Of a stretch of 55,920 bases of DNA, positions 1-55,920 are shown one piece after another. Under the pieces are notes generated by a model, which did no database searches, had not been told where the DNA came from, and saw only the letters and a list, made by a program, of their open reading frames with translations. The number at the start of each line of letters is the position of its first letter. The stretch's first letter is position 1. Both the position numbers and the translations under genes were made by a program. Source of the DNA: Candidatus Woesearchaeota archaeon (GTDB taxonomy: Archaea > Nanobdellota > Nanobdellia > UBA10117 > ARS21); NCBI GenBank assembly GCA_038128845.1, contig JAYPKL010000003.1, positions 1 through 55,920 on the forward strand, in the 5' to 3' direction.

Positions 1-2
1 TA

Positions 3-335
3 AGTACATTTTTACATGAAATTCCAATGGAATTAGCCGATTTTGCACTTCTAGTTAAGTCAGGAATGAAAAAGAAAAAAGCATTATTAATTAATTTTAT
101 TACTGCAATGACTGCAGTTTTAGGAGCTTTAACTGCAATTTATCTCTCTAGTTTTGTACCTAATATTCATAGAATATTATTGGCAATAGGTGTTGGAAAT
201 TTCACTTATATTGCATCTTCAGTATTAATTCCGGAGTTATTCAAAGAAAATGATTATGGAACTTCCGTAATTCATCTAATGTGGATAGTTATTGGAATTG
301 CACTTATGATTGCTTTAATTCCATTAGGAGTATAA
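3..335 (+). CDS. ZIP family metal (Zn/Fe) transporter, C-terminal part (5'-truncated by window edge)
   Basis: Frame open from nt 3 reading STFLHEIPMELADFALL (ZIP HEIPxE motif), followed by hydrophobic helices. Confidence 0.85.
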   Translation, partial: STFLHEIPMELADFALLVKSGMKKKKALLINFITAMTAVLGALTAIYLSSFVPNIHRILLAIGVGNFTYIASSVLIPELFKENDYGTSVIHLMWIVIGIALMIALIPLGV

Positions 336-345
336 TTAACATAAT

Positions 346-789
346 TTATTTTCTATCTTCATTAGAATTCATATAATTCATTACTTTTTTGAAACCTAAT
401 TTTTCAAAAATTTTAACATTTTTATCTTCTGTTAATAATTCAATACCTTGTATTTTTTCTTTCCAATAATTATTTTTTCTGTATTCTCTTAATTTAGAAA
501 CTAAATTATTTGAAATACCTTTATTTCTATATTCTTTTTTTACATAAATATCTTCCAAAGATATTCTAAATTTATTTTCGTAGTTTCTTAAAATTGCACA
601 TAAATTACCAACAAATTCTTCACCATTTTTTGCAACTAAAATCAAATTTTTCTTATTTTTTATTATATCAAAATATGATTTTTCAGAACGTGCACTCCAC
701 CAATCGATTTCTTTTTCTGCAAATTTATCAAGTTCATATAAATTTTTAGCATATTTGGGTGTTGCTCTCAAAATAATAATATCTATCAT
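346..789 (-). CDS. GNAT family N-acetyltransferase
   Basis: Motif A LEDIYVKKEYRNKGIS and C-terminal IFEKLGF. Confidence 0.85.
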   Translation of the reverse strand: MIDIIILRATPKYAKNLYELDKFAEKEIDWWSARSEKSYFDIIKNKKNLILVAKNGEEFVGNLCAILRNYENKFRISLEDIYVKKEYRNKGISNNLVSKLREYRKNNYWKEKIQGIELLTEDKNVKIFEKLGFKKVMNYMNSNEDRK

Positions 790-829
790 ATAATAAAATA
801 TTATTAAATTTATAAAAATATATTAGTTA

Positions 830-903
830 TGCACCCAGAGGGATTTGAACCCGCGACCCCCTGCTTACAAGGCAGGTGCTCTACCGAACTGAGCTATGGA
901 TGC
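830..903 (-). tRNA. tRNA-Thr(TGT)
   Basis: Cloverleaf GCATCCA...TGGGTGC-A; anticodon arm CCTGC-CT TGT AA-GCAGG; T-loop TTCAAAT; one C-T mismatch in T-stem. Confidence 0.95.
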
Positions 904-942
904 ATGAATTCTCATTTTTATAGATATTTTTAAAAGTTTCGA

Positions 943-1599
943 CTATAGCTTAGACAGATAGTTTTTGATAAATTTAATATCATCTTGATTAACTCTCACT
1001 TTAGCTATATTATTTTTGGCTTCTTGTTTATATTTTCCTAAGTCTTCTTTTTCTAATTTAATATATGTATCAAATCCTTTTTTCTTTGAAGCACCATAAT
1101 CTACATTTAATTTTCTAAAACTAAGTATTGATTTCATAATTTTTTCTGCTTTTTTTGAAGATGTTAGAAGATAAATTGATTTATTCTTTAATATTGAATC
1201 TGCTATTTTTTCTTTAGTTTTTCTTGAAATAATAAGATCTGTTGCAAGATATTCCGATATTACAAATTTAGCTCGATTAGAAAAATCAAGAATTAGTTCG
1301 GAAGTATATTCGTCTTCAATTCTTTTATTTATTTTTTTATAGTAATCTGATTTAGATTTTATTTGAGGCCATAAATTTGATTCAGCAATCAAAAAAGAAA
1401 CGTTATTTGATTTAAATTCGAGACTTAAATCGTCCATAAACATATCATATTTTAGTTTAACAAATTCTGTAAGAGAGAGATAGTTTCTTATTTTTTTAAG
1501 TAAAAATTTTTTATGACGCATTACGTTCACCCTTACAAATTGGGCAATAATGCGTACCTTCATGATTTTTGTCTTTATTACATTCATGAGATCCGCCAC
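943..1599 (-). CDS. hypothetical protein between two tRNAs (start uncertain)
   Basis: 218-aa Lys-rich ORF, no recognised motif. Confidence 0.55.
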   Translation of the reverse strand: MADLMNVIKTKIMKVRIIAQFVRVNVMRHKKFLLKKIRNYLSLTEFVKLKYDMFMDDLSLEFKSNNVSFLIAESNLWPQIKSKSDYYKKINKRIEDEYTSELILDFSNRAKFVISEYLATDLIISRKTKEKIADSILKNKSIYLLTSSKKAEKIMKSILSFRKLNVDYGASKKKGFDTYIKLEKEDLGKYKQEAKNNIAKVRVNQDDIKFIKNYLSKL

Positions 1600-1655
1600 A
1601 AACCTTTATTTTACATTCCATAAAAAATTAGTTAGTTTTATTATAAAAGATTTTA

Positions 1656-1730
1656 CGGGCCTGACAGGATTTGAACCCGCGACCTATCGGTTAAGAGCCG
1701 ATCGCTCTGACCAGACTGAGCTACAAGCCC
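1656..1730 (-). tRNA. tRNA-Lys(CTT)
   Basis: GGGCTTG/CAGGCCC acceptor; ATCGG-CT CTT AA-CCGAT anticodon arm. Confidence 0.95.
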
Positions 1731-1795
1731 GCATAGATATTTTTTATTAGTTTATTTATAAACATATCTAATTAGTACTTCAAAACTCAGTATAA

Positions 1796-1903
1796 TTATA
1801 ATACTTGACTTGCAATAAGGAATCCAGCAATTAATCCAATTAATAATCCTTGGATAAATTCTTTAATTCCATATTCAACTTCTTCTCTTGTTAATCTTGC
1901 CAT
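1796..1903 (-). CDS. 35-aa single-pass membrane microprotein (not in ORF track)
   Basis: MARLTREEVEYGIKEFIQGLLIGLIAGFLIASQVL; ATG 3 nt after the stop of the upstream co-oriented gene; GxxxG-rich TM helix. Confidence 0.6.
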   Translation of the reverse strand: MARLTREEVEYGIKEFIQGLLIGLIAGFLIASQVL

Positions 1904-1906
1904 AAT

Positions 1907-2140
1907 TTAACCTCTATTTTTACCAGGTAGTACTTCTCTTACTTCAATAATACCCAGCATGATTAAAACTGCACCAGGACCAAAGAATAAAATTATTGAT
2001 ACTACATCCATTAATCCATAGATTTGAGCTCCAGGAATTAGAATTTTATTAGCAATTATCATTGCACTTACTAATCCAAAACCTAACCAAATAGCACCTA
2101 CAAAAATTTGTAATAATCCAATAAGTTCATGTATTTGCAT
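1907..2140 (-). CDS. small two-TM membrane protein
   Basis: Two hydrophobic helices; probable start MQIHEL at 2140. Confidence 0.65.
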   Translation of the reverse strand: MQIHELIGLLQIFVGAIWLGFGLVSAMIIANKILIPGAQIYGLMDVVSIILFFGPGAVLIMLGIIEVREVLPGKNRG

Positions 2141-2256
2141 ATTGTGTTTAACCATATAGGATATACAAAGCTTTATTTATAACAATAATTAACTATTACA
2201 AAGTAACAAATTTAAAGTCGAAAGGTTTATAATTAAAAATATTCCGAAAAATAGAT

Positions 2257-2329
2257 GGGGCCATGGGGTAGTTTGGTATCCTCTCTGGTTTGGGACCGGG
2301 TGACCGCAGTTCAAATCTGCGTGGCCCCG
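2257..2329 (+). tRNA. tRNA-Pro(TGG)
   Basis: GGGGCCA/TGGCCCC acceptor; anticodon loop TT TGG GA; T-arm CGCAG-TTCAAAT-CTGCG. Confidence 0.95.
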
Positions 2330-2333
2330 TAGT

Positions 2334-2406
2334 GCGGGTGTAGTGTAGCCTGGTATCACTCTGCGTTGCCAACGCAGCGACCCGAGTTCAAATCTCGGCA
2401 CTCGCA
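2334..2406 (+). tRNA. tRNA-Gly(GCC)
   Basis: GCGGGTG/CACTCGC acceptor; CTGCG-TT GCC AA-CGCAG; 4 nt after tRNA-Pro. Confidence 0.95.
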
Positions 2407-2416
2407 TACAATTAAA

Positions 2417-2695
2417 ATGAAAGTTTTAGAAATAACAAAAAAAGAGTTAGAAGGAAAAAAAGTTAATTTTATCGATGTTAGAACTAAAGAAGAACACAAT
2501 TCAGGACATATCGACGGAGATATACATATTCCTGTTTCTGAATTAGAATCTAGAAAAGAAGAACTTGATAAAAATAAAGAATATGTTTTATATTGTCAAA
2601 GAGGTACAAGATCGCTATACGGAGCTATATATCTAATTTCTAAAGGATATAAAGTTAAGTCTTTGAAAGGCGGATATTCAAATTATATAAAATAA
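2417..2695 (+). CDS. rhodanese-like domain protein
   Basis: IDVRTKEEHNSGHI and YCQRGTRS motifs; start moved to ATG 2417 because the track start lies inside tRNA-Gly. Confidence 0.9.
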   Translation: MKVLEITKKELEGKKVNFIDVRTKEEHNSGHIDGDIHIPVSELESRKEELDKNKEYVLYCQRGTRSLYGAIYLISKGYKVKSLKGGYSNYIK

Positions 2696-2743
2696 TCACT
2701 GCTTAGTAACACTTATAAATCTTAATTAAAAACAATTTTTGCA

Positions 2744-3352
2744 ATGGACGAACTAGATATATATAGAATTTGTATTGAAAATAACATAAATCCAAATAAT
2801 GTTGTTAATATGGAATTTTTAGAGAATGAAAGAGGAGGTACTAATTTACGTATTCAGTATTATGAAGAATCAGATTTGATGCCTCATATAAACCATAATA
2901 CCACCATTAATATAACTAAAACTAAAAATTCATATAATCCTGATTTTGACTTTCCTGAAAATTTTGAATTATCAAATAAATTATTCGAAGAATATTGGAA
3001 TAAAAAAATACAAAAACACGGTAGTTTAGAAAATGCACTTTGGACAATTCACAAAATCGGAATCAATCCGAATATTAGAGAAAATAATAATGCTTATTTA
3101 GAAAATAATAATTTAAATCAAGTATCAGAAGCTATTTCAATTAATGAAGACACATCTGATCTTGAACATAAAATGAGACAAATGAGAAATATCGCCAATT
3201 CAATAAACTTACCGAGAAATTGTTTAACTGATAAACAACATTATAATGGTCTAAAACAATCAGTAAATTCTATAACTCCCGGAGATCGATCTTCTTATTC
3301 TTCTTTAGAAAGATCACTTAATGAATTAAAGAAAAATTGGGGAAATATTTAG
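2744..3352 (+). CDS. hypothetical protein
   Basis: 202-aa Asn-rich ORF with TATA-like box about 31 nt upstream. Confidence 0.6.
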   Translation: MDELDIYRICIENNINPNNVVNMEFLENERGGTNLRIQYYEESDLMPHINHNTTINITKTKNSYNPDFDFPENFELSNKLFEEYWNKKIQKHGSLENALWTIHKIGINPNIRENNNAYLENNNLNQVSEAISINEDTSDLEHKMRQMRNIANSINLPRNCLTDKQHYNGLKQSVNSITPGDRSSYSSLERSLNELKKNWGNI

Positions 3353-3447
3353 ATTTATAGTCTAAAGTAAACAATAAGCTTTCAGTATAGTGTTTTTGTA
3401 AAAAATTAAATAAAAAGATTTAAAAAGTCATTATTTAAAAGTTTCTA

Positions 3448-3490
3448 GAGCACATTTCACCTCCGAAGTGCCATACTTCATTATGTGCTC
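3448..3490 (+). promoter_or_regulatory. structured 5' leader (8-bp closing stem plus inner hairpin)
   Basis: GAGCACAT(3448-3455) pairs with ATGTGCTC(3483-3490); inner GAAGT-GCCAT-ACTTC hairpin; begins 29 nt after TTTAAAAA at 3419. Confidence 0.6.
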
Positions 3491-3499
3491 TTATTTAAG

Positions 3500-6400
3500 A
3501 TGGACTTCTTTGAAAAACATGAAGAAATTACAGAAAAAGGATTTGATCTAGATAATAAACTTAAAAATAGTACATCTTTTTCAGAATTATTTAACACAGT
3601 AGATTCTATTGAAGAATTATATAAAGAATCTGATAAATTACTACTTGAATCAGAATCTATAAATTCAAATTCTAATAAAAAATCTAAATCTTCAGTATTA
3701 TATAAAGTTGTTAAACCAGTTTTAGCAGCATCATCTATTTTAACTAGCGCAATTATGGGTTCAGGAATTGCTAAAGAATTATCAAATAATACTCTTGAAG
3801 ATATTATTTTTGAACCAATGTATTCTTCAGAAAATACAAATTCAATAAATTTAATTGATAATTTATACCAAATAAATAACGGAAGAATTAATCACGAATT
3901 TACTCCAGATAAAATATATGATCATGAAGAAAAAGTTTTGATAGAATCTAATCCGGGAGAAATTACTTTAACTTCAAAAAATATAGAATTTGATTTAAGA
4001 GATACCCAAGATAATTTAATTTATGAAACAAATAACGGTTATAATTTATTTAATTCATTAGGACGGAGTGGAGAAAGGGAAAATAAAAATATTGATAAAA
4101 TAAATATTAACAAAGAAAATTGTTTGGATGAATATAATTTATCTTTAAATGAAAAAATCTTCCTTAAACCAGGTATTGTACTTAATTACGGAGAAGAACC
4201 GTGGAAAAAATTTGTTACAGATAATAATCAAATAATACATACTACTAATGTGGATACCTCTAATGAATCTTCTAGAATTTTTAATGTCGGAGATACATTA
4301 GATTTTATAGACAATTATACTAAATTTTCAGGAATTGATTCTGATGGCGATTTTATTGTTGATAGAAATATAAATAAAAATTTTTTAAGTGAAAAGCTAT
4401 GGATTGGATCAAATAACTATATTAATTCAGACGTTAGAACAGATATATCAATTAATAGTTTAAATAGAATTAGTTTACCAGAAAATTACGAATCATCTCA
4501 ATCAGACTATTTTGCCTCCTTTGAAACAATATTTATACGTGAGGATGTAGTAAAACAAAATATCGATCTACCATTAAATCAACAAAAGAAGATAAATATT
4601 TCTGATGGATTAGAGATTAAAAGATTACAAAATTCAAATACAGATTATACGGATCTTATTGAAATAACATACAATGATTCAATGGGCGATAATCAATTTG
4701 AAAGAATTTTATTTAATAAATCATATAATCGTCAATCTAATATAGATAATCCTAATTCAGATATATGGATTGAATATAATTCTGAAAATAATTTATATAG
4801 TGTAAGAAAATCTAACGATATAGAAATTCCAATAAATATTTGTAATCAAAATAGTAATTCTATATTATTTAGTAATATAAACAGAGACTTAATTAAAGGT
4901 AATGAGTTTGTAAACGGAGAAAATACAATCATGCCTTCTAAGTTAGACAAAATAAATTTTTCAAAAAATGATAACTCAAATAATAATTTTACAATAACTG
5001 CAAATTTTTCAAAAATCGATTTAGTTTCTCCGTATATAGGCGATTTTAATTCTTTTGAATTTAATTCAAATTTAGATTTTGGTATCCGGGAAGAAAATCT
5101 AAAAAACGTTAATGTCAAGTTAAATGGATTAAATCAAAATTATAATATTAAAGATACTAACAAAGCAGATAGAAAAATTTTACAAATAGAAAATATCAGT
5201 AATTTAAATAAAGGATCCAATAATTTAGAAATAATATTAGAAGACTTATCAAATAATAAAAGAAACTATAATTTAGAAATATATAAATATATACCAAAAA
5301 ATATGGATTCAAATTTAATTGATACTTCTATAGATCATAAAGATAATAATGTAAATTATTTCATTGCTTTCGATAATAAACATGATAAAAATATTACATT
5401 AAATATTTTAGATAAAGATAAAAATAAATTGATATCAAAAAATTTAGATTTTCTTCTTAATAATACCGAAACAAATTATGATAGAGGTTTTATAAATTTA
5501 AATATAGATTGTGAAGACACAAATGAATTAAATTATGAAATAATTGAAAATATTGATAACTATAATATAATAAGAGTATCTGAAGACGGAGATCATAGTG
5601 CTTATGATTATTGGGGTTATTTTAAGGAAAATGGATCAAAAGTAAAAATTGACAATTTAGAAGTATTAGAAGATAATAAATCATACAGATTAAATTTTAC
5701 AATAGATAATAAAAATCATAGCATAGTTAATACAAAAGAAGGAGATGAATTATATGAAAAACTAAATTCATTAAATATTGAAAATATTGATAATCGATTG
5801 TTTGTTCCAGAATTAGATAAATATTTTGTTTTAACGGCAGAAGGCAATAATCAATCAGGTTTTTATTACCATTTACACTCATTCAATAAAGAATTAATTC
5901 AAAATATAAATTATAAAAATAACTTAATTAGAGAAAATATTAATCAAGATTCATTTGAAGATTCAGTGTTTATAGATGAAAATTTGATAAGAGATTATCC
6001 CGAATTTTCAGATTACTTAAATCAAACATTAAATTTATCTATTTCAGAAAAAGAAAATAATAAAATAAATCTACTTGATGTTACCAATAAGGATAAATTA
6101 ATTATATCCGAAGAAGAATCTTATCATTTAAACATTAAAGATTCAGATAATAATAATATTATGAATCGTACTGAATATTTCTCTAATAATAAATTTGCTC
6201 CAACTTCAGATAGAAATGAAGTGTTTAGATTATCAAATAAAAATAATTTAGAAGAAAAATTAGCTGAAGGTAAGATAAATTTGGATTGCGATATTAAAGT
6301 ACCAGAAAATCCTATATATAATCAAACAAATGAAACAGAAAATCCAATATATAATCAAACAAATGAAACAGAAAATCCAATATATAATCAAACAAATGAA

Positions 6401-6733
6401 ACAGAATTACCAAAAAACCCAGTATATAATCAAACTGAAGTAAAAAATGAAACAGAAGTTACAAATGAATCTGAGTTAGAATCCGTAATTGAAGATTTTA
6501 TTGGACCCAAAGAAACTAATGAAACTATAATTTACCGAGAAAATGAAAACTCTTATTCAGGTAAAGATTTAGCAATTGTTGGCGGATTGGCCTCAGGAAT
6601 TACAGGATTAGTTGGTGCTATATATAGTAAACTTTCTAGAAAAAATAAAGATAAGAAAGAAAAGGAATTAGCTAATATTTACGACGCAACACAAGAGATA
6701 GAAGATAATTTATTTGATAATCAGTACGATTAA
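3500..6733 (+). CDS. large membrane-anchored surface glycoprotein-like protein
   Basis: About 1077 aa, Asn-rich; hydrophobic segments near both termini; many NxS/T sequons in a stalk-like repeat region; ATG 3500 preferred over GTG 3485, which lies inside the leader stem. Confidence 0.65.
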   Translation: MDFFEKHEEITEKGFDLDNKLKNSTSFSELFNTVDSIEELYKESDKLLLESESINSNSNKKSKSSVLYKVVKPVLAASSILTSAIMGSGIAKELSNNTLEDIIFEPMYSSENTNSINLIDNLYQINNGRINHEFTPDKIYDHEEKVLIESNPGEITLTSKNIEFDLRDTQDNLIYETNNGYNLFNSLGRSGERENKNIDKININKENCLDEYNLSLNEKIFLKPGIVLNYGEEPWKKFVTDNNQIIHTTNVDTSNESSRIFNVGDTLDFIDNYTKFSGIDSDGDFIVDRNINKNFLSEKLWIGSNNYINSDVRTDISINSLNRISLPENYESSQSDYFASFETIFIREDVVKQNIDLPLNQQKKINISDGLEIKRLQNSNTDYTDLIEITYNDSMGDNQFERILFNKSYNRQSNIDNPNSDIWIEYNSENNLYSVRKSNDIEIPINICNQNSNSILFSNINRDLIKGNEFVNGENTIMPSKLDKINFSKNDNSNNNFTITANFSKIDLVSPYIGDFNSFEFNSNLDFGIREENLKNVNVKLNGLNQNYNIKDTNKADRKILQIENISNLNKGSNNLEIILEDLSNNKRNYNLEIYKYIPKNMDSNLIDTSIDHKDNNVNYFIAFDNKHDKNITLNILDKDKNKLISKNLDFLLNNTETNYDRGFINLNIDCEDTNELNYEIIENIDNYNIIRVSEDGDHSAYDYWGYFKENGSKVKIDNLEVLEDNKSYRLNFTIDNKNHSIVNTKEGDELYEKLNSLNIENIDNRLFVPELDKYFVLTAEGNNQSGFYYHLHSFNKELIQNINYKNNLIRENINQDSFEDSVFIDENLIRDYPEFSDYLNQTLNLSISEKENNKINLLDVTNKDKLIISEEESYHLNIKDSDNNNIMNRTEYFSNNKFAPTSDRNEVFRLSNKNNLEEKLAEGKINLDCDIKVPENPIYNQTNETENPIYNQTNETENPIYNQTNETELPKNPVYNQTEVKNETEVTNESELESVIEDFIGPKETNETIIYRENENSYSGKDLAIVGGLASGITGLVGAIYSKLSRKNKDKKEKELANIYDATQEIEDNLFDNQYD
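6305..6403 (+). repeat. 3 x 33-bp in-frame tandem repeat (ENPIYNQTNET)
   Basis: gaaaatccWatatataatcaaacaaatgaaaca at 6305, 6338 and 6371, plus a degenerate fourth copy. Confidence 0.95.
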
Positions 6734-7059
6734 TGAATTTCTGAACCGTTTTTGACTTTCTTTTCAGGAGAAATAAAGATTACATTTTTACCATCGTCTG
6801 CACATAATATCATTCCTTCAGAAATTTCTCCTCGCATTTTTCTTGCTGGAAGATTTACAATAAATACGGCTTGTTTTCCTTTTAAATCTTCAATTTTATA
6901 GTATTCTTTTATTCCAGATAATATTTGTCTTTTGAAAGAACCAAAATTTACTTGTAATTTATATAATTTATCTGCACCTTTTATTTCTTCAACTTTTGTA
7001 ATTTTTCCAACTCTTAAATCCAGTTTTGCAAAATCATCGATGTTAATTTCAGTTTTCAT
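6730..7059 (-). CDS. stand-alone tRNA-binding OB-fold protein (MetRS C-terminal/Trbp111/CsaA-like)
   Basis: DFAKLDLRVGKI, RQILSGI and NLPARKMRGEISEGMIL motifs. Confidence 0.9.
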   Translation of the reverse strand: MKTEINIDDFAKLDLRVGKITKVEEIKGADKLYKLQVNFGSFKRQILSGIKEYYKIEDLKGKQAVFIVNLPARKMRGEISEGMILCADDGKNVIFISPEKKVKNGSEIH

Positions 7060-8539
7060 ATTTAGTAAATAAGTATTCTCCTTTATTTATTTTTTGTCCA
7101 ATTTTAATTTTATCAGATTTAAATTTTGGAATATTTTTTAGTCCTAGTTTTTTTGATATTTCAATGGATTTTGACGGAATTATAGGATATATTAATGCAC
7201 AGATTAGTTTAAGAGATTCTGCAAGATTGTATAATACATTTTCTTTTTCTTTGCCCGATAAAGTCCAAGGTTTTTTTATGTCAATATATTCATTTATACT
7301 TGAAATGAAATTCCAAATATTTGAAACAGCCATATGAAATTCAAAATCTTCTATGTTTTTGTCAATATTTTTTAGTAGTTTTTTATAGTTTGATTCAATT
7401 TTTTTATCTAATTTTCCTGACGGAATTTTACCTCCAGATTTTTCAATTAAATTTAGTGATCTAGAAACCAAATTACCCAGATTATTTGATAGTTCTGTGT
7501 TATGTTTTGTTATTAAATCGGATTCGTCATAACTTACATCTTGATTTGACGGGGCTCTAAGTAAATAATATCTTAGAGAGCTTGCACCATACTTATTTAC
7601 TTGTTCAATAGGATCAACAACATTTCCTAAGGACTTTGACATTTTTTTACCATCTTTGTCATTTACAAAACCGTGAGCCAAAAGTTTTTTTGGCAGTTTT
7701 AATTTAGCAGATAATAACATAGCAGGCCAATATATTGCATGAAATCTTGAAATATCTTTACCAATAATGTGTGCATCAGCAGGCCAAATTTTTTGATAAT
7801 TTTTTTCATCAAATCCATATCCGATTCCAGTAATATAATTAGATAATGCATCAGCCCAAACATACATTACTTGATTTTTATCATTTGGAACAGGAATACC
7901 CCACGGGAGTTTAGATTTTACTCTTGAAAAAGAAATGTCTTGTAAATCTTCTTTAAGAAAAGAAATTAATTCATTTTTAACTGCTTTTGGTTGTACTTTG
8001 TATTTTTCTTTACTTAATATTTGAATTAATTTGTTTTGATATTTAGATAGTTTAAAAAAATAATTTTCTTCTTCTACAATTTCTAATTTTTTACCGGGAT
8101 GATATTCACAAAAACTATCTATTAATTCACTATCGGTTTTGAAAGATTCGCAACCAATACAATAATTGGCATTATATTTTTTTAGAAATAAATCTCCAGA
8201 TTTAATTAGTTCATTCCAAAGTTTTTGAACACCAGGCCAGTGAATTTTTTTATCAGAAGTTCTTATAAAATTATTATAATCTATATTTAGTTTTTTATAG
8301 AATTCTTTAAATTTTTTAGAATTTGAATCAACTAGTTTTTTTGGAGTTGTATTTTTTTCTTTAGCTGTATTAAATATTTTAATTCCATGTTCATCTGTAC
8401 CGGTTTGATAATGAGTATTTTCTCCTTTCTGTATATAGTAACGATTATAGAAATCTGCTAAAATTTTTTCATATGCATGACCTATATGTGGTTCAGAATT
8501 TGGGTAGTCTATTGCTGTTGTTATATATCTAATTTTCAA
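7049..8539 (-). CDS. metG: methionyl-tRNA synthetase (catalytic and anticodon domains)
   Basis: YITTAIDYPN..PHIGH (HIGH), KMSKSLGN, single Zn knuckle CxxC..CxxH; TTG start preceded by AGGAG. Confidence 0.95.
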   Translation of the reverse strand: MKIRYITTAIDYPNSEPHIGHAYEKILADFYNRYYIQKGENTHYQTGTDEHGIKIFNTAKEKNTTPKKLVDSNSKKFKEFYKKLNIDYNNFIRTSDKKIHWPGVQKLWNELIKSGDLFLKKYNANYCIGCESFKTDSELIDSFCEYHPGKKLEIVEEENYFFKLSKYQNKLIQILSKEKYKVQPKAVKNELISFLKEDLQDISFSRVKSKLPWGIPVPNDKNQVMYVWADALSNYITGIGYGFDEKNYQKIWPADAHIIGKDISRFHAIYWPAMLLSAKLKLPKKLLAHGFVNDKDGKKMSKSLGNVVDPIEQVNKYGASSLRYYLLRAPSNQDVSYDESDLITKHNTELSNNLGNLVSRSLNLIEKSGGKIPSGKLDKKIESNYKKLLKNIDKNIEDFEFHMAVSNIWNFISSINEYIDIKKPWTLSGKEKENVLYNLAESLKLICALIYPIIPSKSIEISKKLGLKNIPKFKSDKIKIGQKINKGEYLFTKYEN

Positions 8540-8592
8540 TCTATTCTCCTTTTTATAAAAAAGTATAAATAACTTAAAAATTTAATTAATTT

Positions 8593-8805
8593 ATGTGGTT
8601 TTGGTTAACAAGTAAAATTCATGAGAATATTGTTTTGATTCTATTTGTTATAGTATTGGGATTATTATTTTTCCCTGAACCTACTACAAATGCAGCTGGA
8701 AACGCAGCAGGTGCAATAAAACCAGCTTCTGAATTGGCCATTTATACTTCCAAAGGTATTTTTAATATAACTTCAGGTATTTATGAAGCAATGTTTACTC
8801 AATAA
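8593..8805 (+). CDS. small single-pass membrane protein
   Basis: 70 aa, N-terminal TM helix. Confidence 0.65.
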   Translation: MWFWLTSKIHENIVLILFVIVLGLLFFPEPTTNAAGNAAGAIKPASELAIYTSKGIFNITSGIYEAMFTQ

Positions 8806-8841
8806 CTAAAATGTTTTTATATATTTCAAGTTAATTATTAT

Positions 8842-8979
8842 ATGAGGCACGAATTATTCTGGTTTACAGTATTTATTCTATTCTTAGGACTATATTTTGA
8901 TACCGAAGTTACAAAAGAATTTGTGCAAGGCTTTTTAGTAAGAACATCTGAGATTTTAGTACAATTAGCAGGCAAATAA
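8842..8979 (+). CDS. 45-aa membrane microprotein, apparent paralog of 8593-8805 (not in ORF track)
   Basis: MRHELFWFTVFILFLGLYFDTEVTKEFVQGFLVRTSEILVQLAGK; TTTATATA 26 nt upstream; shares HE..F..LGL.F..E.T with its neighbour. Confidence 0.6.
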   Translation: MRHELFWFTVFILFLGLYFDTEVTKEFVQGFLVRTSEILVQLAGK

Positions 8980-9043
8980 AAACGTTTATAAATAAAATTT
9001 AAGATACTTGTATGAGCAAAGCTCAAAAAAATAAGTGATAAAA

Positions 9044-9274
9044 ATGGTAGAATTTAAGACACTGAGCTCCGAAGATTTAAAATTCGGTAAAAACAATTTC
9101 GTCGAAGTTGCTAGGAAAGTAGCTATTACAGAAGACGGTGAAAACGAATTCGTATCCTTGTCAAGAGGATTTTACACCGAAGAAGGTGAAAAAAGATACG
9201 CAAGAGGTAAAAACATAGCTTTACCAGCAGATTCTGACTTATTAAAAAAGATTTCAGAATTATTAGCAGAATAG
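9044..9274 (+). CDS. conserved small archaeal protein, possibly PC4-like nucleic-acid binding
   Basis: MVEFKT..FGKNNFVEVARK..ENEFVSLSRGF pattern resembles a small archaeal family (from memory); GTGAT SD-like motif upstream of ATG 9044. Confidence 0.6.
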   Translation: MVEFKTLSSEDLKFGKNNFVEVARKVAITEDGENEFVSLSRGFYTEEGEKRYARGKNIALPADSDLLKKISELLAE

Positions 9275-9300
9275 TGAGGGTAACACCTCACTATCTTTTT
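9271..9300 (+). terminator. intrinsic terminator-like hairpin
   Basis: ATAGTGAGG-GTAACA-CCTCACTAT followed by CTTTTT, overlapping the stop codon. Confidence 0.7.
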
Positions 9301-9325
9301 AAATTTTTACTTTATATAAAAATAA

Positions 9326-10465
9326 ATGCGAAAAATTAAAGACAACGAACGTATTTATGAAAAACAAGTTTTGGATCAAGCTTTAGGTAATTCGGATATT
9401 AATCCATTAAGTTGGCCTGATTTTGAAGTTGATATACCTGAAGATTCGGGCAGACCGTGGTATAAAGATGAAATTATAAATCATCGAGAGAAGATTCACC
9501 CTCAACTTACTCATATTATTGAAAATCGTTTAATTGAAGGAAAAAATCCAGATTCATTTGAACAAGTCAGAGAAGATTATATTACTTGGTGGTATAATAA
9601 TCAAAATAGAAACAATCCTTTATCAATGTCAACTGATTTAAACGGATTAGTCAATTTTTATGATAAAAATCCAAACTTTTTAGGAGAAGAAAAGGAAAAA
9701 AAGCTATTGCGGCTAAAAAATTTATCTTCATTAGTTGTACCAAAAGATGCAGAGGATTTAGAGGATGTTATAAAAATAATTAGGAAAGAATCCGGAGTAC
9801 ATATGAAAGATATTTTTAATGACGATAGTATGGACGATCAATCTTATATTTATTCAAATCTTAATTTAAATACCAATTCAATGAAAGGTTTTTCTAAATC
9901 TAGACCCGATTTTGGAACTTATGGAGAAGATAATGTATTATTATTATTTTCAAATAATCATTTATTTACATATGTGGATGGTAAATTAAAAAGTGCTATT
10001 AAATCGAATGATAATTTAATTACAATGACAAATCCTTCTGAATATATTTCTGAAAAAACTTTTGGTGCTTTTGATACAAGATTAAGAAAAAAATTGGTTT
10101 CTCCTTACTTAAATTTAATGGAAAGATTGGTCGAAGATTCAGATAATCAATCAGATGATATACTTGATTCCGAATGGTATAATATTCATTCAATTTTAGA
10201 TAATATTACCTCAGGTAATGCTCCATTAAAAAGTATTAGAAATGGACATTTGAGAGAAAATGAATTTAAAGAATATTTTGCAAATACTGGCAATGAAAAA
10301 TTATTCAAAAGATTTATTGGATTATATGGTACTCAAGAAGAGGCCACCAAAGAATTATTGTATAGAGGCTGGAAAGAAGGATTGATTCCAGATCCGCTGT
10401 CCGCATTGGAAAGAGGACAAGAAATGGAATATAAAAAAGACAGAGAAGTTGATTTATACATTTAA
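9326..10465 (+). CDS. hypothetical protein
   Basis: 379-aa ORF, no recognised motif. Confidence 0.65.
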   Translation: MRKIKDNERIYEKQVLDQALGNSDINPLSWPDFEVDIPEDSGRPWYKDEIINHREKIHPQLTHIIENRLIEGKNPDSFEQVREDYITWWYNNQNRNNPLSMSTDLNGLVNFYDKNPNFLGEEKEKKLLRLKNLSSLVVPKDAEDLEDVIKIIRKESGVHMKDIFNDDSMDDQSYIYSNLNLNTNSMKGFSKSRPDFGTYGEDNVLLLFSNNHLFTYVDGKLKSAIKSNDNLITMTNPSEYISEKTFGAFDTRLRKKLVSPYLNLMERLVEDSDNQSDDILDSEWYNIHSILDNITSGNAPLKSIRNGHLRENEFKEYFANTGNEKLFKRFIGLYGTQEEATKELLYRGWKEGLIPDPLSALERGQEMEYKKDREVDLYI

Positions 10466-12711
10466 TTATTAATTAATTTAATTACTTTTTCTCCAGATTC
10501 TGCAAGTCTATTATCATGTGTAACTATTATTAGCTGATTTATTTGCGATTTAATATTATTGTTAATTATTGATATAAAATTATTTACAGCATTATTATCT
10601 AAGTTATGAGTAGGTTCATCTAATATTATTAATCCTACACTTGGAGATAATATTTTTGAGAAAGCTATTTTTGTACTTATACAGGATAACATTTTTTCAC
10701 CACCTGAAGCATATCCGACTATGTTTTTCCATTCTCCTTTATATTCTTTAAGTTGAACAAAATAATCATTATTGATTGGCATTATTCTTAGATTGGTAAA
10801 ATTATCATAAGGGTATAAATCAATCCATATATTTGAAAGCTCTTCATTAACTGCAAGTATTAAATCATCTCTAAGCAGTTCTTGAGACTCAAATAATTTA
10901 TTTTTAAGAATAATTAAAAAGTTAATTTTATTCATTATATTTTTTAATTTAAGATTTAGATCTTCATATGAGTTAAATTTTTCTTCAATTGTTTTCAATC
11001 TTTCAACGTGTATTTTAATATCATTATCAAATTGTTTTAATTTATACTCGGATTTAGCCATATCATTACTTATAGTTTCAAATTCTGATGATAAAATATC
11101 TAAAAGATTTGGGTTATAGTCTAACTTTAATAATTCTTTTTCTAATAATTTAATTTCTTGATTAATATTATTGAATTCAATTTTTTTATTTATGTTTTCT
11201 TTTTTTTGGTATAATTTTTTAAGATGTAATTCATTATGTTCTAATAATTTTTCAACATCAACAACATTTTTTTTATTATCAACTATATTTTTATCTATTT
11301 CAAAAATTTTATTTTTAATATTGGTAATTTCATTTTCTATTTTACTTAAATTAATTTTTACACTATTATAATTATCTAAATTATTTTTATATTGTTCTTC
11401 TATATCTATGTATTTTTTTAAATTTGAAGTTTTTCCCTCACTATTTTCGATTTTCTCAGTTAGTTCATTTTGTTTCATTAAAGTAATTGCTATTTCACTT
11501 TTTCTTCGCGATATTAATGATTTTTTATTTTCTTCATCTATTATGTTATCGCAAACAAAACATTTTGAGTCCATGTTATTTAATCTATCCAATGAATCTC
11601 TTAAAGATACTAATTTAATTTTTGAAGATTCAAAATTTCTTTTAATTTCAATTAATTCCGAATATAATTTTTGATAATTATTATTTATTTCATAGAAATT
11701 GATATCGGAATATTCTGAATAGTTTTTTTCAAAATAATTCATTTCTTTTTTATAGTTATCAATTAAATTATTCATATTTAAAAGATTTTTTTCATAATTT
11801 ATCTTTTCATTTGATAATTTTTCTAATAAAGAATGTATTTGTTTTGAATCTTGTTTTAACTTTATTATGTTATTGTCTAATTTTTTAATTTCAAATTCAA
11901 AATCTATTTCAGGAGTTTCTTCATCAATATTAATTGTCATAATTTTACTTTTTAGTTTATTTAATGACTCTGTCAAAGATTTATTTTTATATTTTTTATC
12001 TTGTATTAAATTTAATTTATCTTTTATTATAATATAATTATTTTTTAATTCAGGTATATTTTTTTCAAATTCTACTTTATTTTTATTTAATTCTTCAATT
12101 TTTTCCAATGTTATTTCTTTATGATTAAATAAATCTTTTTGATTAAATTCATCTAAAAATTTTTTATAAATTTCTTTTTGATTATTCAATTTATTTATCA
12201 AGGATACAGCATTTTTTCTAACAATTTCAAATTCTGTTAAATTCATTAGTTCATCAATTATTTTTTTTCTATTTGTTGGTGTAACTTTCAATATAGTATC
12301 AATATCATTTTGAGAAGAGTAAATTGCCTTTAGAAAAACATCTTCATTTATTTTCAGTTTTTCTTCAATATAGTTATTAACTTCAACGGTAGATGGACCT
12401 GCCAAATTTTCTTTATTATTTTTTATATTTGCTTCAGTTGTTTTTCCTTTTTTTATTGATCTTTCTATAATATATTCATCAAAATATAATTTAATATTAC
12501 ATTCATCTTTACCATTCATGATTAAATCATCTGTTTTAATTTCCCTGCTTTTTAGTTCATTAAAATTTCCAAATAAACAATAATTTATTGCTTGAAGTAT
12601 TGAAGATTTACCCGTACCCATTTCACCTACAATAACATTAACTCCCTTTGAAAAATCTAGTTCTAGAAATTCATGTTTCTTCCAATTCTCTAAAATTAAT
12701 TTTTTTATCAT
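10462..12711 (-). CDS. rad50: Rad50 SMC-like ATPase
   Basis: Walker A GEMGTGKSS, coiled coil with CFVC Zn hook, signature SGGE, Walker B LDEPT. Confidence 0.95.
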   Translation of the reverse strand: MIKKLILENWKKHEFLELDFSKGVNVIVGEMGTGKSSILQAINYCLFGNFNELKSREIKTDDLIMNGKDECNIKLYFDEYIIERSIKKGKTTEANIKNNKENLAGPSTVEVNNYIEEKLKINEDVFLKAIYSSQNDIDTILKVTPTNRKKIIDELMNLTEFEIVRKNAVSLINKLNNQKEIYKKFLDEFNQKDLFNHKEITLEKIEELNKNKVEFEKNIPELKNNYIIIKDKLNLIQDKKYKNKSLTESLNKLKSKIMTINIDEETPEIDFEFEIKKLDNNIIKLKQDSKQIHSLLEKLSNEKINYEKNLLNMNNLIDNYKKEMNYFEKNYSEYSDINFYEINNNYQKLYSELIEIKRNFESSKIKLVSLRDSLDRLNNMDSKCFVCDNIIDEENKKSLISRRKSEIAITLMKQNELTEKIENSEGKTSNLKKYIDIEEQYKNNLDNYNSVKINLSKIENEITNIKNKIFEIDKNIVDNKKNVVDVEKLLEHNELHLKKLYQKKENINKKIEFNNINQEIKLLEKELLKLDYNPNLLDILSSEFETISNDMAKSEYKLKQFDNDIKIHVERLKTIEEKFNSYEDLNLKLKNIMNKINFLIILKNKLFESQELLRDDLILAVNEELSNIWIDLYPYDNFTNLRIMPINNDYFVQLKEYKGEWKNIVGYASGGEKMLSCISTKIAFSKILSPSVGLIILDEPTHNLDNNAVNNFISIINNNIKSQINQLIIVTHDNRLAESGEKVIKLINN

Positions 12712-13928
12712 ATTATTTCAATAACTTCCTCTAACTTATTAGTTTTAAGCAAATGAAATATTTGCTCAATTTTTTGTATATCTTTTATATCCATTTTTTT
12801 ACTTAAAATTTCAAGTCCTAATTGATTAATATTTTTTTTATCGCTCTTTGCCTGCCTTATCAATTTTGTTTTTTCCGATAATTTTTTTGATATTATATTA
12901 CTTTTGTCTATGTTTAGAATAACTTTATCTTCAAAACGTTTATTTATTGTTTTAAAACTAATATCAGATGGAAGAAATCCTTCATGTAATTCTCCTTCTA
13001 ATTTTATTCTTATCATAGGAATCAAAGGATGGTTATGATATTCAATTATTTCCTTTATTGATTCATTTATTTTTACATTTATCTCAGAAGGTTTTAAACC
13101 CATAATATTAATTTTTATATATTTTAATTTTCTTGGTTTTTTAAGTGGTAAAAAATTTATTTTTATTTCATCTGAACATTCAACTATAAATATGCCTTTG
13201 TTTGTAATACTTTCCTGTCTTGTCATTTGTGTTGCAACAGTTGATCCAGTAAAAATAATCGGATTATTTGATTTCTTATGTTTAAATTCTTTCATCCAGT
13301 GTATATGTCCCAAAAATGATGCATCTATATAACTAGGTATATCATCAATGCTCAATATCTCTTCTGTTTGATTTGGTAACATTTCTCTAAAATTTTGATG
13401 CATTAGTAAAATATTTTTTAAATTTGGTATTTTTTGAAAATTTCTTTTTTTGAAAATTTCTTTGGCATTTTGGTGAGGAACATTAGAAAAACCGTGTATT
13501 GCTAGTCTCTTATTATTAACTTCTATAATCTCAGTTTCACTTTGAATATAATGTATTAAATTTGCATCATATAATAATTGGACGGGATTTACAAACTCTT
13601 TTGGTCTACGATCATGGTCTCCAAGTATTACGAGTATAGGTGGTATTTTTTTATTTTTTAAATTTGATTTATTTTCTATATCGATAGTTTCAGTTAGTTT
13701 TATTTTTTCAATTTTTTTATTATATTCTGATAATTTTTTGAGAACAGGAGAAATTACTTCCGGTTTTGGCAGTCTTTCATCAAAAAAATCCCCGACTTGA
13801 ATAATAAAATCTACTTTTTCAGATATAGCCAGATCAAATGCTTCAAATCCATTTTCGAATGATTCATTTTTTCTTTTTCCTGAAAAATTATATCCAAAAT
13901 GCGTATCTCCGATAACGGCAAATTTCAT
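12708..13928 (-). CDS. mre11: Mre11 nuclease
   Basis: DTHFG, GDFFD, GDHD, MHQ and GHIH phosphoesterase motifs; 4-nt overlap with rad50. Confidence 0.92.
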   Translation of the reverse strand: MKFAVIGDTHFGYNFSGKRKNESFENGFEAFDLAISEKVDFIIQVGDFFDERLPKPEVISPVLKKLSEYNKKIEKIKLTETIDIENKSNLKNKKIPPILVILGDHDRRPKEFVNPVQLLYDANLIHYIQSETEIIEVNNKRLAIHGFSNVPHQNAKEIFKKRNFQKIPNLKNILLMHQNFREMLPNQTEEILSIDDIPSYIDASFLGHIHWMKEFKHKKSNNPIIFTGSTVATQMTRQESITNKGIFIVECSDEIKINFLPLKKPRKLKYIKINIMGLKPSEINVKINESIKEIIEYHNHPLIPMIRIKLEGELHEGFLPSDISFKTINKRFEDKVILNIDKSNIISKKLSEKTKLIRQAKSDKKNINQLGLEILSKKMDIKDIQKIEQIFHLLKTNKLEEVIEII

Positions 13929-13977
13929 AATATTATTTAAACGAATCCTTTATTAAATTCTGTATAAAATACTATAT

Positions 13978-15405
13978 ATGGCTTTAAAAAATAAAAAATC
14001 TAATTTTTCAGAATGGTATGTAGAATCTTTACTTTCAGGAGATTTCATAGATTATTCAAAAGTCTCCGGAGCTTATATCTATAAACCAAATTCATACTCA
14101 ATATGGGAGTCTATACAGACATTTTTAGATAAAAAATTTAAGTCAGACGGAGTAAAAAATGCATATTTTCCATTATTAATACCTGAAAACTTACTTAATA
14201 AAGAATCAAAGCATGTTGAAGGTTTTTCTCCAGAAGTAGCATGGGTCACTCATACCGGAAAATCAAAATTATCTGAACGTCTAGCAATACGTCCAACTTC
14301 AGAAACAATTATGTATGATTCGTATTCCAAATGGATTAGATCTTGGAAAGATTTACCGCTTAGATTAAATCAATGGGCAAATGTAGTTCGTTGGGAATTT
14401 AAGCATCCCACTCCATTTTTAAGAAGTAGAGAATTTTTATGGCAAGAAGGACATTCTGTTTTTGAATCAAGATCTGAGGCAGAAAAAGAAGCTTTTGATA
14501 TTCATTCAATGTATAAAGATGTTTATGAAAAATTACTTGCAATACCTGTATTATCCGGTATTAAATCTGAAAAAGAGAAATTTGCGGGAGCTGAAAAATC
14601 GTTAAGTCTTGAAACAATTATGCCAGATGGTAAAGCAATACAAGCATCAACCTCTCACGAGTTAGGTCAAATATTTTCTAAAGCATTTAATATTAAGTTT
14701 TTAGATAAAAATGAAAAAAAGTCCATACCTTATCAAAACTCATGGGGTATTTCTACTCGAAGTATAGGAATTATGCTTGCAGTCCACGGAGATGATAAAG
14801 GATTTATAATTCCGCCTAAAGTTGCTCAAAATAAAATAGTAATTGTTCCAATATTATTTAAAGGTAAAGAGGCCCCCGTCTTAAAAAAATCCAATGAATT
14901 GACAAAATTATTGAAAAAATATGGAACCATATTGGACGATAGAAATGATGTTTCTGCAGGATATAAATTTAATCATTGGGAAGTCAGAGGAATTCCTTTA
15001 CGTATAGAAATTGGACCAAGAGATTTAGAAAATAAATCTGTAACTATTGTTAGAAGAGATACTGGAAATAAAGAATCAGTAAAAATTAGTAAACTAGAAT
15101 CAAGAATCTCTGAATTATTAAAAATTATTCAAAAAGAAATGTATGAACGAGCTAAATTTAATCTTGATAATTCTATTATTCACGTTGATTCAATTAAGGA
15201 ATTAAAAACAGTCGTAAATTCAGGTAAAATAGCAAGAGCATTTTGGTGCGGTTCAATAAAATCTGAAGAAGAAATAAAAAAATTAACGGGAGCTAAAAGC
15301 TTGACTTGTAATAATATATATGAAAATCCTAAATTCAAAGATAAATCTTGTTTTTTAACAGGAGATAAACCTAAATTTTATGCATATTTTGGAAAAAGCC
15401 ATTAG
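13978..15405 (+). CDS. proS: prolyl-tRNA synthetase, archaeal/eukaryotic type
   Basis: RPTSET, NQWANVVRWE, FLRSREFLWQEGH motifs. Confidence 0.97.
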   Translation: MALKNKKSNFSEWYVESLLSGDFIDYSKVSGAYIYKPNSYSIWESIQTFLDKKFKSDGVKNAYFPLLIPENLLNKESKHVEGFSPEVAWVTHTGKSKLSERLAIRPTSETIMYDSYSKWIRSWKDLPLRLNQWANVVRWEFKHPTPFLRSREFLWQEGHSVFESRSEAEKEAFDIHSMYKDVYEKLLAIPVLSGIKSEKEKFAGAEKSLSLETIMPDGKAIQASTSHELGQIFSKAFNIKFLDKNEKKSIPYQNSWGISTRSIGIMLAVHGDDKGFIIPPKVAQNKIVIVPILFKGKEAPVLKKSNELTKLLKKYGTILDDRNDVSAGYKFNHWEVRGIPLRIEIGPRDLENKSVTIVRRDTGNKESVKISKLESRISELLKIIQKEMYERAKFNLDNSIIHVDSIKELKTVVNSGKIARAFWCGSIKSEEEIKKLTGAKSLTCNNIYENPKFKDKSCFLTGDKPKFYAYFGKSH

Positions 15406-15456
15406 TATTAGAAAGATTTAAAAAGTAAAAATAATAGCATTAATATTCTGATTAAT

Positions 15457-16086
15457 ATGGAAGAAAAAATTAAACCAAAGAAAGGTACAACAACCGTTGG
15501 AGTAACATATAAAGACGGAGTAGTTTTAGCAACAGATCAAAGAGTTACTTTAGGAAATATGATAATGTCAAGAGTTGACAAAGTTTTTCCAGTAACAAAT
15601 AATTTAGCAATTACTACTGCAGGTACAGTTTCAGACAATCAAATGTTATTAAAATATATGCAAGCTGAAATGAAATTATTTGAACTAGAAACAAAAAAGA
15701 ATGCTACCTTAGAAACTCTATCCACAGTTTTACAAAATACTGTATATTCCGGATACAAAAGATGGGCACCATACATGATACAAGCAATTATTGCTGGTTT
15801 ATCCAGAGATAATTCATTCAAATTAATTTCTTTTGATCCTTCGGGAGCATCTATATATGATCCATATACTGCTACAGGATCAGGTATGATGTTTGCATTA
15901 GGAGTATTACAAGATAATTATAAAGAAAATATGTCAGAATCCGAAGCAGTTGATTTAGCAACTAGAGCAGTTTACTCTGCAATAAGAAGAGATTCAGCTA
16001 GCGGAGAAGGTATTGTTATATCTATAATTGATAAAAAAGGATATAGAAAACTTGAAACTAAAACCGTTTCTTCACAATTAAAATAA
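15457..16086 (+). CDS. psmB: proteasome beta subunit
   Basis: 10-aa propeptide ending G-TTT (catalytic Thr), ATGSG and RRDSASG motifs. Confidence 0.97.
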   Translation: MEEKIKPKKGTTTVGVTYKDGVVLATDQRVTLGNMIMSRVDKVFPVTNNLAITTAGTVSDNQMLLKYMQAEMKLFELETKKNATLETLSTVLQNTVYSGYKRWAPYMIQAIIAGLSRDNSFKLISFDPSGASIYDPYTATGSGMMFALGVLQDNYKENMSESEAVDLATRAVYSAIRRDSASGEGIVISIIDKKGYRKLETKTVSSQLK

Positions 16087-16096
16087 ATATTTTACA

Positions 16097-17977
16097 ATGA
16101 CACCAATATTAGAACAAGTAATAAACGAGATTCCGAAGAATAAACTCATTACTAGTCAAAACTATGAAGGAGCTAATTTAGTATTATATACTAAAAGCAG
16201 AGATTTTTTCAAAGAAGGTAAATCCGATATAAGAAAATTAGTTGATAAGTTTAAGAAAAGAATAGATTTAAGGGCAGATCAAAATTTACTTGTTGATGAA
16301 AAATCTGCAAAAGAATTTGTCCAAAAATTAGTACCAAAAAGTGCAGATATTACTCAAATTATGTTTGAACCTGCCAGAAGTTTAATGATTATTGATGCAA
16401 GAAATCCTAATGATGTTATTGGTCCAAAAGGATCAATTGCTAAAGAAATAAAAAGAAAAACATTTTGGACACCTCAAATAAGAAGAGATTCAATAGTAAC
16501 TTCAAAAATTACAAATCTTATTAGATCAACATTACATGAAGATTCTAAAGAAAGAAGAAAATTCCTTAATGATGTTGGAAAAAGAATTTACGAATTTAAT
16601 AGATCTAGAAAAAATTCAGAAATGTGGGTAAGAATAAGTTGTTTAGGCGCGACTCAACAAGTAGGTAGATCTGCATTTTTATTACAAACTCCTGAAAGTA
16701 ATATTTTGATAGATTGTGGTATTAATCCGGCAAGCACAAATGAAGACGCTTATCCTAGAATTAATTTACCTGAATTTAGCATTCCCGATTTAGATGCAGT
16801 AGTAATCTCTCATGCACATATAGATCATTGTGGATTCTTACCTTATTTATTTAAATACGGTTACAAAGGACCAGTTTATTGTACTGCTCCAACAAGAGAT
16901 ATTATGGCAATGAGTCAATTAGATATGACATTTATTGCTCTTGCCCAAGGTCAAAAAAATATTTTTGATTCAACCGATGTAAAACAAGTTGTAAAAAATA
17001 CAATATCACTTAAATACGGAGAAGTAACTGACATAACTCCGGATGTAAGATTGACATTACATAACGCAGGACATATTTTAGGTAGCGCTATGTGCCATTT
17101 TAATATTGGAGATGGTTTTCATAATTTTTTATATTCAGGAGATTATAAAGTTGTAGATACCAGAATATTAGATGGAGCAAGTCATGTTTTTCCTAGAGTA
17201 GAAACATTTATGACAGAATCAACTTATGGTAATCCTGAAAGAACTTCTCCGGAACGTGCAAAATCTGAAGCAGATTTTCAAAAATTTGCTAAAAAAATAA
17301 TTGACCAAAAAGGTAAATTGTTAATACCTGTTTTAGGAGTAGGTAGAGCTCAAGAAATTATGATACTTATTGAAGAATTATTTAGAAAAAATAAAATAAA
17401 AGATATACCTGTTTACGTTGATGGTATGGTTTATGATATTACGGCTATACATACTGCGTATCCTGAATTTTTAAGCGAATCATTAAGAGAACAAATCTAC
17501 GCAGGTAAAAGTCCATTTGAAGCAGAATTTTTCAAACAAGTAGGTTCATTTAAAGAAAGAGAAAAGTTAATGCAAGAAGGACCATGTATAATTATCGCAA
17601 CATCTGGTATGTTAGTAGGGGGACCTTCAGTACAATATCTTTCAAAATTACATGATGATCCAAAAAACGGTATTGCTTTTGTTGTTTATCAGTTCCATAA
17701 TAGTCCCGGAGATAAATTACAAAAAGGTGAAAGAAATATTGTTCTAGAGAATGAACAATTAAATGTTAAAATGGAAGTAGAATCATTTTCTTTATCAGGT
17801 CATGCAGTCTTTAATGAATTAATGGACTATATGACAAAATTAAAACCAAGACCTAGAAAAGTTTTAACAGTTCATGGTGAAAAATCTATGACAATAAATT
17901 TAGCAAGAGAGATACATAAAAAATTTAGAATAGAAACTTTAAGTCCAAAGCCAGTAGATGTAATAAGATTAAGGTAA
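16097..17977 (+). CDS. aCPSF1 KH/metallo-beta-lactamase/beta-CASP ribonuclease
   Basis: N-terminal KH region, SHAHIDH, AGHILGS, SGH motifs; conserved position after psmB. Confidence 0.95.
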   Translation: MTPILEQVINEIPKNKLITSQNYEGANLVLYTKSRDFFKEGKSDIRKLVDKFKKRIDLRADQNLLVDEKSAKEFVQKLVPKSADITQIMFEPARSLMIIDARNPNDVIGPKGSIAKEIKRKTFWTPQIRRDSIVTSKITNLIRSTLHEDSKERRKFLNDVGKRIYEFNRSRKNSEMWVRISCLGATQQVGRSAFLLQTPESNILIDCGINPASTNEDAYPRINLPEFSIPDLDAVVISHAHIDHCGFLPYLFKYGYKGPVYCTAPTRDIMAMSQLDMTFIALAQGQKNIFDSTDVKQVVKNTISLKYGEVTDITPDVRLTLHNAGHILGSAMCHFNIGDGFHNFLYSGDYKVVDTRILDGASHVFPRVETFMTESTYGNPERTSPERAKSEADFQKFAKKIIDQKGKLLIPVLGVGRAQEIMILIEELFRKNKIKDIPVYVDGMVYDITAIHTAYPEFLSESLREQIYAGKSPFEAEFFKQVGSFKEREKLMQEGPCIIIATSGMLVGGPSVQYLSKLHDDPKNGIAFVVYQFHNSPGDKLQKGERNIVLENEQLNVKMEVESFSLSGHAVFNELMDYMTKLKPRPRKVLTVHGEKSMTINLAREIHKKFRIETLSPKPVDVIRLR

Positions 17978-18093
17978 TTATAATTTCAAAATATATTCCC
18001 AATCAAAATGACTATAGGTCTGTTTAAGTTTTTTTAATTGCTTTTCATTATCTTTATCCATAAAAATTTAGAAATCAGTTATTGTTTATATAA

Positions 18094-18669
18094 TTATTGT
18101 AAGTTAGCTTTCCAAATTATAACATCATTTATTGGATAAATTGGTTTTAAATCTTTTTTAAGACCAAAACTTAATTTTTTAATAAAATCGGAAGTAAATA
18201 CTTCGTTATATGTTGATTTTGATAATTTTTTATTAATTAAAGATTCTGAAAATAATCTTAATTCATTTTGTTTTGCTCTAGTAATATTTTCATTTACTAA
18301 AATAACTGTCTTTAATTTAATTGAATTATCATTTTTATCTTTTGTATTAAATACATTCAAAATTCTTGTACTTTTTCTTCTTGAAAATCTAGAAACTTGA
18401 TTATCTGAGGTTTCAATTCCGATGTTATCAGTATATGCAGTATCTCCTTTAACTTGATTTATTTTCAATTTAATTGATACATTTGAATCTCTTGCTGAAT
18501 TAGTTAATGCTTTTAATATAATTGTAATATGTCTGTTTAATAATGATTCTGGATCATATGCCGTAATTCTTGTTATTTCAGTTTCATTATATGCTTTAGG
18601 TCCTAGAACTGGAAACCATCTTTTCTTTCCTTTTCTTAATTTTAATTTTGAATTTTGTTTTTTAGCCAT
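18094..18669 (-). CDS. rps3ae: 30S ribosomal protein S3Ae (eS1)
   Basis: KKRWFPVLGP and KPIYP motifs; follows rps15 as in archaeal operons. Confidence 0.88.
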   Translation of the reverse strand: MAKKQNSKLKLRKGKKRWFPVLGPKAYNETEITRITAYDPESLLNRHITIILKALTNSARDSNVSIKLKINQVKGDTAYTDNIGIETSDNQVSRFSRRKSTRILNVFNTKDKNDNSIKLKTVILVNENITRAKQNELRLFSESLINKKLSKSTYNEVFTSDFIKKLSFGLKKDLKPIYPINDVIIWKANLQ

Positions 18670-18670
18670 A

Positions 18671-19123
18671 TTAATCTATTAATAGTTCTGCAGCCTCCCT
18701 CTTATATTTCCATGTAGCAGGAATTCTGCCATTTGATTGATAATATTTTTGTAATCTTCTTATTTTTGACTCAGTTAAGTTTAGTCCTCTCATACTTGTT
18801 TTATCTTTTTTATTTTTTGACATGTGTTTTGTTATGTTAATTGCTCTTATAACTAAATTTCTTAAATCTTCAGGTAATTTTGAAGTTGATCCACTTTCTT
18901 TCATTAATTCTGTTATTGAACTTCCAGTTATTTTTTTAACACTTGGAACTCCATGTAAATCTCTTAATCTTAACCCAATTAATGCAGAACTTAATCCTTC
19001 TTCAGTCATTGATTTAATTAATTTAAGAACATCAGCTTTAGATGGTAAACCTGTAAGTTTTGTATCTACCAAAGGTTTATTGCTTCCTGATTTTCCTCTT
19101 ACTCTTGCATGTATTCTTGCCAT
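18671..19123 (-). CDS. rps15: 30S ribosomal protein S15 (archaeal uS15/S13e)
   Basis: MARIHARVRGKSGS, LRDLHGVP, ESKIRRL motifs; start corrected to ATG 19123. Confidence 0.96.
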   Translation of the reverse strand: MARIHARVRGKSGSNKPLVDTKLTGLPSKADVLKLIKSMTEEGLSSALIGLRLRDLHGVPSVKKITGSSITELMKESGSTSKLPEDLRNLVIRAINITKHMSKNKKDKTSMRGLNLTESKIRRLQKYYQSNGRIPATWKYKREAAELLID

Positions 19124-19134
19124 CTTATAGCTTA

Positions 19135-19187
19135 ACAAAGTATGATTAGAACGAATTCTGATCAAAGCTCGTAAGAACTAACTTTGT
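19135..19187 (-). promoter_or_regulatory. candidate uS15 r-leader, three-way junction RNA
   Basis: P1 ACAAAGT/ACTTTGT; P2 GTTC-TTAC-GAGC; P3 TGAT.AGAA-TTCG-TTCT.ATCA; starts 29 nt after TTTAAACA at 19216. Confidence 0.6.
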
Positions 19188-19228
19188 CTAATTTCAACTC
19201 AATATTTATGTTTAAAAATGTTTTTATT

Positions 19229-19807
19229 TTAGCTAACTCGATTATATCTTACTCTGCTTTCTATTTTTTTTAATCTATCTAGAACTTCTTTATCAGAATA
19301 TTCTTTTGAAAATATTTTCCATAATTTTCTATAGTTTTTTGAATGTCTGCTGTTCAAACATTCTTTGAACAAATGAATATCTGTTGCTTTATCTTCAATT
19401 CTATCAGTAAATTTACTTAATCCAAAATCAATAAGATAAATATTGTTTTCTTTCACCAATACATTTGATGTTGTTAAATCTCCATGTACTATTCCGTGCT
19501 TATGAAGTAATATTATTTGGTTTGCTAATTTTTTAACAAGGTCAGGTTTTTCTTCTATAATTTCTGAAAGTTTATTTCCATCAATAAATTCCATATAAAT
19601 TTTATTATCCTCTGTTTTGAGAATTTTTGGTACATTAATACCTTCATTATAAGATTTTTTGTATATTTTTTCTTCAGATTTTATTCTTTGTTTTATTATT
19701 TTTTCATCAATTAATTTGTGCCGATATTTTTTATTGATTCTTTCTTTAATTATAATATTATTATCTAGATATATTTTTGCTTCTGCTCCTTCTGAAATTA
19801 GTTTCAT
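19229..19807 (-). CDS. bud32: KEOPS kinase Bud32
   Basis: GAEA loop, HGDLTTSN, IDFGL motifs; start MKLISEG at 19807. Confidence 0.95.
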   Translation of the reverse strand: MKLISEGAEAKIYLDNNIIIKERINKKYRHKLIDEKIIKQRIKSEEKIYKKSYNEGINVPKILKTEDNKIYMEFIDGNKLSEIIEEKPDLVKKLANQIILLHKHGIVHGDLTTSNVLVKENNIYLIDFGLSKFTDRIEDKATDIHLFKECLNSRHSKNYRKLWKIFSKEYSDKEVLDRLKKIESRVRYNRVS

Positions 19808-19811
19808 TTTT

Positions 19812-20180
19812 CTAATCATAAATTGGTAAATTTTCGTTACCAAATCCGCTATTTTTTAGTTGATTTTTTGTTATCCGTATGGGCAATATTTTTCTATATT
19901 TTTCTTTATATTCGTTTAATTTTTTTGGCGATTTATTAGCTTCATACCAAAATACAAGTTTGTTATCTACTTTTTGTTTATGTATTAAATTCAGCAAAGT
20001 ATCTTTCGGATATAACCATCCTTCTTCTTCAGATTCTCTTAGCGCTGCATTCTCCGGAGTTTCTCCAAGATCTACTTTACCACCCGGCAATCCAATTCTG
20101 CCATCTTCTCTTGTTGTTGCACAAAATTTAGAACCTATTTTTCCTAAAATAAAAACTGCAAAAGGAACTTCTTTGTTCAT
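19812..20180 (-). CDS. NUDIX hydrolase
   Basis: Nudix box GGKVDLGETPENAALRESEEEG. Confidence 0.92.
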   Translation of the reverse strand: MNKEVPFAVFILGKIGSKFCATTREDGRIGLPGGKVDLGETPENAALRESEEEGWLYPKDTLLNLIHKQKVDNKLVFWYEANKSPKKLNEYKEKYRKILPIRITKNQLKNSGFGNENLPIYD

Positions 20181-20233
20181 ATATTGATTTAATCGTTCAC
20201 TATAAAAATGTTATTCATTATAACAATATTCTG

Positions 20234-20935
20234 ATGGATTATTTAGTTTCAGCATTTTATATGATTCAACCTGAAGAAGAGAATAAAAAATATGATCTTA
20301 TCAATGTTAATAATCAAAACTTATTTCAAACAAAAAAAGGAAATTCTTATACTCCTGAAGATACTTATGAGTTTATTGGTTTTGTTGACGGTATAAATTT
20401 TAATAATTCAATATATGAAAGTATTTCAGACAGTTTAACCGAAGGTATAAGAGTTAGATCAGGATTACATAAATTTTTTGGTAAAAATGATTGGACAATA
20501 GAAGATATAATTAATTCTTCAGAAATTCCAATTCAAATTAAAGATAGAATGAAAACAAAATTTGATTCAAAAATCTTAGATACTTATTTAATTAGAAAAA
20601 GAGTTTCAGAATTTGAAAATCAAATATTTCACGATTTTCACGATTCAGAAATTAAAGTAGATGTCAAAGTAGGGTTAAGTTTTCCAATTACAAATGAAGA
20701 TGAATTAAGAAACTCCATAAATCAAATACAAAACGGAGATTTTGATTTAATAAATGCATTTGAAAGGAAATACATGAGAGGATTTAATTCGGGTTTGGCT
20801 ACTTTTGTAAATTTTATTTCACCGGAAGATAAAATAATTCCAGTTAAAGATGAATTAATTTCTTATTATAATAATACAAATTTAAAACCAGGTTTTACGA
20901 TGGACGATATAATTCTAAAATTAGAAAAAGCCTGA
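20234..20935 (+). CDS. hypothetical protein
   Basis: 233-aa ORF, no recognised motif. Confidence 0.6.
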   Translation: MDYLVSAFYMIQPEEENKKYDLINVNNQNLFQTKKGNSYTPEDTYEFIGFVDGINFNNSIYESISDSLTEGIRVRSGLHKFFGKNDWTIEDIINSSEIPIQIKDRMKTKFDSKILDTYLIRKRVSEFENQIFHDFHDSEIKVDVKVGLSFPITNEDELRNSINQIQNGDFDLINAFERKYMRGFNSGLATFVNFISPEDKIIPVKDELISYYNNTNLKPGFTMDDIILKLEKA

Positions 20936-21469
20936 AAATATATCTCCAATAATATATCCTGCACCTGCAGCAATTAATGCTACAATTAAAATTTCTATTC
21001 CAGATTCAACAGCTTTTCGATCAGTATATTTTGATTTAATTGCTCCTGCTAAAAATAATGATAAAATTGTAATAACAATTGACGGAAGAATTCCTGACGT
21101 TTCTGAATAAAACAGAAATGCAATCATTGGCATTAAAGCACCTAACATAACAGATAATCCCATTACAACTGATGAAAAAATTGGACTTTTATTTTCGGCA
21201 TATTCTTTACCAAATTTTCGATCGTCTTCATCAACTTTGAAATAATCCTTTTCTGACTTGACTGAGATATAATTTCCAGAAGTCATTGAAATTGTTTGAG
21301 CAATCATTGTAGAAACTCCCGCCAATAAAATAATATTATTTGGAGACAAAGCTTGAGCCATACCAATTACAACACCCAAATTACCTATTGCACCGTCTTG
21401 GAAACCAAAAATTAATTCTCTTATATTGTCTCTTATACGGTATTTCATGTAACTATATATTTTTTTCAT
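20921..21469 (-). CDS. VIT1/CCC1 family transporter
   Basis: IRELIFGFQDG and SMTSGNYISVKSE motifs, 5 TM. Confidence 0.9.
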   Translation of the reverse strand: MKKIYSYMKYRIRDNIRELIFGFQDGAIGNLGVVIGMAQALSPNNIILLAGVSTMIAQTISMTSGNYISVKSEKDYFKVDEDDRKFGKEYAENKSPIFSSVVMGLSVMLGALMPMIAFLFYSETSGILPSIVITILSLFLAGAIKSKYTDRKAVESGIEILIVALIAAGAGYIIGDIFSGFF

Positions 21470-21477
21470 TTATAATT

Positions 21478-21669
21478 TTATTGTATAATTTTTTGAAATA
21501 TTAAAAAAATTAAAGAAATAATTATCATTGTTGTTATTGGAAAATAAAAATGAAAACTATTTTTTTGAATATATATGTCTCCTGGTAATCTTCCAATAAA
21601 AGTAAGTCTATCATAAAATAATCCAAAAACTAGAATCATAGCGCCAATAAATATTAGAATTTTATTCAT
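21478..21669 (-). CDS. DUF2905 family membrane protein
   Basis: GRLPGDIYI..FYFPITT signature; start MNKILIF at 21669. Confidence 0.85.
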   Translation of the reverse strand: MNKILIFIGAMILVFGLFYDRLTFIGRLPGDIYIQKNSFHFYFPITTMIIISLIFLIFQKIIQ

Positions 21670-23398
21670 CGGTAATTTCACCATATAATCTTTCTGCTTC
21701 ATTTAATAATTGATTAATTTGTTCTAGACCATCATTCCAAAATTTTTCTGAATAAATATCTATGTTCATTTCTGAAAATAAATCTTTTGGAGATTTAGAC
21801 GTACCAGCGGATAAAAATTTTTTGACTTTAGATATATTAGATTTATCTTGATCAACTAAATTCTGCATACCTTTTGAAATTAAAAGACCAGACGCATATG
21901 AATAAACATAAAATCGTCTTCTGAAATGAGACCAATATATCCACCAATTTTCATATCCTTCCATTTCCACAGAATTACCGCAATATGCGCTCATATTTTT
22001 CTTAAAAATATCACCTATTTCTTTAGAAGATAAATGTTTATTTTTCCTAAAAGAATCATGAACTTCTTTTTCAAAATTATATCCTGCAATTTGTCTATGA
22101 ATTGTTGATATTTCATCAGATATTTTTTGCATAATTAAAAGAAATTTAGTTTTATTATCAACGTTATTAATTAATTCTCTAAAAACAAAATCTTCAAAAA
22201 ATGTTGAAGCAACTTCTGCAGTAGAAGTTAATGTACCAAAATAGATTTCATCTTGTGCTTTTCTTGATAACTCGTTATTTATTCCATGACCCACTTCGTG
22301 AGCCAAGGTTTTCACATCTCTTATTGTATCCGTATGATTTAACATTATATATGTTGGAAGATTTTTTGTAAAGTGAACACAGAATGCGCCTCCTCTTTTT
22401 CCCTTTTTAGGAAATACATCAAATCTATTTTTTTCAAATAATTCAAATATTTCTAAAAATTCTTTATCTAAATTTGATAAAACTTTTTTAACAATTTTTT
22501 TTGACTCTTCCCAATTAAAATTTTTATTTATTTTTCCAACAGGAAATGTACGATCATAATATTGCAACTTGTGTTTTACAATTTTACTCTTTAAATCATA
22601 AAATCTTCGAGATAATTCAAAATTTTTAGTTACCGTTTTCGTTAAAATTTCTATAAATTTTTTATCAATATCATCACCAATATGACGAGAATGATCGGGA
22701 TATTCATATCCTCGTAATTTGTCAATCACTTCATAATGACTCAATAGTGCATTAAATTCATGTTCTGAAATTTTTTCATATTTTGATAATATTTTATTTA
22801 TTTTTTCTGCGGCCAAATCTCTAACTTCTTTATTTTCTGAAATTGTTTGAGATATTAATTCTTCAAAAGAATGCTCAGTGTCATTAATTATTTGTGTTTC
22901 TGAAGATATTAATTCAGAAACCATATTTTTCCATCTTGAGTATGATTGTTCATTCATTAAAGATATAATTTTTTCTTCTTTATCGCTTAAAATAAATTTT
23001 TCATTTTCAAATATTTTGTTTATAAAATGTAAATACTTATTATTATTTGTAGAAGTAAGTATTGAAATAATATTATTTTTATCTAATTTTGCAATTGATT
23101 TTCTATAAAAATTTATTTTATTAAATTGCTCTATCGTAAAGTCTTGAATTTCTTTATATTTTGATTTTATTTCATTATCTGACTGGTTTAATTGAGATTT
23201 TAACCAGTAATAATAGCCTTCTTCTCCGCCATAAGAATAATTTGTTAATATATTTTCATATTCATTTAGACTTGAAATTAAATTATCTTCATTCAAATTT
23301 TTATATTTATTAGAAAATTCTTCTATATCGTTTTGCATTGATTTTCTTTTACTTGGAAATTCATCAAAATTTGCCCAATTGTATGTCCATTTTTCCAT
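21662..23398 (-). CDS. pepF: oligoendopeptidase F (M3B)
   Basis: GKRGGAF, LAHEVGH zinc motif, AEVASTFFE, FYVYSYA. Confidence 0.93.
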   Translation of the reverse strand: MEKWTYNWANFDEFPSKRKSMQNDIEEFSNKYKNLNEDNLISSLNEYENILTNYSYGGEEGYYYWLKSQLNQSDNEIKSKYKEIQDFTIEQFNKINFYRKSIAKLDKNNIISILTSTNNNKYLHFINKIFENEKFILSDKEEKIISLMNEQSYSRWKNMVSELISSETQIINDTEHSFEELISQTISENKEVRDLAAEKINKILSKYEKISEHEFNALLSHYEVIDKLRGYEYPDHSRHIGDDIDKKFIEILTKTVTKNFELSRRFYDLKSKIVKHKLQYYDRTFPVGKINKNFNWEESKKIVKKVLSNLDKEFLEIFELFEKNRFDVFPKKGKRGGAFCVHFTKNLPTYIMLNHTDTIRDVKTLAHEVGHGINNELSRKAQDEIYFGTLTSTAEVASTFFEDFVFRELINNVDNKTKFLLIMQKISDEISTIHRQIAGYNFEKEVHDSFRKNKHLSSKEIGDIFKKNMSAYCGNSVEMEGYENWWIYWSHFRRRFYVYSYASGLLISKGMQNLVDQDKSNISKVKKFLSAGTSKSPKDLFSEMNIDIYSEKFWNDGLEQINQLLNEAERLYGEITDE

Positions 23399-23484
23399 TA
23401 TTCTTAGTATTTACATATTTTTTTAAATATTTTCAAGAAACATGCAATTTATAAATTAGAAAAAGTACCTATTTTTCATACAAT

Positions 23485-24414
23485 ATGAAAGAAATTGTAG
23501 ATCATTTCCCGATAGGAAATTATATTGAACACAAAAAATTATCGGGCGGTAAGACAAGTGATACTTATTTAATAACTACTGACATCGGTAAATTTGTATT
23601 ACAGCAGTTAAATGAAATTTATGACGAATCAATGATTCGGGATCATGTAGAACTATATTTTTTAATTTCTGATAAAATAATGATACCGGAATGTGTTAAT
23701 ACTAGAGAAAATAAGTATGTACTTGAATATGATGGTAAATATTACAGAGTAATGAAGAATATTGAAGCTGATAAAAATCCGGTTTTAAATAATAAAAAAA
23801 TAAAAAATATGTCTGAAGTTATTATGAAGTTTCATAATCTTACAGAAAATGTAACAAAATTAAGATATAATGGACTAAAAATACACGACAGAACCAGAAT
23901 TAAAAATAAATTAATATCTATAAAAGAAGAACATGAAAAAACAGAAAAATGGAAAATTTACGAAGATATTTATGATTATTTATTTTCAGAGATACAAAAA
24001 TATAAGCTTCCTTCTGAAAAACAATTAATTCATGGCGACATGAAATTTAATAATTTTTTATTTAAGAAAGATAAAGTTGTTGGACTGGTAGATATTGCAA
24101 GTTTAATGATCAGAAGTAAGTATTATGATATAGGCGATTTTTTAAGAAATATATCTAATGCAGATGGTTTATTTGATATTAAAAAATTTAATTACGGTTT
24201 AAATTGTTTTGAAGATATAAATTACGGATTTGCTATTTATGCTACAAAGTTAATTGGTTTAGAATTATGTTCTCGTTATTTGATCGATATTTTTGAACTC
24301 AAACATTTTAAATTTGATAATCAAAAATTTAATGATTTGGAAGAAAGTAATTCATCGAGCTTAAAGAGACATTTAAAATTTTATATGACAATGAATGAAA
24401 TGTTACCAAATTAA
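23485..24414 (+). CDS. aminoglycoside phosphotransferase/choline kinase-like small-molecule kinase
   Basis: Brenner motif IHGDMKFNNFLF followed by VGLVD. Confidence 0.8.
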   Translation: MKEIVDHFPIGNYIEHKKLSGGKTSDTYLITTDIGKFVLQQLNEIYDESMIRDHVELYFLISDKIMIPECVNTRENKYVLEYDGKYYRVMKNIEADKNPVLNNKKIKNMSEVIMKFHNLTENVTKLRYNGLKIHDRTRIKNKLISIKEEHEKTEKWKIYEDIYDYLFSEIQKYKLPSEKQLIHGDMKFNNFLFKKDKVVGLVDIASLMIRSKYYDIGDFLRNISNADGLFDIKKFNYGLNCFEDINYGFAIYATKLIGLELCSRYLIDIFELKHFKFDNQKFNDLEESNSSSLKRHLKFYMTMNEMLPN

Positions 24415-24415
24415 A

Positions 24416-24487
24416 CGCAGACGGGAGGGATCGAACCTCCGACCTCATGGTTAACAGCCATGCGCTCTACCGCTAAGCTACGTCTGC
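24416..24487 (-). tRNA. tRNA-Asn(GTT)
   Basis: GCAGACG/CGTCTGC acceptor; CATGG-CT GTT AA-CCATG. Confidence 0.95.
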
Positions 24488-24527
24488 CTAGGTTTTTTTT
24501 ATTATTTCTTTTTTTAAATGTTTTTAA

Positions 24528-25835
24528 TTATGGACTAAATCGTGTTGGAGTTCTAGGAAATGCAATACATTCTTTTACTGATTCTGCTCCGGTTAACCAC
24601 ATAACTAGTCTTTCTATACCCATACCAAATCCAGAATGAGGTATTTTACCATATCTGCTTGAATCAAAATAAAATTCATATTTTTTAGGATCCTCGCCTG
24701 CATCTTTAAGTCTCTTCTTCACATCTTCAAAATCAAGACTTCTTTCAGATGATCCAACTAATTCTCCAATACCTGGTATTAGTAAATCTGAAGCAAGAAC
24801 TTGATCAGGATCTTTTTTATCTCGCTTCATATAGAATGCCTTAAGAGATGTCGGATAATGTGTAATAAATAAAGGAATTCTTCTTTTATCAACTAAATAT
24901 TTTTCTTCAGTTGTTCCCAAATCGTCTCCAAATTTAACTTTATATCCTGCTTTCTGCAATTCTTTTACTGCATCTCGATATTTCAATCTTGCAAATTTTG
25001 GCAATTTTTCAAAATATTTAATGTCTGATCCCAATAATTTCATTTCTTCAGAATACTCTTTTGCTATTTTTTTACAAATAAATCTAACACATTCTTCTAT
25101 AGTTAATAATAATTCAGGAAATTCTTGCCATGCAGTTTCTGCTTCAGCATGCCAATATTCTGTTAAGTGCCTTGAAGTCATAGATTTATCTGCCCTAAAG
25201 CTAGGTGCCATTGTATATATTTTTTCTAAAACTGGCAACATCATTTCAGCATATAATTGCCAAGTTTGTGTTAAGTATGCCTTTTTACCAAAATATTTAA
25301 CTTCAAATGTCTCTGCTCCACTCTCTCCGGGAGTAGGTGTAAAACTAGGAGATTGGTGCTCATGATAACCTTTACTTCTAAAATATTCATGAAAACCGGA
25401 AATAACTCCAGATCTTATTTTTAGAATTGCCTGTTGTCTAGGATCTCGAATTGATAAATGTCTTATATCTCTTAAGAATTCTGCCGATGTATCTCTCGCT
25501 ATAGGCCATGTCTCAGCTAAACCAACTATTGATATTTTTGAAACAATTAATTCATATCCTTCAGGTGCTCTAGGATCCTTTTTTACAACACCTTCAATAA
25601 AACAAGAAGATTCCGTAGTTATTTCTTCAGCAATTTTCCAGTATTTAGAATCAGAAGATGTAACTGTTTGAATATGACCTGTAGAATCTCTTAAAACTAA
25701 AAATATTTTTTGTTTTAAAGATCTTTTTTTTGAAACCCAACCTCTAATTTTAACTTTTTTTGACGAATATTGAGTTGATTTTATTTCAGAAATAGTTTTG
25801 GCTAAGTACTTTTTACTGTAGATTGGGATAACCAC
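24528..25835 (-). CDS. asnS: asparaginyl-tRNA synthetase
   Basis: OB-fold RGWV..LRD, motif 2 FRADKS..RHLTEYWH, motif 3 PHSGFGMGIERL; adjacent tRNA-Asn. Confidence 0.9.
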   Translation of the reverse strand: MVIPIYSKKYLAKTISEIKSTQYSSKKVKIRGWVSKKRSLKQKIFLVLRDSTGHIQTVTSSDSKYWKIAEEITTESSCFIEGVVKKDPRAPEGYELIVSKISIVGLAETWPIARDTSAEFLRDIRHLSIRDPRQQAILKIRSGVISGFHEYFRSKGYHEHQSPSFTPTPGESGAETFEVKYFGKKAYLTQTWQLYAEMMLPVLEKIYTMAPSFRADKSMTSRHLTEYWHAEAETAWQEFPELLLTIEECVRFICKKIAKEYSEEMKLLGSDIKYFEKLPKFARLKYRDAVKELQKAGYKVKFGDDLGTTEEKYLVDKRRIPLFITHYPTSLKAFYMKRDKKDPDQVLASDLLIPGIGELVGSSERSLDFEDVKKRLKDAGEDPKKYEFYFDSSRYGKIPHSGFGMGIERLVMWLTGAESVKECIAFPRTPTRFSP

Positions 25836-25886
25836 CCTTTACCATTATTCTTTTATCTAAAATTCATTTATAAGTCTTTCTCAGAA

Positions 25887-26315
25887 TTAAAATTCTTTTA
25901 GAACGATAAGTGTTTTTGTATTTTGAACTCCCTTTATTCCTCTAACTTGTTCCATAATAAAATTATGAAGTTCTTCAACATTGTTTACTCTAATTCTAAT
26001 AATTATATCGTCATCCCCGGTCACAATATATGCTCCATAAACTTCATTCATTTTTGTTAATCTTGCACAAATTTCTTCCTGATCACCAAGAGAATTTACT
26101 TGAATTAGTAAGATTGAATTAATATATTTGTATAATTTGTTATAATTCAAATTAACTGTGTAATTTTTAATTACACCATTAGATTCTAGCTTTTTTATTC
26201 TATTATGAATTGTCGTAATAGGTATATTTGTTAGCTTAGAAATGTCTTGAGTAGTATATTTAGCATTTTTCTTTAAATGTTCTAATATGGAAATATCCTT
26301 CTTATCAAGTTCCAT
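25887..26315 (-). CDS. Lrp/AsnC family transcriptional regulator
   Basis: LD..D..IL..L wHTH, RIKKLESNGVI, RAM domain VTGDDD; start at ATG 26315, 29 nt below TTTATATA. Confidence 0.93.
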   Translation of the reverse strand: MELDKKDISILEHLKKNAKYTTQDISKLTNIPITTIHNRIKKLESNGVIKNYTVNLNYNKLYKYINSILLIQVNSLGDQEEICARLTKMNEVYGAYIVTGDDDIIIRIRVNNVEELHNFIMEQVRGIKGVQNTKTLIVLKEF

Positions 26316-26316
26316 T

Positions 26317-26333
26317 TTGGAATATATTTCCAA
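26317..26333. promoter_or_regulatory. palindromic operator candidate between the lrp TATA box and start
   Basis: TTGGAA-TATAT-TTCCAA perfect 6-5-6 inverted repeat. Confidence 0.55.
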
Positions 26334-26428
26334 CATTATATAAATTTATTGAAAATATATAGTATTTTTTTCCATTTTTTGGTAAGTATTTTAATAAACT
26401 ACAAAAAACATATCAATTTGTGATTAAA

Positions 26429-26548
26429 ATGTATATAGAAAATTTAAACCATTTGGAATGTAACTCGTGCAATGGGGCACATACAGCTGTTATGACTAGT
26501 CGTTTTGATGAAGTCTATTGTAATTCCTGTGGTAATATCTTACTATAA
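26429..26548 (+). CDS. 39-aa TFIIB-type zinc-ribbon microprotein (not in ORF track)
   Basis: MYIENLNHLECNSCNGAHTAVMTSRFDEVYCNSCGNILL, two CxxC motifs. Confidence 0.65.
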   Translation: MYIENLNHLECNSCNGAHTAVMTSRFDEVYCNSCGNILL

Positions 26549-26568
26549 GTCACCGGTTTTACTTAGCC

Positions 26569-26588
26569 AGCGGGTCTAATGACCCGCT
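26569..26588. terminator. GC-rich hairpin between convergent micro-ORFs
   Basis: AGCGGGTC-TAAT-GACCCGCT perfect 8-bp stem. Confidence 0.55.
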
Positions 26589-26595
26589 CCCTCTA

Positions 26596-26776
26596 TTAAT
26601 TATTATGATGTTGAGTCCAATGAGCACCTTGATGGGAAGGACAGTAATATTTTGTTTGATCATTTGATTCTTTAGGTTCATGCGCCATACACCTATCGCA
26701 ATCAGATTGTACAACCTCTATCTTCACATTCCAAACACATTTTAGTTAACGTTTCATCACAAAATTCGCATTTCAT
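26596..26776 (-). pseudogene. frameshifted Cys/His-rich microprotein
   Basis: MKCEFCDETLTKMCLECEDRGCTI* continues in the +1 frame as ..SDCDRCMAH..YYCPSHQGAHWTQHHNN*; span is 181 nt = 60 codons + 1. Confidence 0.45.
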
Positions 26777-26824
26777 AATTAGGATATTATTCTTTCTATA
26801 AAATTATTGTATAAACGGATAGTG

Positions 26825-26846
26825 CAACGGAGAAAAACCTCCGTTG
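26825..26846 (-). terminator. hairpin 10 nt downstream of tRNA-Arg
   Basis: CAACGGAG-AAAAAC-CTCCGTTG 8-bp stem. Confidence 0.5.
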
Positions 26847-26856
26847 AATCTCCTCA

Positions 26857-26930
26857 CGGGCCTACGAGGATTTGAACCCCGACCAACCGGGCCGAAACCG
26901 GTTACACTATCCAAGTTATGCTATAGGCCC
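26857..26930 (-). tRNA. tRNA-Arg(TCG)
   Basis: GGGCCTA/TAGGCCC acceptor; ACCGG-TT TCG GC-CCGGT. Confidence 0.94.
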
Positions 26931-26981
26931 GTATTAAAAATTAATCGAACTATTTTAAAAATATATTCATTAAAAGATTAT

Positions 26982-27401
26982 ATGAAAAATAAAATAGTAC
27001 TTATTTTACACATATTATCTTTACTTGGAATTTTATTTTCCGGAATAACTATTTATGATCATTATAATACCGAACCTTCAAGTGTTTGTTTAACTGGAGG
27101 AGGATGCGATACTGCAAATAATAGTGTTTATTCTGAATTTATGGGTATTCCTGTTGGTTTCTTCGGTATACTTTGGTTTATTTTATTTTCACTTTCAATT
27201 AGCTTTAATGAACCTGAAATAACAACTCTTTTGATTTTAGGCGGAGTAACTGTTGTAGCTTATTTTATTTTTGTAGAATTATATATTCTTAGAGTTATTT
27301 GTTCAACCTGTACTTTTATACATGCAATTGTTTATTTACAATCTTTAATCGTGCTTGCTCCCTTTATGTCCAGAACCTTTAAGAGAAATAATCGGAAGTA
27401 A
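26982..27401 (+). CDS. vitamin K epoxide reductase (VKOR) family protein
   Basis: C..GGGCD...S.YS..MGIPV motif and CSTC redox pair; start moved to ATG 26982, outside tRNA-Arg. Confidence 0.9.
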   Translation: MKNKIVLILHILSLLGILFSGITIYDHYNTEPSSVCLTGGGCDTANNSVYSEFMGIPVGFFGILWFILFSLSISFNEPEITTLLILGGVTVVAYFIFVELYILRVICSTCTFIHAIVYLQSLIVLAPFMSRTFKRNNRK

Positions 27402-28508
27402 ATGTTTTACAATATCTACACTATCTTTTTGAGCATTCATAACTCTTGAAATATTTTTATAAGCGTCGGGTGCTTCGTCTAGAGTACCTTTTTCAATAGT
27501 ACCTGTAATTCCTTTCATATCTTCTTTAAATTTTTTCATAGTTATTTTTTTCTTTGCTTCAGTTCTTGATAATTTTCTTCCGGCACCATGAGACGAACTA
27601 AATAAAAATTCCGGATTACCTTTTCCAATTACTAAATAAGAACCATCTCTCATATTTGCAGGTATAACTCCTCGTTCTCCCTTTTCAGCGGGTGTTGCAC
27701 CTTTTCTATGAATATAATTTTTACCATGAGGAACTGCATGATTATGGTTTTTATTTGTCCAGATCTCATATGATAATTTTTGATTCAATATTTGTTCGAT
27801 AGAATAAATTGTTTTGTAAATAATTTCTTTTCTATTTAATAATGCAAATTCTAAACCAAATTCTAAAACATTTAGATATTCTTTTCCAACAACTGAATTT
27901 ATTTTAATTGGATGTGTTGCTTCAAATTCTTTATCAGAACCTGAACTTTTTTTCATATATTTTTCTGCAACTTTATATCCTATACCTCTTGAACCAGAGT
28001 GTACTATAATCCAAAATTCATTATTTGAATAACATAGTTCTAAAAAATGATTTCCGCTTCCCAGAGTTCCAAGATGAGAAAGAGATTTATTTTTTATAAA
28101 TTTGTAAATATCTTTATCATGAGCTCCTTTTTCAAATTTTTCTAAAAGATTATTTAATTCTTTTTTTGTTTTATCAGAAATATTTTTTGGATGATTTAAC
28201 ATACCCGTTCCCATAGGAACATTTTTCATAATTTCATCATAAATTTTTTTTGTGTTATTTTTAATTTTAGAAAGTACTTCTTCATTAATTTTTACAGCAG
28301 TCATTCCACATCCAATATCATATCCTACCCACGACGGTACAATGTAATTTTTAGTTTCTAAAACAGATCCAATAGGTGCAACATAACCAGAATGTGCATC
28401 AGGCATAAGTGCAGCATTTACAACAAAATCTTGATTAACACAATGTTCAAATTGTTCTTCAGTTGCTTTATCTATGTCAATTGCATAATTGTAAATTTTC
28501 TTTTTCAT
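27345..28508 (-). CDS. rtcB: RtcB RNA ligase, short form
   Basis: PDAH, DIGCG, LGTLGSGNHF, HSGSRG, HRKGAT, SHGAGR, DEAP motifs. Confidence 0.95.
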   Translation of the reverse strand: MKKKIYNYAIDIDKATEEQFEHCVNQDFVVNAALMPDAHSGYVAPIGSVLETKNYIVPSWVGYDIGCGMTAVKINEEVLSKIKNNTKKIYDEIMKNVPMGTGMLNHPKNISDKTKKELNNLLEKFEKGAHDKDIYKFIKNKSLSHLGTLGSGNHFLELCYSNNEFWIIVHSGSRGIGYKVAEKYMKKSSGSDKEFEATHPIKINSVVGKEYLNVLEFGLEFALLNRKEIIYKTIYSIEQILNQKLSYEIWTNKNHNHAVPHGKNYIHRKGATPAEKGERGVIPANMRDGSYLVIGKGNPEFLFSSSHGAGRKLSRTEAKKKITMKKFKEDMKGITGTIEKGTLDEAPDAYKNISRVMNAQKDSVDIVKHLLPIISLKGSGHKGSKHD

Positions 28509-29206
28509 TCTTCCAAAGGAACCTCTATAACTAATATTTCTGAATTTTTATCTATATTAATTTCTATATCTTCAGTTTCTGAAATTTCTATTGAATCTCT
28601 TCTATTCAAAATTTCATTATTTATTTTAACAGAGCCTTCAACTATCATTAAAAAAATTCCTTTATCTTTTTCAATTTTCAATATTTCTTTTTTATCTTCT
28701 TTAAACTTACCTAAATATATTTTTGCATCCTGATGAATGTAAAGATTATCATCATTGTTATTTCCCGAAACTATTTTGTTTAACTTATTATCCGCAAGAT
28801 TTAGTTTTTTTGTTTCGTGTCTTGGTACTGCATTAAATTTTCTTGTTTTTATCCATATTTGAAATAATTTTACTATATTATTTGTCCGATTATATTCCGA
28901 ATGAACAATTCCAGATCCCGCAGACATTACTTGAATTTCTCCGGATTTAATATCTCCTTCAGATCCAGTACTATCTTTATGAGATAATATTCCTTCAGTA
29001 GGTATTGTAATTATTTCCATATTATCGTGTTGATGTGCCCCAAAACCACTATTTGCAGCAATTTCATCATCGTTTAATACAATTAATTTTCCAAAACCCA
29101 TTCTTTTCGGATTATAGTAATTTGCAAAGCTAAAACTAAATCTAGAGTTTAACCACGAATGATTCGCAATTCCTCTTTCATCAGATCTATGTATTAATTT
29201 ATTCAT
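28505..29206 (-). CDS. pirin family protein
   Basis: RFSFSFA.YY, H.H.NMEI, MSAGSGIVHSE, FQIW motifs. Confidence 0.93.
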   Translation of the reverse strand: MNKLIHRSDERGIANHSWLNSRFSFSFANYYNPKRMGFGKLIVLNDDEIAANSGFGAHQHDNMEIITIPTEGILSHKDSTGSEGDIKSGEIQVMSAGSGIVHSEYNRTNNIVKLFQIWIKTRKFNAVPRHETKKLNLADNKLNKIVSGNNNDDNLYIHQDAKIYLGKFKEDKKEILKIEKDKGIFLMIVEGSVKINNEILNRRDSIEISETEDIEINIDKNSEILVIEVPLEE

Positions 29207-29273
29207 ATTGAAATGTATAATTTTAGTTTATAAGAGTTAAGTTTTTAAATAAAAAATAAAGTCTCACTTTATT

Positions 29274-29348
29274 GCCCCTTTAGTGTAGTCCGGTCAATCA
29301 TCCATGGTTCTCAGCCGTGTGACGCGGGTTCAAATCCCGCAAGGGGCG
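29274..29348 (+). tRNA. tRNA-Glu(CTC)
   Basis: GCCCCTT/AAGGGGC acceptor; CATGG-TT CTC AG-CCGTG; T-arm GCGGG-TTCAAAT-CCCGC. Confidence 0.95.
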
Positions 29349-29441
29349 TACTATTATTAGTGACATTTAGTGTAGTATATTTAGAATTTTTAAAAAAAGT
29401 CTAATAAATAAATTTATAAACCAATTATTGAAGGCTAAATA

Positions 29442-30251
29442 ATGGCATTATATCATCCACACGAGAAAGAACAGGTTAGAGCTATAAGATATACATTAGA
29501 AACAGCTCCGCAAATTCAAAAACAGCTTAAAGAAAAATTTGGATACGGAGAAAATATGTTCTTTGATTTAGATTTAATAGAATATAGAATTCATAATTCT
29601 CGTAAAAAAATTGCCGAAGAGTTAGATGTTAAGTCTCTTTATGGTTTAAATGAGAATATTGCTGAAGGCGCAGTAAGTTATGCTTTTAGAGGTTACGATA
29701 GTGAAGAGTTTTTACCCGAATATAAGTTCGAAGGATTGTTTGGAGAACAATTGAATGATCTAATTGAAAAGAATAGAGGTAGTATAACTTGTCGGATTTA
29801 TGGTCGGATTATGCGTCGGAAAAGTGCTGAAGCACAAGGTAAACATATTTGGAGTCTAGATGAATTAATAAGTTTACATGAAATTCGTGAAGAATCAATT
29901 GGTAAAGGTCGTTATAAGACAACACCATGTATGACTTATGTTGCTGAAAAATTTAATGAAAGACACGGAACAGAACTAACTGAAAAAGCATTAATTATGG
30001 CATATTCACAAAACAAACATCGTCTTTCTGAAGCCGGTGTTGAAATAGCTGAACCTTTTTGGAGTCTAGATAAGTTAGTAAGTTTACATGAAATTCGTGA
30101 AGAATCAATTGGTAAGGGTATTAAAAAAACTCAACCATGTATGACTTATGTTACTGAAAAATTTAATGAACGACACGGAACAGACTTTACTAAAAAAGAC
30201 TTAACAGGGATGTATTCACTCAACAAACATCGTCTTTCTGAAGAAGAATAA
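29442..30251 (+). CDS. modular repeat protein: N-terminal HTH-like domain plus 2 x 70-aa HTH/Myb-like modules
   Basis: 210-bp units start at 29850 and 30060 (WSLD..SLHEIREES.GKG..PC..YV.EKFNE.HGT..AYS.NK); paralog at 44627. Confidence 0.8.
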   Translation: MALYHPHEKEQVRAIRYTLETAPQIQKQLKEKFGYGENMFFDLDLIEYRIHNSRKKIAEELDVKSLYGLNENIAEGAVSYAFRGYDSEEFLPEYKFEGLFGEQLNDLIEKNRGSITCRIYGRIMRRKSAEAQGKHIWSLDELISLHEIREESIGKGRYKTTPCMTYVAEKFNERHGTELTEKALIMAYSQNKHRLSEAGVEIAEPFWSLDKLVSLHEIREESIGKGIKKTQPCMTYVTEKFNERHGTDFTKKDLTGMYSLNKHRLSEEE

Positions 30252-30330
30252 ATTTATTTAAACTATTACTAGTTTATTAAATCAACAGGTAAAATACTAA
30301 ATATATTTACCAATTGTCACTAACAATTCT

Positions 30331-30348
30331 AATCACGCAAGGGGCGTA
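30331..30348 (+). repeat. second copy of tRNA-Glu 3' end (att-like)
   Basis: 17/18 identity to 29333-29350. Confidence 0.85.
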
Positions 30349-30388
30349 TAATAACAATTATTATAAAGTTTGCAAACTAAATAAATTT

Positions 30389-30553
30389 ATGAAAGAAAAA
30401 TATAATACACTTGAAGAATTAATGGGAAATTTTTCATTTGATAAAAGTATTATGGAAAAACAGTTAGAGAATACTCATATGAATATCTTTGAAGTTTATA
30501 CGGGCGGCAATAGTCATATGAATATCTTTGAAGTTTATACGGGCGGTAACTGA
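30389..30553 (+). CDS. 54-aa microprotein ending in a 13-aa tandem duplication
   Basis: ATG 30389 about 29 nt after ATTATAAA; 39-bp units at 30470 and 30509 (NxHMNIFEVYTGG). Confidence 0.5.
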   Translation: MKEKYNTLEELMGNFSFDKSIMEKQLENTHMNIFEVYTGGNSHMNIFEVYTGGN

Positions 30554-30588
30554 ATCCTACTTTAAATATTAGTTTTTAATAATAAATT

Positions 30589-30616
30589 TAATTTTAGTTG
30601 AACATATTTGGATCTA
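30589..30616. repeat. 28-bp dispersed direct repeat, copy 1
   Basis: taattttagttgaacatatttRgatcta, 27/28 identical to 32312-32339. Confidence 0.85.
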
Positions 30617-30762
30617 GAAATGATACCCGTGCAGCTTGCTGCAATACAGCCCGAGATTTTCCTTTCCCATCTTAATATGTATATATAACGTAGAATCATA
30701 ACACATCTAAACAGTGTTCGTTCTTTCCCAAAATGAGATACGAAAGGGCAATTGTCACCTAG

Positions 30763-30779
30763 AATCTCGCAAGGGGCGT
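30763..30779 (+). repeat. third copy of tRNA-Glu 3' end (att-like)
   Basis: AATCTCGCAAGGGGCGT, 16/17 identity; preceded by CAATTGTCAC like the second copy. Confidence 0.85.
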
Positions 30780-30792
30780 GCAATGAGATATC

Positions 30793-31359
30793 CTATCTTT
30801 TTTTACTCAAAATATTTCCTTCTAATGGATTTTTATATGAACTTTTTGGTTTTCGGCTTTCGATTAATTTTCTCATATACTTAATTAATTTAGTGTCTAA
30901 AATCGCTCCATCAAAATTCGCATTCACTACTTCATCAAGAATCGCCCACCTAAGATCTACTTTTTTAAGATTTACTCCATCAAGATTCGCTCTTCTAAGA
31001 TTTGCCTTTCTAAGGATCGCACCTTCAAGATGAACTCCTCTAAGATCCACTTCCTTAAGATTTGTATACCGCATATTTGATGCTCCAAGATCTGCTCCCC
31101 GAATATTCACCCCTCGAAGATCAGCTCCCTGAAGATTCGCTCCCCAAAGATTTGCCTTTCTAAGATCCGCTCCTTCAAGATTCGCACCCCGAAGATCCGC
31201 TAACCCAAGATCCGATCCCCGAAGATCCGCTCCTTCAAGATTCGCTCCCCGAAGATTCGCTCCCCAAAGATACGCACCCCGAAGATACGCACCCCGAAGA
31301 TACGCTCCTTTTAGTGTTTTTAAAGAATATTCTTTTAATATATCTGCTATTGTTTTCAT
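30793..31359 (-). CDS. pentapeptide repeat protein
   Basis: About 25 consecutive A(D/N/Y)LxG-type pentapeptides, 15-bp DNA periodicity. Confidence 0.95.
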   Translation of the reverse strand: MKTIADILKEYSLKTLKGAYLRGAYLRGAYLWGANLRGANLEGADLRGSDLGLADLRGANLEGADLRKANLWGANLQGADLRGVNIRGADLGASNMRYTNLKEVDLRGVHLEGAILRKANLRRANLDGVNLKKVDLRWAILDEVVNANFDGAILDTKLIKYMRKLIESRKPKSSYKNPLEGNILSKKR

Positions 31360-31461
31360 TTTTTATATTTATTAATAATTTTATATAAAATTTTGTTTGA
31401 TGCTTAATTTTTATATTATTAAATAAATTATTTTTTATATTATAAATAATTAATATTTATT

Positions 31462-31503
31462 ATGTGCGGAACTTGTGGTTGTGACGATAAAGACGGAAAA
31501 TAA
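31462..31503 (+). CDS. 13-aa CxxCGC peptide MCGTCGCDDKDGK (not in ORF track)
   Basis: GC-rich ORF in extremely AT-rich DNA; TTTATATT 28 nt upstream; followed by a trailer shared with the repeat-protein gene. Confidence 0.45.
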   Translation: MCGTCGCDDKDGK

Positions 31504-31642
31504 GTTTATTTAAACTATTACTATTTTAGTTAACTATCAATGGTTAAGAAGAAAGATAATTATACCATAGTCAGCGAATTAATTATTAAAAATAAAATTC
31601 AAATAATATCTTATTACTAACCTAACTATGACTAGGAGAATT

Positions 31643-32308
31643 ATGAGAGGGAAACTATATCTTTCAGGCGGCGGAGATGAAAATCAAACTTATAATGCAG
31701 ATAAACAAATATTTGCCGATGTTAAAAAAATTCTTTATATACCTCTTGCATGGGAAGGAGACAAATCATACGCGTTATGCAAAAAATGGTTTGAAAATAT
31801 GATTTCAAAACATAAGCCGATTTCATATGATATGATTATTACAGGTACTACTGACAGAAATTTGAATAATTATGATTTAATATATATCGGAGGCGGCAAC
31901 ACATTTAAGCTACTTAAAGAATTAAGAGCTTCCGACTTGAGTAAAAAAATAATTGATTTCCTAAATAATGGAGGTAGCGTGTACGGAGGAAGTGCTGGTG
32001 CAATTATATGGGGAAAGCATATTGATCAAAAATACAGAAAAAAAATTATATCTAGCAGTACAGATGCAGATAAAAACAAAGTAAAACAAAGTAACACTTC
32101 TGGTTTCAACTTAGTTAAAGGATATGATATACAATGCCATTTTATAGATGACGAATTGAATGAATATATTGAATATTCAAAAAATAAGTCTGTCAAAATA
32201 CTTGCAATACCTGAAGAGAGCGTCCTAGAATTTGACGGTAAAAATTTTAGAGTTTTTGGCACTAAAAAAGTAACAATCATAGATAAAAAAAATATTTCAA
32301 AAATATAA
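31643..32308 (+). CDS. peptidase E (S51)-like class I glutamine-amidotransferase-fold protein
   Basis: LSGGG, IYIGGGNTF, GGSAGA nucleophile elbow; AGGAG SD before ATG 31643. Confidence 0.88.
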   Translation: MRGKLYLSGGGDENQTYNADKQIFADVKKILYIPLAWEGDKSYALCKKWFENMISKHKPISYDMIITGTTDRNLNNYDLIYIGGGNTFKLLKELRASDLSKKIIDFLNNGGSVYGGSAGAIIWGKHIDQKYRKKIISSSTDADKNKVKQSNTSGFNLVKGYDIQCHFIDDELNEYIEYSKNKSVKILAIPEESVLEFDGKNFRVFGTKKVTIIDKKNISKI

Positions 32309-32458
32309 ATCTAATTTTAGTTGAACATATTTAGATCTATTTAGATATTTTAAATAACGATATTTCCAGTCATAAGGATTAATGCTAGGATAATAAACTT
32401 GTTTTTGCTCAGGTCTAACTGAATAATATTTATTATATTTATATTCTAGATATTTCAT
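32297..32458 (-). CDS. 53-aa Tyr-rich micro-ORF containing the second 28-bp repeat (not in ORF track)
   Basis: MKYLEYKYNKYYSVRPEQKQVYYPSINPYDWKYRYLKYLNRSKYVQLKLDLYF. Confidence 0.35.
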   Translation of the reverse strand: MKYLEYKYNKYYSVRPEQKQVYYPSINPYDWKYRYLKYLNRSKYVQLKLDLYF

Positions 32459-32559
32459 CAATATTTAATATATTATTAATAAAAAATTTCGTTAGTATTT
32501 GTCTTATATTCATTAATCAACAAGATAATTATTTATAAAAATAATTTAAGAAAGATTAT

Positions 32560-33159
32560 ATGAATTTAGAACAAATTATTGATATTCCAAATTGGAAATT
32601 ATCTGTTGCAAAAACACAATTTGAAGCTGCAAATATTAACAATGTTTCAAAAATAAACTTTGAATTAAAAAATTTAGATGATTTTCTAAAAGAAACAACC
32701 ACATTAAGAGACGAACAAGGAAAACTATATCACAGAAGAGGTCGCCAAGGTTCTAGAAAAAGATTAAAGAATTTAGAAAGAGATTTTTTTTACGTAAATA
32801 ATAAAATATTCATACCAACTATACTTGAACCATTTACAGAAAATTTGATAAAATATTCAAAAGTCCCCGAATATATTTTAGAATTAGACTTAATGGACGA
32901 TAGAAATATAGTAAATATTTCAAAAATGTTAGATACAAAAAACCCAGAATTTAATGAAGTTTATGCAAAAATAAAAAAGCCAGGATTAGTTACATCGGAA
33001 GTAAGATTATTAGATACAACAAATAAACATTGGAATATGCCTAATAACAAATATGATTGGTTTAATATAATGTATCTATATAATTTTGATGATCAGTTAA
33101 AATACATGCTTCAAAATAATTTTTCTAAAGATACAATAAAGCGTTCTAAAAGTATATAA
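32560..33159 (+). CDS. hypothetical protein
   Basis: 199-aa ORF, no recognised motif. Confidence 0.6.
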   Translation: MNLEQIIDIPNWKLSVAKTQFEAANINNVSKINFELKNLDDFLKETTTLRDEQGKLYHRRGRQGSRKRLKNLERDFFYVNNKIFIPTILEPFTENLIKYSKVPEYILELDLMDDRNIVNISKMLDTKNPEFNEVYAKIKKPGLVTSEVRLLDTTNKHWNMPNNKYDWFNIMYLYNFDDQLKYMLQNNFSKDTIKRSKSI

Positions 33160-33180
33160 AGAATTAATTAAATTATAAAT

Positions 33181-33966
33181 ATGGTATATGAAAACTTGTT
33201 TCAATATACGCCAATTCAGCATGATTTAATTGCTCAAACACTTACACTTACATATACAATTATGATTGCAGCTCTTCTTTATTTTGCATTTAGTCTAAAA
33301 ACAAATGCTCCAAAATATCGTACATCTGGAATTCTTTCGATAGTTGTTATGACTTCCGCATTTATTATTTTATTTTACCAATCACAAAGCTGGCAAAATG
33401 CTTTTACCTTTAATGCAGAAATAGGAAAATATGTTTTAGATTCCGGAGCAGATTTATTCTCAAATGGATATAGATATCTTAATTGGTTGATTGATGTACC
33501 TATGTTATTATTTCAAATATTATTCATTGTAAATTTATCACAAAAAGAATTTATCACAAAAAGAAATTGGTTTTTCATTTCAGGTGCAGCAATGATATTA
33601 CTAGGTTATGTTGGTCAATTTTATGAAACAACTAATGTCAACATGTTTATTACACTTGGATTAATTTCAACTGTATTTTTCATTCATATTTTATATTTAA
33701 TTTATGGAATAATTAAAGGAGCAATTAAAGATTTATCAAAGCCGGCTGGAAAAATTATGGCAGGAATTTGGATATTATTTTTATTCTCTTGGACACTCTA
33801 TCCAATCGCATATGCAATGCCAGTATTAGGTTATGGAGAATGGGGAGTTGTTGCAAGACAAATGATTTTTTCAGTAGCAGATGTATTGTCTAAAGTAATT
33901 TATGGAATTTTACTTATGAGAGTTGGGCAATTAAGAAGTAAAGAAGACGGATATAAATATAATTAA
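33181..33966 (+). CDS. type-1 microbial rhodopsin, NDQ motif (KR2-like light-driven Na+ pump)
   Basis: 7 TM; helix C NGYRYLNWLIDVPMLLFQILF (R98, N101, D105, Q112); helix G ARQ..ADVLSKVIYG (D234, retinal K238). Confidence 0.93.
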   Translation: MVYENLFQYTPIQHDLIAQTLTLTYTIMIAALLYFAFSLKTNAPKYRTSGILSIVVMTSAFIILFYQSQSWQNAFTFNAEIGKYVLDSGADLFSNGYRYLNWLIDVPMLLFQILFIVNLSQKEFITKRNWFFISGAAMILLGYVGQFYETTNVNMFITLGLISTVFFIHILYLIYGIIKGAIKDLSKPAGKIMAGIWILFLFSWTLYPIAYAMPVLGYGEWGVVARQMIFSVADVLSKVIYGILLMRVGQLRSKEDGYKYN

Positions 33967-34079
33967 TTACAAGTTTCTCCTCTACAGCATTCATCGATAT
34001 TATAACCGCATTTTTTACATTGCCCGTGACCATGTACCCAAATTAAATCCGATTCATTGCCACAAAAACCACATCTCAT
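33963..34079 (-). CDS. 38-aa Cys/His-rich microprotein (not in ORF track)
   Basis: MRCGFCGNESDLIWVHGHGQCKKCGYNIDECCRGETCN; TTTATAAA 27 nt upstream; stop overlaps the rhodopsin stop. Confidence 0.7.
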   Translation of the reverse strand: MRCGFCGNESDLIWVHGHGQCKKCGYNIDECCRGETCN

Positions 34080-34126
34080 AATAAGTATATTAAATAGTTT
34101 TATAAATAAATTTTTGAAAAAGAAAT

Positions 34127-34360
34127 ATGGAAAATATAAATTACAAGAAAATACATGAAACAGCTATTGAATTGTCATCATATTTAACACGATATGAATC
34201 GGTTGAATCATTAAATGAAGTATATTTAATTAATGGAAGCTTTAGTTTTGATACATTATTTGATGATGCAGAAATAAGCATAAAAGAATTTGATGAAAAA
34301 ACACTTAATTCAATTATCGGATTGTCTTTAGATAAAGCAGGATTTTACGAATTATTGTAA
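34127..34360 (+). CDS. hypothetical protein
   Basis: 77-aa ORF, TTTATAAA 28 nt upstream. Confidence 0.55.
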   Translation: MENINYKKIHETAIELSSYLTRYESVESLNEVYLINGSFSFDTLFDDAEISIKEFDEKTLNSIIGLSLDKAGFYELL

Positions 34361-34501
34361 GTTCTCTAAATAATATTTTAGAAAAATTGAAAATAAATAA
34401 GAAACAAAAAGAATACCAAAAATCCAGTCTGCCATAATTCTTCTTGATATCATACCTCTGTGATCATGACCTTCATGCGTTTTATGACTTGGAATATTCA
34501 T
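34352..34501 (-). CDS. 49-aa His-rich membrane microprotein (not in ORF track)
   Basis: MNIPSHKTHEGHDHRGMISRRIMADWIFGILFVSYLFSIFLKYYLENLQ; TTTATATAAA 26 nt upstream. Confidence 0.6.
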   Translation of the reverse strand: MNIPSHKTHEGHDHRGMISRRIMADWIFGILFVSYLFSIFLKYYLENLQ

Positions 34502-34545
34502 ACTAAATTAACAAATCTTTATATAAATAAGTTTAGATATATTTT

Positions 34546-34971
34546 ATGAATTATGATTCAACATCTGGAAAAATAAATATTAATGAAATCGAAAGACTTC
34601 TGCTATATTTTTATCCAAAAGATAATACTCCCGGATGTACAAGTCAAGCAGTAATGTATTCTTCAAACCTGGATTATTTTAATAAAAAAGGGATTAAAAT
34701 AATCGGAGTAAGTAAAGATAATTTAACATCTCATGAAAAATTTATAGAAAAACATGATTTGAAAATTGATTTGATATCTGATGAAAATTTAGAATTAAAT
34801 AAAAAATTTGATGTTTGGAAATTAAAAAAATTCATGGGAAGAGAGTATATGGGAACAGACAGATCAACATTTTATTTAGAAAATGGTAAAATAATTATGC
34901 AATGGAATTCTATAAAATTAAAAGATCACTTAAATGAATTAAAAGATTTCTTTGATAAGCACATTAGTTAG
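34546..34971 (+). CDS. bcp: peroxiredoxin, BCP/PrxQ type
   Basis: FYPKDNTPGCT and DRSTF motifs. Confidence 0.93.
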   Translation: MNYDSTSGKININEIERLLLYFYPKDNTPGCTSQAVMYSSNLDYFNKKGIKIIGVSKDNLTSHEKFIEKHDLKIDLISDENLELNKKFDVWKLKKFMGREYMGTDRSTFYLENGKIIMQWNSIKLKDHLNELKDFFDKHIS

Positions 34972-35000
34972 CTTTAAAAACCACATATTATAGCCAATAT

Positions 35001-37574
35001 ATGTCAATTAGCTATGAAAAATTAGAGAAAAAAGATAGTGAAATATATTCATTCTTAGATAATAATATAGCAAAATGGTTTAAAAATAAATATAAAAAAT
35101 TCTCTCCGCCTCAAAAATTAGCAATTCATAATATTCATAATAAAAAAAATACAATTGTATCTGCACCTACGGGTTCAGGTAAAACCATGAGTGGATTTTT
35201 GTCCATACTAAATGAATTAACAATTCTATCTAATCAAGAAAAATTATTAGATTCTGTTTATTGTATATATGTTTCTCCATTAAAGGCATTAAATAATGAT
35301 GTAAACAGAAATCTTATTGAACCACTTTCTGAAATACAAGATGTTGTAGGTAAAGAACTTGGAATAAGAACTGCAGTAAGAACAGGAGACACTACACCTT
35401 ATGAAAGACAAAAAATGCTAAAAAAAGCACCTCATATTTTAATTACAACACCTGAATCGCTTGCTTTAATGATCACTTCACCAAAATTTTCTGAAAAATT
35501 AAAAACTGTTAAATGGATGATAATTGACGAAATACATTCAATTGCACAAAATAAACGAGGAGTACATTTATCTCTTTCAATGGAAAGATTGACAAGATTG
35601 GCAGGAGAATATACTCGAATCGGTTTATCTGCTACAGTTTCACCTATTGAAGAAGTGGGAAAATATTTAGTTGGATATAAAAACGGAAAATTAAGAGAAT
35701 GTAAAATAGTAGATTGTTCATTTGCAAAACAACTAGATTTGAAAGTATTAAGTCCCGTAAAAAATATAATGCAAACAACTCAAAAAGACTTGAATAAAAG
35801 CTTTTACAAACTACTAGAAGATCAAATTGATAAACATAAAACTACATTAATTTTTACAAATACAAGAAGCGGTACTGAAAGAATTGTTCATAAATTGAGA
35901 GGAAAGTATGGCGATAAAATTGAAGCACATCACTCAGCAATTTCTAAAGATGAAAGAATAAAAACTGAAGAATCATTAAAAAATGGACAACTTAAAGTTG
36001 TGGTATGTTCAACATCATTGGAGCTAGGTATTGATATAGGTTCTATAGATTTAGTTTTAATGGTTGGATCTCCTAAATCTGTTGCGAGAGCGCTTCAACG
36101 AGTTGGAAGATCAGGACACCAATTACATTCTAAAATTAAAGGAAGATTTATTGTTTCAGATAGGGATGATTTAGTAGAATGTTCCGTAATGTTAAAGAAT
36201 GCAAAAGACGGAAATATAGATCGAGTTGATATTCCAACAAATTGTTTAGACGTATTGGCTCAGCATATTTATGGCGAAGCAATATTTGAAAAACAAGATA
36301 TTACAAAACTTTTCAAATTATTCAAACAAAGTTATTGCTACCAAAGATTAACTAAAAAACAATATAATGAATTACTATCTTATCTTGCAGGAGAATATTC
36401 CAGTTTAGAAGACAGATACATTTATGCTAAAATTTGGGTTGACCGAGAAGAAAATATGTTAGGAAAAAGAGGAAGACTTGCAAGAGTTATTTACGCAACT
36501 AATATTGGTACAATACCTGATGAGTCATACATTAGAGTAAAAATTGGAAATCAAACAATAGGAAGTCTTGATGAAGGATTTTTAGAAAAACTAAAGAAAG
36601 GAGATATATTCGTATTAGGCGGAAAAACATATAGATATAATTTTGCAAGAGGAATGACTGTACAAGTAACACCAATGCCAGGAAGAGTTCCAACTGTTCC
36701 AAGTTGGTTTTCAGAATCTTTACCATTAAGTTTCGATTTAGCAATGGATATTCAAAAATTCAGAAAATATATGTCTGATATGTTTGAAAATAAATATTCT
36801 AAAAAAGAAATTATAAGATACATAAATGACTATTTATATGTAGATAGTTTTGCGGCAAACTCAATTTATGAATATTTTAGAGAACAATTTGTTTATTCAG
36901 AAATTCCACATTCTAAAAAAATACTTGTTGAATTTTACAAAGGATATGGTGGAAAAAAATATACTGTATTTCATACACTATATGGAAGAAGAGTTAATGA
37001 TGCACTCTCTAGAGCAATTGCATACGATTTAACAAAACGAACAAGAAAAGGAGTTTCAGTTTCAATTAATGACAATGGATTTTATATAACTGCAGACACA
37101 GATAAAATTCAAGCTATTCAAAGTTTAATGAATTTAACTCCAGAAGTTATTGAAAGTCATTTAAGAAATTCTCTTGAACATTCAGAGGTTCTAAAAAGAA
37201 GATTTAGACATTGTGCAGGAAGATCTTTAATGATTTTAAGAAGCTATAGAGGAAGAAGAAAATCAGCAGGAAGACAACAAATTGGTGCAATGATATTAAT
37301 TAATGCAGTAAGAGCAATATCTGAAGAATTTCCAGTTCTTAAAGAAGCCAGAAGAGAAGTTATGGAAGATTTAATGGATATTGAAAATGCAAAAAATGTT
37401 GTTGGTGATATTCAAAAAGGAAAAATCAAAGTAAAAAATATAAGTACAGACATACCGACACCATTTGCAATGAACCTTATAACTCGAGGATACATGGATA
37501 TAGTTAAATTCGAAGATAAAAGAGAATTTATACGAAGAATGCATGAAGCATTAATAAAAAGAATAGGAAAATGA
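35001..37574 (+). CDS. lhr: Lhr-like SF2 helicase
   Basis: APTGSGKT, TTPESL, DEIH, SAT, QRVGRSGH motifs. Confidence 0.95.
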   Translation: MSISYEKLEKKDSEIYSFLDNNIAKWFKNKYKKFSPPQKLAIHNIHNKKNTIVSAPTGSGKTMSGFLSILNELTILSNQEKLLDSVYCIYVSPLKALNNDVNRNLIEPLSEIQDVVGKELGIRTAVRTGDTTPYERQKMLKKAPHILITTPESLALMITSPKFSEKLKTVKWMIIDEIHSIAQNKRGVHLSLSMERLTRLAGEYTRIGLSATVSPIEEVGKYLVGYKNGKLRECKIVDCSFAKQLDLKVLSPVKNIMQTTQKDLNKSFYKLLEDQIDKHKTTLIFTNTRSGTERIVHKLRGKYGDKIEAHHSAISKDERIKTEESLKNGQLKVVVCSTSLELGIDIGSIDLVLMVGSPKSVARALQRVGRSGHQLHSKIKGRFIVSDRDDLVECSVMLKNAKDGNIDRVDIPTNCLDVLAQHIYGEAIFEKQDITKLFKLFKQSYCYQRLTKKQYNELLSYLAGEYSSLEDRYIYAKIWVDREENMLGKRGRLARVIYATNIGTIPDESYIRVKIGNQTIGSLDEGFLEKLKKGDIFVLGGKTYRYNFARGMTVQVTPMPGRVPTVPSWFSESLPLSFDLAMDIQKFRKYMSDMFENKYSKKEIIRYINDYLYVDSFAANSIYEYFREQFVYSEIPHSKKILVEFYKGYGGKKYTVFHTLYGRRVNDALSRAIAYDLTKRTRKGVSVSINDNGFYITADTDKIQAIQSLMNLTPEVIESHLRNSLEHSEVLKRRFRHCAGRSLMILRSYRGRRKSAGRQQIGAMILINAVRAISEEFPVLKEARREVMEDLMDIENAKNVVGDIQKGKIKVKNISTDIPTPFAMNLITRGYMDIVKFEDKREFIRRMHEALIKRIGK

Positions 37575-38281
37575 AAATAAATAATAAAGTAAGTTTTGAA
37601 GATTTCTTTGTTTATTTAAATAAATCTAAAACATTGATTATTTCTGACTTACAATTAGGATATGAAGGCGATCTTATACAAAGCGGTATTTTTGTTCCTG
37701 CAAATAATTATGATAATTTGATTAAAAGAATTGAAAAAACAATTAAAAAAATTAAACCTAAAAAGATAATTATTAACGGAGATTTAAAGCACGAATTTGG
37801 AAGAATATCTAGACATGAATGGAGGGAAGTTAGAGGAATGCTTGAATTTCTGAAATCTAAATGTGAAACAATTATTGTAAAAGGAAATCATGATAATTTT
37901 ATAGGACCTTTAGCAAAAAAACAAGAAATAGAGGTTGCAGATTATAAGATTATTGACGATTATTTAATTTGTCACGGAGATAAAGTATTGGATGTTAAAG
38001 AAAAATATTCCGGTATTATAATCGGACATGAACATCCAGCAATATCGATTTCTGACGGAAGTTTTTCAGAGAAATATAAGTGTTTTTTAGTTGGAAAATT
38101 TAAGAATAAAGAACTAATTGTGCAACCTTCTTCATTTTTATTAAATTTAGGAACAGATATTACAAAATATTCTACACATTCTCCATTTATTGATAATATA
38201 CAAGATTTTGAAGTATATGTATTATCTGATAAGATTTTTGATTTTGGAAAATTCAAAGATATTAATCAAATTAATAAATAA
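37571..38281 (+). CDS. metallophosphoesterase (Lhr-associated)
   Basis: SDLQLG, NGDLKH, GNHD, HGD, GHEHP motifs; overlaps lhr stop. Confidence 0.9.
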   Translation: MKINNKVSFEDFFVYLNKSKTLIISDLQLGYEGDLIQSGIFVPANNYDNLIKRIEKTIKKIKPKKIIINGDLKHEFGRISRHEWREVRGMLEFLKSKCETIIVKGNHDNFIGPLAKKQEIEVADYKIIDDYLICHGDKVLDVKEKYSGIIIGHEHPAISISDGSFSEKYKCFLVGKFKNKELIVQPSSFLLNLGTDITKYSTHSPFIDNIQDFEVYVLSDKIFDFGKFKDINQINK

Positions 38282-38298
38282 TAAGATATATTTATTCT

Positions 38299-38619
38299 AT
38301 GGATCTTACAAAAAAGAAATGTGTGCCTTGTGAAGGTGGAGAACCAAAAATTTCCTATAAAGACGCATTAATTTTAAGCAAAGCAATACCTAATTGGAAA
38401 ATAGTAAATAAGCATCATCTAATTCGAGAATTTAAGTTTAAAGATTTTAAAGCTGCATTAAAATTTGTTAATGAAGTAGGAAAAATTGCAGAATCTGAAG
38501 GTCATCACCCGGACATAGTTTTGAAGTGGGGATATGTTAAAATTAAATTATTCACTCATGCAATAAGAGGATTACATCAAAATGATTTTATTATTGCTTC
38601 AAAAATTGATAAGATTTAA
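38299..38619 (+). CDS. phhB: pterin-4a-carbinolamine dehydratase
   Basis: CVPCEGG and EGHHPDI..THAI.GL..NDF motifs. Confidence 0.92.
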   Translation: MDLTKKKCVPCEGGEPKISYKDALILSKAIPNWKIVNKHHLIREFKFKDFKAALKFVNEVGKIAESEGHHPDIVLKWGYVKIKLFTHAIRGLHQNDFIIASKIDKI

Positions 38620-38625
38620 ATTATT

Positions 38626-39039
38626 TTGTTAAAAAAACATAATGCTATGATTAAAATGAATATGTTAAGACAACACATAATAGATTCTATTTCAGTTAGA
38701 CCAATGACATTAGATAACGTAATAGATTATCAAAAAGAAAATACTAGAGGAACTTTTATTCCAAATGGCAATCAATTTCAATATGTTGCAAAACATCATT
38801 TTGATGTCCAATTGGTAGAAGATAGAGGACAAATTAATAAAAACGTATATGGATTAAGATCAAAGATTATAGAAAACTGGGATAATGAAGATTACTTATC
38901 AAATGAACAAAAATACAATATTATAGATAGATCAAATATTTATTCAAATAATCCTGAAATAATTACAAAAAATTTTGAAAGAAGATTCTTAGAAGAAATT
39001 ATAAATTTAGAAAATAGAATAAATATTGAAGAAGAATAA
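38626..39039 (+). CDS. hypothetical protein
   Basis: About 130-137-aa ORF (ATG at 38647 likely). Confidence 0.5.
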   Translation: MLKKHNAMIKMNMLRQHIIDSISVRPMTLDNVIDYQKENTRGTFIPNGNQFQYVAKHHFDVQLVEDRGQINKNVYGLRSKIIENWDNEDYLSNEQKYNIIDRSNIYSNNPEIITKNFERRFLEEIINLENRINIEEE

Positions 39040-39232
39040 TTATTTATTCTTCTTGTGCGGGTAATCGTTCAATTCTTGAAAATTACCTTGGTAATATAAA
39101 GAAACTAATTCTTTAAAGTATCTTGAATCTCTTAAATTATTAATCATGTATAGTAGTATAATTTGTTTATTATATATTTCATCGACTCAAAAAATGAATA
39201 CATAAACTATATATATTGTTTCAAATTTATAT

Positions 39233-39640
39233 TTACTGTTTCATAAATTTACGCTCAAAATTAAGCTCATTTTTCAATCTTGAAACAGAATTTTCATTAA
39301 GAATTATCGGAAGTTTAGATTTTCTTAGAATTCCTTCTAAAAAACACAAATTAAGATAGTTATCTCTCTTATATTTTTTTGCATATTTTTGTATAATTAC
39401 ATCTCTGGACTCTTTATAATTACAATTTAATGATTCTCTAAAGTGAATAATATCTGCGGGCGTTATTAATTTTAGATTATCTAACTTATTATTATTTTTA
39501 TTTCTATCTTTGTGATATACTAAGCACTCAGAGAATTTAAATTCAGAATTATCATAAATTTTCTTATAAATGGTTCTGTGTACAAGTTTACGAGTATATT
39601 TGTAACGTGTATATCCGTTTTTGTCAGTGTATGTTTTCAT
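39233..39640 (-). CDS. HNH endonuclease domain protein
   Basis: GY..Y....LVHR.I followed by HKDRNKNNNKLDNL (HNH_3-like). Confidence 0.75.
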   Translation of the reverse strand: MKTYTDKNGYTRYKYTRKLVHRTIYKKIYDNSEFKFSECLVYHKDRNKNNNKLDNLKLITPADIIHFRESLNCNYKESRDVIIQKYAKKYKRDNYLNLCFLEGILRKSKLPIILNENSVSRLKNELNFERKFMKQ

Positions 39641-39677
39641 ATAAAAATTATTTTATAATAATATTAAAATTTGACCT

Positions 39678-41717
39678 ATGAATAATATATCCGAAATTAT
39701 AAAGAAATATTTACAATTAAGTTATGATTATTATTCAAGTTCAAACAAGGAGAAAATAGTATTAGGTACAGTTGAATTTTTTGATGGTACAAATATAACG
39801 TTAGATCTAGAAAATAATCCAAGACTTAATGTATCAGATATAGTTTCAATTAATAAGAAAGACTTAGTTGTAGATCATTATAAAGACGGAAAGTATCATT
39901 TCAAAATAATAGATAACATCGATTTAACTCCCGGAACGAAGGTAGAAGTTACAATAAACAATAGTTTGCTCTTTCTAATTGAAAATTTAATTGAAAATAT
40001 AAATTCATTAAATGAAGATAAAATTAATTTAATTAATAATATATACAATTCAACTATTGAATCGGAATTCAATAATGAAGAATATAAAATTATAAACAAT
40101 AATTTTACAAAAAGCCAAAATATATTTTTACAAAAAGCCAAAGAAATTATAGAAAAAAAAGAAAAAGGTTTTTTGGTTGTAGAAGGTCCAGGCGGTACTG
40201 GAAAAACAGAATGTATCGCAGAAATATGCAATAGTTACAAAGATACAAACATGAAAATACTAATTACTGGAACAACTAATGTGAGTATAGATAATATTGT
40301 TAAAAAATTAGACACCGAGTCTGTTTTAAGAATTGGAAATGAAATATCAATTAGTGATGAAAGTGTTAAAAAATTCTCAATAAAAAATAAAACAAAAAAT
40401 AATGATTTGAAATCAGTTATTCGAGATAGCAAAATAATAGCATCAACTCTAGATAGTATACATATTCATCTTAAGAAAGAAAAATTTGATGCAGTTATTA
40501 TAGATGAAGCTTCAATGTCTGAAATTGCCAAATTACTAATACCTTTTAATGTAAGTGATAAAATAATACTTTGCGGAGATAGAAATCAACTATCCGGATT
40601 TATTGATAAAAAGCTGATGGATTTATTACAATTAAATTTATCGTCAGATGAAATAAATCTTATAACAAAATCTGCATTTGAAACAATTTCAGAGTATTTT
40701 GATAAACAAAATAAAACAGTGTATTTAAATGAAAATTTTAGAAATCCTAAAAAAATATTTGATTTCATAAACGATAATTTTTATGAAAAAAGAATGATAA
40801 ATTTAGTTGAATCAAGTAAAGATTATGAACGTGCAAAAAGTTTTTCTGAAATTATAAATTCAGATGAACTTACTTGGATTTTTCCAAATCAAACATCGTT
40901 TGAAGAATCAAATAGAGGAATTTTTAATCCAATAAAATATGAATTAAATGGTAAAAATTCTTACATAAATTTAGGAAATGCTGCAATAATAATAATGGTG
41001 TTAAAAGAAGCCATAAAAAAATATGAAAAGAAAGATATCGGAATTATAACTCCTTTCAATGGACAAGCCAATTTATTGAAACAATTTATTTCGCAATATC
41101 CCGAATTTATATTAGATAAAAAATATGTTGACGAAAAAAGCCGAATTAAAAATGCATATTCTATACTATCTTCTGTAAAAATAAATACAATAAATAAATT
41201 TCAAGGACAAGAGTCAGATTTACTTATATTTGATTTAACATCAAACGCTTCATTTGTTTTTTCAGATTATAGAAAGTTAAATGTTGTATTGGGAAGAGCA
41301 AAAAATCAAATAATCACAATAGGAATACCACCAAATATACCCATTTTCAAATCTTTATTTGAATATAGTAAAACATATGGAGACATAGATTATACCGATC
41401 ACTCACTATCTTTTTTAACAAACAGTAAAGAACTGGAAGATTTTGAAAAAATTTCTAATTTAATAAAAACAATAAGACCAAATATATTTGAACTAGAAAA
41501 AGAATTAATTAAATCTTTACTTATAGAATATTCTAAACAATTTAATAATATAGGACAAAAAGATAGCGAACACATAATAAAAGAAGTAATTAGAGAATAT
41601 TATTCTGCCGAAGTAATAAATGAAAATAATTTTGATGAAGTTGATCAACTTATTAGAGCAAAAATAAATGAATACAACTTTAAAAAAAATGGTGGATCTT
41701 TGCTAAATTATATGTAA
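39678..41717 (+). CDS. SF1 helicase, Upf1/DNA2-like
   Basis: GPGGTGKT, DEAS, GD..QL, FQGQE, NVVLGRA motifs. Confidence 0.88.
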   Translation: MNNISEIIKKYLQLSYDYYSSSNKEKIVLGTVEFFDGTNITLDLENNPRLNVSDIVSINKKDLVVDHYKDGKYHFKIIDNIDLTPGTKVEVTINNSLLFLIENLIENINSLNEDKINLINNIYNSTIESEFNNEEYKIINNNFTKSQNIFLQKAKEIIEKKEKGFLVVEGPGGTGKTECIAEICNSYKDTNMKILITGTTNVSIDNIVKKLDTESVLRIGNEISISDESVKKFSIKNKTKNNDLKSVIRDSKIIASTLDSIHIHLKKEKFDAVIIDEASMSEIAKLLIPFNVSDKIILCGDRNQLSGFIDKKLMDLLQLNLSSDEINLITKSAFETISEYFDKQNKTVYLNENFRNPKKIFDFINDNFYEKRMINLVESSKDYERAKSFSEIINSDELTWIFPNQTSFEESNRGIFNPIKYELNGKNSYINLGNAAIIIMVLKEAIKKYEKKDIGIITPFNGQANLLKQFISQYPEFILDKKYVDEKSRIKNAYSILSSVKINTINKFQGQESDLLIFDLTSNASFVFSDYRKLNVVLGRAKNQIITIGIPPNIPIFKSLFEYSKTYGDIDYTDHSLSFLTNSKELEDFEKISNLIKTIRPNIFELEKELIKSLLIEYSKQFNNIGQKDSEHIIKEVIREYYSAEVINENNFDEVDQLIRAKINEYNFKKNGGSLLNYM

Positions 41718-41747
41718 TATTTATATACTAAAATAAATTATTATTAT

Positions 41748-42017
41748 ATGAGTACATACGAATCAATGTCGATGTTAGGTTCATCAGAATTGAGTCTTCT
41801 ACTATTGTTCTCATTAGTAGCATTAATCTTGAAAGGTTTTGGATTATGGCATAGTGCAAGAAATAATCAAAACTGGTGGTTTGTTTTAATATTAGTATTA
41901 AATACCATCGGAATATTACCTTTAGTTTATATGTTATTTTTCAGAGCAGATAGAGAAAAGACTGACTTTTTTGGTAAAAAAAGAACCAAACAAAAGCAAA
42001 GAAAAAGCCAAAAATAA
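41748..42017 (+). CDS. DUF5652-like membrane protein
   Basis: KG..LW.SAR..Q..WF......NT.GILP.VY signature. Confidence 0.8.
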   Translation: MSTYESMSMLGSSELSLLLLFSLVALILKGFGLWHSARNNQNWWFVLILVLNTIGILPLVYMLFFRADREKTDFFGKKRTKQKQRKSQK

Positions 42018-42351
42018 TATCTAATTTTCTGTGTCTTTTTAACTTAAATCTAGATATTCCTATTGCTAAAGACCAAAGGTAAAGAAATATATTGTTAAAA
42101 TAAAGAGCCACGAATAATGATACTGAAGAATGGTTACTCGGAAAAGACAAGTTATCGGATTTGTCAGGTCTTTCTGATTTAACAACATGCTTAATTAATT
42201 CATTAAATAATGAAATGATACCGCAAAATATAATTAGAGTTAATGATTCAAATCCTTTAATTAAAAAGATAATCGGGAATGCAACTATTAGACTATCTGA
42301 TATAAATCTCCAATAAATATAAAAAATGTAATTTATTTTATTTAAATTAAT
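41941..42351 (-). CDS. PAP2-family phosphatase; open frame lacks a canonical start upstream of motif 1
   Basis: In-frame KHVVKSERP, FPSNH and SRFKLKRHRKLD motifs; frame open to a TAG at 42352-42354 with only ATT/ATA as possible upstream starts. Confidence 0.7.
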   Translation of the reverse strand: MNLNKINYIFYIYWRFISDSLIVAFPIIFLIKGFESLTLIIFCGIISLFNELIKHVVKSERPDKSDNLSFPSNHSSVSLFVALYFNNIFLYLWSLAIGISRFKLKRHRKLDIIFGFFFAFVWFFFYQKSQSFLYLL

Positions 42352-42399
42352 CTACGAATAAGTTAATTTTTTAAATCATACTTAAAATAAATTCTTACC

Positions 42400-42483
42400 G
42401 CAGGAGTTCCAGAGCGGTCAAATGGGATGGACTTAAGATCCATTGGCTTAGTGCCTTCGCAGGTTCGAATCCTGCCTCCTGCA
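42400..42483 (+). tRNA. tRNA-Leu(TAA)
   Basis: GCAGGAG/CTCCTGC acceptor; ATGGA-CT TAA GA-TCCAT; long variable arm. Confidence 0.95.
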
Positions 42484-42526
42484 TAAATAAATAAGTTTTT
42501 AAATAAATATATTTTCGTAAATTAAA

Positions 42527-42895
42527 ATGTTTGGTCCTCATTTAACTATTGATTTAGAAGATTGTAATTTAGAAAAATTAAATGATCTAGATTATGTTTT
42601 TAATTTTTTAAACGAATTACCTGATGAAATAGGAATGACCAAAATTACACAACCGCATGTATTTAGATATTCAGGTCTTGTTCCAGAAGATGAAGGAATA
42701 ACTGGCATGGTGATAATTGCGGAATCACATATATCGATTCACACATTCCCTAAAAAAAATTATGCGTTTTTAGATGTATTTTCTTGTAAACCTTTTGATT
42801 ATGAATTTACAGCAAATAGAATTATCGAATATTTTGAATCAAAAAATCATACAATAAATGTTGTTAAGAGAGGAGAAAATTTTCCGAGAAATTAA
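42527..42895 (+). CDS. speD: S-adenosylmethionine decarboxylase proenzyme (class 1B)
   Basis: G.HL..D N-terminus, AESHISIHTFP self-cleavage site, DVFSC. Confidence 0.9.
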   Translation: MFGPHLTIDLEDCNLEKLNDLDYVFNFLNELPDEIGMTKITQPHVFRYSGLVPEDEGITGMVIIAESHISIHTFPKKNYAFLDVFSCKPFDYEFTANRIIEYFESKNHTINVVKRGENFPRN

Positions 42896-42919
42896 TAAAC
42901 TATTAAATTATTAGTTTAT

Positions 42920-43522
42920 ATGATTGATTTAATATTATTAGTTATAGCATCATCAATTTTAATTTTTACCATTAGTATAGGAGTTATAAAAAAAGAAGAT
43001 ATTGGTCCACACTATTACCATTTGGATTCAAGAGGCAGAATAAAAGGATTTGAAGATACAGAAGAATCAAGAAAAAAAGATACTTATGTTCTAATAAGAC
43101 CAACATTAAGCGATACATATGGAAACGGACTAATAGATGGAATTATGGAATATGGTAAGTTGCCAAAAGTCAGAGAAGATTTAAATGAAATTATAAGACA
43201 CAGAAGAGTAATAAGAAGAGCCTTAGGTAATTTTGGCGGATGGCGAATTAAAAAAGAAGATCTTAATGAAAAAGTAAATTCAATGAAGATGGATTATTTA
43301 AGTTTAAATGAAAGAGAAAGAGCAAATATCTTGATTCAAAAAATAACAAACGACCATAAAAGAATTTTAGAAAACTTATCTAAACTACCGGGTCCGAGTA
43401 AAATAAATTCTTTTCAAAATAATATTTCTAATGTAGTTACTGTTGGTATAATTGATGGACTAACTGATGAAGAGATTATTAATAGAATAAACTTTGAATC
43501 ATCAAAAATTTTACTAAATTAG
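42920..43522 (+). CDS. hypothetical membrane-anchored protein
   Basis: N-terminal TM helix, 200 aa. Confidence 0.6.
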   Translation: MIDLILLVIASSILIFTISIGVIKKEDIGPHYYHLDSRGRIKGFEDTEESRKKDTYVLIRPTLSDTYGNGLIDGIMEYGKLPKVREDLNEIIRHRRVIRRALGNFGGWRIKKEDLNEKVNSMKMDYLSLNERERANILIQKITNDHKRILENLSKLPGPSKINSFQNNISNVVTVGIIDGLTDEEIINRINFESSKILLN

Positions 43523-43564
43523 TCAATACAATATCTTTATAAATGCAAAATATTCCCAAAAAAT

Positions 43565-43714
43565 ATGGTAAGTCAAAAAGACGGTCATTTTGTATGTGAA
43601 ACATGCAAGTACAGATATCCTGCAAAGGAATATGCTGAAAGATGCGAAGATAATTGCAGAGCAGGTACATTCGATCCAGATTTAGAAGATTATGGTCTTC
43701 CTCCGCTAGAGTAA
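43565..43714 (+). CDS. 49-aa zinc-finger microprotein (not in ORF track)
   Basis: MVSQKDGHFVCETCKYRYPAKEYAERCEDNCRAGTFDPDLEDYGLPPLE; TTTATAAA 29 nt upstream. Confidence 0.7.
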   Translation: MVSQKDGHFVCETCKYRYPAKEYAERCEDNCRAGTFDPDLEDYGLPPLE

Positions 43715-43744
43715 ATATTATAAAATAACACCATATAACTCACT

Positions 43745-44029
43745 ATGAAATTTAATAAAGAAGCAATTAGAATTTTATTATTTTTATTAATCGGTATTTC
43801 TTTAGTAAAAATGAGTTATGAAGAAACACCAGAATCATTATTAATTACATATAAAACAAAAATAGCTACAAATGATAACGGAGATCAAATTATTGATCAA
43901 AGATATAAAGTTGGAGAAAATAATAATTGTATATATGATTGTAAAAGTTATTCTGAAAATTCAGATTTAATATATCACTCCGCCATGGTAAGATCTTTTG
44001 GAGTATGTAATTGCAGGTATTTAGAATGA
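43745..44029 (+). CDS. small membrane-anchored protein with extracellular Cys motif
   Basis: N-terminal TM, C..DC and C.C. Confidence 0.55.
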   Translation: MKFNKEAIRILLFLLIGISLVKMSYEETPESLLITYKTKIATNDNGDQIIDQRYKVGENNNCIYDCKSYSENSDLIYHSAMVRSFGVCNCRYLE

Positions 44030-44430
44030 GACAGCCAAAATCTATGTCCGAATTAGTATATTTTACTCGTAGAAAAGACGAATTTGGATTAGTTAAATTA
44101 TGGGTATTTAGAGAAAATTGCCCTAGTTGTAATAATGCTCAAATGGGTAAACCAGTTGATCCAAAAACAAAAAAAGTAAAATCAAGAGCCAAAGAATATG
44201 TTTGTCCAGAATGCAATCATATTATTGAAAAAGAAGAATATGAAGATTCCTTGGATGCAAATATTGAATACACTTGTCCAGAAGGACATTCTCATGAAAA
44301 AATAATGCCTTTCAAAAGACAAAAAATATCTATAAAAGATCCTAAAACTGGTAAAAATAAGAGAAAACTTGGAATAATGTTTAATTGTGAAACTTGCGAT
44401 TTTGAAATAAAAGTTCCAAAATTAAAATAA
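44026..44430 (+). CDS. multi-zinc-ribbon protein
   Basis: LVYFTRR, CPSC, CPEC, CPEGH, CETC; start at ATG 44026. Confidence 0.75.
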   Translation: MRQPKSMSELVYFTRRKDEFGLVKLWVFRENCPSCNNAQMGKPVDPKTKKVKSRAKEYVCPECNHIIEKEEYEDSLDANIEYTCPEGHSHEKIMPFKRQKISIKDPKTGKNKRKLGIMFNCETCDFEIKVPKLK

Positions 44431-44466
44431 ATAACTTTTTAATATAAATTTAATAAAAAATTTAAT

Positions 44467-44540
44467 GCCTCGGTAGCTCAGTATGGTAGAGCGCTGCATT
44501 GGTAATGCAGAGGTCGCGAGTTCAAATCCCGCCTGGGGCA
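44467..44540 (+). tRNA. tRNA-Thr(GGT)
   Basis: GCCTCGG/CTGGGGC acceptor; CTGCA-TT GGT AA-TGCAG; A52-C62 mismatch in T-stem. Confidence 0.93.
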
Positions 44541-44549
44541 TCCAACGCA

Positions 44550-44626
44550 TAGTTTCATTTAGTGTAGTATATTTGGAATTTTTTAAAAAAAGTAAAATTT
44601 ATAAACCAATTATTGAAGGCTAAATT
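44550..44626 (+). repeat. leader/promoter homologous to 29358-29441
   Basis: TAGT..CATTTAGTGTAGTATATTT.GAATTTTT..AAAAAAAGT..AAATTTATAAACCAATTATTGAAGGCTAAAT shared by both loci. Confidence 0.9.
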
Positions 44627-45898
44627 ATGACATTATCTCATCCACACGAGCAAGAGCAGGTTAGTGCTATAAAATATACATTAGAAACAGCTCCAAAAGT
44701 TCAAAAACAACTTAAAGAAAAATTTGGATATGGAGAAAATATGTTTTTTGATTTGGACTTAATAGAATATAGAACTAAAAATTATGCTAAAGATATTGCT
44801 GAAGATTTAGATGTTAAATCTCTTTATGGTGTATCTGAAGGAGTTGCTGAACACGCAGTATGTAGCGCTTTTAGAGGTTACGATAGTGAAGAGTTTTTAC
44901 CCGAATTTCAGTTTGAAGGATTGTTTGGAAAACAACTGAATGATATAATTGAATATAATAAATATAAGATTAATGGTCAGAAAAATTACGCCAATGGTTT
45001 GGGTAAACTAACAGCTGAAGAAAGGTCCAAACTTAATCTGAAAGCTGTTGAAGCACGAGGAGACCATATTTGGAGTCTAGATGAATTAGTAAGTTTACAT
45101 AAAATTCGTAAAGAGTCAGTTGGCAAAGGTCATGATAAAACTAGACCATGTTGGAATTATGTTACTGAAAAATTTAATGAACAACACGGAACAGACCTTG
45201 GTAAAACAGCCGTATCAGTAGCATATTCAAAAAACAAACATATTCTTTCTGAAGCCGGTTTTGAAATAGCTGAACCGTTTTGGAGTTTAGATAAAATATT
45301 AAGTTTACATGAAATTCGTGAAGAGTCAGTCGGTAAAGGTCATTTTAAGAAAAAACCATGTAGGACTTATACTACTGAAAAATTTAATGAACGACATGGA
45401 ACAGACTTTACTAAAATAGAATTAAAAACGGCATATTCACGAAACAAACATCGTCTTTCTGAAGCCGGTGTTGAAATAGCTGAACCTTTTATTTGGAATC
45501 TTGACAAAATATTAAGTTTACATGAAATTCGTGAAGAGTCATTTGGCAAAGGTAATAAAAAAACAAGTCCATTTTGGACTTATGTCACTGAAGAATTTAA
45601 TGAACAACACGGAACAGACTTTACTAAACACGCATTAAGACAAGCATATAGTAAAAATAAACAACGTCTTTCTGAAGCCGGTGTTGAAATAGCTGAACCT
45701 TTTAGTTGGAATCTTGACAAAATATTAAGTTTACATAAAATTCGTAAAGAGTCATTTGGTAAAGGTCATGATAAAACTAGACCATGTTGGAATTATGTTA
45801 CTGAAAAATTTAATGAACAACACGGAACAGACCTTGGTAAAACAGCATTAAATACGGCATATTGGCGAAACAAACATATTCTTTCTGAAGAAGAATAA
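44627..45898 (+). CDS. modular repeat protein: N-terminal HTH-like domain plus 4 x 70-71-aa HTH/Myb-like modules
   Basis: Units start at 45071, 45281, 45494 and 45707 (210/213/213 bp); paralog of 29442-30251. Confidence 0.8.
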   Translation: MTLSHPHEQEQVSAIKYTLETAPKVQKQLKEKFGYGENMFFDLDLIEYRTKNYAKDIAEDLDVKSLYGVSEGVAEHAVCSAFRGYDSEEFLPEFQFEGLFGKQLNDIIEYNKYKINGQKNYANGLGKLTAEERSKLNLKAVEARGDHIWSLDELVSLHKIRKESVGKGHDKTRPCWNYVTEKFNEQHGTDLGKTAVSVAYSKNKHILSEAGFEIAEPFWSLDKILSLHEIREESVGKGHFKKKPCRTYTTEKFNERHGTDFTKIELKTAYSRNKHRLSEAGVEIAEPFIWNLDKILSLHEIREESFGKGNKKTSPFWTYVTEEFNEQHGTDFTKHALRQAYSKNKQRLSEAGVEIAEPFSWNLDKILSLHKIRKESFGKGHDKTRPCWNYVTEKFNEQHGTDLGKTALNTAYWRNKHILSEEE

Positions 45899-45958
45899 GT
45901 ATATTAATTATGCTTTTTTAAGACATTAAAGTTTAATAATATAATTAATAAATGTTAT

Positions 45959-46720
45959 ATGAATGCCAAATTAATAAAAAAAACTAAAATTACTCAAGAC
46001 ATATATTCATTAATTTTTAAATCGGATAGTAAGTTTTCATTCAAACCAGGACAGCATTTGGTTGTTACATTTAAACACAAAGGAATGGAAGAAGTTAGAC
46101 CATATAGTTTTGCGTCTCTGCCAAAAGAATTACATTTTTTTGAATTAAATATAAAACGATACAAAGACGGACTAGGATCTAAATATATGACTGACTTAAA
46201 AATTGGAAATAAAATTAAAATTGAAAAAATAAAGGGAAATTTATATGTACGAAACAAGAATAAAAAAAATATATTTTTAGGAACTGGAACTGGAATAATA
46301 CCAATGATTTCAATGGTTAAGTCATTAGAAAATAATAAATCAGATTTTTATTATGGATGTAGAACTGAAAAAGATATAATTGATTTTAAAGAACTAAAAT
46401 CTAAGACAAATTCAATAAATATTATTTTATCAAAACCAAAAACTAATTGGAAAGGTAAAAAAGGATATGTTCAAGATAATTTTGAAAAATTAAGTAAGAC
46501 ATCAGATTATTACATTTGCGGAGTTCCAAATATGGTTGTTCAAACTAAAAATAAATTAATTGAACTAGGAATACCAAGAAAAAATATATACACAGAAGGC
46601 TGGGAAAAAATTGAAAATGAAGTTAAACTTGTAAAAAAAATTGGAAAAATAAATAAGTTTACTAATTTTATTGTTAATAAAATATTAAAAAATACAGATA
46701 CAAATATAATAAATAAATAA
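45959..46720 (+). CDS. FAD/NAD(P)-binding oxidoreductase, FNR family
   Basis: RPYSFAS, G.GS.Y, GTGTGI.P, YICG motifs. Confidence 0.9.
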   Translation: MNAKLIKKTKITQDIYSLIFKSDSKFSFKPGQHLVVTFKHKGMEEVRPYSFASLPKELHFFELNIKRYKDGLGSKYMTDLKIGNKIKIEKIKGNLYVRNKNKKNIFLGTGTGIIPMISMVKSLENNKSDFYYGCRTEKDIIDFKELKSKTNSINIILSKPKTNWKGKKGYVQDNFEKLSKTSDYYICGVPNMVVQTKNKLIELGIPRKNIYTEGWEKIENEVKLVKKIGKINKFTNFIVNKILKNTDTNIINK

Positions 46721-46721
46721 A

Positions 46722-46880
46722 ATGTCAAATAAAATAAGAAAAGAATTGAATAAAATATGTGACCAGAGAGGATGTAAAAATATGGCAAATACATCCAAAT
46801 ATTGTAACTTTTGTAAGAAAATTCTTTGTGATAAACATTTGTCTGGTAGACACCATTGTAAAAATTATGGCCAGATTTAA
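46722..46880 (+). CDS. 52-aa AN1-like zinc-finger microprotein (not in ORF track)
   Basis: C-x4-C-x9-C-x2-C-x4-C-x2-H-x4-H-x-C; ATG 1 nt after the upstream stop. Confidence 0.7.
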   Translation: MSNKIRKELNKICDQRGCKNMANTSKYCNFCKKILCDKHLSGRHHCKNYGQI

Positions 46881-46903
46881 ATATAATTAAAAATATTTTT
46901 TAT

Positions 46904-47869
46904 ATGATTGAAATATATTTGCTAATCTCATTATTGGCAGTATGGTACGGTGCACATATAGTAGTAGATCATGCTCTAATTGTTGCTAAAGAGCTTAAAG
47001 TTTCAAAATTGTTTATGGGATTAACAATTTTATCTTTAGGTACAACACTTCCAGAAATATTTACTCATATTAATGCTAGTTTAGTTGAAAAGTCGGGACA
47101 ATTTGCATCCAATATAGCTTTAGGAGCAAATATTGGATCAAATATTTTTGAAACTACTATAATGATAGGTATACTGGGATTATTTACTACAATAAAATCT
47201 TCAAAAAATATTCAAAATAGAGACGGTATTGTATTATTATCTTCTGCAATCTTACTATTTTTGCTTGGAATTGATGGAGTAATAAGTAAAGTTGACGGAA
47301 TAATTCTAATATTAACTTATTTGATTTATTTATTTTATTTATACACGCGAGAAGAAAAATTAGAAGATATTATCTCACGAAAATCAAAATTGACTCATAA
47401 GCAATTTAATACATTTTTACATCACGGTTTTCTAATTGCAGTAGGTTTATTCATACTACAAATTGCAGCAGAAGGTGTAATAATGAATACACTACAATTA
47501 TCCGAAATATACGGTATAGATCAATCATTCATAGGATCCATAATTATAGGTTTCAGTTCTGCATTACCAGAATTTACTGTTGCAATTATTGGTTTATTAA
47601 AAAAATCTAGAGAAATATCTTTGGGAGTAATTTTTGGATCAAATATTACAAATCCTACTATCGCAGTCGGAATAGGTGCACTTGTATTTGATAATCCAAT
47701 ATCAAGATCTTTATTATTTTTTGATATACCTTATATGTTTTTGATAGTAGTTTTATTACTAATCTTATTCAAAGAAGATCATAAATTTGGTAAAAAAGAA
47801 GGTATTATCATGATTTTATTTTACATATTTTATGTATTTTATAAATCAAAAGTATACGGAGTAATATGA
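46904..47869 (+). CDS. Na+/Ca2+ (CaCA, YrbG-like) antiporter
   Basis: alpha-repeats GTTLPE..GANIGSN and SSALPE..G.IFGSN. Confidence 0.92.
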   Translation: MIEIYLLISLLAVWYGAHIVVDHALIVAKELKVSKLFMGLTILSLGTTLPEIFTHINASLVEKSGQFASNIALGANIGSNIFETTIMIGILGLFTTIKSSKNIQNRDGIVLLSSAILLFLLGIDGVISKVDGIILILTYLIYLFYLYTREEKLEDIISRKSKLTHKQFNTFLHHGFLIAVGLFILQIAAEGVIMNTLQLSEIYGIDQSFIGSIIIGFSSALPEFTVAIIGLLKKSREISLGVIFGSNITNPTIAVGIGALVFDNPISRSLLFFDIPYMFLIVVLLLILFKEDHKFGKKEGIIMILFYIFYVFYKSKVYGVI

Positions 47870-48408
47870 TAATCGGAGTTTATGGTAAAATTGGTTCAGG
47901 AAAGTCATTTGCAGCAAGTTATATTTGTAAAAAGTATAAATACAAAGAATATTCCCTTGGCGATGAAGTAAGGATACAAGCAAAAAAAGATAAAGTTGAG
48001 CCAAATAGAAAAAATTTGTCCAAAATATCAAGTACTTACAGAAAAAAATATGGAGAAGATTACTGGGTAAAAAGATTAGTAAAAAAAATAAAATCTAAAA
48101 AAATATTAATTTCAGGAATTAGAAGTTATACAGACTACTTATATCTAAAAAAAATTTACCCAAAATTATTTCTAATTGAAATTTATTCAACAGATAATAT
48201 TAGATTTAATAGACTATTAAATCGTAATAGAATAGGAGATCCTAAAAATAAGTTTGAATTTATAAAACAAAATTTAACAGAATATGTAAATTTTTCAGGC
48301 GTATACAAATTAGAAAAAAATGTAGATACAAAAATTGAAAATAATGAAAAACCAAATAAATTATACAAAAATATTGATAAAATAATAAACCAGAAATCTT
48401 TATATTAG
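47866..48408 (+). CDS. P-loop nucleotide kinase (dephospho-CoA/adenylate kinase-like)
   Basis: IIGVYGKIGSGKS, SGIRS, lid RF.RL..R.R.GD. Confidence 0.8.
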   Translation: MIIGVYGKIGSGKSFAASYICKKYKYKEYSLGDEVRIQAKKDKVEPNRKNLSKISSTYRKKYGEDYWVKRLVKKIKSKKILISGIRSYTDYLYLKKIYPKLFLIEIYSTDNIRFNRLLNRNRIGDPKNKFEFIKQNLTEYVNFSGVYKLEKNVDTKIENNEKPNKLYKNIDKIINQKSLY

Positions 48409-48412
48409 TTTA

Positions 48413-49510
48413 ATGAATAAATTTTATGTGAAAAAGTTAATATTATTTTTGACATTTCTAGTATCAATATCTAGTGTTTACGCATTATCTCCGATTATAT
48501 TAGATACTAATCCTATTGATAATTCAATAAATTCCAGAGAAGCAGCTACGTTTGAAGTTACAATTATTAATAATATGAATGAACCCAAATCTTTTTTGAT
48601 GTCAGCACCATTAAGTAAATGGGACGTAACATTTTCAGACTACACTGTAAAAGTTGCCCCAAAAAATACTAAAACCATAAACATGAGATTGGCACCTCCA
48701 ATGAATTCAAACGAAGGTAAATATGCAATATTTATTAAAGCCACAGATATTAATGATCAAGAATCATCTGCTTATAATTATGCTCTTGTTGATATTACCG
48801 ATGTAATAACTGACGATAATCGGGAAGTAACTATAAATGAATCTGTAACAAAAACATTTTTTACACACAATTATAATTTTTTAATTAAAAATACAGGTAA
48901 TGTCAGATATACGGATACATACATTGATTATTTATCAGAACTTGAATATTTTTTATTTTATACAGATAACATATATGAAGTTGATCAATATGGAAAAGAC
49001 AGAGTAATTAAATTTGATTATGGATTAGATCCTAACGAAGCCATAGAAATAAATTATTCAATAAATTACTCAAAAATATATTTAATTATACTTTTAATAT
49101 CTGGAGCATTCATCGGATTCTTATACTATTATTTAAGTAGATTTAAGTTAGAAAAATCATTGGGTAAAAACAAAGATACATTTTCAATTATGCTAAAAAT
49201 TACAAATAAGTCAAAAGTTGAGCAGACAGGATTAATTGTAGAAGATTTTATACCAATGCCACTAACATTAATAAAAAATTTTGGAACAGCAATACCTGAC
49301 CAAATCATATCTTCAAGAAAAGGTACAAAATTAATATGGAAATTTGATTCATTAGCACCTAAGGAAGAGAGATTACTTTCATATGAAATAAAATCAAAAA
49401 TCCACGTAATTGGAAAATTAAATATACCTCAAGCAAACCTTACACAAAAGAAATCTGGCAAACAATTGGCAAAAATATTTTCAGGAAAATTAAATTTAAT
49501 TGGTAAATAA
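48413..49510 (+). CDS. secreted/membrane protein with beta-sandwich-like domains
   Basis: Signal peptide, internal TM, C-terminal VED.IP..W....L.PKEE. Confidence 0.6.
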   Translation: MNKFYVKKLILFLTFLVSISSVYALSPIILDTNPIDNSINSREAATFEVTIINNMNEPKSFLMSAPLSKWDVTFSDYTVKVAPKNTKTINMRLAPPMNSNEGKYAIFIKATDINDQESSAYNYALVDITDVITDDNREVTINESVTKTFFTHNYNFLIKNTGNVRYTDTYIDYLSELEYFLFYTDNIYEVDQYGKDRVIKFDYGLDPNEAIEINYSINYSKIYLIILLISGAFIGFLYYYLSRFKLEKSLGKNKDTFSIMLKITNKSKVEQTGLIVEDFIPMPLTLIKNFGTAIPDQIISSRKGTKLIWKFDSLAPKEERLLSYEIKSKIHVIGKLNIPQANLTQKKSGKQLAKIFSGKLNLIGK

Positions 49511-49549
49511 TAAATAATTTTTTAAAGTAATTATATATAACTTATTTAA

Positions 49550-49652
49550 CCCTCTGTAGCTCAATCTGGTAGAGCGCGCGACTGTAGTTGGATACTGGAA
49601 TAAAATTCCAGCAGAAATCGCGAGGTTGCTGGTTCGATTCCGGCCGGAGGGA
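49550..49652 (+). tRNA. tRNA-Tyr(GTA) with 29-nt intron at 37/38 (49588-49616)
   Basis: C1-G72 pair; BHB: CTGT/GCAG 4-bp helix, bulges AG|T and AA|A, outer TGGA/TCCA. Confidence 0.93.
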
Positions 49653-49656
49653 TTAA

Positions 49657-50373
49657 TTATTGATTAATTCCTAATGATTCATAAATATCATTTAAAGTAA
49701 GATTATATTCAACTGCGATTCCTTCATGCGACCATCCTGAATCCAATAAACTGGAAATCCAGTCTCGATCCGGTAAAGATTTGCATAATTCTTCCAAAGT
49801 TAATTCAGAATTCTGAATATCATCTAAATTTCTTACTACTGGTATATTCTGAATATCATCTAAATTTCTTACTACCGGTCTATTTCTATAAGGATTATCT
49901 ATTCCCATTACAGTATAAATTTTAGAAGGATCAATTACTTTTACATCATTAGAACCTCCAGTTACATAAAGTGCTCTAATGTCTCTATAAATTGTTTTAT
50001 CATCAACTAGATCTTCTAAACCATAAGTAGGATCTATGGATTTATTTGGATTACCTGCTGAAAAAAACTTTGTTTTTCCAAAATGATCTTCAATTGATCC
50101 GTCATGAATAGAAATATATGTAATTAAATTAGGATCTTTATTTGAAATAGAAATTTTTTCTGATATTTTTTCAATTAAACCAAACATTCTTAGTTTATGA
50201 AAAGATAATCCCTTTTCTTCATCTTTTAAATCTAAATATTTGTTCCTTGCATTAATTAAATCTTCTTCAGATAAATCTACATAGTGTTCATTATCTCTAA
50301 CATAACTTTGACCAATACCGGATTCTCCAGTATGTGAATGAGCTGAACTAACTTTAAATGTTACATATGTCAT
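49657..50373 (-). CDS. hypothetical protein with a 12-aa internal duplication and C-terminal HTH-like segment
   Basis: PVVRNLDDIQN x2 (36-bp units at 49810 and 49846); stop 4 nt from the tRNA-Tyr 3' end. Confidence 0.6.
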   Translation of the reverse strand: MTYVTFKVSSAHSHTGESGIGQSYVRDNEHYVDLSEEDLINARNKYLDLKDEEKGLSFHKLRMFGLIEKISEKISISNKDPNLITYISIHDGSIEDHFGKTKFFSAGNPNKSIDPTYGLEDLVDDKTIYRDIRALYVTGGSNDVKVIDPSKIYTVMGIDNPYRNRPVVRNLDDIQNIPVVRNLDDIQNSELTLEELCKSLPDRDWISSLLDSGWSHEGIAVEYNLTLNDIYESLGINQ

Positions 50374-50407
50374 AAAAATAAATTTGAAAATGGCTTTATA
50401 AATTTAA

Positions 50408-51814
50408 CTATATTTTAGATATATCGTGAGAATTGGATTCTCGCATACCTGAACCAGTAATTCTTATAAATTCGGCACTTTCTTGCATACCTTGAATAGA
50501 ATGAGCTCCACAATAAGATATACCAGATTTTAATCCACCATGTAGTTGTTTAATTATATCATTTGTAGGGCCCTTATATGCAACTAATCCTTCAACACCT
50601 TCAGGAACAATATCAAAAATATCTGATCGAATATTTTCTTTTTCCTGCTTACTCATATTAGCACCATAACCTGCCATTCCACGAATAATTTTAACTCTTT
50701 TACCATCTTTTACCAAAACTTCACCAGGACTTTCGTCTGTTCCCGCAAGAAGACTTCCAAGCATTACTGTTGATGCTCCAGCTGCCAATGCTTTTGTTAT
50801 GTCTCCAGAATTTTTTATTCCACCGTCTGCAATAATAGGAACTCCATATTTTTTTGCTACAGATACAGAGTCCAAAATAGCTGTCAATTGAGGAACTCCT
50901 GAACCCGTAACAATTCGAGTAATACATATCGATCCAGGTCCAACACCCACTTTAATACCATCAGCCCCATTCTCTATAAGTTCCATTGTTCCATCTGCTG
51001 TAGCAACATTTCCAACTATTACTTCAATATCAAATTTAGACTTTATAGATTTAAGTGCGCTTAAAGCTAAATCAGAATGACCATGAGCTATATCAATTAC
51101 CAAAAAATCTACTCCTGCATCAATTAAAGCAGATGCTCTATTAATATAATCTTTAACACCAATTGCAGCTCCAACAACTAAATGACCGTTTTTGTCAATT
51201 GTAGCTTTTTTAGATGTTTGATTTAGTATATCTTTTGAGGTTATCATACCAATAACATTATTTGATTTATCAACAAGAGGCAATTTTTCAATTCTATATT
51301 TATCCAATAATTCTTTTGCTTGATCAAGATCGGTATTTTCATTACCTACAATTAATTTTTCTCGTGGAGTCATTATAGTCATAGCAGTGTTTCCATTGTG
51401 CTTGAACCTAATATCTCTCTCAGTTACAATTCCTTGTAGTTTGTTATCTTCAGTTACAAGGAGAGAATGAACTTTTTTTGTTTTCATAATGTATTTAATT
51501 TCATCAAGAGTTGTATTCAAACTCACTCTATACGGTTCTTTAATTATTCTATTTTCTGCACGTTTTACTAATTTTACTTGTTCTACTTGTTCTTCAATAG
51601 AATTGAATCTATGAATTATTCCTACACCACCAGACCTTGCCATAGCAATTGCCATTTCAGATTCAGTTACAGTATCCATATTTGATGAAATAATTGGAAC
51701 TTTAAGTTTAATTTTCTTAGTTAGATTTGATTCTGTTTCAACATCGGATCTAGAAATAACAGAGGATTTTTTAGGAACTAATAAAACATCATCAAAAGTT
51801 ATGCCTGTTCGCAT
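50408..51814 (-). CDS. guaB: IMP dehydrogenase with CBS domains
   Basis: [25 protein letters not shown] (catalytic Cys), ADGGI motifs. Confidence 0.96.
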
Positions 51815-51853
51815 TTTGATAAATTTTTCTTTTTATATATAAACTTTTATTTA

Positions 51854-52225
51854 TTACGGGGGAGAACATATAGGCATTCCGTTAGGATGTCTACCGTCAA
51901 TCCAATTCAATACATTTTCAATATTTGAAAGCATAAATTGAATTTCATCAATTTTTGAATCAGAAATTATTTTTTCTAAATCTGACAATGTATCTTTTAT
52001 GGAATCTAAAGACGATAAAGAATGCTCTTGTGAAGAATTATATTCCTTATCAGAAAAGAGATAAGTATGTAAATTATTGGATTCAGAATTATTAATATAT
52101 GAAAATACCAGTTTATCCTCTTTATCATAAACATTAATTCCATTACTATTAATTATTGTATTATATATCTCTGATTCAGATCTAAGAGAATTTATTGCAG
52201 AATGATATTCATTTTTTATATCCAT
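51854..52225 (-). CDS. hypothetical protein
   Basis: 123-aa ORF. Confidence 0.5.
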   Translation of the reverse strand: MDIKNEYHSAINSLRSESEIYNTIINSNGINVYDKEDKLVFSYINNSESNNLHTYLFSDKEYNSSQEHSLSSLDSIKDTLSDLEKIISDSKIDEIQFMLSNIENVLNWIDGRHPNGMPICSPP

Positions 52226-52297
52226 AGAATGTGAGTTAATAATTACTATTTATAAAATTTCTGTAAAGCCTTATAAATTTAATTAGCATAATAATCT

Positions 52298-52897
52298 ATG
52301 GTTAAACAAATTAAATTAGATTATAATCTAAATGATCTTGAACCGGTTATTGATAAAGCAACTATGGATTTGCATTATAACAAACACCATGCAGCGTATA
52401 CAAAAAATACAAATAATATTTTAGATAACCTAGATATTAAATCAGAAGACCATATTGAAATATTTAAACTTTCTAAAGGAAATCAATCATTAATCAATAA
52501 TGGCGGAGGTTGGTGGAATCATAATTTTTATTTTGAATCTTTATCAAAACCCGATACATCAAAAATATCAAAAAAATTTATGGATATAATATCAAAAAAT
52601 TTTGGTTCATATGATAAGTTTGTAGACTTATTCTCTAATACTGCTGCTACACGGTTTGGTTCCGGATGGGCCTGGTTAGGTAAAAAAAATGATGGCTCGC
52701 TAGAAATTTATTCTACTTCAAATCAAGATAATTGTTTCATGGATCATATCAAAAATAATTCAAATCCAATACTTTGTATAGATGTTTGGGAACATGCATA
52801 TTACCTAAAATATAAAAATAATAGAGCTGAATACATCAAAAATTATTTTAGAGTTATTGACTGGGATAAAGTTGAATTAAGATATAATGAAAATTAA
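52298..52897 (+). CDS. sod: Fe/Mn superoxide dismutase
   Basis: HY.KHHAAY, NH.FY, FGSGWAWL, DVWEHAYY motifs. Confidence 0.96.
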   Translation: MVKQIKLDYNLNDLEPVIDKATMDLHYNKHHAAYTKNTNNILDNLDIKSEDHIEIFKLSKGNQSLINNGGGWWNHNFYFESLSKPDTSKISKKFMDIISKNFGSYDKFVDLFSNTAATRFGSGWAWLGKKNDGSLEIYSTSNQDNCFMDHIKNNSNPILCIDVWEHAYYLKYKNNRAEYIKNYFRVIDWDKVELRYNEN

Positions 52898-52988
52898 AAA
52901 ATGTATTTTATGCGGTTGCAAAGATCATCTCATTGTTGGTTGTGTTAATCATAAAGCAAAAACATGTAATTGCTACAAAAAAAAGTAA
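52887..52988 (+). CDS. 33-aa Cys/His-rich microprotein (not in ORF track)
   Basis: MKIKKCILCGCKDHLIVGCVNHKAKTCNCYKKK; start overlaps the sod end. Confidence 0.6.
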   Translation: MKIKKCILCGCKDHLIVGCVNHKAKTCNCYKKK

Positions 52989-53014
52989 TATAAGTTTTTA
53001 TTTAATTAATTTTT

Positions 53015-53386
53015 ATGGATGAAGAGTTCTATGATGAATTATCATATAAAAGAATTCAAAAAATATTGAATATTTTTGAAAAAAATTATGATTTAAAAAA
53101 AATTAATCGTAAAAGATTAATAGACGGCATCCAAGGATTATCATTTACATCTGCATTAAGTTCCGGTTATTTTTATTTGGCAAACTCTAACAACCATTTA
53201 TTTGATTTTTATCAAGGAAAAATTGCTCTTTCTATTATGGGCGGATTATCTTCAATAGTTGGTTTAATGGGAATAAATCAAATATATAAACGAGATTTGG
53301 AAAAATATAATAAAATAAAAAAAGAAATAGAAGAATTGAATATAGAAATAACTACATTGGAGAGTATTTTAACAGAAAATGAATAA
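53015..53386 (+). CDS. two-TM membrane protein with C-terminal coiled coil
   Basis: Hydrophobic hairpin followed by charged heptads. Confidence 0.55.
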   Translation: MDEEFYDELSYKRIQKILNIFEKNYDLKKINRKRLIDGIQGLSFTSALSSGYFYLANSNNHLFDFYQGKIALSIMGGLSSIVGLMGINQIYKRDLEKYNKIKKEIEELNIEITTLESILTENE

Positions 53387-53738
53387 TCAAGATAAACTTA
53401 GATTAAAAAATGAAATAGCTAAATTAATTAGATTTCATAATAAATCGGGAAGTCACTGGAATTGCTATCGCTATTCTACTGCAAATACATACGAACATGA
53501 AATGCGAAAGTTCCAAGTGTTTATGGAATTAAGAAAAAGACAAATTGATGTAATGACTGAAGTTATATTTGAATCTGGCGGAAGGGCAGATTTAGTTACG
53601 TCAGAAGGAATTATTTATGAAATTTTACATTCCGAAAGTATAGAAAAATTTAATGAAAAATTAAATAAATATCCTAGACAACTAGAAATAAGAAAAATAC
53701 ATACAAAAGATTCATGGGATCCATCACTTCTTGATTAA
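53379..53738 (+). CDS. putative PD-(D/E)xK nuclease-fold protein
   Basis: TEVIF..GGRADLV...IIYEIL pattern. Confidence 0.55.
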   Translation: MNNQDKLRLKNEIAKLIRFHNKSGSHWNCYRYSTANTYEHEMRKFQVFMELRKRQIDVMTEVIFESGGRADLVTSEGIIYEILHSESIEKFNEKLNKYPRQLEIRKIHTKDSWDPSLLD

Positions 53739-54428
53739 TTTTCTATCAACACCAAATAATTTTGTAACATACATAATTAATTTATTATTTAATATAGATT
53801 TACTTTTATCAAACTTTTCCATTAATCCAAAAAATGCAATTGTTAATAAAAAATAATTCAAAGGAGTAATTAATTTAAAACCATCATAATAGCCGTAGTT
53901 ACCCGTAGATATAATTATGCTTTCAACAATGTAATCAAGTATTCCTACAAATAATGCTACAGAAAGTACGCTACTTTTATCTAAGTCTGATTTAAATGTA
54001 TTGAATCCCCATAAACCAAGAGGAACTGTAAAAATCAATAGAGATTCATCAATTCCAATTAATAAATTAGATCTTAAGTAAAGTATAAATCCCATAAGTG
54101 AAAGAATTCCAAATAAAAAATTTAATTGTAAATTATATTTTACTTTTTTGAGATTGGAGTGAATAAACTTTCCAATAACTGCTGCTGTAAAAAACATAAA
54201 TGGAAGTTCAATTGGTATTAATCCAAAAATAAAATAGTATGATTCGTTATAGTTCCAAAATTCATTGTATGTTCCAACAAATTCAACAAATATATCAAGA
54301 ACTGCTGCTAAAAGACCAAATAATAAATAATCTGTTAAAATAGAATAATTTTTTTTATAAATTGCATCGCCAAATAAAATAATATTAATTATTAATCCAA
54401 TAATAAATAAATAAAATAATTCGTTCAT
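53724..54428 (-). CDS. polytopic membrane protein with internal duplication
   Basis: About 7 TM; repeated (L/I)LD..VE....G.(W/Y).Y; start MNELFY at 54428. Confidence 0.6.
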   Translation of the reverse strand: MNELFYLFIIGLIINIILFGDAIYKKNYSILTDYLLFGLLAAVLDIFVEFVGTYNEFWNYNESYYFIFGLIPIELPFMFFTAAVIGKFIHSNLKKVKYNLQLNFLFGILSLMGFILYLRSNLLIGIDESLLIFTVPLGLWGFNTFKSDLDKSSVLSVALFVGILDYIVESIIISTGNYGYYDGFKLITPLNYFLLTIAFFGLMEKFDKSKSILNNKLIMYVTKLFGVDRKLIKK

Positions 54429-54502
54429 AATAATATTATATTGACACAATTAAAAATTCTTCTAATAAAAAAATTTAAAAAGGACTTAAAAAAATAAAAT
54501 TA

Positions 54503-54844
54503 ATGGCAATGAATAGAAATTATGCGTCATTTTCAAATGAAAATTTGATGATGGAGTATATAATACAAAGTACAGAAAGATCACATTTGGGTTTGGCAAC
54601 TAGATCAAGCCTTACAAAAGGACTTAGATCTGCACTTTCAAAAACATATGTTCAAGATAAAAATGGAATTGATACAGATGTTCTATCTGAAAGTTTATAT
54701 TCATATATTAGAAAAAATAAATTACAGGGCTATGTAAGAAAAACCATGATAGCCAATTTAGAAGATGCAATAAATTTTTGGAATGAAGATTCGATAAACG
54801 GTGGTACTTTATTAGATATATTAGCTCCTAGTCAATCAGAATAA
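54503..54844 (+). CDS. hypothetical protein
   Basis: 113-aa ORF. Confidence 0.5.
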   Translation: MAMNRNYASFSNENLMMEYIIQSTERSHLGLATRSSLTKGLRSALSKTYVQDKNGIDTDVLSESLYSYIRKNKLQGYVRKTMIANLEDAINFWNEDSINGGTLLDILAPSQSE

Positions 54845-54872
54845 GTTATATATAATCTTATTATAATATATT

Positions 54873-55472
54873 ATGAAAAAAATATTATTTATAATATTAA
54901 TTTTATTTTTTCCTATTGTAATAGCTCATAAACCTTTTTATGAAATTTCAAATTATACTTTAATAGAAACACCCGAAATATCGCATGCATATTATTCTGA
55001 ATTAAATGGATCTGAACATATTTATGAAATAAATTCTGACAAAGATTTTAATTTATATGTAAATATTTTAGTTCCTTATGAAAGTAACCAGAGAGATTTC
55101 TTAGTAGAAATTTATCAAGATAATATACTTATTAATACTTTGAACAAAGAAAACTATAATTGGACATATTTTTTTGAGCAAATAGGCGGCGATGAATATT
55201 GGATGGGTCCAGAGTATGAAAAAATATCAGAATCTGGAAATTATAAATTAAATGTATCTTCTAAAAATAATACTGGAAAATATATATTGGCAACCGGAAA
55301 GATTGAAAGTTTTTCATTTCAAGATACGATAAATACAATTACTATTCTACCAAAAATAAAATCAGAATTTTTTGATAAAAATCCCTTGTCTGCTTACATG
55401 AATCGTTTTGGATTAATTTTATTTTTATTAGTATTAATTCCAATAATTATATTTAGAATATATAGAAATTAA
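54873..55472 (+). CDS. exported protein with C-terminal membrane anchor
   Basis: Signal peptide ending AH.P; C-terminal TM. Confidence 0.6.
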   Translation: MKKILFIILILFFPIVIAHKPFYEISNYTLIETPEISHAYYSELNGSEHIYEINSDKDFNLYVNILVPYESNQRDFLVEIYQDNILINTLNKENYNWTYFFEQIGGDEYWMGPEYEKISESGNYKLNVSSKNNTGKYILATGKIESFSFQDTINTITILPKIKSEFFDKNPLSAYMNRFGLILFLLVLIPIIIFRIYRN

Positions 55473-55615
55473 AATTTTTTATTGGTATACTTGTGTTTTA
55501 TCACATGTGTTTGATAGCACTCTTTACAAAAAGAAAATATCTTTAAACGCATTTTTTTACATTTTTCACAAGTCATAAGTTCTAAATCTCTTTCACATTT
55601 ATGACAGATTGGCAT
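55469..55615 (-). CDS. 48-aa zinc-finger microprotein (not in ORF track)
   Basis: C-x2-C-x8-C-x2-C-x10-C-x2-C-x3-H-x3-H (MPICHKCERDLELMTCEKC..). Confidence 0.65.
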   Translation of the reverse strand: MPICHKCERDLELMTCEKCKKMRLKIFSFCKECYQTHVIKHKYTNKKF

Positions 55616-55621
55616 ATAAAT

Positions 55622-55864
55622 TTATAATTCTAAAATTGATAAACCTTTTGTATGTTTAATATAAAATCGTATTGTAAGAATTAAAAAAAATATACCAACT
55701 ATTATTGACGCAATACCGATTGGATAAAAAATTTCAGATTTTTCAGCAAAACCAATGAATGCTATTCCAGGTAACATCAAGGATATTGAAGTTCGTATCA
55801 TGGCCAATATCGTTCTATCTCTAGCTAATTGGGTTCTTTTGTATGCAAGTTTATTATTATTCAT
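55622..55864 (-). CDS. DUF202 (YidH-like) membrane protein
   Basis: RT.LA.DRT.LA.IRT motif; start MNNNKL at 55864. Confidence 0.85.
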   Translation of the reverse strand: MNNNKLAYKRTQLARDRTILAMIRTSISLMLPGIAFIGFAEKSEIFYPIGIASIIVGIFFLILTIRFYIKHTKGLSILEL

Positions 55865-55920
55865 AAAATAATTAAGATAAAATATATATATAAAAATATC
55901 TGACATAAACGCCCGCACCG

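Follow-up and report, generated by a model that had tools for sequence, protein, structure and literature searches.

We identified a conserved structured RNA in the leader of rps15, the gene for ribosomal protein uS15, in a 55.9-kb stretch of DNA (the window) from a marine Woesearchaeota-like archaeon. This leader is one of a real family of conserved RNAs that had escaped cataloguing and that occurs widely among DPANN archaea, and a homologous element lies upstream of uS15 in about 60 loci of Woesearchaeota, Nanoarchaeota, Aenigmatarchaeota and Altiarchaeota. The core of the element is a hairpin (hairpin A) followed by a purine-rich tract with the consensus RCCRGRA. Comparative sequence analysis suggests that its most likely role is that of a feedback sensor for uS15.

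A conserved leader of uS15 genes in DPANN archaea

Protein patterns dominated by universal uS15 motifs recovered few relatives of the window locus. An alignment of fragments gave the motif DSYG[VI]P..K, with which GTDB genomes were scanned and the regions upstream of the matches read. In Woesearchaeota whose uS15 is approximately 52–55% identical to that of the window, the leaders are recognisably related, and the family consensus consists of a TATA box, a spacer of approximately 25–30 nt and AGGAUAAGYYGGUG-loop-GCUYRCUUAU-RCCRGRA. Hairpin A is a 6–7 bp stem, a 1x1 purine mismatch, two further base pairs (G-C and U.G) and a tetraloop. In the window the mismatch is A19179.G19170, the two inner pairs are G19178-C19171 and U19177-A19172, and the loop is UCUU (19176-19173). 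The inner G-C pair and the G of RCCRG are invariant throughout the family, and the 3' tract is conserved.

The stems of hairpin A are diverse in sequence yet remain complementary, as in AUAAGU/ACUUAU, AUUGCC/GGCAAU, AUAACC/GGUUAU, AUGCAU/GUGCAU, GUAAAC/GUUUAC and AUGGUC/GGCCAU, compared with CAAAGU/GCUUUG in the window. In an alignment of 34 sequences, 93.5% of the cells are paired, a percentage that is inflated because the covariation seed was pre-filtered for 6-bp complementarity, and seven of the nine pairs are altered on both sides. Double-change cells number 52, compared with 13.3±3.8 in shuffled alignments (none of 500 as high), and registers slid along the same alignment are only 22–41% paired. 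The alignment fitted to a covariance model of the family core (R1) is 91.9% paired, with 70 double-change cells against 17.7±4.7 in shuffles. The double-change counts, like the R1 matches outside the seed, are less affected by the pre-filter. Since G.U pairs are frequent, the strand under selection is the sense strand of the mRNA. Alignment of related rps15 upstream regions, the check put forward in the preliminary description of this DNA, thus shows a conserved element whose covariation is strong in hairpin A. Like ribosomal protein leaders in general, it is a conserved, covarying RNA structure in a 5' UTR.

Searches with R1 gave the same picture with no complementarity filter. Among 80 GTDB loci picked solely by the uS15 peptide motif, 44 contain a match at E < 0.01; all matches are on the uS15 strand, nearly all are directly upstream of uS15, and many are not seed members. 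In 91 other archaeal uS15 loci (Methanomicrobia, Thermoplasmata, Nitrosopumilus and others) matches occur in DPANN only, namely in Woesearchaeota, in one Aenigmatarchaeota locus and in two Altiarchaeota loci. Further genome and metagenome loci also match. Within the window itself, 19189-19155 is the sole significant match. The leader there has the features of the family: a 5'-terminal hairpin A, the invariant inner G-C pair, the tract, uS15 downstream and the TATA spacing. A weak second match in the window (14238-14261, plus strand; 13.4 bits, E = 0.37; AGCAUGGGU.ACUCAUACCGGAAA) is inside a 475-aa ORF and is probably due to chance. Seven records labelled 'uncultured Methanosarcinales' in GTDB (L207, L215, L235, L237, L249, L258, L272) combine a DPANN-type leader with a Woesearchaeota-like uS15, which suggests that they are mislabelled or chimeric bins.

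The family comprises short and long forms. In the short forms (L213, L215, L222, L241, L249, L207, L148, L086 and L200) a canonical Shine-Dalgarno (SD) sequence such as GGAGGUGAU, GGGUGA or GGAGGU lies 1–3 nt past hairpin A, and the start codon is 13–17 nt past the hairpin. The position of the RCCRGRA tract is the true SD in the short forms; in the long forms it supplies the 5' arm of another hairpin, P3. A hairpin at the P3 position, starting at the RCC of the tract, is found in all long-form members. Long-form tracts (CCAGAA, CCGGGAA, CUGGAGA, and AUCAGAA in the window) are 30–60 nt from the start codon. That the tract is retained where it is unable to serve as an SD suggests that it is part of a recognition site.

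The leader in the window and its alternative folds

The minus strand of the window carries, in order, a gene for a Bud32/RIO-type kinase (ending at 19229), a spacer of 105 nt, and the genes for uS15 and eS1/S3Ae. Close matches to the uS15 protein occur in marine and estuarine metagenomes only, at 99, 79 and 74% identity, and the next-nearest proteins, approximately 50–55% identical, are from Candidatus Woesearchaeota MAGs. A gene for a KH and beta-CASP (aCPSF1-type) ribonuclease (16097-17977, plus strand) is convergent to the rps15-rps3ae operon, an arrangement kept in relatives. An N-terminal extension of uS15 from an in-frame TTG at 19165 was considered and rejected, as relatives carry a stop codon in that frame. 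The features of the locus are collected in Table 1.

Table 1. Features of the rps15 leader and its surroundings in the window
Feature	Coordinates	Strand	Basis or remark
Promoter: A-rich BRE-like stretch and TATA box (TTTTTAAA, 19218-19211)	19209..19225	minus	sequence; kept in relatives with 74-99% identical uS15
Predicted transcription start A19189, context UUAG	19188..19190	minus	inferred from promoter spacing
Family core (covariance model R1): hairpin A and RCCRGRA tract	19155..19189	minus	31.2 bits, E = 8.8e-6, a score for which the window sequence is itself in the seed alignment
Hairpin A: CAAAGUU (19186-19180) with AGCUUUG (19169-19163)	19163..19186	minus	covariation
Natural C/A polymorphism (RNA sense)	19175	minus	loci L092-L097; RNA and DNA contigs, runs X27, X35, X36
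AUCAGAA, local form of the purine-rich RCCRGRA tract	19156..19162	minus	alignments; here the 5' arm of P3
P1, ACAAAGU/ACUUUGU	19187-19181 with 19141-19135	minus	sequence
P2, (A)GUUC/GAGC(U), loop UUAC	19179-19175 with 19170-19166	minus	sequence
P3 hairpin, UGAU-C-AGAA/UUCU-A-AUCA	19143..19164 (19164-19156 with 19151-19143)	minus	UUCG loop
S3, 3' strand of P1 (ACUUUGUU)	19134..19141	minus	pairs with 19188-19181, competing with 19169-19163
Linker, unstructured, A/U-rich, no Shine-Dalgarno match	19124..19133	minus	relatives: not conserved
rps15 (uS15), 150 aa	18671..19123	minus	Pfam PF08069 and PF00312; ATG at 19123
rps3ae (eS1/S3Ae)	18094..18669	minus	Pfam PF01015; ATG 1 nt past the uS15 stop codon

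In a set of 58 window ORFs, the TATA-like motif nearest upstream of the ATG most commonly has its start at -28 or -29. Most promoter-proximal genes therefore appear to be leaderless, as had been noted before; for uS15 the motif starts at -95. An SD is present in very few genes of the window, and the rps15 leader has no match to one. The TATA spacing of the leaderless genes places the predicted uS15 transcription start near 19189, two bases above the 5' end of P1, and gives a leader of approximately 66 nt. The distances that had been reported for the element are correct: TTTAAACA starts at 19216, 29 nt above 19187, and the 3' end of the element (19135) is 11 nt ahead of the rps15 ATG. Its 5' end is approximately 2 nt below the predicted start.

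Contigs from a salt-marsh metatranscriptome cover the leader at the depth of the coding sequence as far as 19171-19174, and the leader is therefore transcribed. The contigs break at this point because of the C/A polymorphism at 19175. One metatranscriptome contig with the A allele runs through the promoter to 19269, and another contig, whose run is of unknown type, stops at 19195.

The spacing from the promoter is similar in relatives. The TATA box starts 29–31 nt before R1 model position 1 in 28 of 58 loci and 35–37 nt before it in another 15, so that in 43 of 58 loci hairpin A is expected at the 5' end of the mRNA; throughout the family it starts 0–7 nt from the predicted transcription start. 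Both the relatives and the promoter spacing thus agree with the original proposal of a structured, conserved leader, specific to uS15, that starts at the predicted transcription start. In five loci (L012, L111, L185, L250 and also L193) a segment CAACUUAUCUC is found between the TATA box and the predicted start, approximately 30–40 nt upstream of hairpin A, with 9–10 bp of complementarity to the hairpin A 5' strand (GGAUGAGUUG). If transcription began further upstream, this segment would be a third competing partner of that strand.

The preliminary description had drawn the leader as a three-way junction of P1, P2 and P3. All three helices are present on the minus strand, and the junction is both the minimum free energy (MFE) and the centroid structure from RNAfold (-10.6 kcal/mol). 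The single-sequence fold is only marginally above chance (z = -1.98, with 13 of 200 shuffles as stable), and with flanks included z is +0.47. Conservation in relatives raises it above chance. In relatives with 74–79% identical uS15 the promoter and element are nearly unchanged, and the 11–13 nt before the ATG and the region upstream of the promoter have diverged.

The three helices fare differently in comparison. P3 consists of an upper stem, AGAA (19159-19156) with UUCU (19151-19148) closing the loop at 19155-19152, and a lower stem, UGAU (19164-19161) with AUCA (19146-19143), beyond a C19160.A19147 mismatch; U19164 and G19163 are shared with hairpin A. Among 11 close relatives, 97.7% of its cells are paired and two pairs are altered on both sides, which bears out this helix within the close clade, and its loop changes from UUCG to UAAUA or UUUA in the relatives with 74–79% identical uS15. 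P2 as drawn does not hold up: family-wide 75.7% of its cells are paired compared with 73.4% in shuffles (103 of 500 as high), and its inner two pairs are mostly unpaired in the 11 closest relatives. The C>A change at 19175, which is within the loop of hairpin A, disrupts the closing C-G pair of P2.

P1 is invariant in the window clade. The S1:S3 duplex has a predicted energy of -8.1 kcal/mol (z = -2.6), and of the 28 long forms 12 contain an S3-like segment whose complementarity to the hairpin A 5' half exceeds that of shuffles, against approximately 1.4 expected by chance. The register of this pairing varies by lineage, and the segment ends 8–14 nt before the AUG. P1 thus has counterparts as a closing helix in approximately 40% of the long-form relatives; however, the S3-like segment is absent in the other long forms and in all short forms. 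P1 also shares its 5' strand with hairpin A, and the two are therefore mutually exclusive.

These results bear on the proposal that the leader is a static three-way junction, bound by uS15, that mimics the junction of helices h20, h21 and h22 in 16S rRNA. The junction dominates the predicted ensemble of the window leader (-12.9 kcal/mol compared with -6.7 kcal/mol for hairpin A plus P3, with a P1 pair probability of 0.98), and the conservation of P1 in the window clade and the closing helices of the long forms also speak for it. We count on the same side the Thermus and Geobacillus S15 leaders, in which, as reported, a junction competes with a two-hairpin fold. However, P2 is without comparative support and is broken by the polymorphism. 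No closing helix can form in any of the short forms or, with these counted, in more than half of the family, and these members nevertheless retain hairpin A, the only helix that covaries family-wide; this helix is excluded by P1. The conserved fold is therefore hairpin A and not the three-way junction.

Evidence for rRNA mimicry was sought in the 16S rRNA itself. The strand formed by the 3' side of h21 and the 5' side of h22 in Woesearchaeota and other DPANN archaea, GACUUGGRACCGGGAGRAGUC, has a local likeness to the leader sequence ACUUAU-RCC-GGGAA, which is short and limited to CC-GGGA(A/G) compared with ACCGGGAG. An ungapped position weight matrix (PWM) of the leader S2 and RCCRGRA region did not rank the h21/h22 junction near the top in six DPANN 16S sequences, nor did it do so in any of ten 16S sequences, and R1 with filters off gave no match in Woesearchaeota/DPANN 16S. 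The scans, made at the level of sequence and covariance model, thus fail to single out the h20/h21/h22 site that the leader had been proposed to imitate. Taken with the evidence from the helices, this makes the static junction an unlikely account of the leader.

Relation to known S15 leaders

The comparison with Rfam S15 leaders, which had been suggested earlier, found no family that matches the window leader. With Rfam 15 there is no match at the gathering threshold, and no S15 leader at E <= 10 in 19050-19300; in nine related DPANN loci no S15 leader is matched at E <= 1. The only match of any Rfam family to the leader region, SNORD19B on the opposite strand with E = 5, was read as due to chance. 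An inspection by eye for C/D box or K-turn features showed neither canonical C/D pairing nor tandem G.A. The library and search method work, since RF03137 (S15-Methanomicrobia, clan CL00121; gathering threshold 42.2 bits) was found upstream of uS15 in the control Methanomicrobia loci L025, L034 and L051 with 44–62 bits.

Predicted S15 leaders are on record for Halobacteria and Methanomicrobia, where they precede rpsO with recJ and rps3ae and were proposed to mimic an rRNA multistem junction (Eckert & Weinberg 2020, PMC7247131). Archaeal uS15 leaders are thus already a known kind, and the DPANN leader is not the first. No cis-regulatory RNA of DPANN archaea, including a uS15 leader, was found described in Rfam 15 or in the literature that we searched. 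The novelty claimed for the window leader accordingly holds for an uncatalogued DPANN family and not for archaeal uS15 leaders as a kind.

The DPANN leader and RF03137 are alike in being archaeal multi-helix RNAs of roughly 50–75 nt that immediately precede rpsO/uS15, in some operons together with rps3ae, and have uS15 as the presumed ligand. However, the conserved junction nucleotides of RF03137 (GUAAGUCCGACGUG ... UUGGGAUUAC / CUUGGGAUUAC), which enclose two hairpins, are absent from both the window leader and the family consensus. The DPANN core is a 5'-terminal hairpin with an SD-like tract rather than a closed three-stem junction, and the lineage differs. The S15-Halobacteria motif, which partially resembles the Methanomicrobia motif and the rRNA junction (Eckert & Weinberg 2020, PMC7247131), shares the gene context and presumed ligand. 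There is no match to the clan in the window, and this motif is set apart by the failed model match and by the description in that paper.

Autogenous control of bacterial rpsO through diverse, lineage-specific leaders is reported in work by Slinger et al. (2015), as cited in PMC7247131. The window leader has no sequence or model similarity to the bacterial S15 leaders, which include the E. coli pseudoknot (RF00114) and the Thermus and Geobacillus three-way junctions. Several bacterial S15 leaders are reported to alternate between two hairpins and a junction or pseudoknot fold. This toggling resembles the alternatives of the DPANN leader, hairpin A plus P3 as against P1 plus P2 plus P3, although the window mRNA, unlike those of the bacterial hosts, has no SD and its host is archaeal. 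A stacked G.U/G-C pair in bacterial leaders mimics G666.U740/G667-C739 of 16S rRNA. The corresponding place in P3 is A-U/G-C in the window, G.U/G-C in leaders of the L098, L100 and L265 type and G-C/G.U in the L013 type, and in a Woesearchaeota 16S rRNA (L284) it is seemingly A-U/G-C by our own helix assignment. The stacked pair of the bacterial leaders does not appear to be conserved in the DPANN leader.

Possible mechanism and other explanations

We consider it probable, from the comparative sequence evidence, that the DPANN leader is a uS15 autoregulatory leader with hairpin A and the tract as its core and uS15 as its ligand, and that it has two states in the window. The rps15 mRNA would start near 19189 with hairpin A at its very 5' end and RCCRGRA immediately 3'. 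Free uS15 would bind hairpin A together with either the neighbouring purine tract or the P3 base, and so lower the translation of its own mRNA. In the short forms the bound protein could directly occlude the ribosome-binding site or SD, a logic that is not directly transferable to the window lineage, which lacks an SD. There, the S3 segment (19141-19134) may pair with the hairpin A 5' strand, closing a three-way junction. The leader would then have two folds that exclude each other, one of hairpin A and P3 and the other of P1, a shortened P2 and P3. Binding of uS15 probably shifts the balance between them. During transcription hairpin A could form first, although the junction is thermodynamically preferred. 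A variant in which freed S3 hides the AUG by pairing with the start region was rejected, as the shuffle fraction is at or below 0.05 in only one of 12 members.

A generic 5'-terminal stability or translation element, which protects the abundant rps15 mRNA from 5'-3' exonuclease or tunes initiation and does not sense uS15, appears improbable. The short distance between hairpin A and the predicted 5' end family-wide would suit such an element, as would the fact that the 16S scans did not detect rRNA mimicry, but it is difficult to reconcile with the restriction of the leader to uS15 and with a single significant R1 match in a gene-rich window of this size. In addition, the invariant loop-proximal nucleotides and the conserved 3' tract point to specific recognition.

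Still less probable is another ligand, whether the downstream-encoded eS1, a ribosome assembly factor or a small molecule. In the window eS1 is co-transcribed with uS15, and by a simple motif test an S3Ae-like gene follows uS15 in 17 of the 55 evaluable leader-bearing loci. However, it is not directly downstream in the other 38 (in L193 and L194 uS15 stands alone), and uS15 is the sole constant gene downstream of the family. We therefore rejected eS1 as a constant partner of the leader, and the two-gene rps15-rps3ae operon proposed earlier as the regulated unit does not extend to the family as a whole. A metabolite ligand is disfavored by the core of approximately 35 nt, which is small for an aptamer. 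In one locus (L239, 1-404) an SD and an ORF other than uS15 (MTDITEKIQ...) come after the leader (32.8 bits), and uS15 starts 368 nt further on; the leader can thus head a longer operon. Finally, chance structure in AT-rich intergenic DNA, for which the folding z-scores alone might have argued, is refuted by the conservation and covariation across dozens of species and merits virtually no credence.

More tentatively, the uS15 autoregulatory leader can be pictured as a DPANN-wide uS15-responsive RNA switch at the mRNA 5' end, in which one protein-binding hairpin might be wired to lineage-specific expression platforms. If so, the platforms would include direct SD occlusion, pseudo-SD/anti-SD hairpins, and a closing helix in SD-less, mostly leaderless lineages, and the switch would offer a natural handle on the initiation and regulation of leadered, SD-less archaeal mRNAs.

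To our knowledge, only a very small number of archaeal cis-regulatory RNAs have been described. The DPANN family, which occurs in dozens of uncultivated species whose genomes are tiny, would add a third and structurally distinct archaeal way of sensing uS15. Its modular variants (the short form abutting the SD, the pseudo-SD hairpin and the closing helix) make up a natural series for studying how one RNA-protein contact is coupled to different initiation controls, and how leadered mRNAs that lack an SD initiate translation in organisms whose mRNAs are mostly leaderless. The R1 covariance model could also improve the annotation of DPANN genomes.

Several individual loci show further arrangements. 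In the long forms L265, L259 and L272 either of two sequences, the pseudo-SD in P3 or a true SD shortly before the AUG, could pair with the P3 3' arm (CUCC/UCUCC), and in L265 and L259 a second, true SD is present. Judged by sequence, this arrangement looks like an SD/anti-SD expression platform. In L216 and L223 a 3' segment (AUUCACCAA / UUUCACCAA) is complementary to the apical, loop-side half of hairpin A (UUGGUGAAU / UUGGUGAGA), with a compensatory change between the two, and the pairing is possibly a pseudoknot variant. Elsewhere in the window, the Rfam search called a tRNA of 103 nt at 49550-49652 on the plus strand (54.6 bits) that ARAGORN does not report, and this is probably an intron-containing archaeal tRNA.

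Follow-up and report, generated by a model that had tools for sequence, protein, structure and literature searches.

The DNA analyzed here, referred to as the window, is a metagenomic contig of 55.9 kb that was examined over its whole length. Cluster mates at an identity of at least 90% are named Candidatus Woesearchaeota, in line with the DPANN-type archaeon that an earlier note on this DNA had proposed as the host. On the plus strand of the window, an intact tRNA-Glu gene is present, and its final 16 nt recur twice further downstream, the hallmark of elements that target tRNA genes. These copies bound two short units, termed cassette 1 and cassette 2. The features of the window are listed below, where numbers preceded by L denote genomes, contigs or loci used for comparison.

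29274-29348, plus strand: tRNA-Glu(CTC), the putative target gene (attB/attL role; Rfam RF00005, 52 bits; ARAGORN 29273-29349)
29334-29349, plus strand: core copy 1, ATCCCGCAAGGGGCGT; the identity to the 98.8% identical L057 ends exactly at 29349
29350-30347, plus strand: cassette 1, 998 bp; precisely absent in L056 and in L057, present in L007
29357-29365, plus strand: left sub-terminal inverted repeat TTAGTGACA, the perfect 9-bp inverse of 30315-30323
29442-30251, plus strand: family gene of cassette 1, 269 aa
30315-30323, plus strand: right sub-terminal inverted repeat TGTCACTAA, within CAATTGTCAC (30311-30320)
30332-30347, plus strand: core copy 2, ATCACGCAAGGGGCGT; homology to L007 stops here, at window position 30353
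30348-30779, plus strand: cassette 2, 432 bp; directly after tRNA-Glu in L056, absent in L057 and L007
30764-30779, plus strand: core copy 3, ATCTCGCAAGGGGCGT, then GCAATGAGAT
30793-31359, minus strand: pentapeptide-repeat gene (Pfam PF00805, 1e-48), also in L057
31492-31533, plus strand: relic of a family-gene cassette, comprising its 3' end and 3' flank, with 83% identity to 30240-30281 (repeat family D10)
31515-32292 (approximate), plus strand: segment with an S51 peptidase gene (31628-32308), absent in L056 and L007
32287-32339, plus strand: start of the conserved distal flank, where synteny with L007, L018, L021 and L056 resumes (repeat family D5)
44545-45898, plus strand: paralogous family-gene segment after tRNA-Thr(GGT) (44466-44544)

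The sequence ATCNCGCAAGGGGCGT occurs three times in the window, always on the plus strand (29334-29349, 30332-30347 and 30764-30779) and at spacings of 998 and 432 bp (repeat family D8), and no core match was obtained in 100 dinucleotide shuffles. The first copy comprises the 3' strand of both the T stem and the acceptor stem, the discriminator base and one extra T. A single base varies between the three copies (C, A and T), and it corresponds to tRNA position 62 when counted on the tRNA as placed by Rfam (29274-29348). Both the recurrence of the tRNA 3' end at these spacings and the single mismatch had been described in the earlier note and were borne out. For annotation purposes, the partial tRNA-Glu copies are best treated as att sites and not as pseudogenes.

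Cassette 1 consists of a left end, a promoter-like leader, the family gene, its 3' region, a right arm and core copy 2. In cassette 2, an ORF of 54 aa (30389-30553) with an internal 39-nt tandem duplication (30470-30547) precedes 38 nt that duplicate distal-flank sequence (30578-30615), after which come CAATTGTCAC as the right arm (30749-30758) and core copy 3. Thus, both units are bounded by cores, and their contents are one orphan gene and one 54-aa ORF, respectively. An 11-nt match between the D-arm of tRNA-Glu and the cassette leader, TTTAGTGTAGT, was judged compatible with chance.

The flank that starts after core copy 3 also follows the tRNA in the empty allele described below, where the pentapeptide-repeat gene adjoins tRNA-Glu and encodes 562 aa. 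Further downstream, the relic at 31492-31533 also matches L007 (10995-11034) and is comparable with the 3' region of L023, which suggests an earlier cassette that may since have decayed. The segment with the S51 peptidase gene is a second indel of the variable region and has no bounding core. The distal flank begins with the 3' end of a minus-strand ORF that encodes 54 aa (32297-32461). At the tRNA-Thr gene, the paralogous ORF (44627-45898) encodes 423 aa with four C-terminal repeats; neither a right-end core of this segment nor a repeat of the tRNA-Thr 3' end downstream of it (45899-45960) was found.

As the earlier note had stated, both downstream cores are preceded by the arm motif CAATTGTCAC. 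It is present in the 55.9 kb exactly twice, at 30311 and 30749, in each case just 5' of a core copy. With one mismatch allowed, four occurrences were found as compared to 2.9 expected, which is not above chance frequency. The inverse arm reported after the tRNA is real and a better match than described, since it forms a perfect 9-bp inverted repeat; the proposed 7 nt between the core and this left arm were confirmed, whereas the distance from the right arm to the 12-nt core is 12 nt and not 8 nt. Taken alone, the TGTCACTAA/TTAGTGACA inverted repeat is marginal (P about 0.08 by shuffling), as is each inverted repeat by itself (P 0.04-0.08). No matching inverted arm was detected at the left end of cassette 2. 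At the matching positions of L007, the inverted repeat reads TAGTTTCA on the left and TGAAACTA on the right. The arms of the window and of L007 differ by matching changes, so that both arms changed in step, which, in a comparison of only two homologous cassettes whose core itself is a conserved 12-nt tRNA sequence, would imply a continuing constraint on the cassette ends. The junctions of hypothetical circles are palindromic (z-scores of -3.8 and -2.7); for cassette 1, the junction would read ...CAATTGTCACTAACAATTCTAATCACGCAAGGGGCGT joined to ACTATTATTAGTGACATTTAG.

Alleles of the tRNA-Glu locus and homologous loci

The earlier note had suggested a comparison of the locus across related MAGs, and this revealed that it is not invariant. 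The genome L057 is 98.8% identical to the window over positions 20389-29349, and the identity stops exactly at 29349. The tRNA is followed there by GCAATGGAGAT and the pentapeptide gene (junction sequence ...GGGGCGTGCAATGAGAT), i.e. the site is empty. In L056, a contig of about 96% identity, tRNA-Glu is directly followed by cassette 2 and core 3 (junction sequence ...TCCCGCAAGGGGCGTATAATAACAATT), and cassette 1 alone is missing. Genomes that are 96-99% identical thus hold an allelic series of no (L057), one (L056) and two cassettes (window), with presence and absence falling precisely at the repeats. Since near-identical genomes contain none or only one of the cassettes, these represent discrete insertions.

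The two bases after the core are GC in L056 as opposed to AT after core copy 2 of the window. Such a difference is not predicted if cassette 1 simply inserted in one step into an allele of the L056 type, and a one-step model for the exact crossover point does not fit.

The order tRNA-Glu, family gene and core 2 recurs in L007, a polished contig of 448 kb from an independent assembly that is syntenic and 83-90% identical to the window; homology breaks at core 2 and resumes at 32299. Likewise, cassette 2 together with core 3 recurs in three Logan assemblies and one NCBI MAG. The population is represented in the public runs SRR26337526, SRR26337528 and SRR26337569. The Logan contig L001 stops exactly at the tRNA end GGGGCGTA, consistent with a structural branch point in this sample. 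Many assemblies break at the family gene, which carries long internal repeats, and the cassette arrangement explains why they do so at these loci. Among the GTDB genomes only four family-gene loci were found, all of them in Woesearchaeota MAGs, and three of the four touch a contig end. Such breaks and the metagenomic origin of the contig might suggest that the repeats arose by coincidence or through chimeric assembly. This is hardly credible, however, as not one of the 100 shuffles produced an extra core, and the recurrence of both cassettes in independent assemblies effectively refutes it.

In L007 and L018, the left end CCAACGCATAGTTTCATTTAGTG comes after GGGGCGT of tRNA-Glu, and the same left end opens the paralogous segment of the window after GGGGCAT of tRNA-Thr. 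In L021, the family cassette is the second one in an array, where another unit of ~1 kb and the core copy AGCAGGGGGCGT precede it. At tRNA-Thr of L023, a family cassette ends in CAATTGAAAC...CTCTCGCAAGGGGCGT, a Glu-type core, indicating that core and cassette move together. Of 40 family-gene loci, about 20 lie within about 450 bp of a tRNA gene, with six isoacceptors represented (Glu, Thr, His, Asn, Asp and Leu), and many marine contigs carry the family gene beside tRNA genes. At some loci the tRNA lies on the opposite strand (tRNA-His), and others, e.g. L008 and L016, have no nearby tRNA gene. The right-end core is also missing at the family genes of L018, L019, L022 and L020/L021.

Integrase genes and a candidate helper element

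In agreement with the earlier note, no integrase was found in the window, neither by Pfam analysis of 30 ORFs nor by tblastn with a related integrase; as the window is the whole contig, this result covers all of its 55.9 kb. An integrase beside an att site was found only in the relatives L026/L047 and L051. L026 and L047, which originate from other samples than the window organism, are ~9-10 kb in size, 97% identical and circularly permuted to each other, and contain neither cellular genes nor flanks. Two family genes are followed by the cores CAGGGGGCGT, CCCGTTGGCGT and AAGGGGCGT, the last of them adjoining CCAAAC, and then by the gene of a tyrosine-type integrase of 441 aa (Phage_integrase, 4.5e-23). 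The att region carries the inverted repeat TAATGTCA/TGACATTA and is palindromic in L026 (z-score of -2.9). The gene family, the junction of AAGGGGCGT with CCAA(A)C and an inverted repeat of the (A)ATGTCA/TGACAT type are common to the cassettes and L026/L047. No intermediates between the two were found apart from L031 and L033, in which C-terminal fragments of an integrase adjoin family genes.

An intact homologue of the integrase, P0079 in L051 (44% identity), is located 85 bp 3' of a chromosomal tRNA-Asp gene, with RNA polymerase genes as neighbours. Among viral integrases, the most similar ones belong to archaeal pleomorphic viruses and to a methanogen caudovirus (~27-30% identity). The L026 integrase had no relatives in IMG/VR, and a 493-aa protein of L026 had no match among GenBank phages. 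An element of the L026/L047 type is a plausible partner that could act in trans.

We consider it probable that the cassettes are non-autonomous, att-flanked mini-elements which were added at the tRNA gene by an integrase provided in trans. In this process, the 3' end of tRNA-Glu would serve as a hotspot of site-specific recombination (attB), and the right end of each cassette carries a copy of this 3' end with the invariant core CGCAAGGGGCGT. On circularization of the unit, the sub-terminal inverted repeats would come to lie on both sides of the core. The core of the circle would then be recombined with that of the tRNA by a tyrosine integrase supplied in trans, the likely source being an element of ~9-10 kb that is plasmid- or virus-like and of the L026/L047 type. 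A crossover at or just after GGGGCRT would leave the tRNA intact. Each new unit would land beside the tRNA and push older units outward, so that cassette 2 would be the older of the two. The mini-elements resemble products of deletion from the integrase-bearing element that may have kept both att arms and one family gene. The integrase family of L026 presumably acts on the cassette sites, and the units presumably excise as circles; precise cassette loss could also occur via homologous recombination or slippage between the 16-22-bp repeats. The earlier proposal of non-autonomous cassettes stacked by a trans-acting recombinase thus stands with respect to core-bounded units that have no recombinase of their own, the alleles with no, one and two cassettes and the inverted repeats, whereas mobilization in trans is what we infer from them.

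Alternatively, the cassettes could be inert scars of successive integrase-bearing insertions at tRNA-Glu that were mostly deleted and are immobile now, with the three alleles arising through homologous recombination, slippage or whole-allele exchange between strains. Loss of the integrase after integration and scattered partial tRNA copies are commonly reported (PMC8371274; bioRxiv 10.1101/2020.12.28.424599), and the further relic at 31492-31533, the integrase fragments beside family genes in L031 and L033 and the right-end core missing for many family genes are consistent with such decay. We nevertheless regard this as rather unlikely. One unit of ~1 kb, defined by a homologous left end, 3' region and right arm, is found both at tRNA-Glu and at tRNA-Thr and in varying array positions, and a Glu-type core is present at a tRNA-Thr locus, which argues that the shortened unit moved after its shortening. 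The change in step of the arms between the window and L007 likewise points to a continuing constraint on the cassette ends.

The family gene and its product

A total of 72 homologues of the cassette 1 protein were identified; an exact-protein look-up of the cassette 1 product itself found it not on record. The protein of 269 aa combines a conserved N-terminal domain of ~110 aa, in which the alignment reveals invariant Tyr and Arg residues, with two C-terminal repeats of 70 aa. It could not be assigned to a family in Pfam and PHROGs, a profile search against PDB sequences gave at best E = 0.43, and Foldseek against the PDB yielded no match below E = 0.6. The AF2 model consists entirely of helices (mean pLDDT of 75), and its fold weakly resembles Reb1 and POU/homeodomain proteins. 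For the paralogue, a Pfam Myb/SANT match below threshold was obtained. The family protein presumably binds DNA and might possibly act as an accessory or architectural factor. In nearly all loci, the gene is preceded by a conserved upstream region, TTTAAACCAATTATT...ATG, which looks like a promoter.

The family protein might instead be the mobility enzyme itself, i.e. a new recombinase or homing-type nuclease for tRNA 3' ends, so that cassette 1 would be autonomous and cassette 2 and other units would ride along. Its gene is the only one of cassette 1, lies beside six tRNA species and adjoins the att site on L026, and the invariant Tyr and Arg residues of the N-terminal domain as well as the probably DNA-binding repeats (sub-threshold Myb/SANT match, weak fold likeness to Reb1 and POU/homeodomain proteins) would be compatible with such an activity. 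However, no match to a recombinase or nuclease family was found on the level of sequence or fold (Pfam, PHROGs, PDB), the model is that of a small all-helical protein without a recognisable catalytic fold, L026/L047 carry a bona fide integrase alongside their family genes, and many copies are located away from tRNA genes. An enzymatic role in mobility is thus improbable. As no LAGLIDADG, GIY-YIG, HNH or PD-(D/E)XK domain was detected in Pfam, PHROGs, PDB sequences or by Foldseek, a homing endonuclease in particular was rejected, and the interpretation of the GRKGG...T.EERSE repeats as NUMOD3 motifs found no support. Overall, the cassette 1 gene and its homologues make up a new orphan protein family that is widespread and linked to hotspots near tRNA genes.

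Implications and comparison with known systems

DPANN archaea have tiny genomes, and gene gain and loss in these organisms are little understood. The series of alleles with no, one and two cassettes, the ~1-kb unit found at two tRNAs and the candidate helper element together offer a concrete and testable route of gene flux in marine Woesearchaeota. They also suggest that integrative elements can shrink to MITE-like miniatures which depend on an integrase in trans. A broader reading, which is tentative and in our opinion possible without being likely, is that marine Woesearchaeota possess a cassette-exchange system. In such a system, tRNA 3' ends would take the role of attI, single-gene units with palindromic, attC-like and tRNA-mimicking ends would be captured, stacked and moved among tRNA-Glu, tRNA-Thr and other tRNAs by the tyrosine integrase of a separate small plasmid or virus, and the family protein would be a dedicated DNA-binding accessory factor. 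If true, archaea would possess a functional counterpart of integrons that is based on tRNA genes.

The term integron-like array, used in the earlier note, holds as an analogy only. In both systems, each unit contains one small ORF in the same orientation and its own terminal site with palindromic potential, new units seem to enter proximally, and the recombinase is encoded outside the cassette. However, a tRNA gene forms the start of the array, neither intI nor attI nor Pc adjoins it, no integrase was found on the contig, and the cassette site is a conserved tRNA 3' end, whereas attC is defined by structure. In contrast to the promoterless cassettes of integrons, the family gene is preceded in nearly all loci by a conserved upstream region of its own.

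Archaeal plasmids and viruses that integrate into tRNA genes include those with integrases that stay intact on integration, as opposed to the SSV type (PMC8371274). In self-partitioning elements of the SSV type, attP is located within the int ORF and the gene is split on integration. This type was rejected for L026/L047, as the cores of L026 are located at least 64 bp upstream of the int start codon and P0079 is unsplit beside tRNA-Asp. With the intact-integrase elements, L026/L047 share an att site outside of the integrase ORF, and P0079 is intact immediately 3' of tRNA-Asp. In contrast to these elements, L026 has an att region with three stacked tRNA-like cores, and the window contains integrase-less derivatives only. 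DPANN, Woesearchaeota and Nanoarchaeota are absent from the text of this 2021 review of archaeal tyrosine recombinases (PMC8371274).

The tycheposons of Prochlorococcus are bacterial elements of PICI-like size (10-20 kb) with their own integrase and replication module (bioRxiv 10.1101/2020.12.28.424599), whereas the units described here are smaller than 1 kb and have no integrase. Both are found in marine hosts with streamlined genomes and, on the reading proposed here, are tyrosine-recombinase elements at tRNA genes in which incoming elements push older ones outward. In both cases, only a partial tRNA copy separates neighbouring elements, and degenerate remnants and extra partial tRNA copies occur.

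Closer is the category of elements that insert site-specifically and in tandem at a tRNA gene, together with their CIME-like derivatives, which are flanked by att sites and have no integrase. CIMEs are integrase-less, att-flanked cis-mobilizable elements of Firmicutes (PMC5704250). The cassettes differ from them in being archaeal (DPANN/Woesearchaeota), in their size of 0.4-1 kb with one small gene and its own upstream region, and in the occurrence of one unit at two tRNA species; no conjugative partner is evident for the cassettes, whose mobilization is putative. As in CIMEs, attL and attR are present in cassettes 1 and 2 and the genes for integration and transfer are lacking. Both kinds of elements have att repeats derived from the 3' end of the target, carry no integration genes, are stacked in tandem at one site and plausibly originated by deletion from an autonomous relative.

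Repeats and alleles at the tRNA-Glu gene

The following features of the window (plus strand) are needed here:
29274-29348, tRNA-Glu(CTC), the target tRNA
29334-29349, 30332-30347 and 30764-30779, cores 1 to 3
29350-30347, cassette 1
30348-30779, cassette 2

Two further copies of the last 16 nt of tRNA-Glu (ATCCCGCAAGGGGCGT) start at 30332 and 30764; only one base varies, and the core-to-core distances are 998 and 432 bp, as the earlier note had claimed; 0 matches were found in 100 shuffles. Its arms were recovered as well. There are exactly two occurrences of the motif CAATTGTCAC in the window, each a short way upstream of one of the two downstream cores, and the left arm TTAGTGACA (29357-29365), separated from the tRNA core by 7 nt, is perfectly inverted relative to the right arm TGTCACTAA (30315-30323). 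If the two ends are joined as they would be in an excised circle, extended imperfect palindromes centred on the core result (z = -3.8 and -2.7). The significance of each inverted repeat alone is marginal and, because only two homologous cassettes can be compared, palindromes and arm pairs are taken as supporting evidence, short of proof. Pfam scans of 30 ORFs and tblastn with a related integrase gave no integrase in the window, in agreement with the note.

Furthermore, the locus was compared in three independent assemblies of close relatives. L057 (NCBI GCA_038108575.1) is 98.8% identical to the window over 20389-29349 and breaks off exactly at 29349. Past its tRNA-Glu come GCAATGGAGAT and, on the opposite strand, a pentapeptide-repeat gene, and in the window the flank past core 3 is GCAATGAGAT, followed by the pentapeptide gene. 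The flank that lies behind core 3 in the window thus directly adjoins the tRNA in L057, which is therefore an empty site. In L056 (GCA_038110725.1, ~96% identical) the order is tRNA-Glu, cassette 2, core 3 and pentapeptide gene, with cassette 1 precisely missing. With alleles of none, one and (in the window) two cassettes, the cassettes are discrete insertions, as the note had proposed. In the more distant, syntenic L007, a polished contig of 448 kb (83-90% identity to the window), tRNA-Glu is followed by a family gene and core 2; homology to the window stops at core 2 and restarts at 32299. The Logan contig L001 terminates exactly at the tRNA end GGGGCGTA, as would be expected at a putative structural branch of the assembly graph.

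The pentapeptide-repeat gene beside the array encodes 188 aa in the window (30793-31359, minus strand) versus 562 aa in L057 (156-1844), although the L057 flank is 98.8% identical to that of the window. Its DNA has a strict 15-nt period with 19 copies; the product is a fast-changing repeat protein. Cassette 2 contains a 39-nt tandem duplication (30470-30547, 95% identical) within its 54-aa ORF, where Logan contigs break, and a 38-nt copy (30578-30615) of the sequence that opens the conserved distal flank (32299-32339), the copied flank being the 3' end of a 54-aa ORF on the minus strand. The left edge of the S51 indel has a shorter match, TTTTAGTT.AAC (31511-31525). Flank DNA could have been captured by cassette 2 through aberrant excision.

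Probable mobility of the cassette 1 family

Cassette 1 encodes a 269-aa protein of an orphan family with 72 detected members. A 423-aa paralogue directly follows tRNA-Thr(GGT) in the window, and in about 20 of 40 loci the family gene has a tRNA gene (Glu, Thr, His, Asn, Asp or Leu) within ~450 bp. In L007 and L018 the left end CCAACGCATAGTTTCATTTAGTG comes after GGGGCGT of tRNA-Glu; in the window it comes after GGGGCAT of tRNA-Thr. In the L021 array an unrelated unit of ~1 kb and the core copy AGCAGGGGGCGT come first, and the family cassette second. The right end of the cassette at tRNA-Thr in L023 is homologous to those of the window and L007 and terminates in CTCTCGCAAGGGGCGT, a Glu-type core; the core is thus part of the cassette, and crossover would occur at or just past GGGGCRT. 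The sub-terminal arms (TGTCACTAA/TTAGTGACA in the window, TGAAACTA/TAGTTTCA in L007) occupy the same positions but differ in sequence, each arm having changed to match its partner. Shared left end, varied array position, travelling core and matched arms together point to movement of cassette 1 as one unit.

The probable mechanism, in our view, is site-specific integration by a trans-acting integrase; each new unit would enter beside the tRNA. In the main rival reading, less likely by some distance, the cassettes are inert scars and recombination between the short repeats produced the indels. Such scars account for the decayed pieces of the region (the relic at 31492-31533, an S51 peptidase indel without a core, family genes without right-end cores), and explain less well the matched arm changes and the presence of one shortened unit beside two tRNA species. 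That the family protein mobilises itself is improbable: its model is all-helical, and a search of Pfam, PHROGs and PDB for a recombinase or nuclease signal in it found none.

At 31463-31533 a 13-codon Cys-rich mini-ORF (MCGTCGCDDKDGK) precedes a stretch 83% identical to the family gene 3' flank. L056 and the end of L057 retain this sequence, which is probably what remains of a third family cassette. The unrelated unit between tRNA-Glu and the family cassette of L021 encodes a 213-aa protein (376-1017, minus strand) with repeated WSWLDDKENLEEN modules, another repeat-rich orphan in a core-bounded unit. At five loci (L014, L027, L037, L048, L050) tRNA-His lies on the opposite strand with the family gene 170 bp off its 5' side, an arrangement for which tRNA 3'-end integration does not account.

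A candidate helper element

L026 and L047, integrase-bearing elements of ~9-10 kb from different samples, are 97% identical and circularly permuted relative to one another; no cellular genes were seen on either. In order, they carry:
a 493-aa gene, only weak AAA match
a DnaA-like ATPase with an excisionase-type HTH
a tandem pair of family genes
three stacked tRNA-3'-like cores: CAGGGGGCGT, Glu-like; CCCGTTGGCGT, which matches the tRNA-Asn 3' end of L034; AAGGGGCGT followed by CCAAAC
an inverted repeat, TAATGTCA/TGACATTA, either side of the last core (fold z = -2.9)
a tyrosine integrase, 441 aa (PF00589, 4.5e-23)

From its position, we would guess at a replication role for the 493-aa product. 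A 44% identical integrase, P0079, is encoded intact 85 bp 3' of tRNA-Asp, beside RNA polymerase genes; this integrase family thus uses tRNA 3' ends and differs from the self-splitting SSV type. The nearest viral relatives (~27-30% identity) belong to archaeal pleomorphic viruses and a methanogen caudovirus. Set beside this element, the mini-cassette resembles a deletion derivative in which one family gene and the two inner att arms survive.

In the L026 att region (6720-6800; the same in L047 at ~1180-1265 and in L036) the cores lie ~30 nt apart, CAGGGGGCGT and AAGGGGCGT being Glu-like and CCCGTTGGCGT Asn-like, and GGCGTTGGA is present twice. The element may have resided at several tRNA sites in turn, or several may be available to it. 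In L031 and L033 a fragment encoding the C-terminal 46 aa of the L026 integrase, with 100% identity, lies amid several family genes and inverted leader copies; these loci look like decaying or rearranged integrated elements.

Host and comparison with known systems

The window (26% G+C) is an archaeal chromosome fragment with genes for RtcB, aCPSF1/FttA, a proteasome subunit, RIO kinase and ribosomal protein S3Ae. At NCBI, cluster mates of its pirin, rhodopsin and aCPSF1 (identity of 90% or more) carry the name Candidatus Woesearchaeota, and the note was therefore right to assign it to a DPANN-type archaeon. The bacteriorhodopsin-like gene (33181-33966, 261 aa, Pfam 1.6e-43), kept in relatives and with cluster mates named rhodopsin, encodes a predicted light-driven pump or sensor. 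A 103-nt tRNA at 49550-49652 (Rfam 54.6 bits), missed by ARAGORN, is probably interrupted by an archaeal intron; the sequence upstream of it is similar to that of tRNA-Thr (44426-44494, 74% over 69 nt). No Pfam match was obtained for the 1082-aa ORF (3485-6733), the 379-aa ORF (9326-10465) and several ORFs of 200-240 aa.

The note's integron-like array is an analogy only: intI, attI and Pc are absent at the array, and a conserved upstream region of its own precedes the family gene, so that we reject an integron identity. Prochlorococcus tycheposons integrate in tandem at tRNAs, with partial tRNA separators, outward-pushed older elements and degenerate remnants (bioRxiv 10.1101/2020.12.28.424599). 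Tandem integration and integrase loss are reported for archaeal elements (PMC8371274), and integrase-less att-flanked CIMEs of Firmicutes also accumulate in tandem arrays (PMC5704250). The present case differs from these in that the host is a DPANN archaeon, the units of the window are tiny (0.4-1 kb, one gene), one unit is found at different tRNA species, and an orphan gene family is involved.

What the first reader, a model, noticed from the sequence alone, without database searches (positions are those of the whole stretch)
33181..33966. NDQ sodium-pump-type rhodopsin in an archaeal (DPANN-like) chromosome, without retinal genes
Seen: N101-D105-Q112, R98, D234, K238, plus equivalents of KR2 E11 (E4), S70 (S59), E160 (E149) and R243 (R226). 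Composition is host-like AT-rich, with TATATAAA 28 nt upstream. No blh/brp/crt gene lies in the window. Established: characterised NDQ pumps such as KR2 are bacterial. The KR2 comparison is from memory and I cannot confirm novelty. Inference: a laterally acquired light-driven Na+ pump giving a reduced archaeon a sodium motive force using scavenged retinal; a Na+/Ca2+ antiporter lies at 46904.
Basis: partly seen in the sequence, partly recalled or inferred. Interest (0 to 1): 0.85.

Follow-up and report, generated by a model that had tools for sequence, protein, structure and literature searches.

The report
Sodium-pump rhodopsin in marine DPANN archaeon

Summary
ORF 33181-33966 (+) encodes a 261-aa type-1 rhodopsin. 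It carries R98, N101/D105/Q112, D234 and K238, plus E4, S59, E149 and R226. Its best solved relatives are the sodium pumps IaNaR (E 6e-82) and KR2 (1e-77), far ahead of NTQ chloride pumps (1e-47). The AlphaFold model (pLDDT 91.5) matches KR2 at TM 0.91-0.92.

The host is archaeal and DPANN: the window holds aCPSF1, a proteasome subunit, eS1/uS15, Rad50/Mre11, RtcB and an intron-bearing tRNA. Database relatives are named Woesearchaeota, Nanoarchaeota or DPANN.

The join is not chimeric. The identical protein lies in the same gene order on more than 20 contigs, and a sister species carries it on ~445-kb long contigs.

The gene looks native and in use. Codon usage is host-like, a TATA box sits at -28, all 10-13 strain differences are synonymous, and dN/dS is 0.06 between species.

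No blh or crt gene was found among ORFs of 100 aa or more. Transfer from bacteria is likely, with Chloroflexota-type relatives at 60% identity or less, but rooting is unresolved.

The sequence is already in GenBank as "rhodopsin"; I found no paper describing an archaeal NDQ pump. Verdict: a new member of a known family in an unexpected host, of moderate interest. Na+ selectivity, retinal source and physiological role remain inferred.

The parts
33181..33966 (+). NDQ-type (NaR family, KR2-like subgroup 1) microbial rhodopsin gene, 261 aa. Key residues: R98, N101, D105, Q112, D234, K238 (Schiff-base lysine), S59, E4/E149/R226, I63, L109, P208, G142.
   Evidence: Purifying selection.
33153..33160 (+). 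TATATAAA, an archaeal TATA-box-like element starting 28 nt before the ATG. It overlaps the stop codon of the upstream ORF and implies an own promoter and a leaderless or near-leaderless mRNA.
   Evidence: sequence. TATA-like 8-mers upstream of the 57 window ORFs pile up at -29..-26 (4, 6, 6, 3 hits). Function as a promoter is inferred.
32560..33159 (+). Conserved upstream neighbour, a 199-aa soluble protein of unknown function, 21 nt from the rhodopsin start. It is always present next to the rhodopsin in the archaeal loci that reach that far upstream, and absent from bacterial NaR loci.
   Evidence: No Pfam or NCBIfam family. It evolves fast: 61% aa identity between species, dN/dS 0.25. A functional link to the pump is not shown.
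46904..47869 (+). Na+/Ca2+ exchanger (YrbG/NCX type), a plausible consumer of an inward Na+ gradient.
   Evidence: PF01699 5e-48. TIGR00367 1.1e-50, 172.5 bits against a cutoff of 179.65. Coupling to the rhodopsin is inferred.
28505..32295 (.). Strain-variable island directly upstream of the rhodopsin block (Pirin, 269-aa repeat protein, pentapeptide-repeat protein, S51 peptidase). The rhodopsin itself lies in the conserved part.
   Evidence: blastn of L001 and L003 against the window. Gene tables.
53724..54449 (-). Six-TM membrane protein of a small lineage-restricted family, remotely linked to Pfam PF04240 'Carotenoid biosynthesis protein'. It is the only candidate for any carotenoid-related gene in the window.
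   Evidence: The distant family member P0277 (E 7.9e-5 to the family profile) hits PF04240 at 7.5e-9. The window ORF itself hits nothing in Pfam and only TIGR03462 (lycopene cyclase domain) at E 1.1. This is a weak, transitive link.

Best explanation
The gene encodes a functional member of the NaR (NDQ) family of light-driven outward cation pumps, in a marine, AT-rich, very small-genome DPANN archaeon (Woesearchaeota in NCBI naming, Nanoarchaeota in GTDB-style naming).

Proposed mechanism, by homology with KR2:
- All-trans retinal is bound to K238 as a protonated Schiff base.
- Green light (about 525 nm, predicted from L109, P208 and S237) isomerises it.
- The Schiff-base proton moves to D105.
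- Na+ enters from the cytoplasm past Q112, is held transiently by N101, D234 and S59, and leaves past R98 through the E4/E149/R226 cluster.

The gene is transcribed from its own archaeal TATA promoter as a leaderless mRNA. It was most probably acquired once from a bacterium with a Chloroflexota-type NaR, before the divergence of at least two or three related species, and has since been fully adapted to the host's composition.

The pump is electrogenic. It would give an organism without a respiratory chain a membrane potential and an inward Na+ gradient, usable by Na+-coupled carriers such as the NCX at 46904 and, if present, an A-type ATP synthase. Retinal is probably taken from a host or the environment.

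Shown: family membership by sequence and fold, the archaeal context, contig integrity, selection, and host-like composition.
Inferred: the ion, the direction of transfer, promoter use, the retinal source and the physiological role.
For: Family:
- PDB phmmer gives IaNaR 5.6e-82 and KR2 1.2e-77, against ClR 1e-47 and xanthorhodopsin 3e-31.
- 27 of the 32 KR2 functional positions checked carry the KR2 residue.
- I63 at KR2 L74 places it in subgroup 1 as defined in PMC11006869.
- AF2 pLDDT is 91.5, with an N-terminal cap helix and a B-C beta-hairpin. Foldseek gives TM 0.91-0.92 to KR2 and IaNaR.

Host and integrity:
- Archaeal markers lie on the same contig.
- The identical protein is on 23 contigs that were read, from JGI, Logan and NCBI samples, in the same synteny.
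- The 92%-identical orthologue sits in the same synteny on 442-448-kb polished contigs from 4 samples.
- Orthologues at 89-99% identity have the same neighbours.
- There is no copy in IMG/VR.

Native and in use:
- GC3 and codon usage are host-like, rank 37 of 57.
- The TATA box is in the genome's preferred register.
- 10 of 10 and 13 of 13 strain differences are synonymous.
- dN/dS is 0.059 between species, similar to housekeeping neighbours.

Origin:
- All of the best 80 of 362 GTDB-representative hits are bacterial, at 60% identity or less.
- Nothing lies between 61% and 83% identity in 5.8 billion proteins or in JGI metagenomes.
- In the unrooted NJ tree the archaeal clade falls on the Chloroflexota side in 163 of 200 bootstraps.
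- It shares the short F-G loop (11 residues) and N-terminal spacing (17) with Chloroflexota-type NaRs.

Retinal:
- No blh or crt family is hit in the window.
- Published precedent for a rhodopsin without blh: PMC9296517.
- Woesearchaeota lack electron-transport chains, and only some have a V/A-ATPase: PMC8421398.
Against: - No transport assay exists for this clade.
- The two residues that form KR2's cytoplasmic uptake filter differ. G50 stands for N61 (most relatives have S). M246 stands for G263 (T, A, G or S in 118 of 118 other close relatives; never M). In KR2, bulky residues at 263 shift selectivity towards K+/Cs+, and G263L lowers activity (PDB titles). Selectivity could therefore differ.
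- Two residues of KR2's interprotomer Na+ site and oligomer interface also differ: H14 for Y25 and Q19 for H30. KR2 Y25F abolishes Na+ binding there, and H30 mutants affect pumping and pentamerisation.
- With DTE outgroups the archaeal clade is basal in 51 of 100 bootstraps. 'Nested within bacteria' is therefore not demonstrated, and long-branch attraction is a plausible cause.
- Only 56 kb of the genome was seen. A retinal pathway and the ATP synthase could lie elsewhere or be absent.
Confidence: 0.8

Rival explanations
1. It has the same fold and family but a different physiological ion. The unusual uptake-filter pair G50/M246 makes the pump broader or shifted in selectivity (K+, or mainly H+), so that it serves K+/H+ homeostasis or simply membrane potential rather than a sodium-motive force.
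For: M246 is unique among the close relatives (0 of 118 have M) and G50 is nearly so (1 of 118 has G). Both are fixed in all archaeal orthologues. KR2 G263F/W and N61/G263 double mutants pump K+ or Cs+ (PDB 6rf3 and 6rfc titles). KR2-type pumps transport H+ when Na+ is absent (abstract of PMC5531490, listed).
Against: The core Na+ ligands and gate are intact: S59, N101, D105, Q112, D234. The habitat is seawater (Tara surface sample; salt-marsh and reef metagenomes), where Na+ is abundant. Pumping K+ outward would be counterproductive for a cell. Natural NaRs already vary at both positions (S/N/G and T/A/G/S).
Confidence: 0.12
2. It is an assembly or binning artefact: a bacterial rhodopsin gene joined to archaeal DNA, or a non-archaeal (viral or CPR) contig.
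For: The closest characterised and named relatives are bacterial. The host genome is absent from the GTDB representatives that were scanned.
Against: The gene has the same flanks in 23 contigs that were read, from different samples and assemblers, and in 442-448-kb polished contigs. GC3 and codon usage are indistinguishable from the neighbours. At about 28% GC it contrasts with the 40-66% GC measured for seven bacterial NaR loci. Archaeal ribosomal, RNA-processing and proteasome genes lie on the same contig. There is no IMG/VR match.
Confidence: 0.01
3. It is a retained but unused gene: without retinal the apoprotein is inert, or it has a light-independent or sensory role.
For: No retinal-synthesis gene lies in the window. 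The sister species may have only about 0.445 Mb of genome.
Against: dN/dS is 0.059 at dS of about 0.9, and all strain-level differences are synonymous. Every retinal-pocket and transport residue is conserved. There is no transducer or fused signalling domain. In a genome this reduced, an unused gene would be lost.
Confidence: 0.05

Closest known systems
KR2 (Krokinobacter/Dokdonia eikastus rhodopsin 2), PDB 3x3b, 4xtl, 6rex and others
   Same: About 50% identity over the whole length in the Foldseek alignment. Same 7-TM fold (TM 0.91-0.92), N-terminal cap helix and B-C hairpin. Shared residues: R109, N112, D116, Q123, D251, K255, S70, S64, Q78, N106, E160, R243, W113, W215, P219, S254, G153, D102. 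Both belong to L/I74 'subgroup 1'.
   Different: The host is an archaeon. The N-terminus is 4 residues shorter and the F-G loop 6 residues shorter. The uptake filter is G50/M246 instead of N61/G263. H14 replaces Y25, Q19 replaces H30 and Q72 replaces T83 at the oligomer and extracellular Na+ site. Function is untested.
IaNaR (Indibacter alkaliphilus sodium pump), PDB 8jh0
   Same: It is the best solved-structure match by sequence (E 5.6e-82) and has the same key residues.
   Different: It is of the Bacteroidota type with the long F-G loop, and has S/T at the filter positions.
Uncharacterised NaRs of Chloroflexota MAGs (Ardenticatenaceae, Chloroflexia, Anaerolineae), e.g. L007/P0004
   Same: They are the closest sequences outside the archaeal clade (57-61% identity). 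They share the short F-G loop and N-terminal spacing, and fall on the same side of the unrooted tree.
   Different: They are still 40% divergent. The loci measured have 51-54% GC against 28% here. No donor can be named.
Rhodopsins of other reduced episymbionts: Saccharibacteria SacRs (DTS H+ pumps, PMC9296517), NDQ rhodopsins noted in Absconditabacteria (PMC8406219), xenorhodopsins of Nanohaloarchaea (e.g. PSG98511.1 in PMC7979833)
   Same: The hosts are tiny-genome organisms lacking respiratory chains, with a single rhodopsin. For SacRs there is no blh, and retinal uptake was shown in vitro.
   Different: They are a different rhodopsin family or a different host domain. None is an archaeal NDQ pump.

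Membership tests
NaR / NDQ light-driven sodium-pump rhodopsins | Type-1 rhodopsin 7-TM fold with the Schiff-base lysine in helix G | tested here: met
   PF01036 at 1.6e-43. K238 aligns with KR2 K255. AF2 pLDDT 91.5 and Foldseek TM 0.91-0.92 to KR2.
NaR / NDQ light-driven sodium-pump rhodopsins | N-D-Q at the helix-C motif positions (KR2 N112, D116, Q123), plus R109 and D251 | tested here: met
   N101, D105, Q112, R98 and D234 are present. This is the RNDQDK six-letter motif used as the criterion in PMC11006869.
NaR / NDQ light-driven sodium-pump rhodopsins | Transient Na+ site and release-side cluster (KR2 S70, N112, D251; E11-E160-R243) | tested here: met
   S59, N101, D234, E149 and R226 are placed by pairwise alignment. 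E4 is placed by the invariant 'EN' column in 44 homologues. Geometry was not measured.
NaR / NDQ light-driven sodium-pump rhodopsins | Closer to characterised Na+ pumps than to sister families (NTQ Cl- pumps, xanthorhodopsins) | tested here: met
   278 and 264 bits to IaNaR and KR2, against 166 bits to ClR and 112 bits to xanthorhodopsin.
NaR / NDQ light-driven sodium-pump rhodopsins | Cytoplasmic uptake filter as in KR2 (N61/G263) | tested here: inconclusive
   The window protein has G50/M246. Natural NaRs mostly have S/T here, so the KR2 identities do not define the family. M is nevertheless unique among 118 relatives, and the position controls selectivity in KR2 mutants.
NaR / NDQ light-driven sodium-pump rhodopsins | Light-driven outward Na+ transport with bound all-trans retinal | not testable with these tools
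   This needs expression and pump assays.
DPANN archaea (Woesearchaeota / Nanoarchaeota-Nanobdellota) as host | Archaeal information-processing genes on the same contig | tested here: met
   aCPSF1/FttA, proteasome subunit, archaeal-type ProRS, Rad50/Mre11. eS1 (S3Ae), uS15 with the S13/S15 N-terminal domain, RIO kinase. RtcB and Lrp/AsnC. A 103-nt tRNA match implying an intron.
DPANN archaea (Woesearchaeota / Nanoarchaeota-Nanobdellota) as host | Phylogenetic affiliation with DPANN lineages | tested here: met
   Members of the 90%-identity clusters are named 'Candidatus Woesearchaeota archaeon'. Every named aCPSF1 hit in the top 120 is Nanoarchaeota, Nanoarchaeia, DPANN, Woesearchaeota or plain 'archaeon'. 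This rests on depositors' names and similarity ranking; no marker-gene tree was built.
DPANN archaea (Woesearchaeota / Nanoarchaeota-Nanobdellota) as host | Reduced genome lacking a respiratory chain and retinal/carotenoid synthesis | not tested
   Only 56 kb was seen. The sister species' contigs of 442-448 kb in 4 samples hint at a genome of about 0.445 Mb, but they could not be read in full.

The most novel reading that the evidence does not exclude
This narrow marine Woesearchaeota lineage, possibly with a genome of only about 0.445 Mb and no respiratory chain, uses a bacterial-derived Na+ pump as its main or only primary generator of membrane potential, and depends on retinal pirated from a host or from seawater. 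That would make it a light-energised, chromophore-auxotrophic DPANN symbiont. In addition, its unique G50/M246 uptake filter may represent a natural variant of NaR ion selectivity that so far has been reached only by engineering.
Probability: 0.3. Interest if true: 0.75.

Novelty: new member of a known kind. Interest (0 to 1): 0.55.

Why it matters
Sodium-pumping rhodopsins have been characterised only in bacteria. None of the six full-text searches, and none of the eleven papers checked, mentions one in an archaeon, including a 152-genome comparative study of Woesearchaeota.

If the pump works as predicted, it shows how an ultra-reduced, fermentative DPANN cell in sunlit seawater can energise its membrane and expel Na+ without a respiratory chain. 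It would add archaea to the organisms that probably live on borrowed retinal.

It also offers a natural NaR with a bulky residue at the position that engineers mutate to make K+ pumps. That is of practical interest for optogenetics.

Against this, rhodopsin transfer between domains is common, the mechanism is that of a known family, and the sequence has been public for years.

Tried and rejected
- Chimeric join or contamination: rejected.
- Viral carrier: no relative in IMG/VR.
- Retinal genes in the window: none were found among the 57 ORFs of 100 aa or more. I suspected that the 6-TM ORF 53724-54449 was a CrtYc/d-type lycopene cyclase because of a 'PxELP..FF' motif. Pfam gave nothing and TIGR03462 only E 1.1. 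A profile search of 1.84 billion representatives found a family of only 54 members, with one distant member in PF04240. That makes it a remote relative of 'carotenoid biosynthesis protein' at best, and it is not evidence for retinal synthesis.
- The 199-aa upstream ORF as a co-transferred partner: it has no homologue in any bacterial NaR locus and belongs to no family.
- Rooting the NaR tree with two DTE rhodopsins found in the fetched loci: unresolved, 51 versus 49.
- Aligning the first 9 residues to KR2 with HMMER failed.
- Literature: six searches and eleven papers gave no archaeal NDQ report. This covers only the open-access library.

Full report
**1. Observation**

The window has an ATG-initiated ORF at 33181-33966 (+) of 261 aa. 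Pfam scores it as Bac_rhodopsin at 1.6e-43.

Against all PDB sequences, the best matches are the sodium pumps IaNaR (8jh0, 5.6e-82) and KR2 (3x3b and others, about 1e-77). Next come NTQ chloride pumps (about 1e-47) and xanthorhodopsin (3e-31).

In the KR2 alignment the chain numbering equals KR2 numbering. The correspondences are:

| Window | KR2 |
|---|---|
| R98 | R109 |
| N101 | N112 |
| D105 | D116 |
| Q112 | Q123 |
| S59 | S70 |
| E149 | E160 |
| R226 | R243 |
| D234 | D251 |
| K238 | K255 |

I compared 32 KR2 functional positions with the 118 closest database relatives outside the archaeal clade. The positions match KR2 at S64, Q78, N106, W113, L120, G153, Y154, W215, Y218, P219, Y222, S254 and D102, as well as those in the table. 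I63 at KR2 L74 places the protein in the KR2-like 'subgroup 1' of Podoliak et al., PMC11006869.

E4 and N5 are invariant columns in an alignment of 44 homologues. The equation with KR2 E11 rests on that alignment and on my memory of KR2's N-terminus, because HMMER's local alignment stops at residue 10.

An AlphaFold2 model built on that alignment has mean pLDDT 91.5. It shows a short N-terminal helix, seven long helices and a B-C beta-hairpin.

**2. The host is an archaeon of the DPANN group**

The same 56-kb contig encodes:
- a proteasome subunit, aCPSF1/FttA (KH + beta-CASP), an archaeal-type ProRS and Rad50/Mre11;
- ribosomal proteins eS1 (S3Ae) and uS15 with the archaeal/eukaryotic N-domain, and a RIO-type kinase;
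- RtcB and an Lrp/AsnC regulator;
- Lhr;
- ten tRNA matches, one of them 103 nt long, which implies an intron.

Members of the 90%-identity clusters of five window proteins (rhodopsin, aCPSF1, proteasome beta, Lhr and NCX) carry NCBI names such as 'rhodopsin [Candidatus Woesearchaeota archaeon]' (MAG48470.1). Tara Oceans identifiers also appear, including a surface-water scaffold from station 137.

Every named protein in the top 120 aCPSF1 relatives is labelled Nanoarchaeota, Nanoarchaeia, DPANN group, Woesearchaeota or 'archaeon'.

**3. The join is real and the gene is native**

*Contig integrity.* The identical 261-aa protein is recorded in 25 blocks of the assembly collection. The six loci shown come from four JGI samples, one SRA run and one NCBI MAG. 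All have the order rhodopsin - small ORF - AhpC/Prx - Lhr - metallophosphoesterase - pterin dehydratase. Those that reach upstream begin with orf199.

A 92%-identical orthologue (P0122) sits in the same order on polished contigs of 442,661-447,903 bp from four samples. Further orthologues at 99%, 92% and 89% identity in JGI data have the same neighbours and 26-28% GC.

*Composition.* The gene's GC3 is 0.160, against 0.147 +/- 0.028 for the window's ORFs. Its synonymous-codon score ranks 37th of 57.

*Promoter.* TATATAAA begins 28 nt before the ATG. TATA-like octamers upstream of the window's ORFs pile up at -29 to -26. This pattern is expected for leaderless archaeal transcripts, and the rhodopsin's box lies in that peak.

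*Selection.* Among strains 97-99% identical in flanking DNA, all 10 or 13 differences in the gene are synonymous. Against the sister species dS is 0.91 and dN 0.053, so dN/dS = 0.059. That is within the range of Lhr, the phosphoesterase, AhpC and the pterin dehydratase (0.02-0.09), and much lower than orf199 (0.25).

The gene is therefore old in this lineage, adapted to the host's composition, and under purifying selection.

**4. Origin**

In one genome per GTDB species, 362 stretches encode a relative. The best 80 are all bacterial, from Chloroflexota, Bacteroidota, Balneolota, Rhodothermota and one spirochaete, at 60% identity or less.

In 5.8 billion clustered proteins the hits drop from 92% and 83% directly to 61%. 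JGI metagenomes show the same gap, from 89% to 60%. IMG/VR holds no copy.

In a neighbour-joining tree:
- The archaeal sequences are monophyletic in 200 of 200 bootstraps.
- The split 'Bacteroidota + Balneolota + Rhodothermota' versus 'Chloroflexota + others + archaeal clade' appears in 163 of 200.
- The immediate sister is unstable.

The archaeal proteins share an 11-residue F-G loop and a 17-residue N-terminal spacing with most Chloroflexota-type NaRs. Bacteroidota have 17-19 and 21 residues respectively.

I rooted the tree with two DTE rhodopsins found in the fetched loci. The long archaeal branch is then basal in 51 and nested in 49 of 100 bootstraps. Bacterium-to-archaeon transfer is thus the parsimonious reading: one narrow archaeal clade against many bacterial phyla. 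The tree does not prove it.

**5. Retinal and use of the gradient**

None of the 57 ORFs of 100 aa or more hits a Pfam family for beta-carotene cleavage or carotenoid synthesis.

The one lead is a 6-TM ORF at 53724-54449 (-). Its family has only 54 representatives among 1.84 billion. One distant member (E 7.9e-5 to the family profile) scores 7.5e-9 on PF04240 'Carotenoid biosynthesis protein'. The window ORF itself hits nothing significant.

Published context:
- Saccharibacteria rhodopsins lack blh and bind external retinal (PMC9296517).
- Woesearchaeota genomes lack electron-transport chains, and only some have a V/A-type ATPase (PMC8421398).

The window encodes an NCX-type Na+/Ca2+ exchanger, and the sister species has a second one. 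It also encodes Fe/Mn superoxide dismutase and a peroxiredoxin, which fits life in oxic, sunlit water. I could not reach the ATP synthase or the rest of the genome.

**6. What differs from known pumps**

All archaeal orthologues share:
- G50 for KR2 N61 (relatives: S 110, N 7, G 1);
- M246 for KR2 G263 (relatives: T 90, A 12, G 9, S 7; none has M);
- H14 for Y25, Q19 for H30 and Q72 for T83.

N61 and G263 form KR2's cytoplasmic uptake filter. Bulky substitutions at 263 give K+/Cs+ transport, and G263L lowers activity (PMC10608830; PDB 6rf3 and 6rfc titles). This is the basis for the main rival explanation, altered selectivity. I rate it at about 0.12, because the core Na+ ligands are intact and the habitat is seawater.

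**7. Novelty**

Six full-text searches and eleven papers gave no report of an NDQ/NaR rhodopsin in Woesearchaeota, DPANN or any archaeon. The papers included:
- a survey of 351 NDQ sequences;
- the text of a 3,022-rhodopsin screen;
- two DPANN/Woesearchaeota comparative-genomics papers.

NDQ rhodopsins have been noted in CPR Absconditabacteria (PMC8406219). The protein is already in GenBank under a generic name.

I classify it as a new member of a known kind. It is a host-range extension with a distinctive filter, not a new mechanism.

**8. Verdict**

My confidence is 0.8 that this is a working NaR-family light-driven cation pump native to a DPANN archaeon. Interest is 0.55.

Noticed in passing
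window 28505-32295 (compare L001, L003, L090-L093): A strain-variable island lies directly upstream of the rhodopsin block. It holds Pirin, a 269-aa repeat protein, a pentapeptide-repeat protein and an S51 peptidase. L003 lacks nearly all of it, keeping only a ~200-bp remnant. L001 has only a paralogue of the repeat protein there. The sister species fills the site differently.
   Followed up: partly
window 29442-30251 (+) and 44627-45898 (+): Two paralogous proteins are built from repeats of about 70 aa ('WSLD..SLHEIREES.GKG...TYVTEKFNE.HGTD'). They belong to no Pfam family (the only hits are weak ones to Hha/DUF2240). Copies lie in the variable regions.
   Followed up: no
window 49550-49652 (+): Rfam finds a tRNA match 103 nt long (54.6 bits) that ARAGORN did not report. 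It is presumably an intron-containing archaeal tRNA. RtcB, the tRNA-splicing ligase, is at 27345-28508 (-).
   Followed up: no
window about 33963-34079 (-): A 38-aa cysteine-rich ORF (CxxC...CxxC, zinc-ribbon-like) lies antisense, overlapping the last codons of the rhodopsin gene by a few bases. It is called as a gene in five of the six same-species loci.
   Followed up: no
window 53724-54449 (-): A six-TM protein with an internal duplication (D..E..G..W/Y.Y motifs). Its family has only 54 representatives in 1.84 billion proteins. It has a remote, transitive link to PF04240 'Carotenoid biosynthesis protein'.
   Followed up: partly
L087-L093 (ENA contigs hoskyn_2, erskine_4, broomfield_1, masthead_4): The sister species is represented by polished contigs of 442,661, 444,374, 446,602 and 447,903 bp in four samples. 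The near-constant length suggests a complete genome of about 0.445 Mb, which would be among the smallest archaeal genomes. It has a second Na+/Ca2+ exchanger next to the RNA polymerase operon.
   Followed up: partly
L004 (NCBI GCA_038110725.1, JAYNKA010000007.1): In this MAG the Lhr helicase and the SF1 helicase are each split into two ORFs, and two extra ORFs sit between Lhr and the phosphoesterase. The cause could be frameshifts, an insertion or assembly errors.
   Followed up: no
window 3485-6733 (+): A 1082-aa ORF has no Pfam hit at E <= 1e-4. It is the largest gene in the window and its function is unknown.
   Followed up: no
Genome-contig scan: No GTDB species-representative genome carries the archaeal-type NaR; the best hit is 60% identical. 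The NaR-bearing lineage therefore seems to be missing from that reference set.
   Followed up: no

Follow-up and report, generated by a model that had tools for sequence, protein, structure and literature searches.

The window, meaning the whole analysed stretch of 55,920 nt, is AT-rich (~26% GC) and archaeal, and includes an intron-containing tRNA-Tyr with a C1-G72 pair and a gene of the RtcB ligase. A host of the Prochlorococcus type, which the AT-richness had suggested, was discarded in view of the tRNA-Tyr intron, the RtcB gene and the Woesearchaeota MAGs among the relatives. Two of its ten tRNA genes, tRNA-Glu(CTC) and tRNA-Thr(GGT), are followed by copies of one family gene, encoding proteins P0001 and P0002. 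The two paralogs are co-oriented, lie 15 kb apart and are 68% identical over the whole gene. The features of both loci are listed below. The tRNA ends were taken from Rfam; the ARAGORN calls extend a few flanking bases further.

29274-29348, plus strand: tRNA-Glu(CTC) (Rfam, 52 bits; ARAGORN), the putative primary attachment site
29338-29348, plus strand: last 11 nt of tRNA-Glu(CTC), CGCAAGGGGCG, the putative att core
29349-29441, plus strand: 5' non-coding part of cassette 1, with the 9-nt start TACTATTAT, the conserved block TAGTGACATTTAGTGTAGTATATTT and a TATA-like box
29413-29420, plus strand: TATA-like box TTTATAAA, ~22 nt before the ATG
29442-30251, plus strand: family gene copy 1 (P0001, 269 aa; open reading frame and translation)
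29844-30053 and 30054-30248, plus strand: two 70-aa three/four-helix repeats of P0001, after the N-terminal helical domain
30252-30346, plus strand: 3' tail of cassette 1, ending in att copy 1
30327-30346, plus strand: att copy 1, TTCTAATCA-CGCAAGGGGCG, a match of ~20/22 nt to tRNA-Glu from the T-loop to the 3' end
30347-30778, plus strand: cassette 2, ending in att copy 2 (core 30768-30778)
30389-30553: small open reading frame in cassette 2, with a 39-nt tandem repeat
30779-32298: rest of the tRNA-Glu flexible island
30793-31359, minus strand: pentapeptide-repeat gene (Pfam)
31492-31533: tail-like remnant (repeat D11)
31628-32308: peptidase S51 gene (Pfam)
44467-44540, plus strand: tRNA-Thr(GGT) (Rfam, 67 bits), the putative second attachment site
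44530-44540, plus strand: 3' end of tRNA-Thr(GGT), CGCCTGGGGCA
44541-44626, plus strand: 5' non-coding part of the Thr-locus cassette, with TCCAACGCA, TAGTTTCATTTAGTGTAGTATATTTGG and a TATA-like box (44598-44605)
44627-45898, plus strand: family gene copy 2 (P0002, 423 aa)
45065-45274, 45275-45484, 45488-45697 and 45701-45895, plus strand: four 70-aa repeats of P0002 (repeats D2/D4)
45899-45945, plus strand: distal edge of the tRNA-Thr slot, with no tail and no att copy

Cassettes at the tRNA-Glu locus and the family protein

The core CGCAAGGGGCG occurs at 29338, 30336 and 30768, so that two copies lie 3' of tRNA-Glu, where 0.02 would be expected by chance. A distal direct repeat of the tRNA 3' segment is thus present at this locus, and it is also found in two related loci, L044 (a syntenic 447-kb contig of ERZ28548085, from a close relative) and L009. 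As was found by the BLAST search, homology between the window and L044 resumes at 32299. Bare 11-nt cores bound unrelated cassettes both in the window (30336, 30768) and in L044 (at 11085). The tail of ~95 nt that lies 3' of the gene and ends in CGCAAGGGGCG is conserved in the window, L009, L013 and L044. In cassette 1 it contains the dyad AATTGT-N5-ACAATT and folds into five short hairpins (z = -6). The block upstream of the gene in cassette 1 recurs in L008, L009 and L044, and its promoter-proximal part is kept even in 35%-identical homologs. The TATA-like box ~22 nt before the ATG suggests a leaderless mRNA, and the region would therefore be a promoter region and not an mRNA leader.

Homologs of the family protein fall into 72 clusters at 90% identity, all of them from marine metagenomes or Woesearchaeota, and the named genomes that carry relatives of the gene are exclusively marine Candidatus Woesearchaeota MAGs. 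A profile search yielded 235 representatives at E <= 1e-3. The protein comprises a conserved helical N-terminal domain, Gly-rich repeats in many homologs and then helical repeats of 70 aa, which number from one to four. For a single repeat AF2 predicts a helical bundle with confidence (pLDDT 91), and the best Foldseek matches of this model are small domains that bind DNA (TEA, homeodomain, GT-1 trihelix and winged helix), all at E > 0.1. The match of the family protein to Myb_DNA-bind_5 (E = 6e-4) is below the Pfam cutoff, and a distant family member, P0136, passes for Myb_DNA-bind_4 (7.6e-8). Searches of the family protein with Pfam, PHROGs, the PDB sequences and Foldseek gave no significant match and no catalytic domain. 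A reading of the Gly-rich repeats as NUMOD3, indicative of a homing endonuclease, found no support, the only matches being weak ones to KGG repeats. Judging by the HTH-like N-terminal domain, the KGG-like Gly-rich repeats of homologs and the one to four Myb/SANT-like repeats, the family most likely represents sequence-specific DNA-binding proteins, which could act as a regulator or a recombination accessory factor.

The family gene, or an array containing it, adjoins tRNA genes for Glu, Thr, Asn, Leu, Asp and His at independent loci. It is also found among core genes with neither tRNA nor att sequence (L005-7, L068-69), and in other loci it lies 5' of tRNA-His (L024, L031, L070-72). The sequence-only reading had proposed recording the distance of all homologs to tRNA genes. 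Homologs are adjacent to tRNAs at independent loci, the spacing is variable, and some loci have no tRNA. The family is an orphan, rapidly diversifying and DNA-binding-like one, and it is tied to the slots described here.

Junctions at the tRNA 3' ends and polymorphism of the slots

Pairwise alignment and the repeat finder agree that homology between the two loci restarts at 29358 and 44550 (TAGT), 9 nt past the discriminators G29348 of tRNA-Glu and A44540 of tRNA-Thr, as had been noticed in the sequence-only reading. The 9-nt stretches themselves, TACTATTAT at the Glu locus and TCCAACGCA at the Thr locus, have the first T alone in common. The repeat finder reports the homology as repeat D5 (76 nt, 82% identity); the alignment gives an upstream block of ~85 nt with 83.7% identity, after which homology continues through the whole gene. 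An exact 19-mer of the leader is present at the Glu and Thr loci only. The likeness of the two leaders is not due to chance.

Related loci reveal where the 9-nt stretches belong. The sequence TCCAACGCA-TAGTTTCATTTAGTGTAGTATATTTG, which forms the tRNA-Thr junction of the window, is found 3' of tRNA-Glu in L008, with 35 of 35 nt identical. In L044, TCCAACGCA and the start of the leader likewise follow tRNA-Glu, and the leader carries an internal deletion. L009 is a cassette array in which no tRNA is present, and there CGCAAGGGGCG-TCAAACGGA-leader stands on either side of the family gene. These sequences indicate that the 9-nt spacer constitutes the first bases of the cassette, and that the junction is at the discriminator. 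Whatever follows the core belongs to the next cassette, and the crossover is therefore placed at or next to the discriminator. Besides, tRNA position 62 is variable among the att copies and positions 63-73 are invariant, which puts the crossover 3' of position 62. The idea that a distance of 9 nt is measured from the tRNA is not supported, since the block begins 0-8 nt past the tRNA in other family members (L040, L028) and the spacing in L010/L012 differs by 2 nt. The spacer was also considered as the overlap region of a recombinase, and this was rejected, as the spacers of attL and of the distal junction differ within one island (window, L044, L013).

The motif GTTCAAATCCCGC-NN-GGGGC-R-T, which had been proposed as common to the 3' ends of tRNA-Glu(CTC) and tRNA-Thr(GGT), is correct for both. 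A part of it is generic: GTTCAAATC is a T-loop sequence found in 7/10 window tRNAs, and a T directly follows all 10 of them. Among the 10 window tRNAs, the parts specific to the Glu/Thr pair are only CCGC and GGGGC.

The irregular pairs described for tRNA-Thr(GGT) are present, namely the A52-C62 mismatch in the T stem (GCGAG/CCCGC) and two G-U pairs in the acceptor stem (T4-G69 and G6-T67). They had been taken as a possible sign that the 3' end of this tRNA was replaced on insertion, and the evidence is against such a replacement. The bases C66, T67 and A73, which are specific to tRNA-Thr, have been retained. L056, which belongs to the same species level and whose slot holds an unrelated gene of 529 aa, shows the A52-C62 mismatch as well, and so do L057/L058, from a relative that is more distant and lacks the family gene. 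Its presence in cassette-free or differently filled relatives shows that the mismatch is old in the lineage and independent of the present cassette. The position of the crossover 3' of position 62, deduced from the att copies, likewise speaks against end replacement. It had been predicted that cassette-free relatives would have T62 and fewer wobble pairs. The cassette-free tRNA-Thr of L003, a distant Woesearchaeote, does have a fully paired T stem with T62, but it keeps both G-U pairs.

Downstream of the Thr-locus cassette neither CGCCTGGGGCA nor CGCAAGGGGCG is found in the window, in agreement with the first reading, and no distal att copy is present in L010, L012 and L056 either. Repeat D8 (49509-49577), which looked like a partial copy of tRNA-Thr, was examined as a candidate distal att and discarded, as it is the generic D-arm of the intron-containing tRNA-Tyr. 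The order in L013 is tRNA-Thr (with CGCCTGGGGCA), gene, conserved tail and the Glu-type core CGCAAGGGGCG. Insertion of a Glu-type cassette into tRNA-Thr as a secondary site would be expected to produce this arrangement.

Comparison of the window with L013/L012 shows flanks of 96% identity and a 100% identical tRNA, with only 72% identity in the leader and 82% in the gene. The tRNA-Thr sequence is identical in L013, and its 3' half is the same in L056-L058. Homology between the window and L056, whose slot contains the unrelated 529-aa ORF, breaks at 44541 and resumes at 45946; in the comparison with L057 the left break is at 44540 and homology resumes at 45916. The distal breakpoints of the slot thus do not fall at one fixed position. 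The Thr slot is swappable, and homology breaks exactly at the base after the discriminator among strains with ~96% identical flanks. No grouping by tRNA site is apparent among the family genes.

The suggestion that site-specific targeting is measured from a tRNA 3' motif therefore stands in part. Insertion at the tRNA 3' end, with the same cassette type at two tRNAs with similar ends, is upheld by the junctions of L008, L044 and L009, the Glu-type core of L013, the differences between slots and the integrases of the lineage. The fixed 9-nt distance and the replacement of the tRNA-Thr 3' end are not supported.

Integrases of the lineage and origin of the cassettes

A scan of the 40 larger ORFs of the window, covering both islands, gave no match to Phage_integrase. 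A tblastn search with six integrases against the whole 55.9-kb window and the 21-kb syntenic locus L044, in all frames, gave matches at E > 0.5 only. At family loci that are more distant, the gene directly downstream of the family gene encodes a tyrosine recombinase of 441 aa (Pfam Phage_integrase, 4.5e-23). Its relatives are integrated right after tRNA-Asn (L050, L065-67) and tRNA-Asp (L045/46), and the attP cores of this integrase family correspond to the last 10-13 nt of tRNAs. In six contigs (L017 and others) the family gene is followed by a spacer of ~210 nt with attP and then by the integrase gene; this attP holds CCCGTTGGCG, the 3' end of tRNA-Asn. In L050, tRNA-Asn is joined at the CCCGTTGGCG core to an identical integrase-side arm, which represents attL, so that an attP/attL pair is available. 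The attP of a sister element (L047-49) is the 3' end of tRNA-Thr(TGT), CCCTCTGGGTGCA, just upstream of int. The related loci surveyed yielded no integrase whose attP equals CGCAAGGGGCG or CGCCTGGGGCA. Circular or excised forms were not seen. The motif GGCG/TCCAAAC, which recurs beside the integrases, resembles the window junction GGGGCA/TCCAAC.

The attP sites are located 10-100 nt upstream of int, and int is intact in the integrated elements L050, L045 and L065-67. Neither an attP inside int nor a split int gene was seen in the integrase elements. The intactness of int on integration means that these elements are not of the suicidal SSV type. Where integrase elements were sampled, the family gene occupies the P-arm side of attP and is oriented towards it, whereas the gene in the window lies immediately 3' of the core.

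It is likely that both genes of the window are cargo cassettes in flexible slots, generated by tyrosine-recombinase integration at the extreme 3' ends of tRNA genes. The anatomy of the loci, the precision of the junctions, the polymorphism of the slots and the tRNA-end-targeting integrase family of the lineage are direct observations, from which we infer that an integrase of this kind moved these particular cassettes. The recombination core would be the last ~11 nt of tRNA-Glu(CTC), CGCAAGGGGCG, with the crossover at or just after the discriminator, so that a cassette would begin with the next base and carry its own core at the 3' end. Repeated insertions would then build an array downstream of the tRNA. 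The end of tRNA-Thr(GGT), CGC-CT-GGGGC-A-T, may be similar enough to serve as a secondary site, which would place the same cassette type, including its first 9 nt, after both tRNAs. The tail and the distal att would since have been lost at the Thr locus of the window, fixing the cassette in place. Because the cassettes encode no integrase, they would rely on one supplied in trans, and the likely donor would be an element similar to the integrase-bearing elements of ~9-10 kb found in related Woesearchaeota. Alternatively, the cassettes may be leftovers after deletion of such elements.

An unlikely alternative dispenses with site-specific recombination and invokes segmental duplication, or ectopic homologous recombination or gene conversion between the paralogs. 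The homology would then come from the genes and from the look-alike tRNA ends, which have 13 + 5 nt in common, and the equal 9-nt offset would be inherited and not targeted. The occurrence of GTTCAAATCCCGC and GGGGC in both tRNAs, the common orientation of the paralogs with 86% DNA identity at their 5' ends and the missing distal att at the Thr locus in the window agree with such a history, and conversion would also give the mosaic of family genes without clustering by site. However, a crossover within GTTCAAATCCCGC would make a chimeric tRNA-Thr, yet the Thr-specific bases are intact. The bare 11-nt cores around unrelated cassettes, the unrelated gene of L056 with the same left breakpoint, the Glu-type core at the Thr locus of L013 and the existence of a tRNA-end-specific integrase family in the lineage also speak against it. 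Ectopic recombination between paralogs may have contributed, though it leaves the bare cores and the L056 gene unexplained.

It is very improbable that the family protein itself directs insertion, as the sole gene, with a DNA-binding or recombination function, of a homing-type or self-targeting mini-element. This would explain why the gene frequently takes the first place after a tRNA or an att core, and why a ~1-kb unit of core, leader, gene and tail recurs without other genes (L009, window). The multi-domain, DNA-binding-like architecture with a variable number of repeats and the position of the family gene next to attP in the P0073 elements would fit as well. The protein, however, is all-helical with no detectable catalytic domain in the searches described above, the family gene is missing from other cassettes that have these cores and from the sister integrase elements (P0078), and it also occurs in core contexts away from tRNAs.

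Functional coupling to the tRNA, in which selection would keep the block at a set distance as a trailer, terminator or regulatory site, is hardly credible: the block resembles other tRNA trailers of the window in being T-rich and shares the 11-mer TTTAGTGTAGT with the 5' part of tRNA-Glu, but it also follows bare att cores without a tRNA (L009), does not follow the same tRNA-Thr in L056-L058, stands at varying distances in other family members and has neither an Rfam match nor a stable fold (z = 0.57), on which grounds a structured RNA in the leader was rejected too.

Relation to known systems and an array with a 24-nt repeat

Archaeal tyrosine integrases prefer tRNA 3' ends, with att sites as short as the acceptor end; their targets switch among tRNAs, and it is common to find insertions in tandem and remnants that have no integrase (PMC8371274). 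The non-suicidal integrases of archaea (pNOB8-like organisation; SNJ2, pT26-2-related; PMC8371274) are similar to those described here in using a tRNA 3' end as attB and leaving the tRNA intact. They also share the very short att core at the acceptor end, the intact int next to attL, the tandem insertions with integrase-less remnants and the switching of tRNA targets, which for the related integrases of the present lineage are Asn, Asp and Thr(TGT). The differences are that the host is a marine DPANN archaeon (Woesearchaeota), a lineage absent from that review, that the units in the window are ~0.4-1 kb long with one gene and no integrase, and that one cassette type is found at two different tRNAs.

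The tycheposon islands of Prochlorococcus (bioRxiv 10.1101/2020.12.28.424599) also lie beside specific tRNAs in a streamlined marine microbe, the likeness being one of island anatomy only. Common to both are partial tRNA copies between successive insertions, of which the newest is tRNA-proximal, degenerate remnants, and island content that differs between close strains. In contrast, the host here is archaeal, the repeats are ~11-22 nt long versus about 40 nt in tycheposons, and single small cassettes have neither an integrase nor a replication module. CIMEs are integrase-less, cis-mobilisable elements flanked by att sites, known from Streptococcus ICESt1/3. The window resembles them in its short att-bounded elements without an integrase, in their tandem accretion at a tRNA or gene 3' end and in a presumed mobilisation in trans; the present cassettes are archaeal and much smaller.

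Integrons, including those in archaeal MAGs (PMC9668308), have in common with the window arrays of small, mostly single-gene cassettes that end in a recombination site, insertion at one primary site, and a cassette order and content that differ between close strains. Unlike in integrons, no IntI was found here, and the junction is a copy of a tRNA 3' end or, in distant relatives, a non-folding 24-nt repeat, and not a folded attC with GTTRRRY. Inspection of the tail sequence in the window showed no integron R''/R' cores despite its short hairpins. Each family cassette here has its own TATA-like promoter, whereas integron cassettes are promoterless.

The feature described here belongs to a known kind, the flexible island slot seeded by a tRNA and filled with integrase-less cassettes, in a lineage where such slots have hardly been described. 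A full-text literature search, judged by title and abstract, gave no paper on tRNA-targeting integrases of Woesearchaeota, and mobile elements and sources of genome flexibility are poorly documented in DPANN archaea. The locus and the related contigs supply a concrete att core, tRNA-end-specific integrases with attP/attL pairs, and polymorphic slots, with which gene flow could be followed in Woesearchaeota populations in nature. The att/integrase pairs are also a possible start for genetic tools based on site-specific integration in a lineage currently without any.

A broader reading, rather unlikely but not negligible, is that marine Woesearchaeota possess an integron-like, differently built system of cassette capture, with the Myb-like protein as a site-binding accessory factor. 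It is based on the integron-like behaviour of a 24-nt repeat, GTTTTGAATTAGAGATGTTTAAGT. Cassettes of one or two genes and without an integrase may each end in a short recombination site, which may be the 11-nt core from the tRNA 3' end in the lineage of the window and the 24-nt GTTTTGAATTAGAGATGTTTAAGT in a sister lineage. Such cassettes may be stacked at tRNA 3' ends and inside the integrase-bearing elements of ~9-10 kb, and may be shuffled between the sites.

The repeat itself was observed at distant loci outside the window, where cassettes are separated by invariant copies of GTTTTGAATTAGAGATGTTTAAGT with sharp borders. Viral contigs contain no exact copy of it and no relative of the family protein. 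The repeat does not fold (z = 0.4-0.6). Left and right modules meet at the repeat in shuffled combinations, with 31 distinct contexts observed, and the ends of the arrays abut tRNA 3' ends, keeping one half of the repeat. Between L023 and L026, one cassette is inverted together with the 24-nt repeat.

tRNA-end motifs beside integrases

Integrases of related loci are accompanied by short copies of tRNA 3' ends. The regions concerned are as follows:

L017 5647-5858 (same in L030, L051-53 and L055), region between the family gene, an orphan DNA-binding-like gene, and the 441-aa tyrosine recombinase
L050 2681-2846, tRNA-Asn attL (integrated junction) locus matching the L017-type integrase region
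Window 830-842, minus strand, 3' end of tRNA-Thr(TGT)

The L017 region contains three consecutive tRNA-3'-end-like motifs, CAGGGGGCGT, CCCGTTGGCGT and AAAGGGGCGTCCAAAC. Since L050 possesses a matching attL, the middle motif, CCCGTTGGCGT, is the functional core for tRNA-Asn. For CAGGGGGCGT and AAAGGGGCGTCCAAAC, candidate roles are those of alternative cores, of scars or of sites bound by accessory factors. Directly upstream of P0078, the integrase of the sister element (L047 ~6998-7010, L048 and L049), lies CCCTCTGGGTGCA, which is identical to the last 13 nt of the window tRNA-Thr(TGT) and contains T64, the base responsible for the C50-U64 T-stem mismatch of this tRNA. No insert was seen adjoining tRNA-Thr(TGT) in the window.

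Repeat-bounded cassettes and family genes away from tRNA 3' ends

In a portion of the related loci (L014, L016, L017, L022, L023, L025, L026, L037, L039 and L068-72), cassettes of one or two genes are divided by an invariant 24-nt repeat, GTTTTGAATTAGAGATGTTTAAGT, which occurs at many positions (L017 3382, 3894 and 4743, for example) and has the same orientation in almost all copies. Differing left and right modules are joined at the repeat with sharp borders, and where the end of the array adjoins a tRNA, only one half of the repeat remains. The comparison of L023 with L026 revealed the inversion of one cassette along with its repeat. No folding was predicted for the 24-nt sequence.

The family gene is also found outside tRNA 3' ends. 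In L005-L007 (L007 3361-4915, for example), its neighbours are deoxyhypusine synthase on one side and a methyltransferase gene on the other, and neither a tRNA nor an att lies close by. Its promoter block in these loci, AAAAAGGTCTAATAAATAAATTTATAAACC, overlaps the stop codon of the methyltransferase gene and differs by one base from the promoter-proximal block after tRNA-Glu in the window (about 29393-29422). This match hints at a chromosomal origin of the cassette or, alternatively, at a capture event. In another lineage (L070-L072, L024, L031 and L043), no other gene lies closer to the 5' side of tRNA-His than the family gene, which is in divergent orientation and is followed by variable repeat-bounded cassettes and then by DNA polymerase X. 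The flexible slot at this tRNA-His locus is thus located elsewhere than at a tRNA 3' end.

Motifs and hairpins of the window cassettes

An exact 11-mer, TTTAGTGTAGT, is present in the window at 29279-29289, 29366-29376 and 44558-44568 only, that is, in the 5' part of tRNA-Glu (D-arm side) and in both cassette upstream blocks. The chance of such sharing was roughly estimated as ~0.01, and a distant group of family loci demonstrates a similar likeness. Either a piece of a tRNA 5' region or a common binding motif could account for the 11-mer.

The tail of cassette 1, the unit of the P0001 family gene (window 30249-30370), forms five short hairpins when modelled as single-stranded DNA (z = -6 vs shuffles). 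Among them is the dyad AATTGT-N5-ACAATT, which precedes the att core by about 10 nt. A protein-binding site or a terminator is a possible role.

Other genes and tandem repeats

Further features of the window include:

27345-28508, minus strand, RtcB tRNA-splicing ligase gene
30793-31359, minus strand, pentapeptide-repeat gene within the tRNA-Glu island (15-nt DNA periodicity)
33181-33966, plus strand, bacteriorhodopsin-family gene (Pfam 1.6e-43)
49550-49652, plus strand, tRNA-Tyr(GTA) (Rfam and aragorn -i)

The tRNA-Thr slot of L057-L064 also holds a pentapeptide-repeat gene. The bacteriorhodopsin-family gene of this DPANN genome lies downstream of the tRNA-Glu island, at a distance of a few kb, and is kept in the relative L044. 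Cassette 2 has a tandem duplication of 39 nt in its small ORF (30470-30547), and ORF 49657-50373 has one of 36 nt (49810-49881). The tRNA-Tyr(GTA), overlooked by default ARAGORN and detected with Rfam and aragorn -i, has a C1-G72 pair and a 29-nt intron after position 37.

Follow-up and report, generated by a model that had tools for sequence, protein, structure and literature searches.

In gene A, a four-module gene of the 55,920-nucleotide stretch of Candidatus Woesearchaeota DNA analysed here (the window), part of the terminal module, A4, has recently been overwritten by the first module, A1, through ordinary homologous recombination, that is, by intragenic conversion. This conclusion is well supported because the tract common to the two modules is exceptional and carries no synonymous differences, exchange points lie on both of its sides, and independent unitigs agree with the assembly. 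The product of gene A opens with the family's N-terminal domain and a single Gly/Lys-rich linker repeat, continues with the four modules and ends in an acidic SEEE tail, encoded as follows:

44627..45898, + strand: gene A, 423 aa (ORF list and family HMMs)
44627..45070, + strand: N-terminal domain (about aa 1-115) and one linker repeat (YANGLGKLTAEERSK...), placed by alignments and modelled by AF2 with low confidence
45071..45280, + strand: module A1, probable donor
45090..45210, + strand: tract copy in A1 (donor), matching 45726-45846 at 119 of 121 positions and including the perfect core (45125-45210)
45281..45493, + strand: module A2, nearest to both modules of P0005 (19 differences each)
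45452..45523, + strand: A2/A3 junction, 72 nt with one mismatch against the A3/A4 junction (45665-45736)
45494..45706, + strand: module A3, with an ancestral second-module head and the most divergent body
45707..45898, + strand: module A4, terminal, probable recipient, stop codon included
45726..45846, + strand: tract copy in A4 (recipient), including the perfect core (45761-45846)
45847..45867, + strand: unconverted patch of A4, encoding the N-terminal half of helix 3 (helix limits from AF2)
45868..45890, + strand: second A1-identical block in A4, 23 nt, equal to 45232-45254

Four units of 210, 213, 213 and 192 bp were reported by both TRF and the repeat finder, with in-frame module starts at 45071, 45281, 45494 and 45707. 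The perfect 86-bp identity between units 1 and 4 that had been reported in a sequence-only reading of this DNA proved to be exact (45125-45210 = 45761-45846), and no extension is possible at either end. When the two modules are compared by column, they differ over columns 5-19, agree at 119 of 121 positions over columns 20-140, differ at 12 of 21 positions over columns 141-161 (45847-45867 in A4 against 45211-45231 in A1) and are identical again over columns 162-184, where the KHI codons occur in A1 and A4 only. Their tails also differ, so the mismatch map places divergence on both sides of the tract.

The attribution of this identity to recent recombination or gene conversion, made in the same reading, was borne out by a Sawyer-type permutation test on the aligned modules. 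With 73 polymorphic columns from the six modules of both window paralogs and 20,000 permutations, A1 and A4 were found to share 34 consecutive concordant polymorphic sites, the runner-up pair sharing 9, and a run of 34 was not reached in a single permutation (0/20,000), either pairwise or globally. When 22 modules from relatives were included, the A1-A4 run extended to 44 sites (pairwise P < 1/3000, global P = 0.008), and in this 22-module test no other within-gene module pair (in P0005, P0002 and others) gave a significant tract signal.

Outgroup comparison points, with moderate confidence, to unit 1 as the donor and unit 4 as the recipient, because the nearest relatives of the tract after A4 are first or sole modules (P0003 module 1, L019 and L020), and the head and tail of A4 are of the second or terminal type. 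Unit 4 does begin like unit 3, as had been noticed before, columns 1-30 being identical and the Phe codon of SFGKG being held in common. An identical head opens P0005 module 2, which comes from another genome. Taken alone, the A3-A4 match over the head is not significant (P = 0.13), and the SEEE tail of A4 is the normal terminal tail. As far as these alignments indicate, only the interior of unit 4 would need a transfer, its head and tail being ancestral or normal for the terminal position. The earlier proposal of module shuffling was thus an overstatement; unit 4 is no free shuffle, and its unit-3-like head is the ancestral head of a second module. The helix end LNTAYWR, described as new, occurs only once in the window; it resembles TALNCAYDR of P0002 module 1, and at the DNA level unit 2 is nearest to it. 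The helix-3 region of A2 is nearest to P0005 module 1, and in most family genes the modules are nearer to their positional orthologs than to neighbouring modules. Coexisting strain variants are present in the unitigs, for example, at positions 45307 and 45320.

Logan unitigs from four estuary metagenomes (runs X1-X4) covered every unique junction of the array. In all four runs, the N-domain is linked via the A1 head to the tract, the tract via the A1 tail to A2, A2 to A3, A3 via the A4 head to the tract, and the tract via the A4 tail to the downstream, FNR-like gene, and no alternative joints between array pieces were found among these unitigs. In run X2, the 86-bp tract forms a separate unitig with a depth of 13.8x, about twice that of its flanks (7.8x, 4x and 8.6x). 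The 31-mer unitigs do not directly phase the two 86-bp copies, and the four-module order, like the presence of both copies on one molecule, is supported through depth and unitig path: since every unique piece has single-copy depth, the only linear path is the assembled one.

These data bear on the other ways in which units 1 and 4 could have become alike. A tandem repeat in a metagenome assembly, in which unitigs break at repeats and strain variants coexist, invites the suspicion that the array, or the 86-bp identity, came from mis-joined or collapsed repeat copies of several strains; such an artefact is very improbable, given that four separate runs cover all links without alternative joints and that the tract has the elevated depth seen in X2. 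Repeat-collapse misassembly, which the sequence-only reading had itself named as the danger to its claim, is accordingly an unlikely source of the identity. A single unequal crossover or a recent module duplication, without conversion, has more in its favour, since the array needs unequal crossover for its construction, 72 nt of the A2/A3 and A3/A4 junctions match with one mismatch, and contigs from relatives are consistent with a one-module allele. However, a single crossover leaves one breakpoint, whereas A4 departs from A1 to either side of the tract as well as inside it, and the intervening A2 and A3 are 17-21% diverged from both A1 and A4; this explanation is therefore improbable. Finally, the identity could be upheld by selection or slow evolution instead of recent transfer, and H2 and the framework are in fact conserved in the protein. 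Nevertheless, the tract spans 34-44 sites that are variable in other modules, many of them synonymous, and its synonymous differences are zero against a framework pS of about 0.18 among modules. Because even the synonymous sites are identical, this explanation by selection or slow evolution is effectively refuted, with a negligible chance of being right.

According to the AF2 prediction for a single module (pLDDT 87, pTM 0.74), each module would be a three-helix bundle (helices at residues 9-22, 34-45 and 51-66), with helices 2 and 3 predicted to form a helix-turn-helix. The same three helices were modelled in each module of full-length paralog B, the modules having a pLDDT of about 90 and the N-terminal domain a pLDDT below 50. 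Sequence comparison with the Myb/SANT-like Pfam set (PF13873, PF12776 and PF00249) gave scores under the gathering thresholds for gene A (20.1 bits against 21.7 and 17.0 against 23.6) and for the distant member P0063 (13 against a cut-off of 24.4), and one of 35 members reached E ≤ 0.1. In Foldseek searches, the best match of the single module had E = 0.26, with none at E ≤ 0.001 (GT-1, E = 1.4 and TM 0.56; KNL-2, E = 6.3 and TM 0.52), and the full-length B model returned nothing, at a best E of 0.65. The three-helix model and the sub-threshold Myb and HTH similarities make it most likely that the modules are DNA-binding helix-turn-helix units. One other reading of the protein was considered and discarded, that of the Gly/Lys-rich linker repeats as a sign of a homing endonuclease with NUMOD3 motifs: Pfam gave no such match even at E ≤ 10, and the N-terminal GYG..YR string is not conserved in distant members.

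Two regions concentrate the variation between modules, the H1-H2 loop and the N-terminal half of helix 3. Among structure-defined classes, dN/dS is about 0.3 for H1 and H2, 0.88 for the loop and 1.21 for the first half of H3; a value of about 1.2 in such classes also fits relaxed constraint, and the value of about 2.0 at the ten highest-entropy positions is circular, those positions having been picked by amino-acid entropy. The conversion carried the variable H1-H2 loop of unit 1 (HDKTR..WN) into unit 4 and left the helix-3 start in place, and the resulting new pairing of loop and helix falls on the positions of highest non-synonymous divergence. The suggestion in the sequence-only reading that new specificity combinations arise in this way is plausible, the DNA binding of the modules being putative.

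Gene A lies next to a tRNA gene, and its paralog B, which has two modules, is found in a comparable position elsewhere in the window:

29273-29349: tRNA-Glu(CTC), upstream of paralog B (ARAGORN)
29442..30251, + strand: paralog B, 269 aa, two modules, with its ATG 92 nt past tRNA-Glu(CTC)
30331..30347, + strand: partial repeat of the tRNA-Glu 3' end, 16/17 nt, just past paralog B (0.01 expected by chance)
30470-30546: 39-bp repeats
30763-30779: second partial tRNA-Glu copy, downstream of paralog B
44466..44544, + strand: tRNA-Thr(GGT), 34 nt upstream of the cassette (ARAGORN)
44556..44578, + strand: conserved motif CATTTAGTGTAGTATATTTGGAA, retained in the empty site (alignment of both loci, printed flanks and empty-site joint)
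44579..45913, + strand: cassette of 1,335 bp, made up of the promoter and gene A plus 15 nt of 3' flank, missing in close relatives
44598..44605, + strand: TTTATAAA, likely TATA box of the gene's own promoter, judged by its conservation

Gene A and its promoter form a cassette that varies between strains in a precise presence/absence polymorphism, at a hot spot close to a tRNA gene. This context, and the standing of gene A as the only four-module member of its family, had escaped the sequence-only reading. Contigs from three runs contain the empty-site joint (44578->45914), the identity of their flanks being about 98%, and the cassette is edged by an 8-bp direct repeat, TTTTTTAA (44579-44586 and 45914-45921), for which the probability of 8 nt in common at a random position pair is about 1.7e-4; no terminal inverted repeats were seen at its ends. 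In related strains, covered by salt-marsh samples (X5, X6 and X8), the locus holds either no gene or a two-module gene, and contig fragments are consistent with a one-module allele as well. An independent comparison, of L008 with L016, shows the left breakpoint again. The ATG of gene A stands 82 nt past tRNA-Thr, a tRNA gene that also stands ahead of family genes in L008, L019, L023 and L024. Upstream of the family genes, the block TTTAtAAAcCAATTATT..ATG is conserved at every locus for which flanks were compared, and the gene A mRNA would likely be leaderless or have a very short leader. The motif CATTTAGTGTAGTATATTTGGAA is also present after tRNA-Glu, both at paralog B and in the Woesearchaeota MAG RS366; a 19-mer of this landing-pad motif was found in GTDB in RS366 only, beyond four other matches resembling chance, one without a tRNA or family gene nearby and three in bacterial genomes. 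The indel of gene A could reflect microhomology deletion instead of mobility, because no partial tRNA-Thr repeat was found near the gene (within 5 kb downstream with 10-12-mers and 15 kb with 14-mers).

The arrangement at paralog B is syntenic in L001, where the ortholog is followed by the same partial tRNA-Glu repeat; an empty-site joint was not seen for paralog B. The N-terminal domains of the two paralogs have 86 of 112 residues in common. They had been said to differ mainly in two short blocks (IHNSRKK/TKNYAKD being one of them), and these blocks do contain 12 of the 26 differences, with pN = 0.435 against 0.066 elsewhere at similar pS. This is roughly half of the differences, however, and the statement disregarded the linkers, which are very different in the two paralogs.

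The family as a whole is very small, with about 35 clusters, all from marine Woesearchaeota-type DPANN archaea; an N-terminal-domain profile run against 1.84 billion representatives retrieved 32 clusters only, and a single Woesearchaeota MAG represented the family among GTDB genomes. Its proteins combine the conserved N-terminal domain with Gly/Lys-rich linker repeats, the number of which varies, and with between one and four modules of about 70 aa each at the C-terminus; this architecture is shared by the distant members inspected, except for P0048, the C-terminal part of which is seemingly unrelated. Family HMMs detected one or two modules at all other loci and four only in gene A. No significant match to the family was obtained in Pfam, in PDB sequences (family profile) or in PHROGs, where no member had any match, and neither the phage and plasmid collections nor IMG/VR contained a relative. 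No RNA run was found to contain the region. A tRNA gene lies within 450 nt in 20 of the 52 listed family gene copies, some rows of this list being redundant, and full-length tyrosine integrase genes adjoin the family gene in L002, L007, L028, L041 and L044. Most copies, both window copies included, have no integrase nearby; in the window, a tblastn search for integrases gave nothing better than E = 1.8.

This setting raises the question of whether the protein, instead of being a regulator, is an accessory factor of neighbouring tyrosine integrases, acting in site selection or directionality, or a selfish gene of the homing-endonuclease kind. The five loci with a directly adjoining integrase, the tRNA-proximal position of the family, an indel that is precise to the gene and bordered by an 8-bp direct repeat, the recurrent left breakpoint, and a modular DNA-binding architecture that recalls homing endonucleases all lean in this direction. 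On the other side, no recombinase motif or domain was found, and the family gave no Pfam match to a nuclease domain (GIY-YIG, HNH or LAGLIDADG) or NUMOD motif at E ≤ 10; most copies stand without an integrase. Moreover, the helix-3 sequences are uncorrelated with tRNA identity and do not track the tRNA site, because they are very different among orthologs at the same tRNA locus. Such a role is unlikely on balance.

The best overall explanation, which we consider probable, is that gene A encodes a cassette-borne, modular, putative DNA-binding protein, in which a tract of module 1 was copied into module 4 of an array grown by recombination. Unequal homologous recombination among the 210/213-bp repeats would have enlarged the array. 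Sequence from module 1 has replaced the interior of module 4 over about 120 bp, or as much as about 165 bp with the second identical block counted in, while the head, the terminal tail and the 21 nt of the helix-3 start are module 4's own; a recent gene conversion, non-reciprocal and with module 1 as its donor, would account for this. The H1-H2 loop and the N-terminal half of helix 3 would be the surfaces that touch DNA and that diversify, and the conversion would thus have produced a module that combines the loop of module 1 with its own helix 3. The protein itself may be a sequence-specific DNA-binding regulator tied to mobile elements that use tRNA-proximal sites.

The modules resemble those of Myb/SANT proteins and the plant trihelix (GT) factors, which likewise have tandem three-helix modules with regular aromatic core residues (here W1, W/M28 and Y52) and last two helices read as a helix-turn-helix. 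The top matches, none of them significant, were of this kind (Myb_DNA-bind_5 and _3 in Pfam; GT-1, the KNL-2 Myb-like domain, PHR2 and a TIP60 TRRAP module chain in Foldseek). No score, however, reaches a curated or significance threshold. At 70 aa, the modules exceed Myb/SANT domains in length, and their H1-H2 loop is Lys-rich and has 11 residues; further differences are the DPANN archaeal host, a module number of anywhere from 1 to 4 depending on the allele, and the family-specific N-terminal domain, for which there is no match. The only PDB sequence retrieved with the module profile was AM32, a pAMbeta1-type plasmid protein (PDB 4p0y), which aligns with H2, the turn and H3 (YVTEKFNE..GT..L..AY.RNKH) but is not significant (E = 0.28), covers only 35 residues and comes from a bacterial plasmid.

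The genomic context recalls the tycheposon-type elements and tRNA-seeded islands of streamlined marine genomes, in which tyrosine recombinases drive the insertions, remnants pile up by the tRNA gene with newer insertions pushing older ones outward, and partial tRNA repeats flank the islands (bioRxiv 10.1101/2020.12.28.424599). Resemblance to these elements is seen at the B locus, where the tRNA-Glu 3' end occurs three times, at L021/L022 and at the loci linked to integrases. Unlike them, the family has an archaeal host, the window cassettes consist of one gene without an integrase, and gene A is without a partial-tRNA repeat; no circular or excised form of the cassette was seen. Conversion and copy-number change in tandem DNA-binding repeats are already well known, and the core finding is unsurprising taken alone. 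Its added value lies in the setting, an unannotated family of uncultivated marine DPANN archaea that marks tRNA-proximal hot spots, sometimes together with integrases. The family could serve as a pointer to mobile elements in genomes from which hardly any are described so far, and, if the modules bind DNA, the locus would be a compact natural experiment in the assembly of new specificities.

Recombination drives the evolution of TALE effectors and of the KRAB/PRDM9 zinc-finger arrays, repeat arrays whose contact residues vary. Gene A shares with them the near-identical framework, the variation at a few putative contact positions, the copy-number change and the conversion between non-adjacent repeats; it differs from them in its fold, its much longer repeats, their number of only 1-4, the lack of a known recognition code and weak concerted evolution. 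A bolder view, to which we give only a small probability, is that the family constitutes an archaeal, element-borne, modular DNA-recognition system, in which each module of about 70 aa would read a DNA segment via its loop and helix 3, and module number (0, 1, 2 or 4 at this locus) and contact residues would turn over quickly by recombination, yielding new immunity or targeting specificities among elements that compete for tRNA-proximal sites. If this were true, DPANN archaea would possess a TALE- or PRDM9-like evolutionary regime with a decipherable recognition code.

The two genes under comparison and the four units of the longer one are placed as follows.

44627-45898, forward strand: gene A, 423 aa in the ORF list
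45071, 45281, 45494 and 45707, forward strand: in-frame starts of units A1, A2, A3 and A4
29442-30251, forward strand: paralog B, 269 aa, two units

The array of gene A consists of four head-to-tail units of 210, 213, 213 and 192 bp, on which TRF and a repeat finder agree, and the six units of both genes are 77-87% identical pairwise. The 86-bp identity between the non-adjacent units A1 and A4 reported in the sequence-only reading (45125-45210 = 45761-45846) is exact and can be extended at neither end. The recombination test proposed there placed this tract far beyond chance: across the 73 polymorphic alignment columns of the six units, A1 and A4 agree at 34 consecutive polymorphic sites (the runner-up pair at 9), and none of 20,000 permutations reached 34, either pairwise or globally. 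With 16 more modules from relatives, the run comprised 44 sites (global P = 0.008), and no other within-gene module pair was significant. A1 and A4 show 6 differences in columns 5-19, are identical at 119 of 121 positions in columns 20-140, differ at 12 of 21 in columns 141-161, are identical again in columns 162-184 and diverge thereafter, because A1 runs on into the linker and A4 terminates in SEEE. Other in-gene tandem repeats of the window lie at 6303-6406 (33 bp, 3.2 copies, 98% identity) and 49810-49884 (36 bp, 2.1 copies, 94% identity), the latter doubling PVVRNLDDIQN in a reverse-strand ORF (49657-50373).

As to whether the identity is a repeat-collapse misassembly, the independently assembled Logan unitigs of four estuary metagenome runs, which contain 68-89% of the 31-mers of the region, speak for the assembled order. 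They span from the N-terminal domain through the A1 head into the tract, from the tract through the A1 tail into A2, from A2 to A3, from A3 through the A4 head into the tract, and from the tract through the A4 tail into the downstream gene; no alternative joints across the array were found among them. In one of these runs, X2, the tract is a separate unitig of 13.8x depth, with flanks of 7.8x, 4x and 8.6x. With two entries, two exits, doubled depth in the tract and single depth elsewhere, the assembled order is the only linear path, and it is by this path and depth argument that the four-module order is supported.

The origin of unit 4 was approached through a DNA-level alignment that included modules of relatives. 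First modules of all genes start with WSLDEL(V/I)SLH and later ones with W(S/N/T)LDK(I/L)(L/V)SLH, and terminal modules end in SEEE. The start of unit 4 does match unit 3, as had been noted (30 nt are identical), but the second module of the related protein P0005, from another genome, is identical over these 30 nt as well, so the unit-3-like start is inherited and shuffling is not needed to explain it. The interior is different: the states HKIRKES, LG and KHI are common to A1 and A4 and occur in no other module, and its next-nearest relatives are first or sole modules (that of P0003 and those at the metagenome loci L019 and L020), so that the transfer probably went from module 1, as donor, to module 4. 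The patch of A4 that was spared codes for the helix 3 start; A2 is closest to it at the DNA level, and its protein sequence resembles the first module of P0002 (TALNCAYDR). A2 itself is equidistant overall from both P0005 modules, its helix-3 region being closest to the first of them, and the A2/A3 and A3/A4 junctions match over 72 nt with one mismatch. A patchy non-reciprocal conversion with two to four exchange points fits better than a single unequal crossover; the four-module count still requires an older unequal exchange. So, the proposed recombination stands, and its extent is reduced to one recent module-1-to-module-4 conversion atop an older array expansion.

By amino-acid entropy, the most variable positions across 22 closely related modules are 21, 22 and 25, in the H1-H2 loop, and 46-54, in the first half of H3.

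dN/dS by structure-defined class
H1: 0.35
H2: 0.30
H1-H2 loop: 0.88
H3, first half: 1.21

The ten highest-entropy positions gave a dN/dS of ~2.0 vs 0.43 elsewhere, a circular comparison, since these positions were picked by entropy. The N-terminal domains of A and B have 86 of 112 residues in common; 12 of the 26 differences fall in the two short blocks said to hold most of them and 14 lie elsewhere, so that "mainly" was too strong, while pN was 0.435 in the blocks vs 0.066 elsewhere at similar pS. The conversion moved the loop of A1 into A4 without the A1 helix-3 start, so A4 pairs the A1 loop with a different helix 3. In this sense a new combination has arisen, and it is plausible that such conversion would create new DNA specificity.

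The proteins, putatively multi-HTH, constitute a family that is new and very narrow and evolves in a known way. A search of 5.8 billion proteins returned only 37 clusters of relatives; every one came from a marine or estuarine metagenome, one bears the label of a DHVE6-group archaeon, and the N-terminal domain profile found 32 clusters among 1.84 billion representatives. Among GTDB genomes there was one relative, in a Woesearchaeota MAG; none were found in IMG/VR, the phage collection or the plasmid collection. The RtcB of the window is 90% identical to that of the Woesearchaeota MAG RS366. The family plan comprises an N-terminal domain of ~115 aa, 0-4 Gly/Lys-rich repeats of 20-26 aa (G.K.Y..GLG..T.EE.SE..RK), 1-4 modules and an acidic tail, with four modules only in gene A and one or two in every other member; the distant members inspected share it, except P0048, whose C-terminal part looks unrelated. 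Pfam, PHROG and PDB sequence searches gave no significant match, the sole PDB match placing H2-turn-H3 on the HTH of AM32 at a non-significant E = 0.28. AlphaFold2 predicted the modules as confident three-helix bundles (~90 within B; 87 and pTM 0.74 for a single module) and the N-terminal domain without confidence. Foldseek returned no significant structural match, its weak list consisting mostly of Myb, trihelix, homeodomain and transposase HTH folds. From these predictions and weak similarities it is reasoned that the modules would bind DNA.

Gene A is variable in its presence. Contigs of related salt-marsh populations in three runs carry a clean joint 44578 -> 45914, one of them 2,454 nt long with flanks ~98% identical to the window. 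In these empty-site strains, tRNA-Thr and the motif CATTTAGTGTAGTATATTTGGAA run straight into the stretch that precedes the FNR-like gene; what is absent is a 1,335-bp piece made up of the promoter, gene A and 15 nt of 3' flank and nothing else. Contig fragments from the same runs also fit a one-module allele and a P0005-like two-module allele; the locus in relatives thus has no gene, a two-module gene or probably a one-module gene, and in the window four modules. The left breakpoint is seen again in a second, independent pair of loci, L008 and L016, whose two-module genes and downstream genes are 98.7% identical from ~54 nt before the start codon onward and whose upstream contexts are unrelated (tRNA-Thr and an ORF end, respectively), the switch coinciding with the left boundary of the cassette. 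The cassette ends carry an 8-bp direct repeat, TTTTTTAA (a random position pair shares 8 nt with P ~1.7e-4), and no terminal inverted repeats. This indel may have arisen by site-specific insertion, by homologous replacement via the conserved flanks or by microhomology deletion. The motif CATTTAGTGTAGTATATTT occurs at 44556-44578, at 29374-29396 and at L047 75-93, after two different tRNAs, and strains without gene A retain it. The core of the motif, TTTAGTGTAGT, matches part of the window tRNA-Glu, namely its 5' D-arm region (29279-29289), and the motif may be a landing pad, a tRNA 5'-half relic or a processing/termination signal. Among GTDB genomes its 19-mer was found in RS366 only, besides chance-looking matches.

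At paralog B, the last 17 nt of tRNA-Glu are repeated with one mismatch at 30331 and 30763 (0.01 matches expected), and this repeat also follows the B ortholog on the syntenic 447-kb contig L001. The 432-bp segment between the second and third partial repeats (30348-30779) may be a remnant of a second mini-element. A 79-aa ORF (30314-30553) contains a 97% identical 39-bp tandem duplication (30470-30546), whose two copies, next to the two-module paralog B, are speculatively candidate binding sites. In runs X1, X6 and X8, coexisting strains have TATTATCAAAAAGACAACATTTTTAAACCA directly past the B stop codon (window 30251 onward); this sequence looks like the conserved promoter that belongs to a further family gene, and a tandem second copy may thus be present there in some strains. 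At the distal edge of the tRNA-Glu variable region lies a reverse-strand gene for a 188-aa pentapeptide-repeat protein (30793-31359; 15-bp periodicity, TRF 31087-31308, 14.8 copies), missing in the syntenic L001 and L010. A few kb from B, this DPANN genome carries a forward-strand microbial rhodopsin gene (33181-33966; ortholog L001 8977-9762, PF01036).

In marine Woesearchaeota, the family is a marker of mobile-element hot spots close to tRNA genes. tRNA-Thr(GGT) precedes A and tRNA-Glu(CTC) precedes B, with homology between the loci starting 10-16 nt past the tRNA, and 20 of the 52 listed copies have a tRNA no more than 450 nt away (for Glu, Thr, Asp, Asn or His); some of the rows are redundant, and many of the other contigs are too short to tell. 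A tyrosine integrase adjoins the family gene in L002, L007, L028, L041 and L044 (PF00589 scores of 82 bits in L007 and 25.2 in L002, below the cut-off of 27.1), integrase fragments occur in L035 and L046, and tandem pairs of family genes in L007, L025, L028 and L037; in the window, no integrase was found, nor a partial tRNA-Thr repeat for gene A. In the integrase-linked elements of L041 and L025, a small zinc-ribbon ORF (CxxC...CxxC) terminates immediately upstream of the family-gene promoter; a different zinc-ribbon gene (44011-44430) lies upstream of tRNA-Thr at locus A. In L021/L022, ~1 kb of additional sequence separates tRNA-Glu from a partial tRNA-Glu 3'-end fragment, which precedes the family gene. 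The partial tRNA-Glu repeats at B, L001 and L021/L022 match the tRNA-seeded island model described for tycheposons (bioRxiv 10.1101/2020.12.28.424599).
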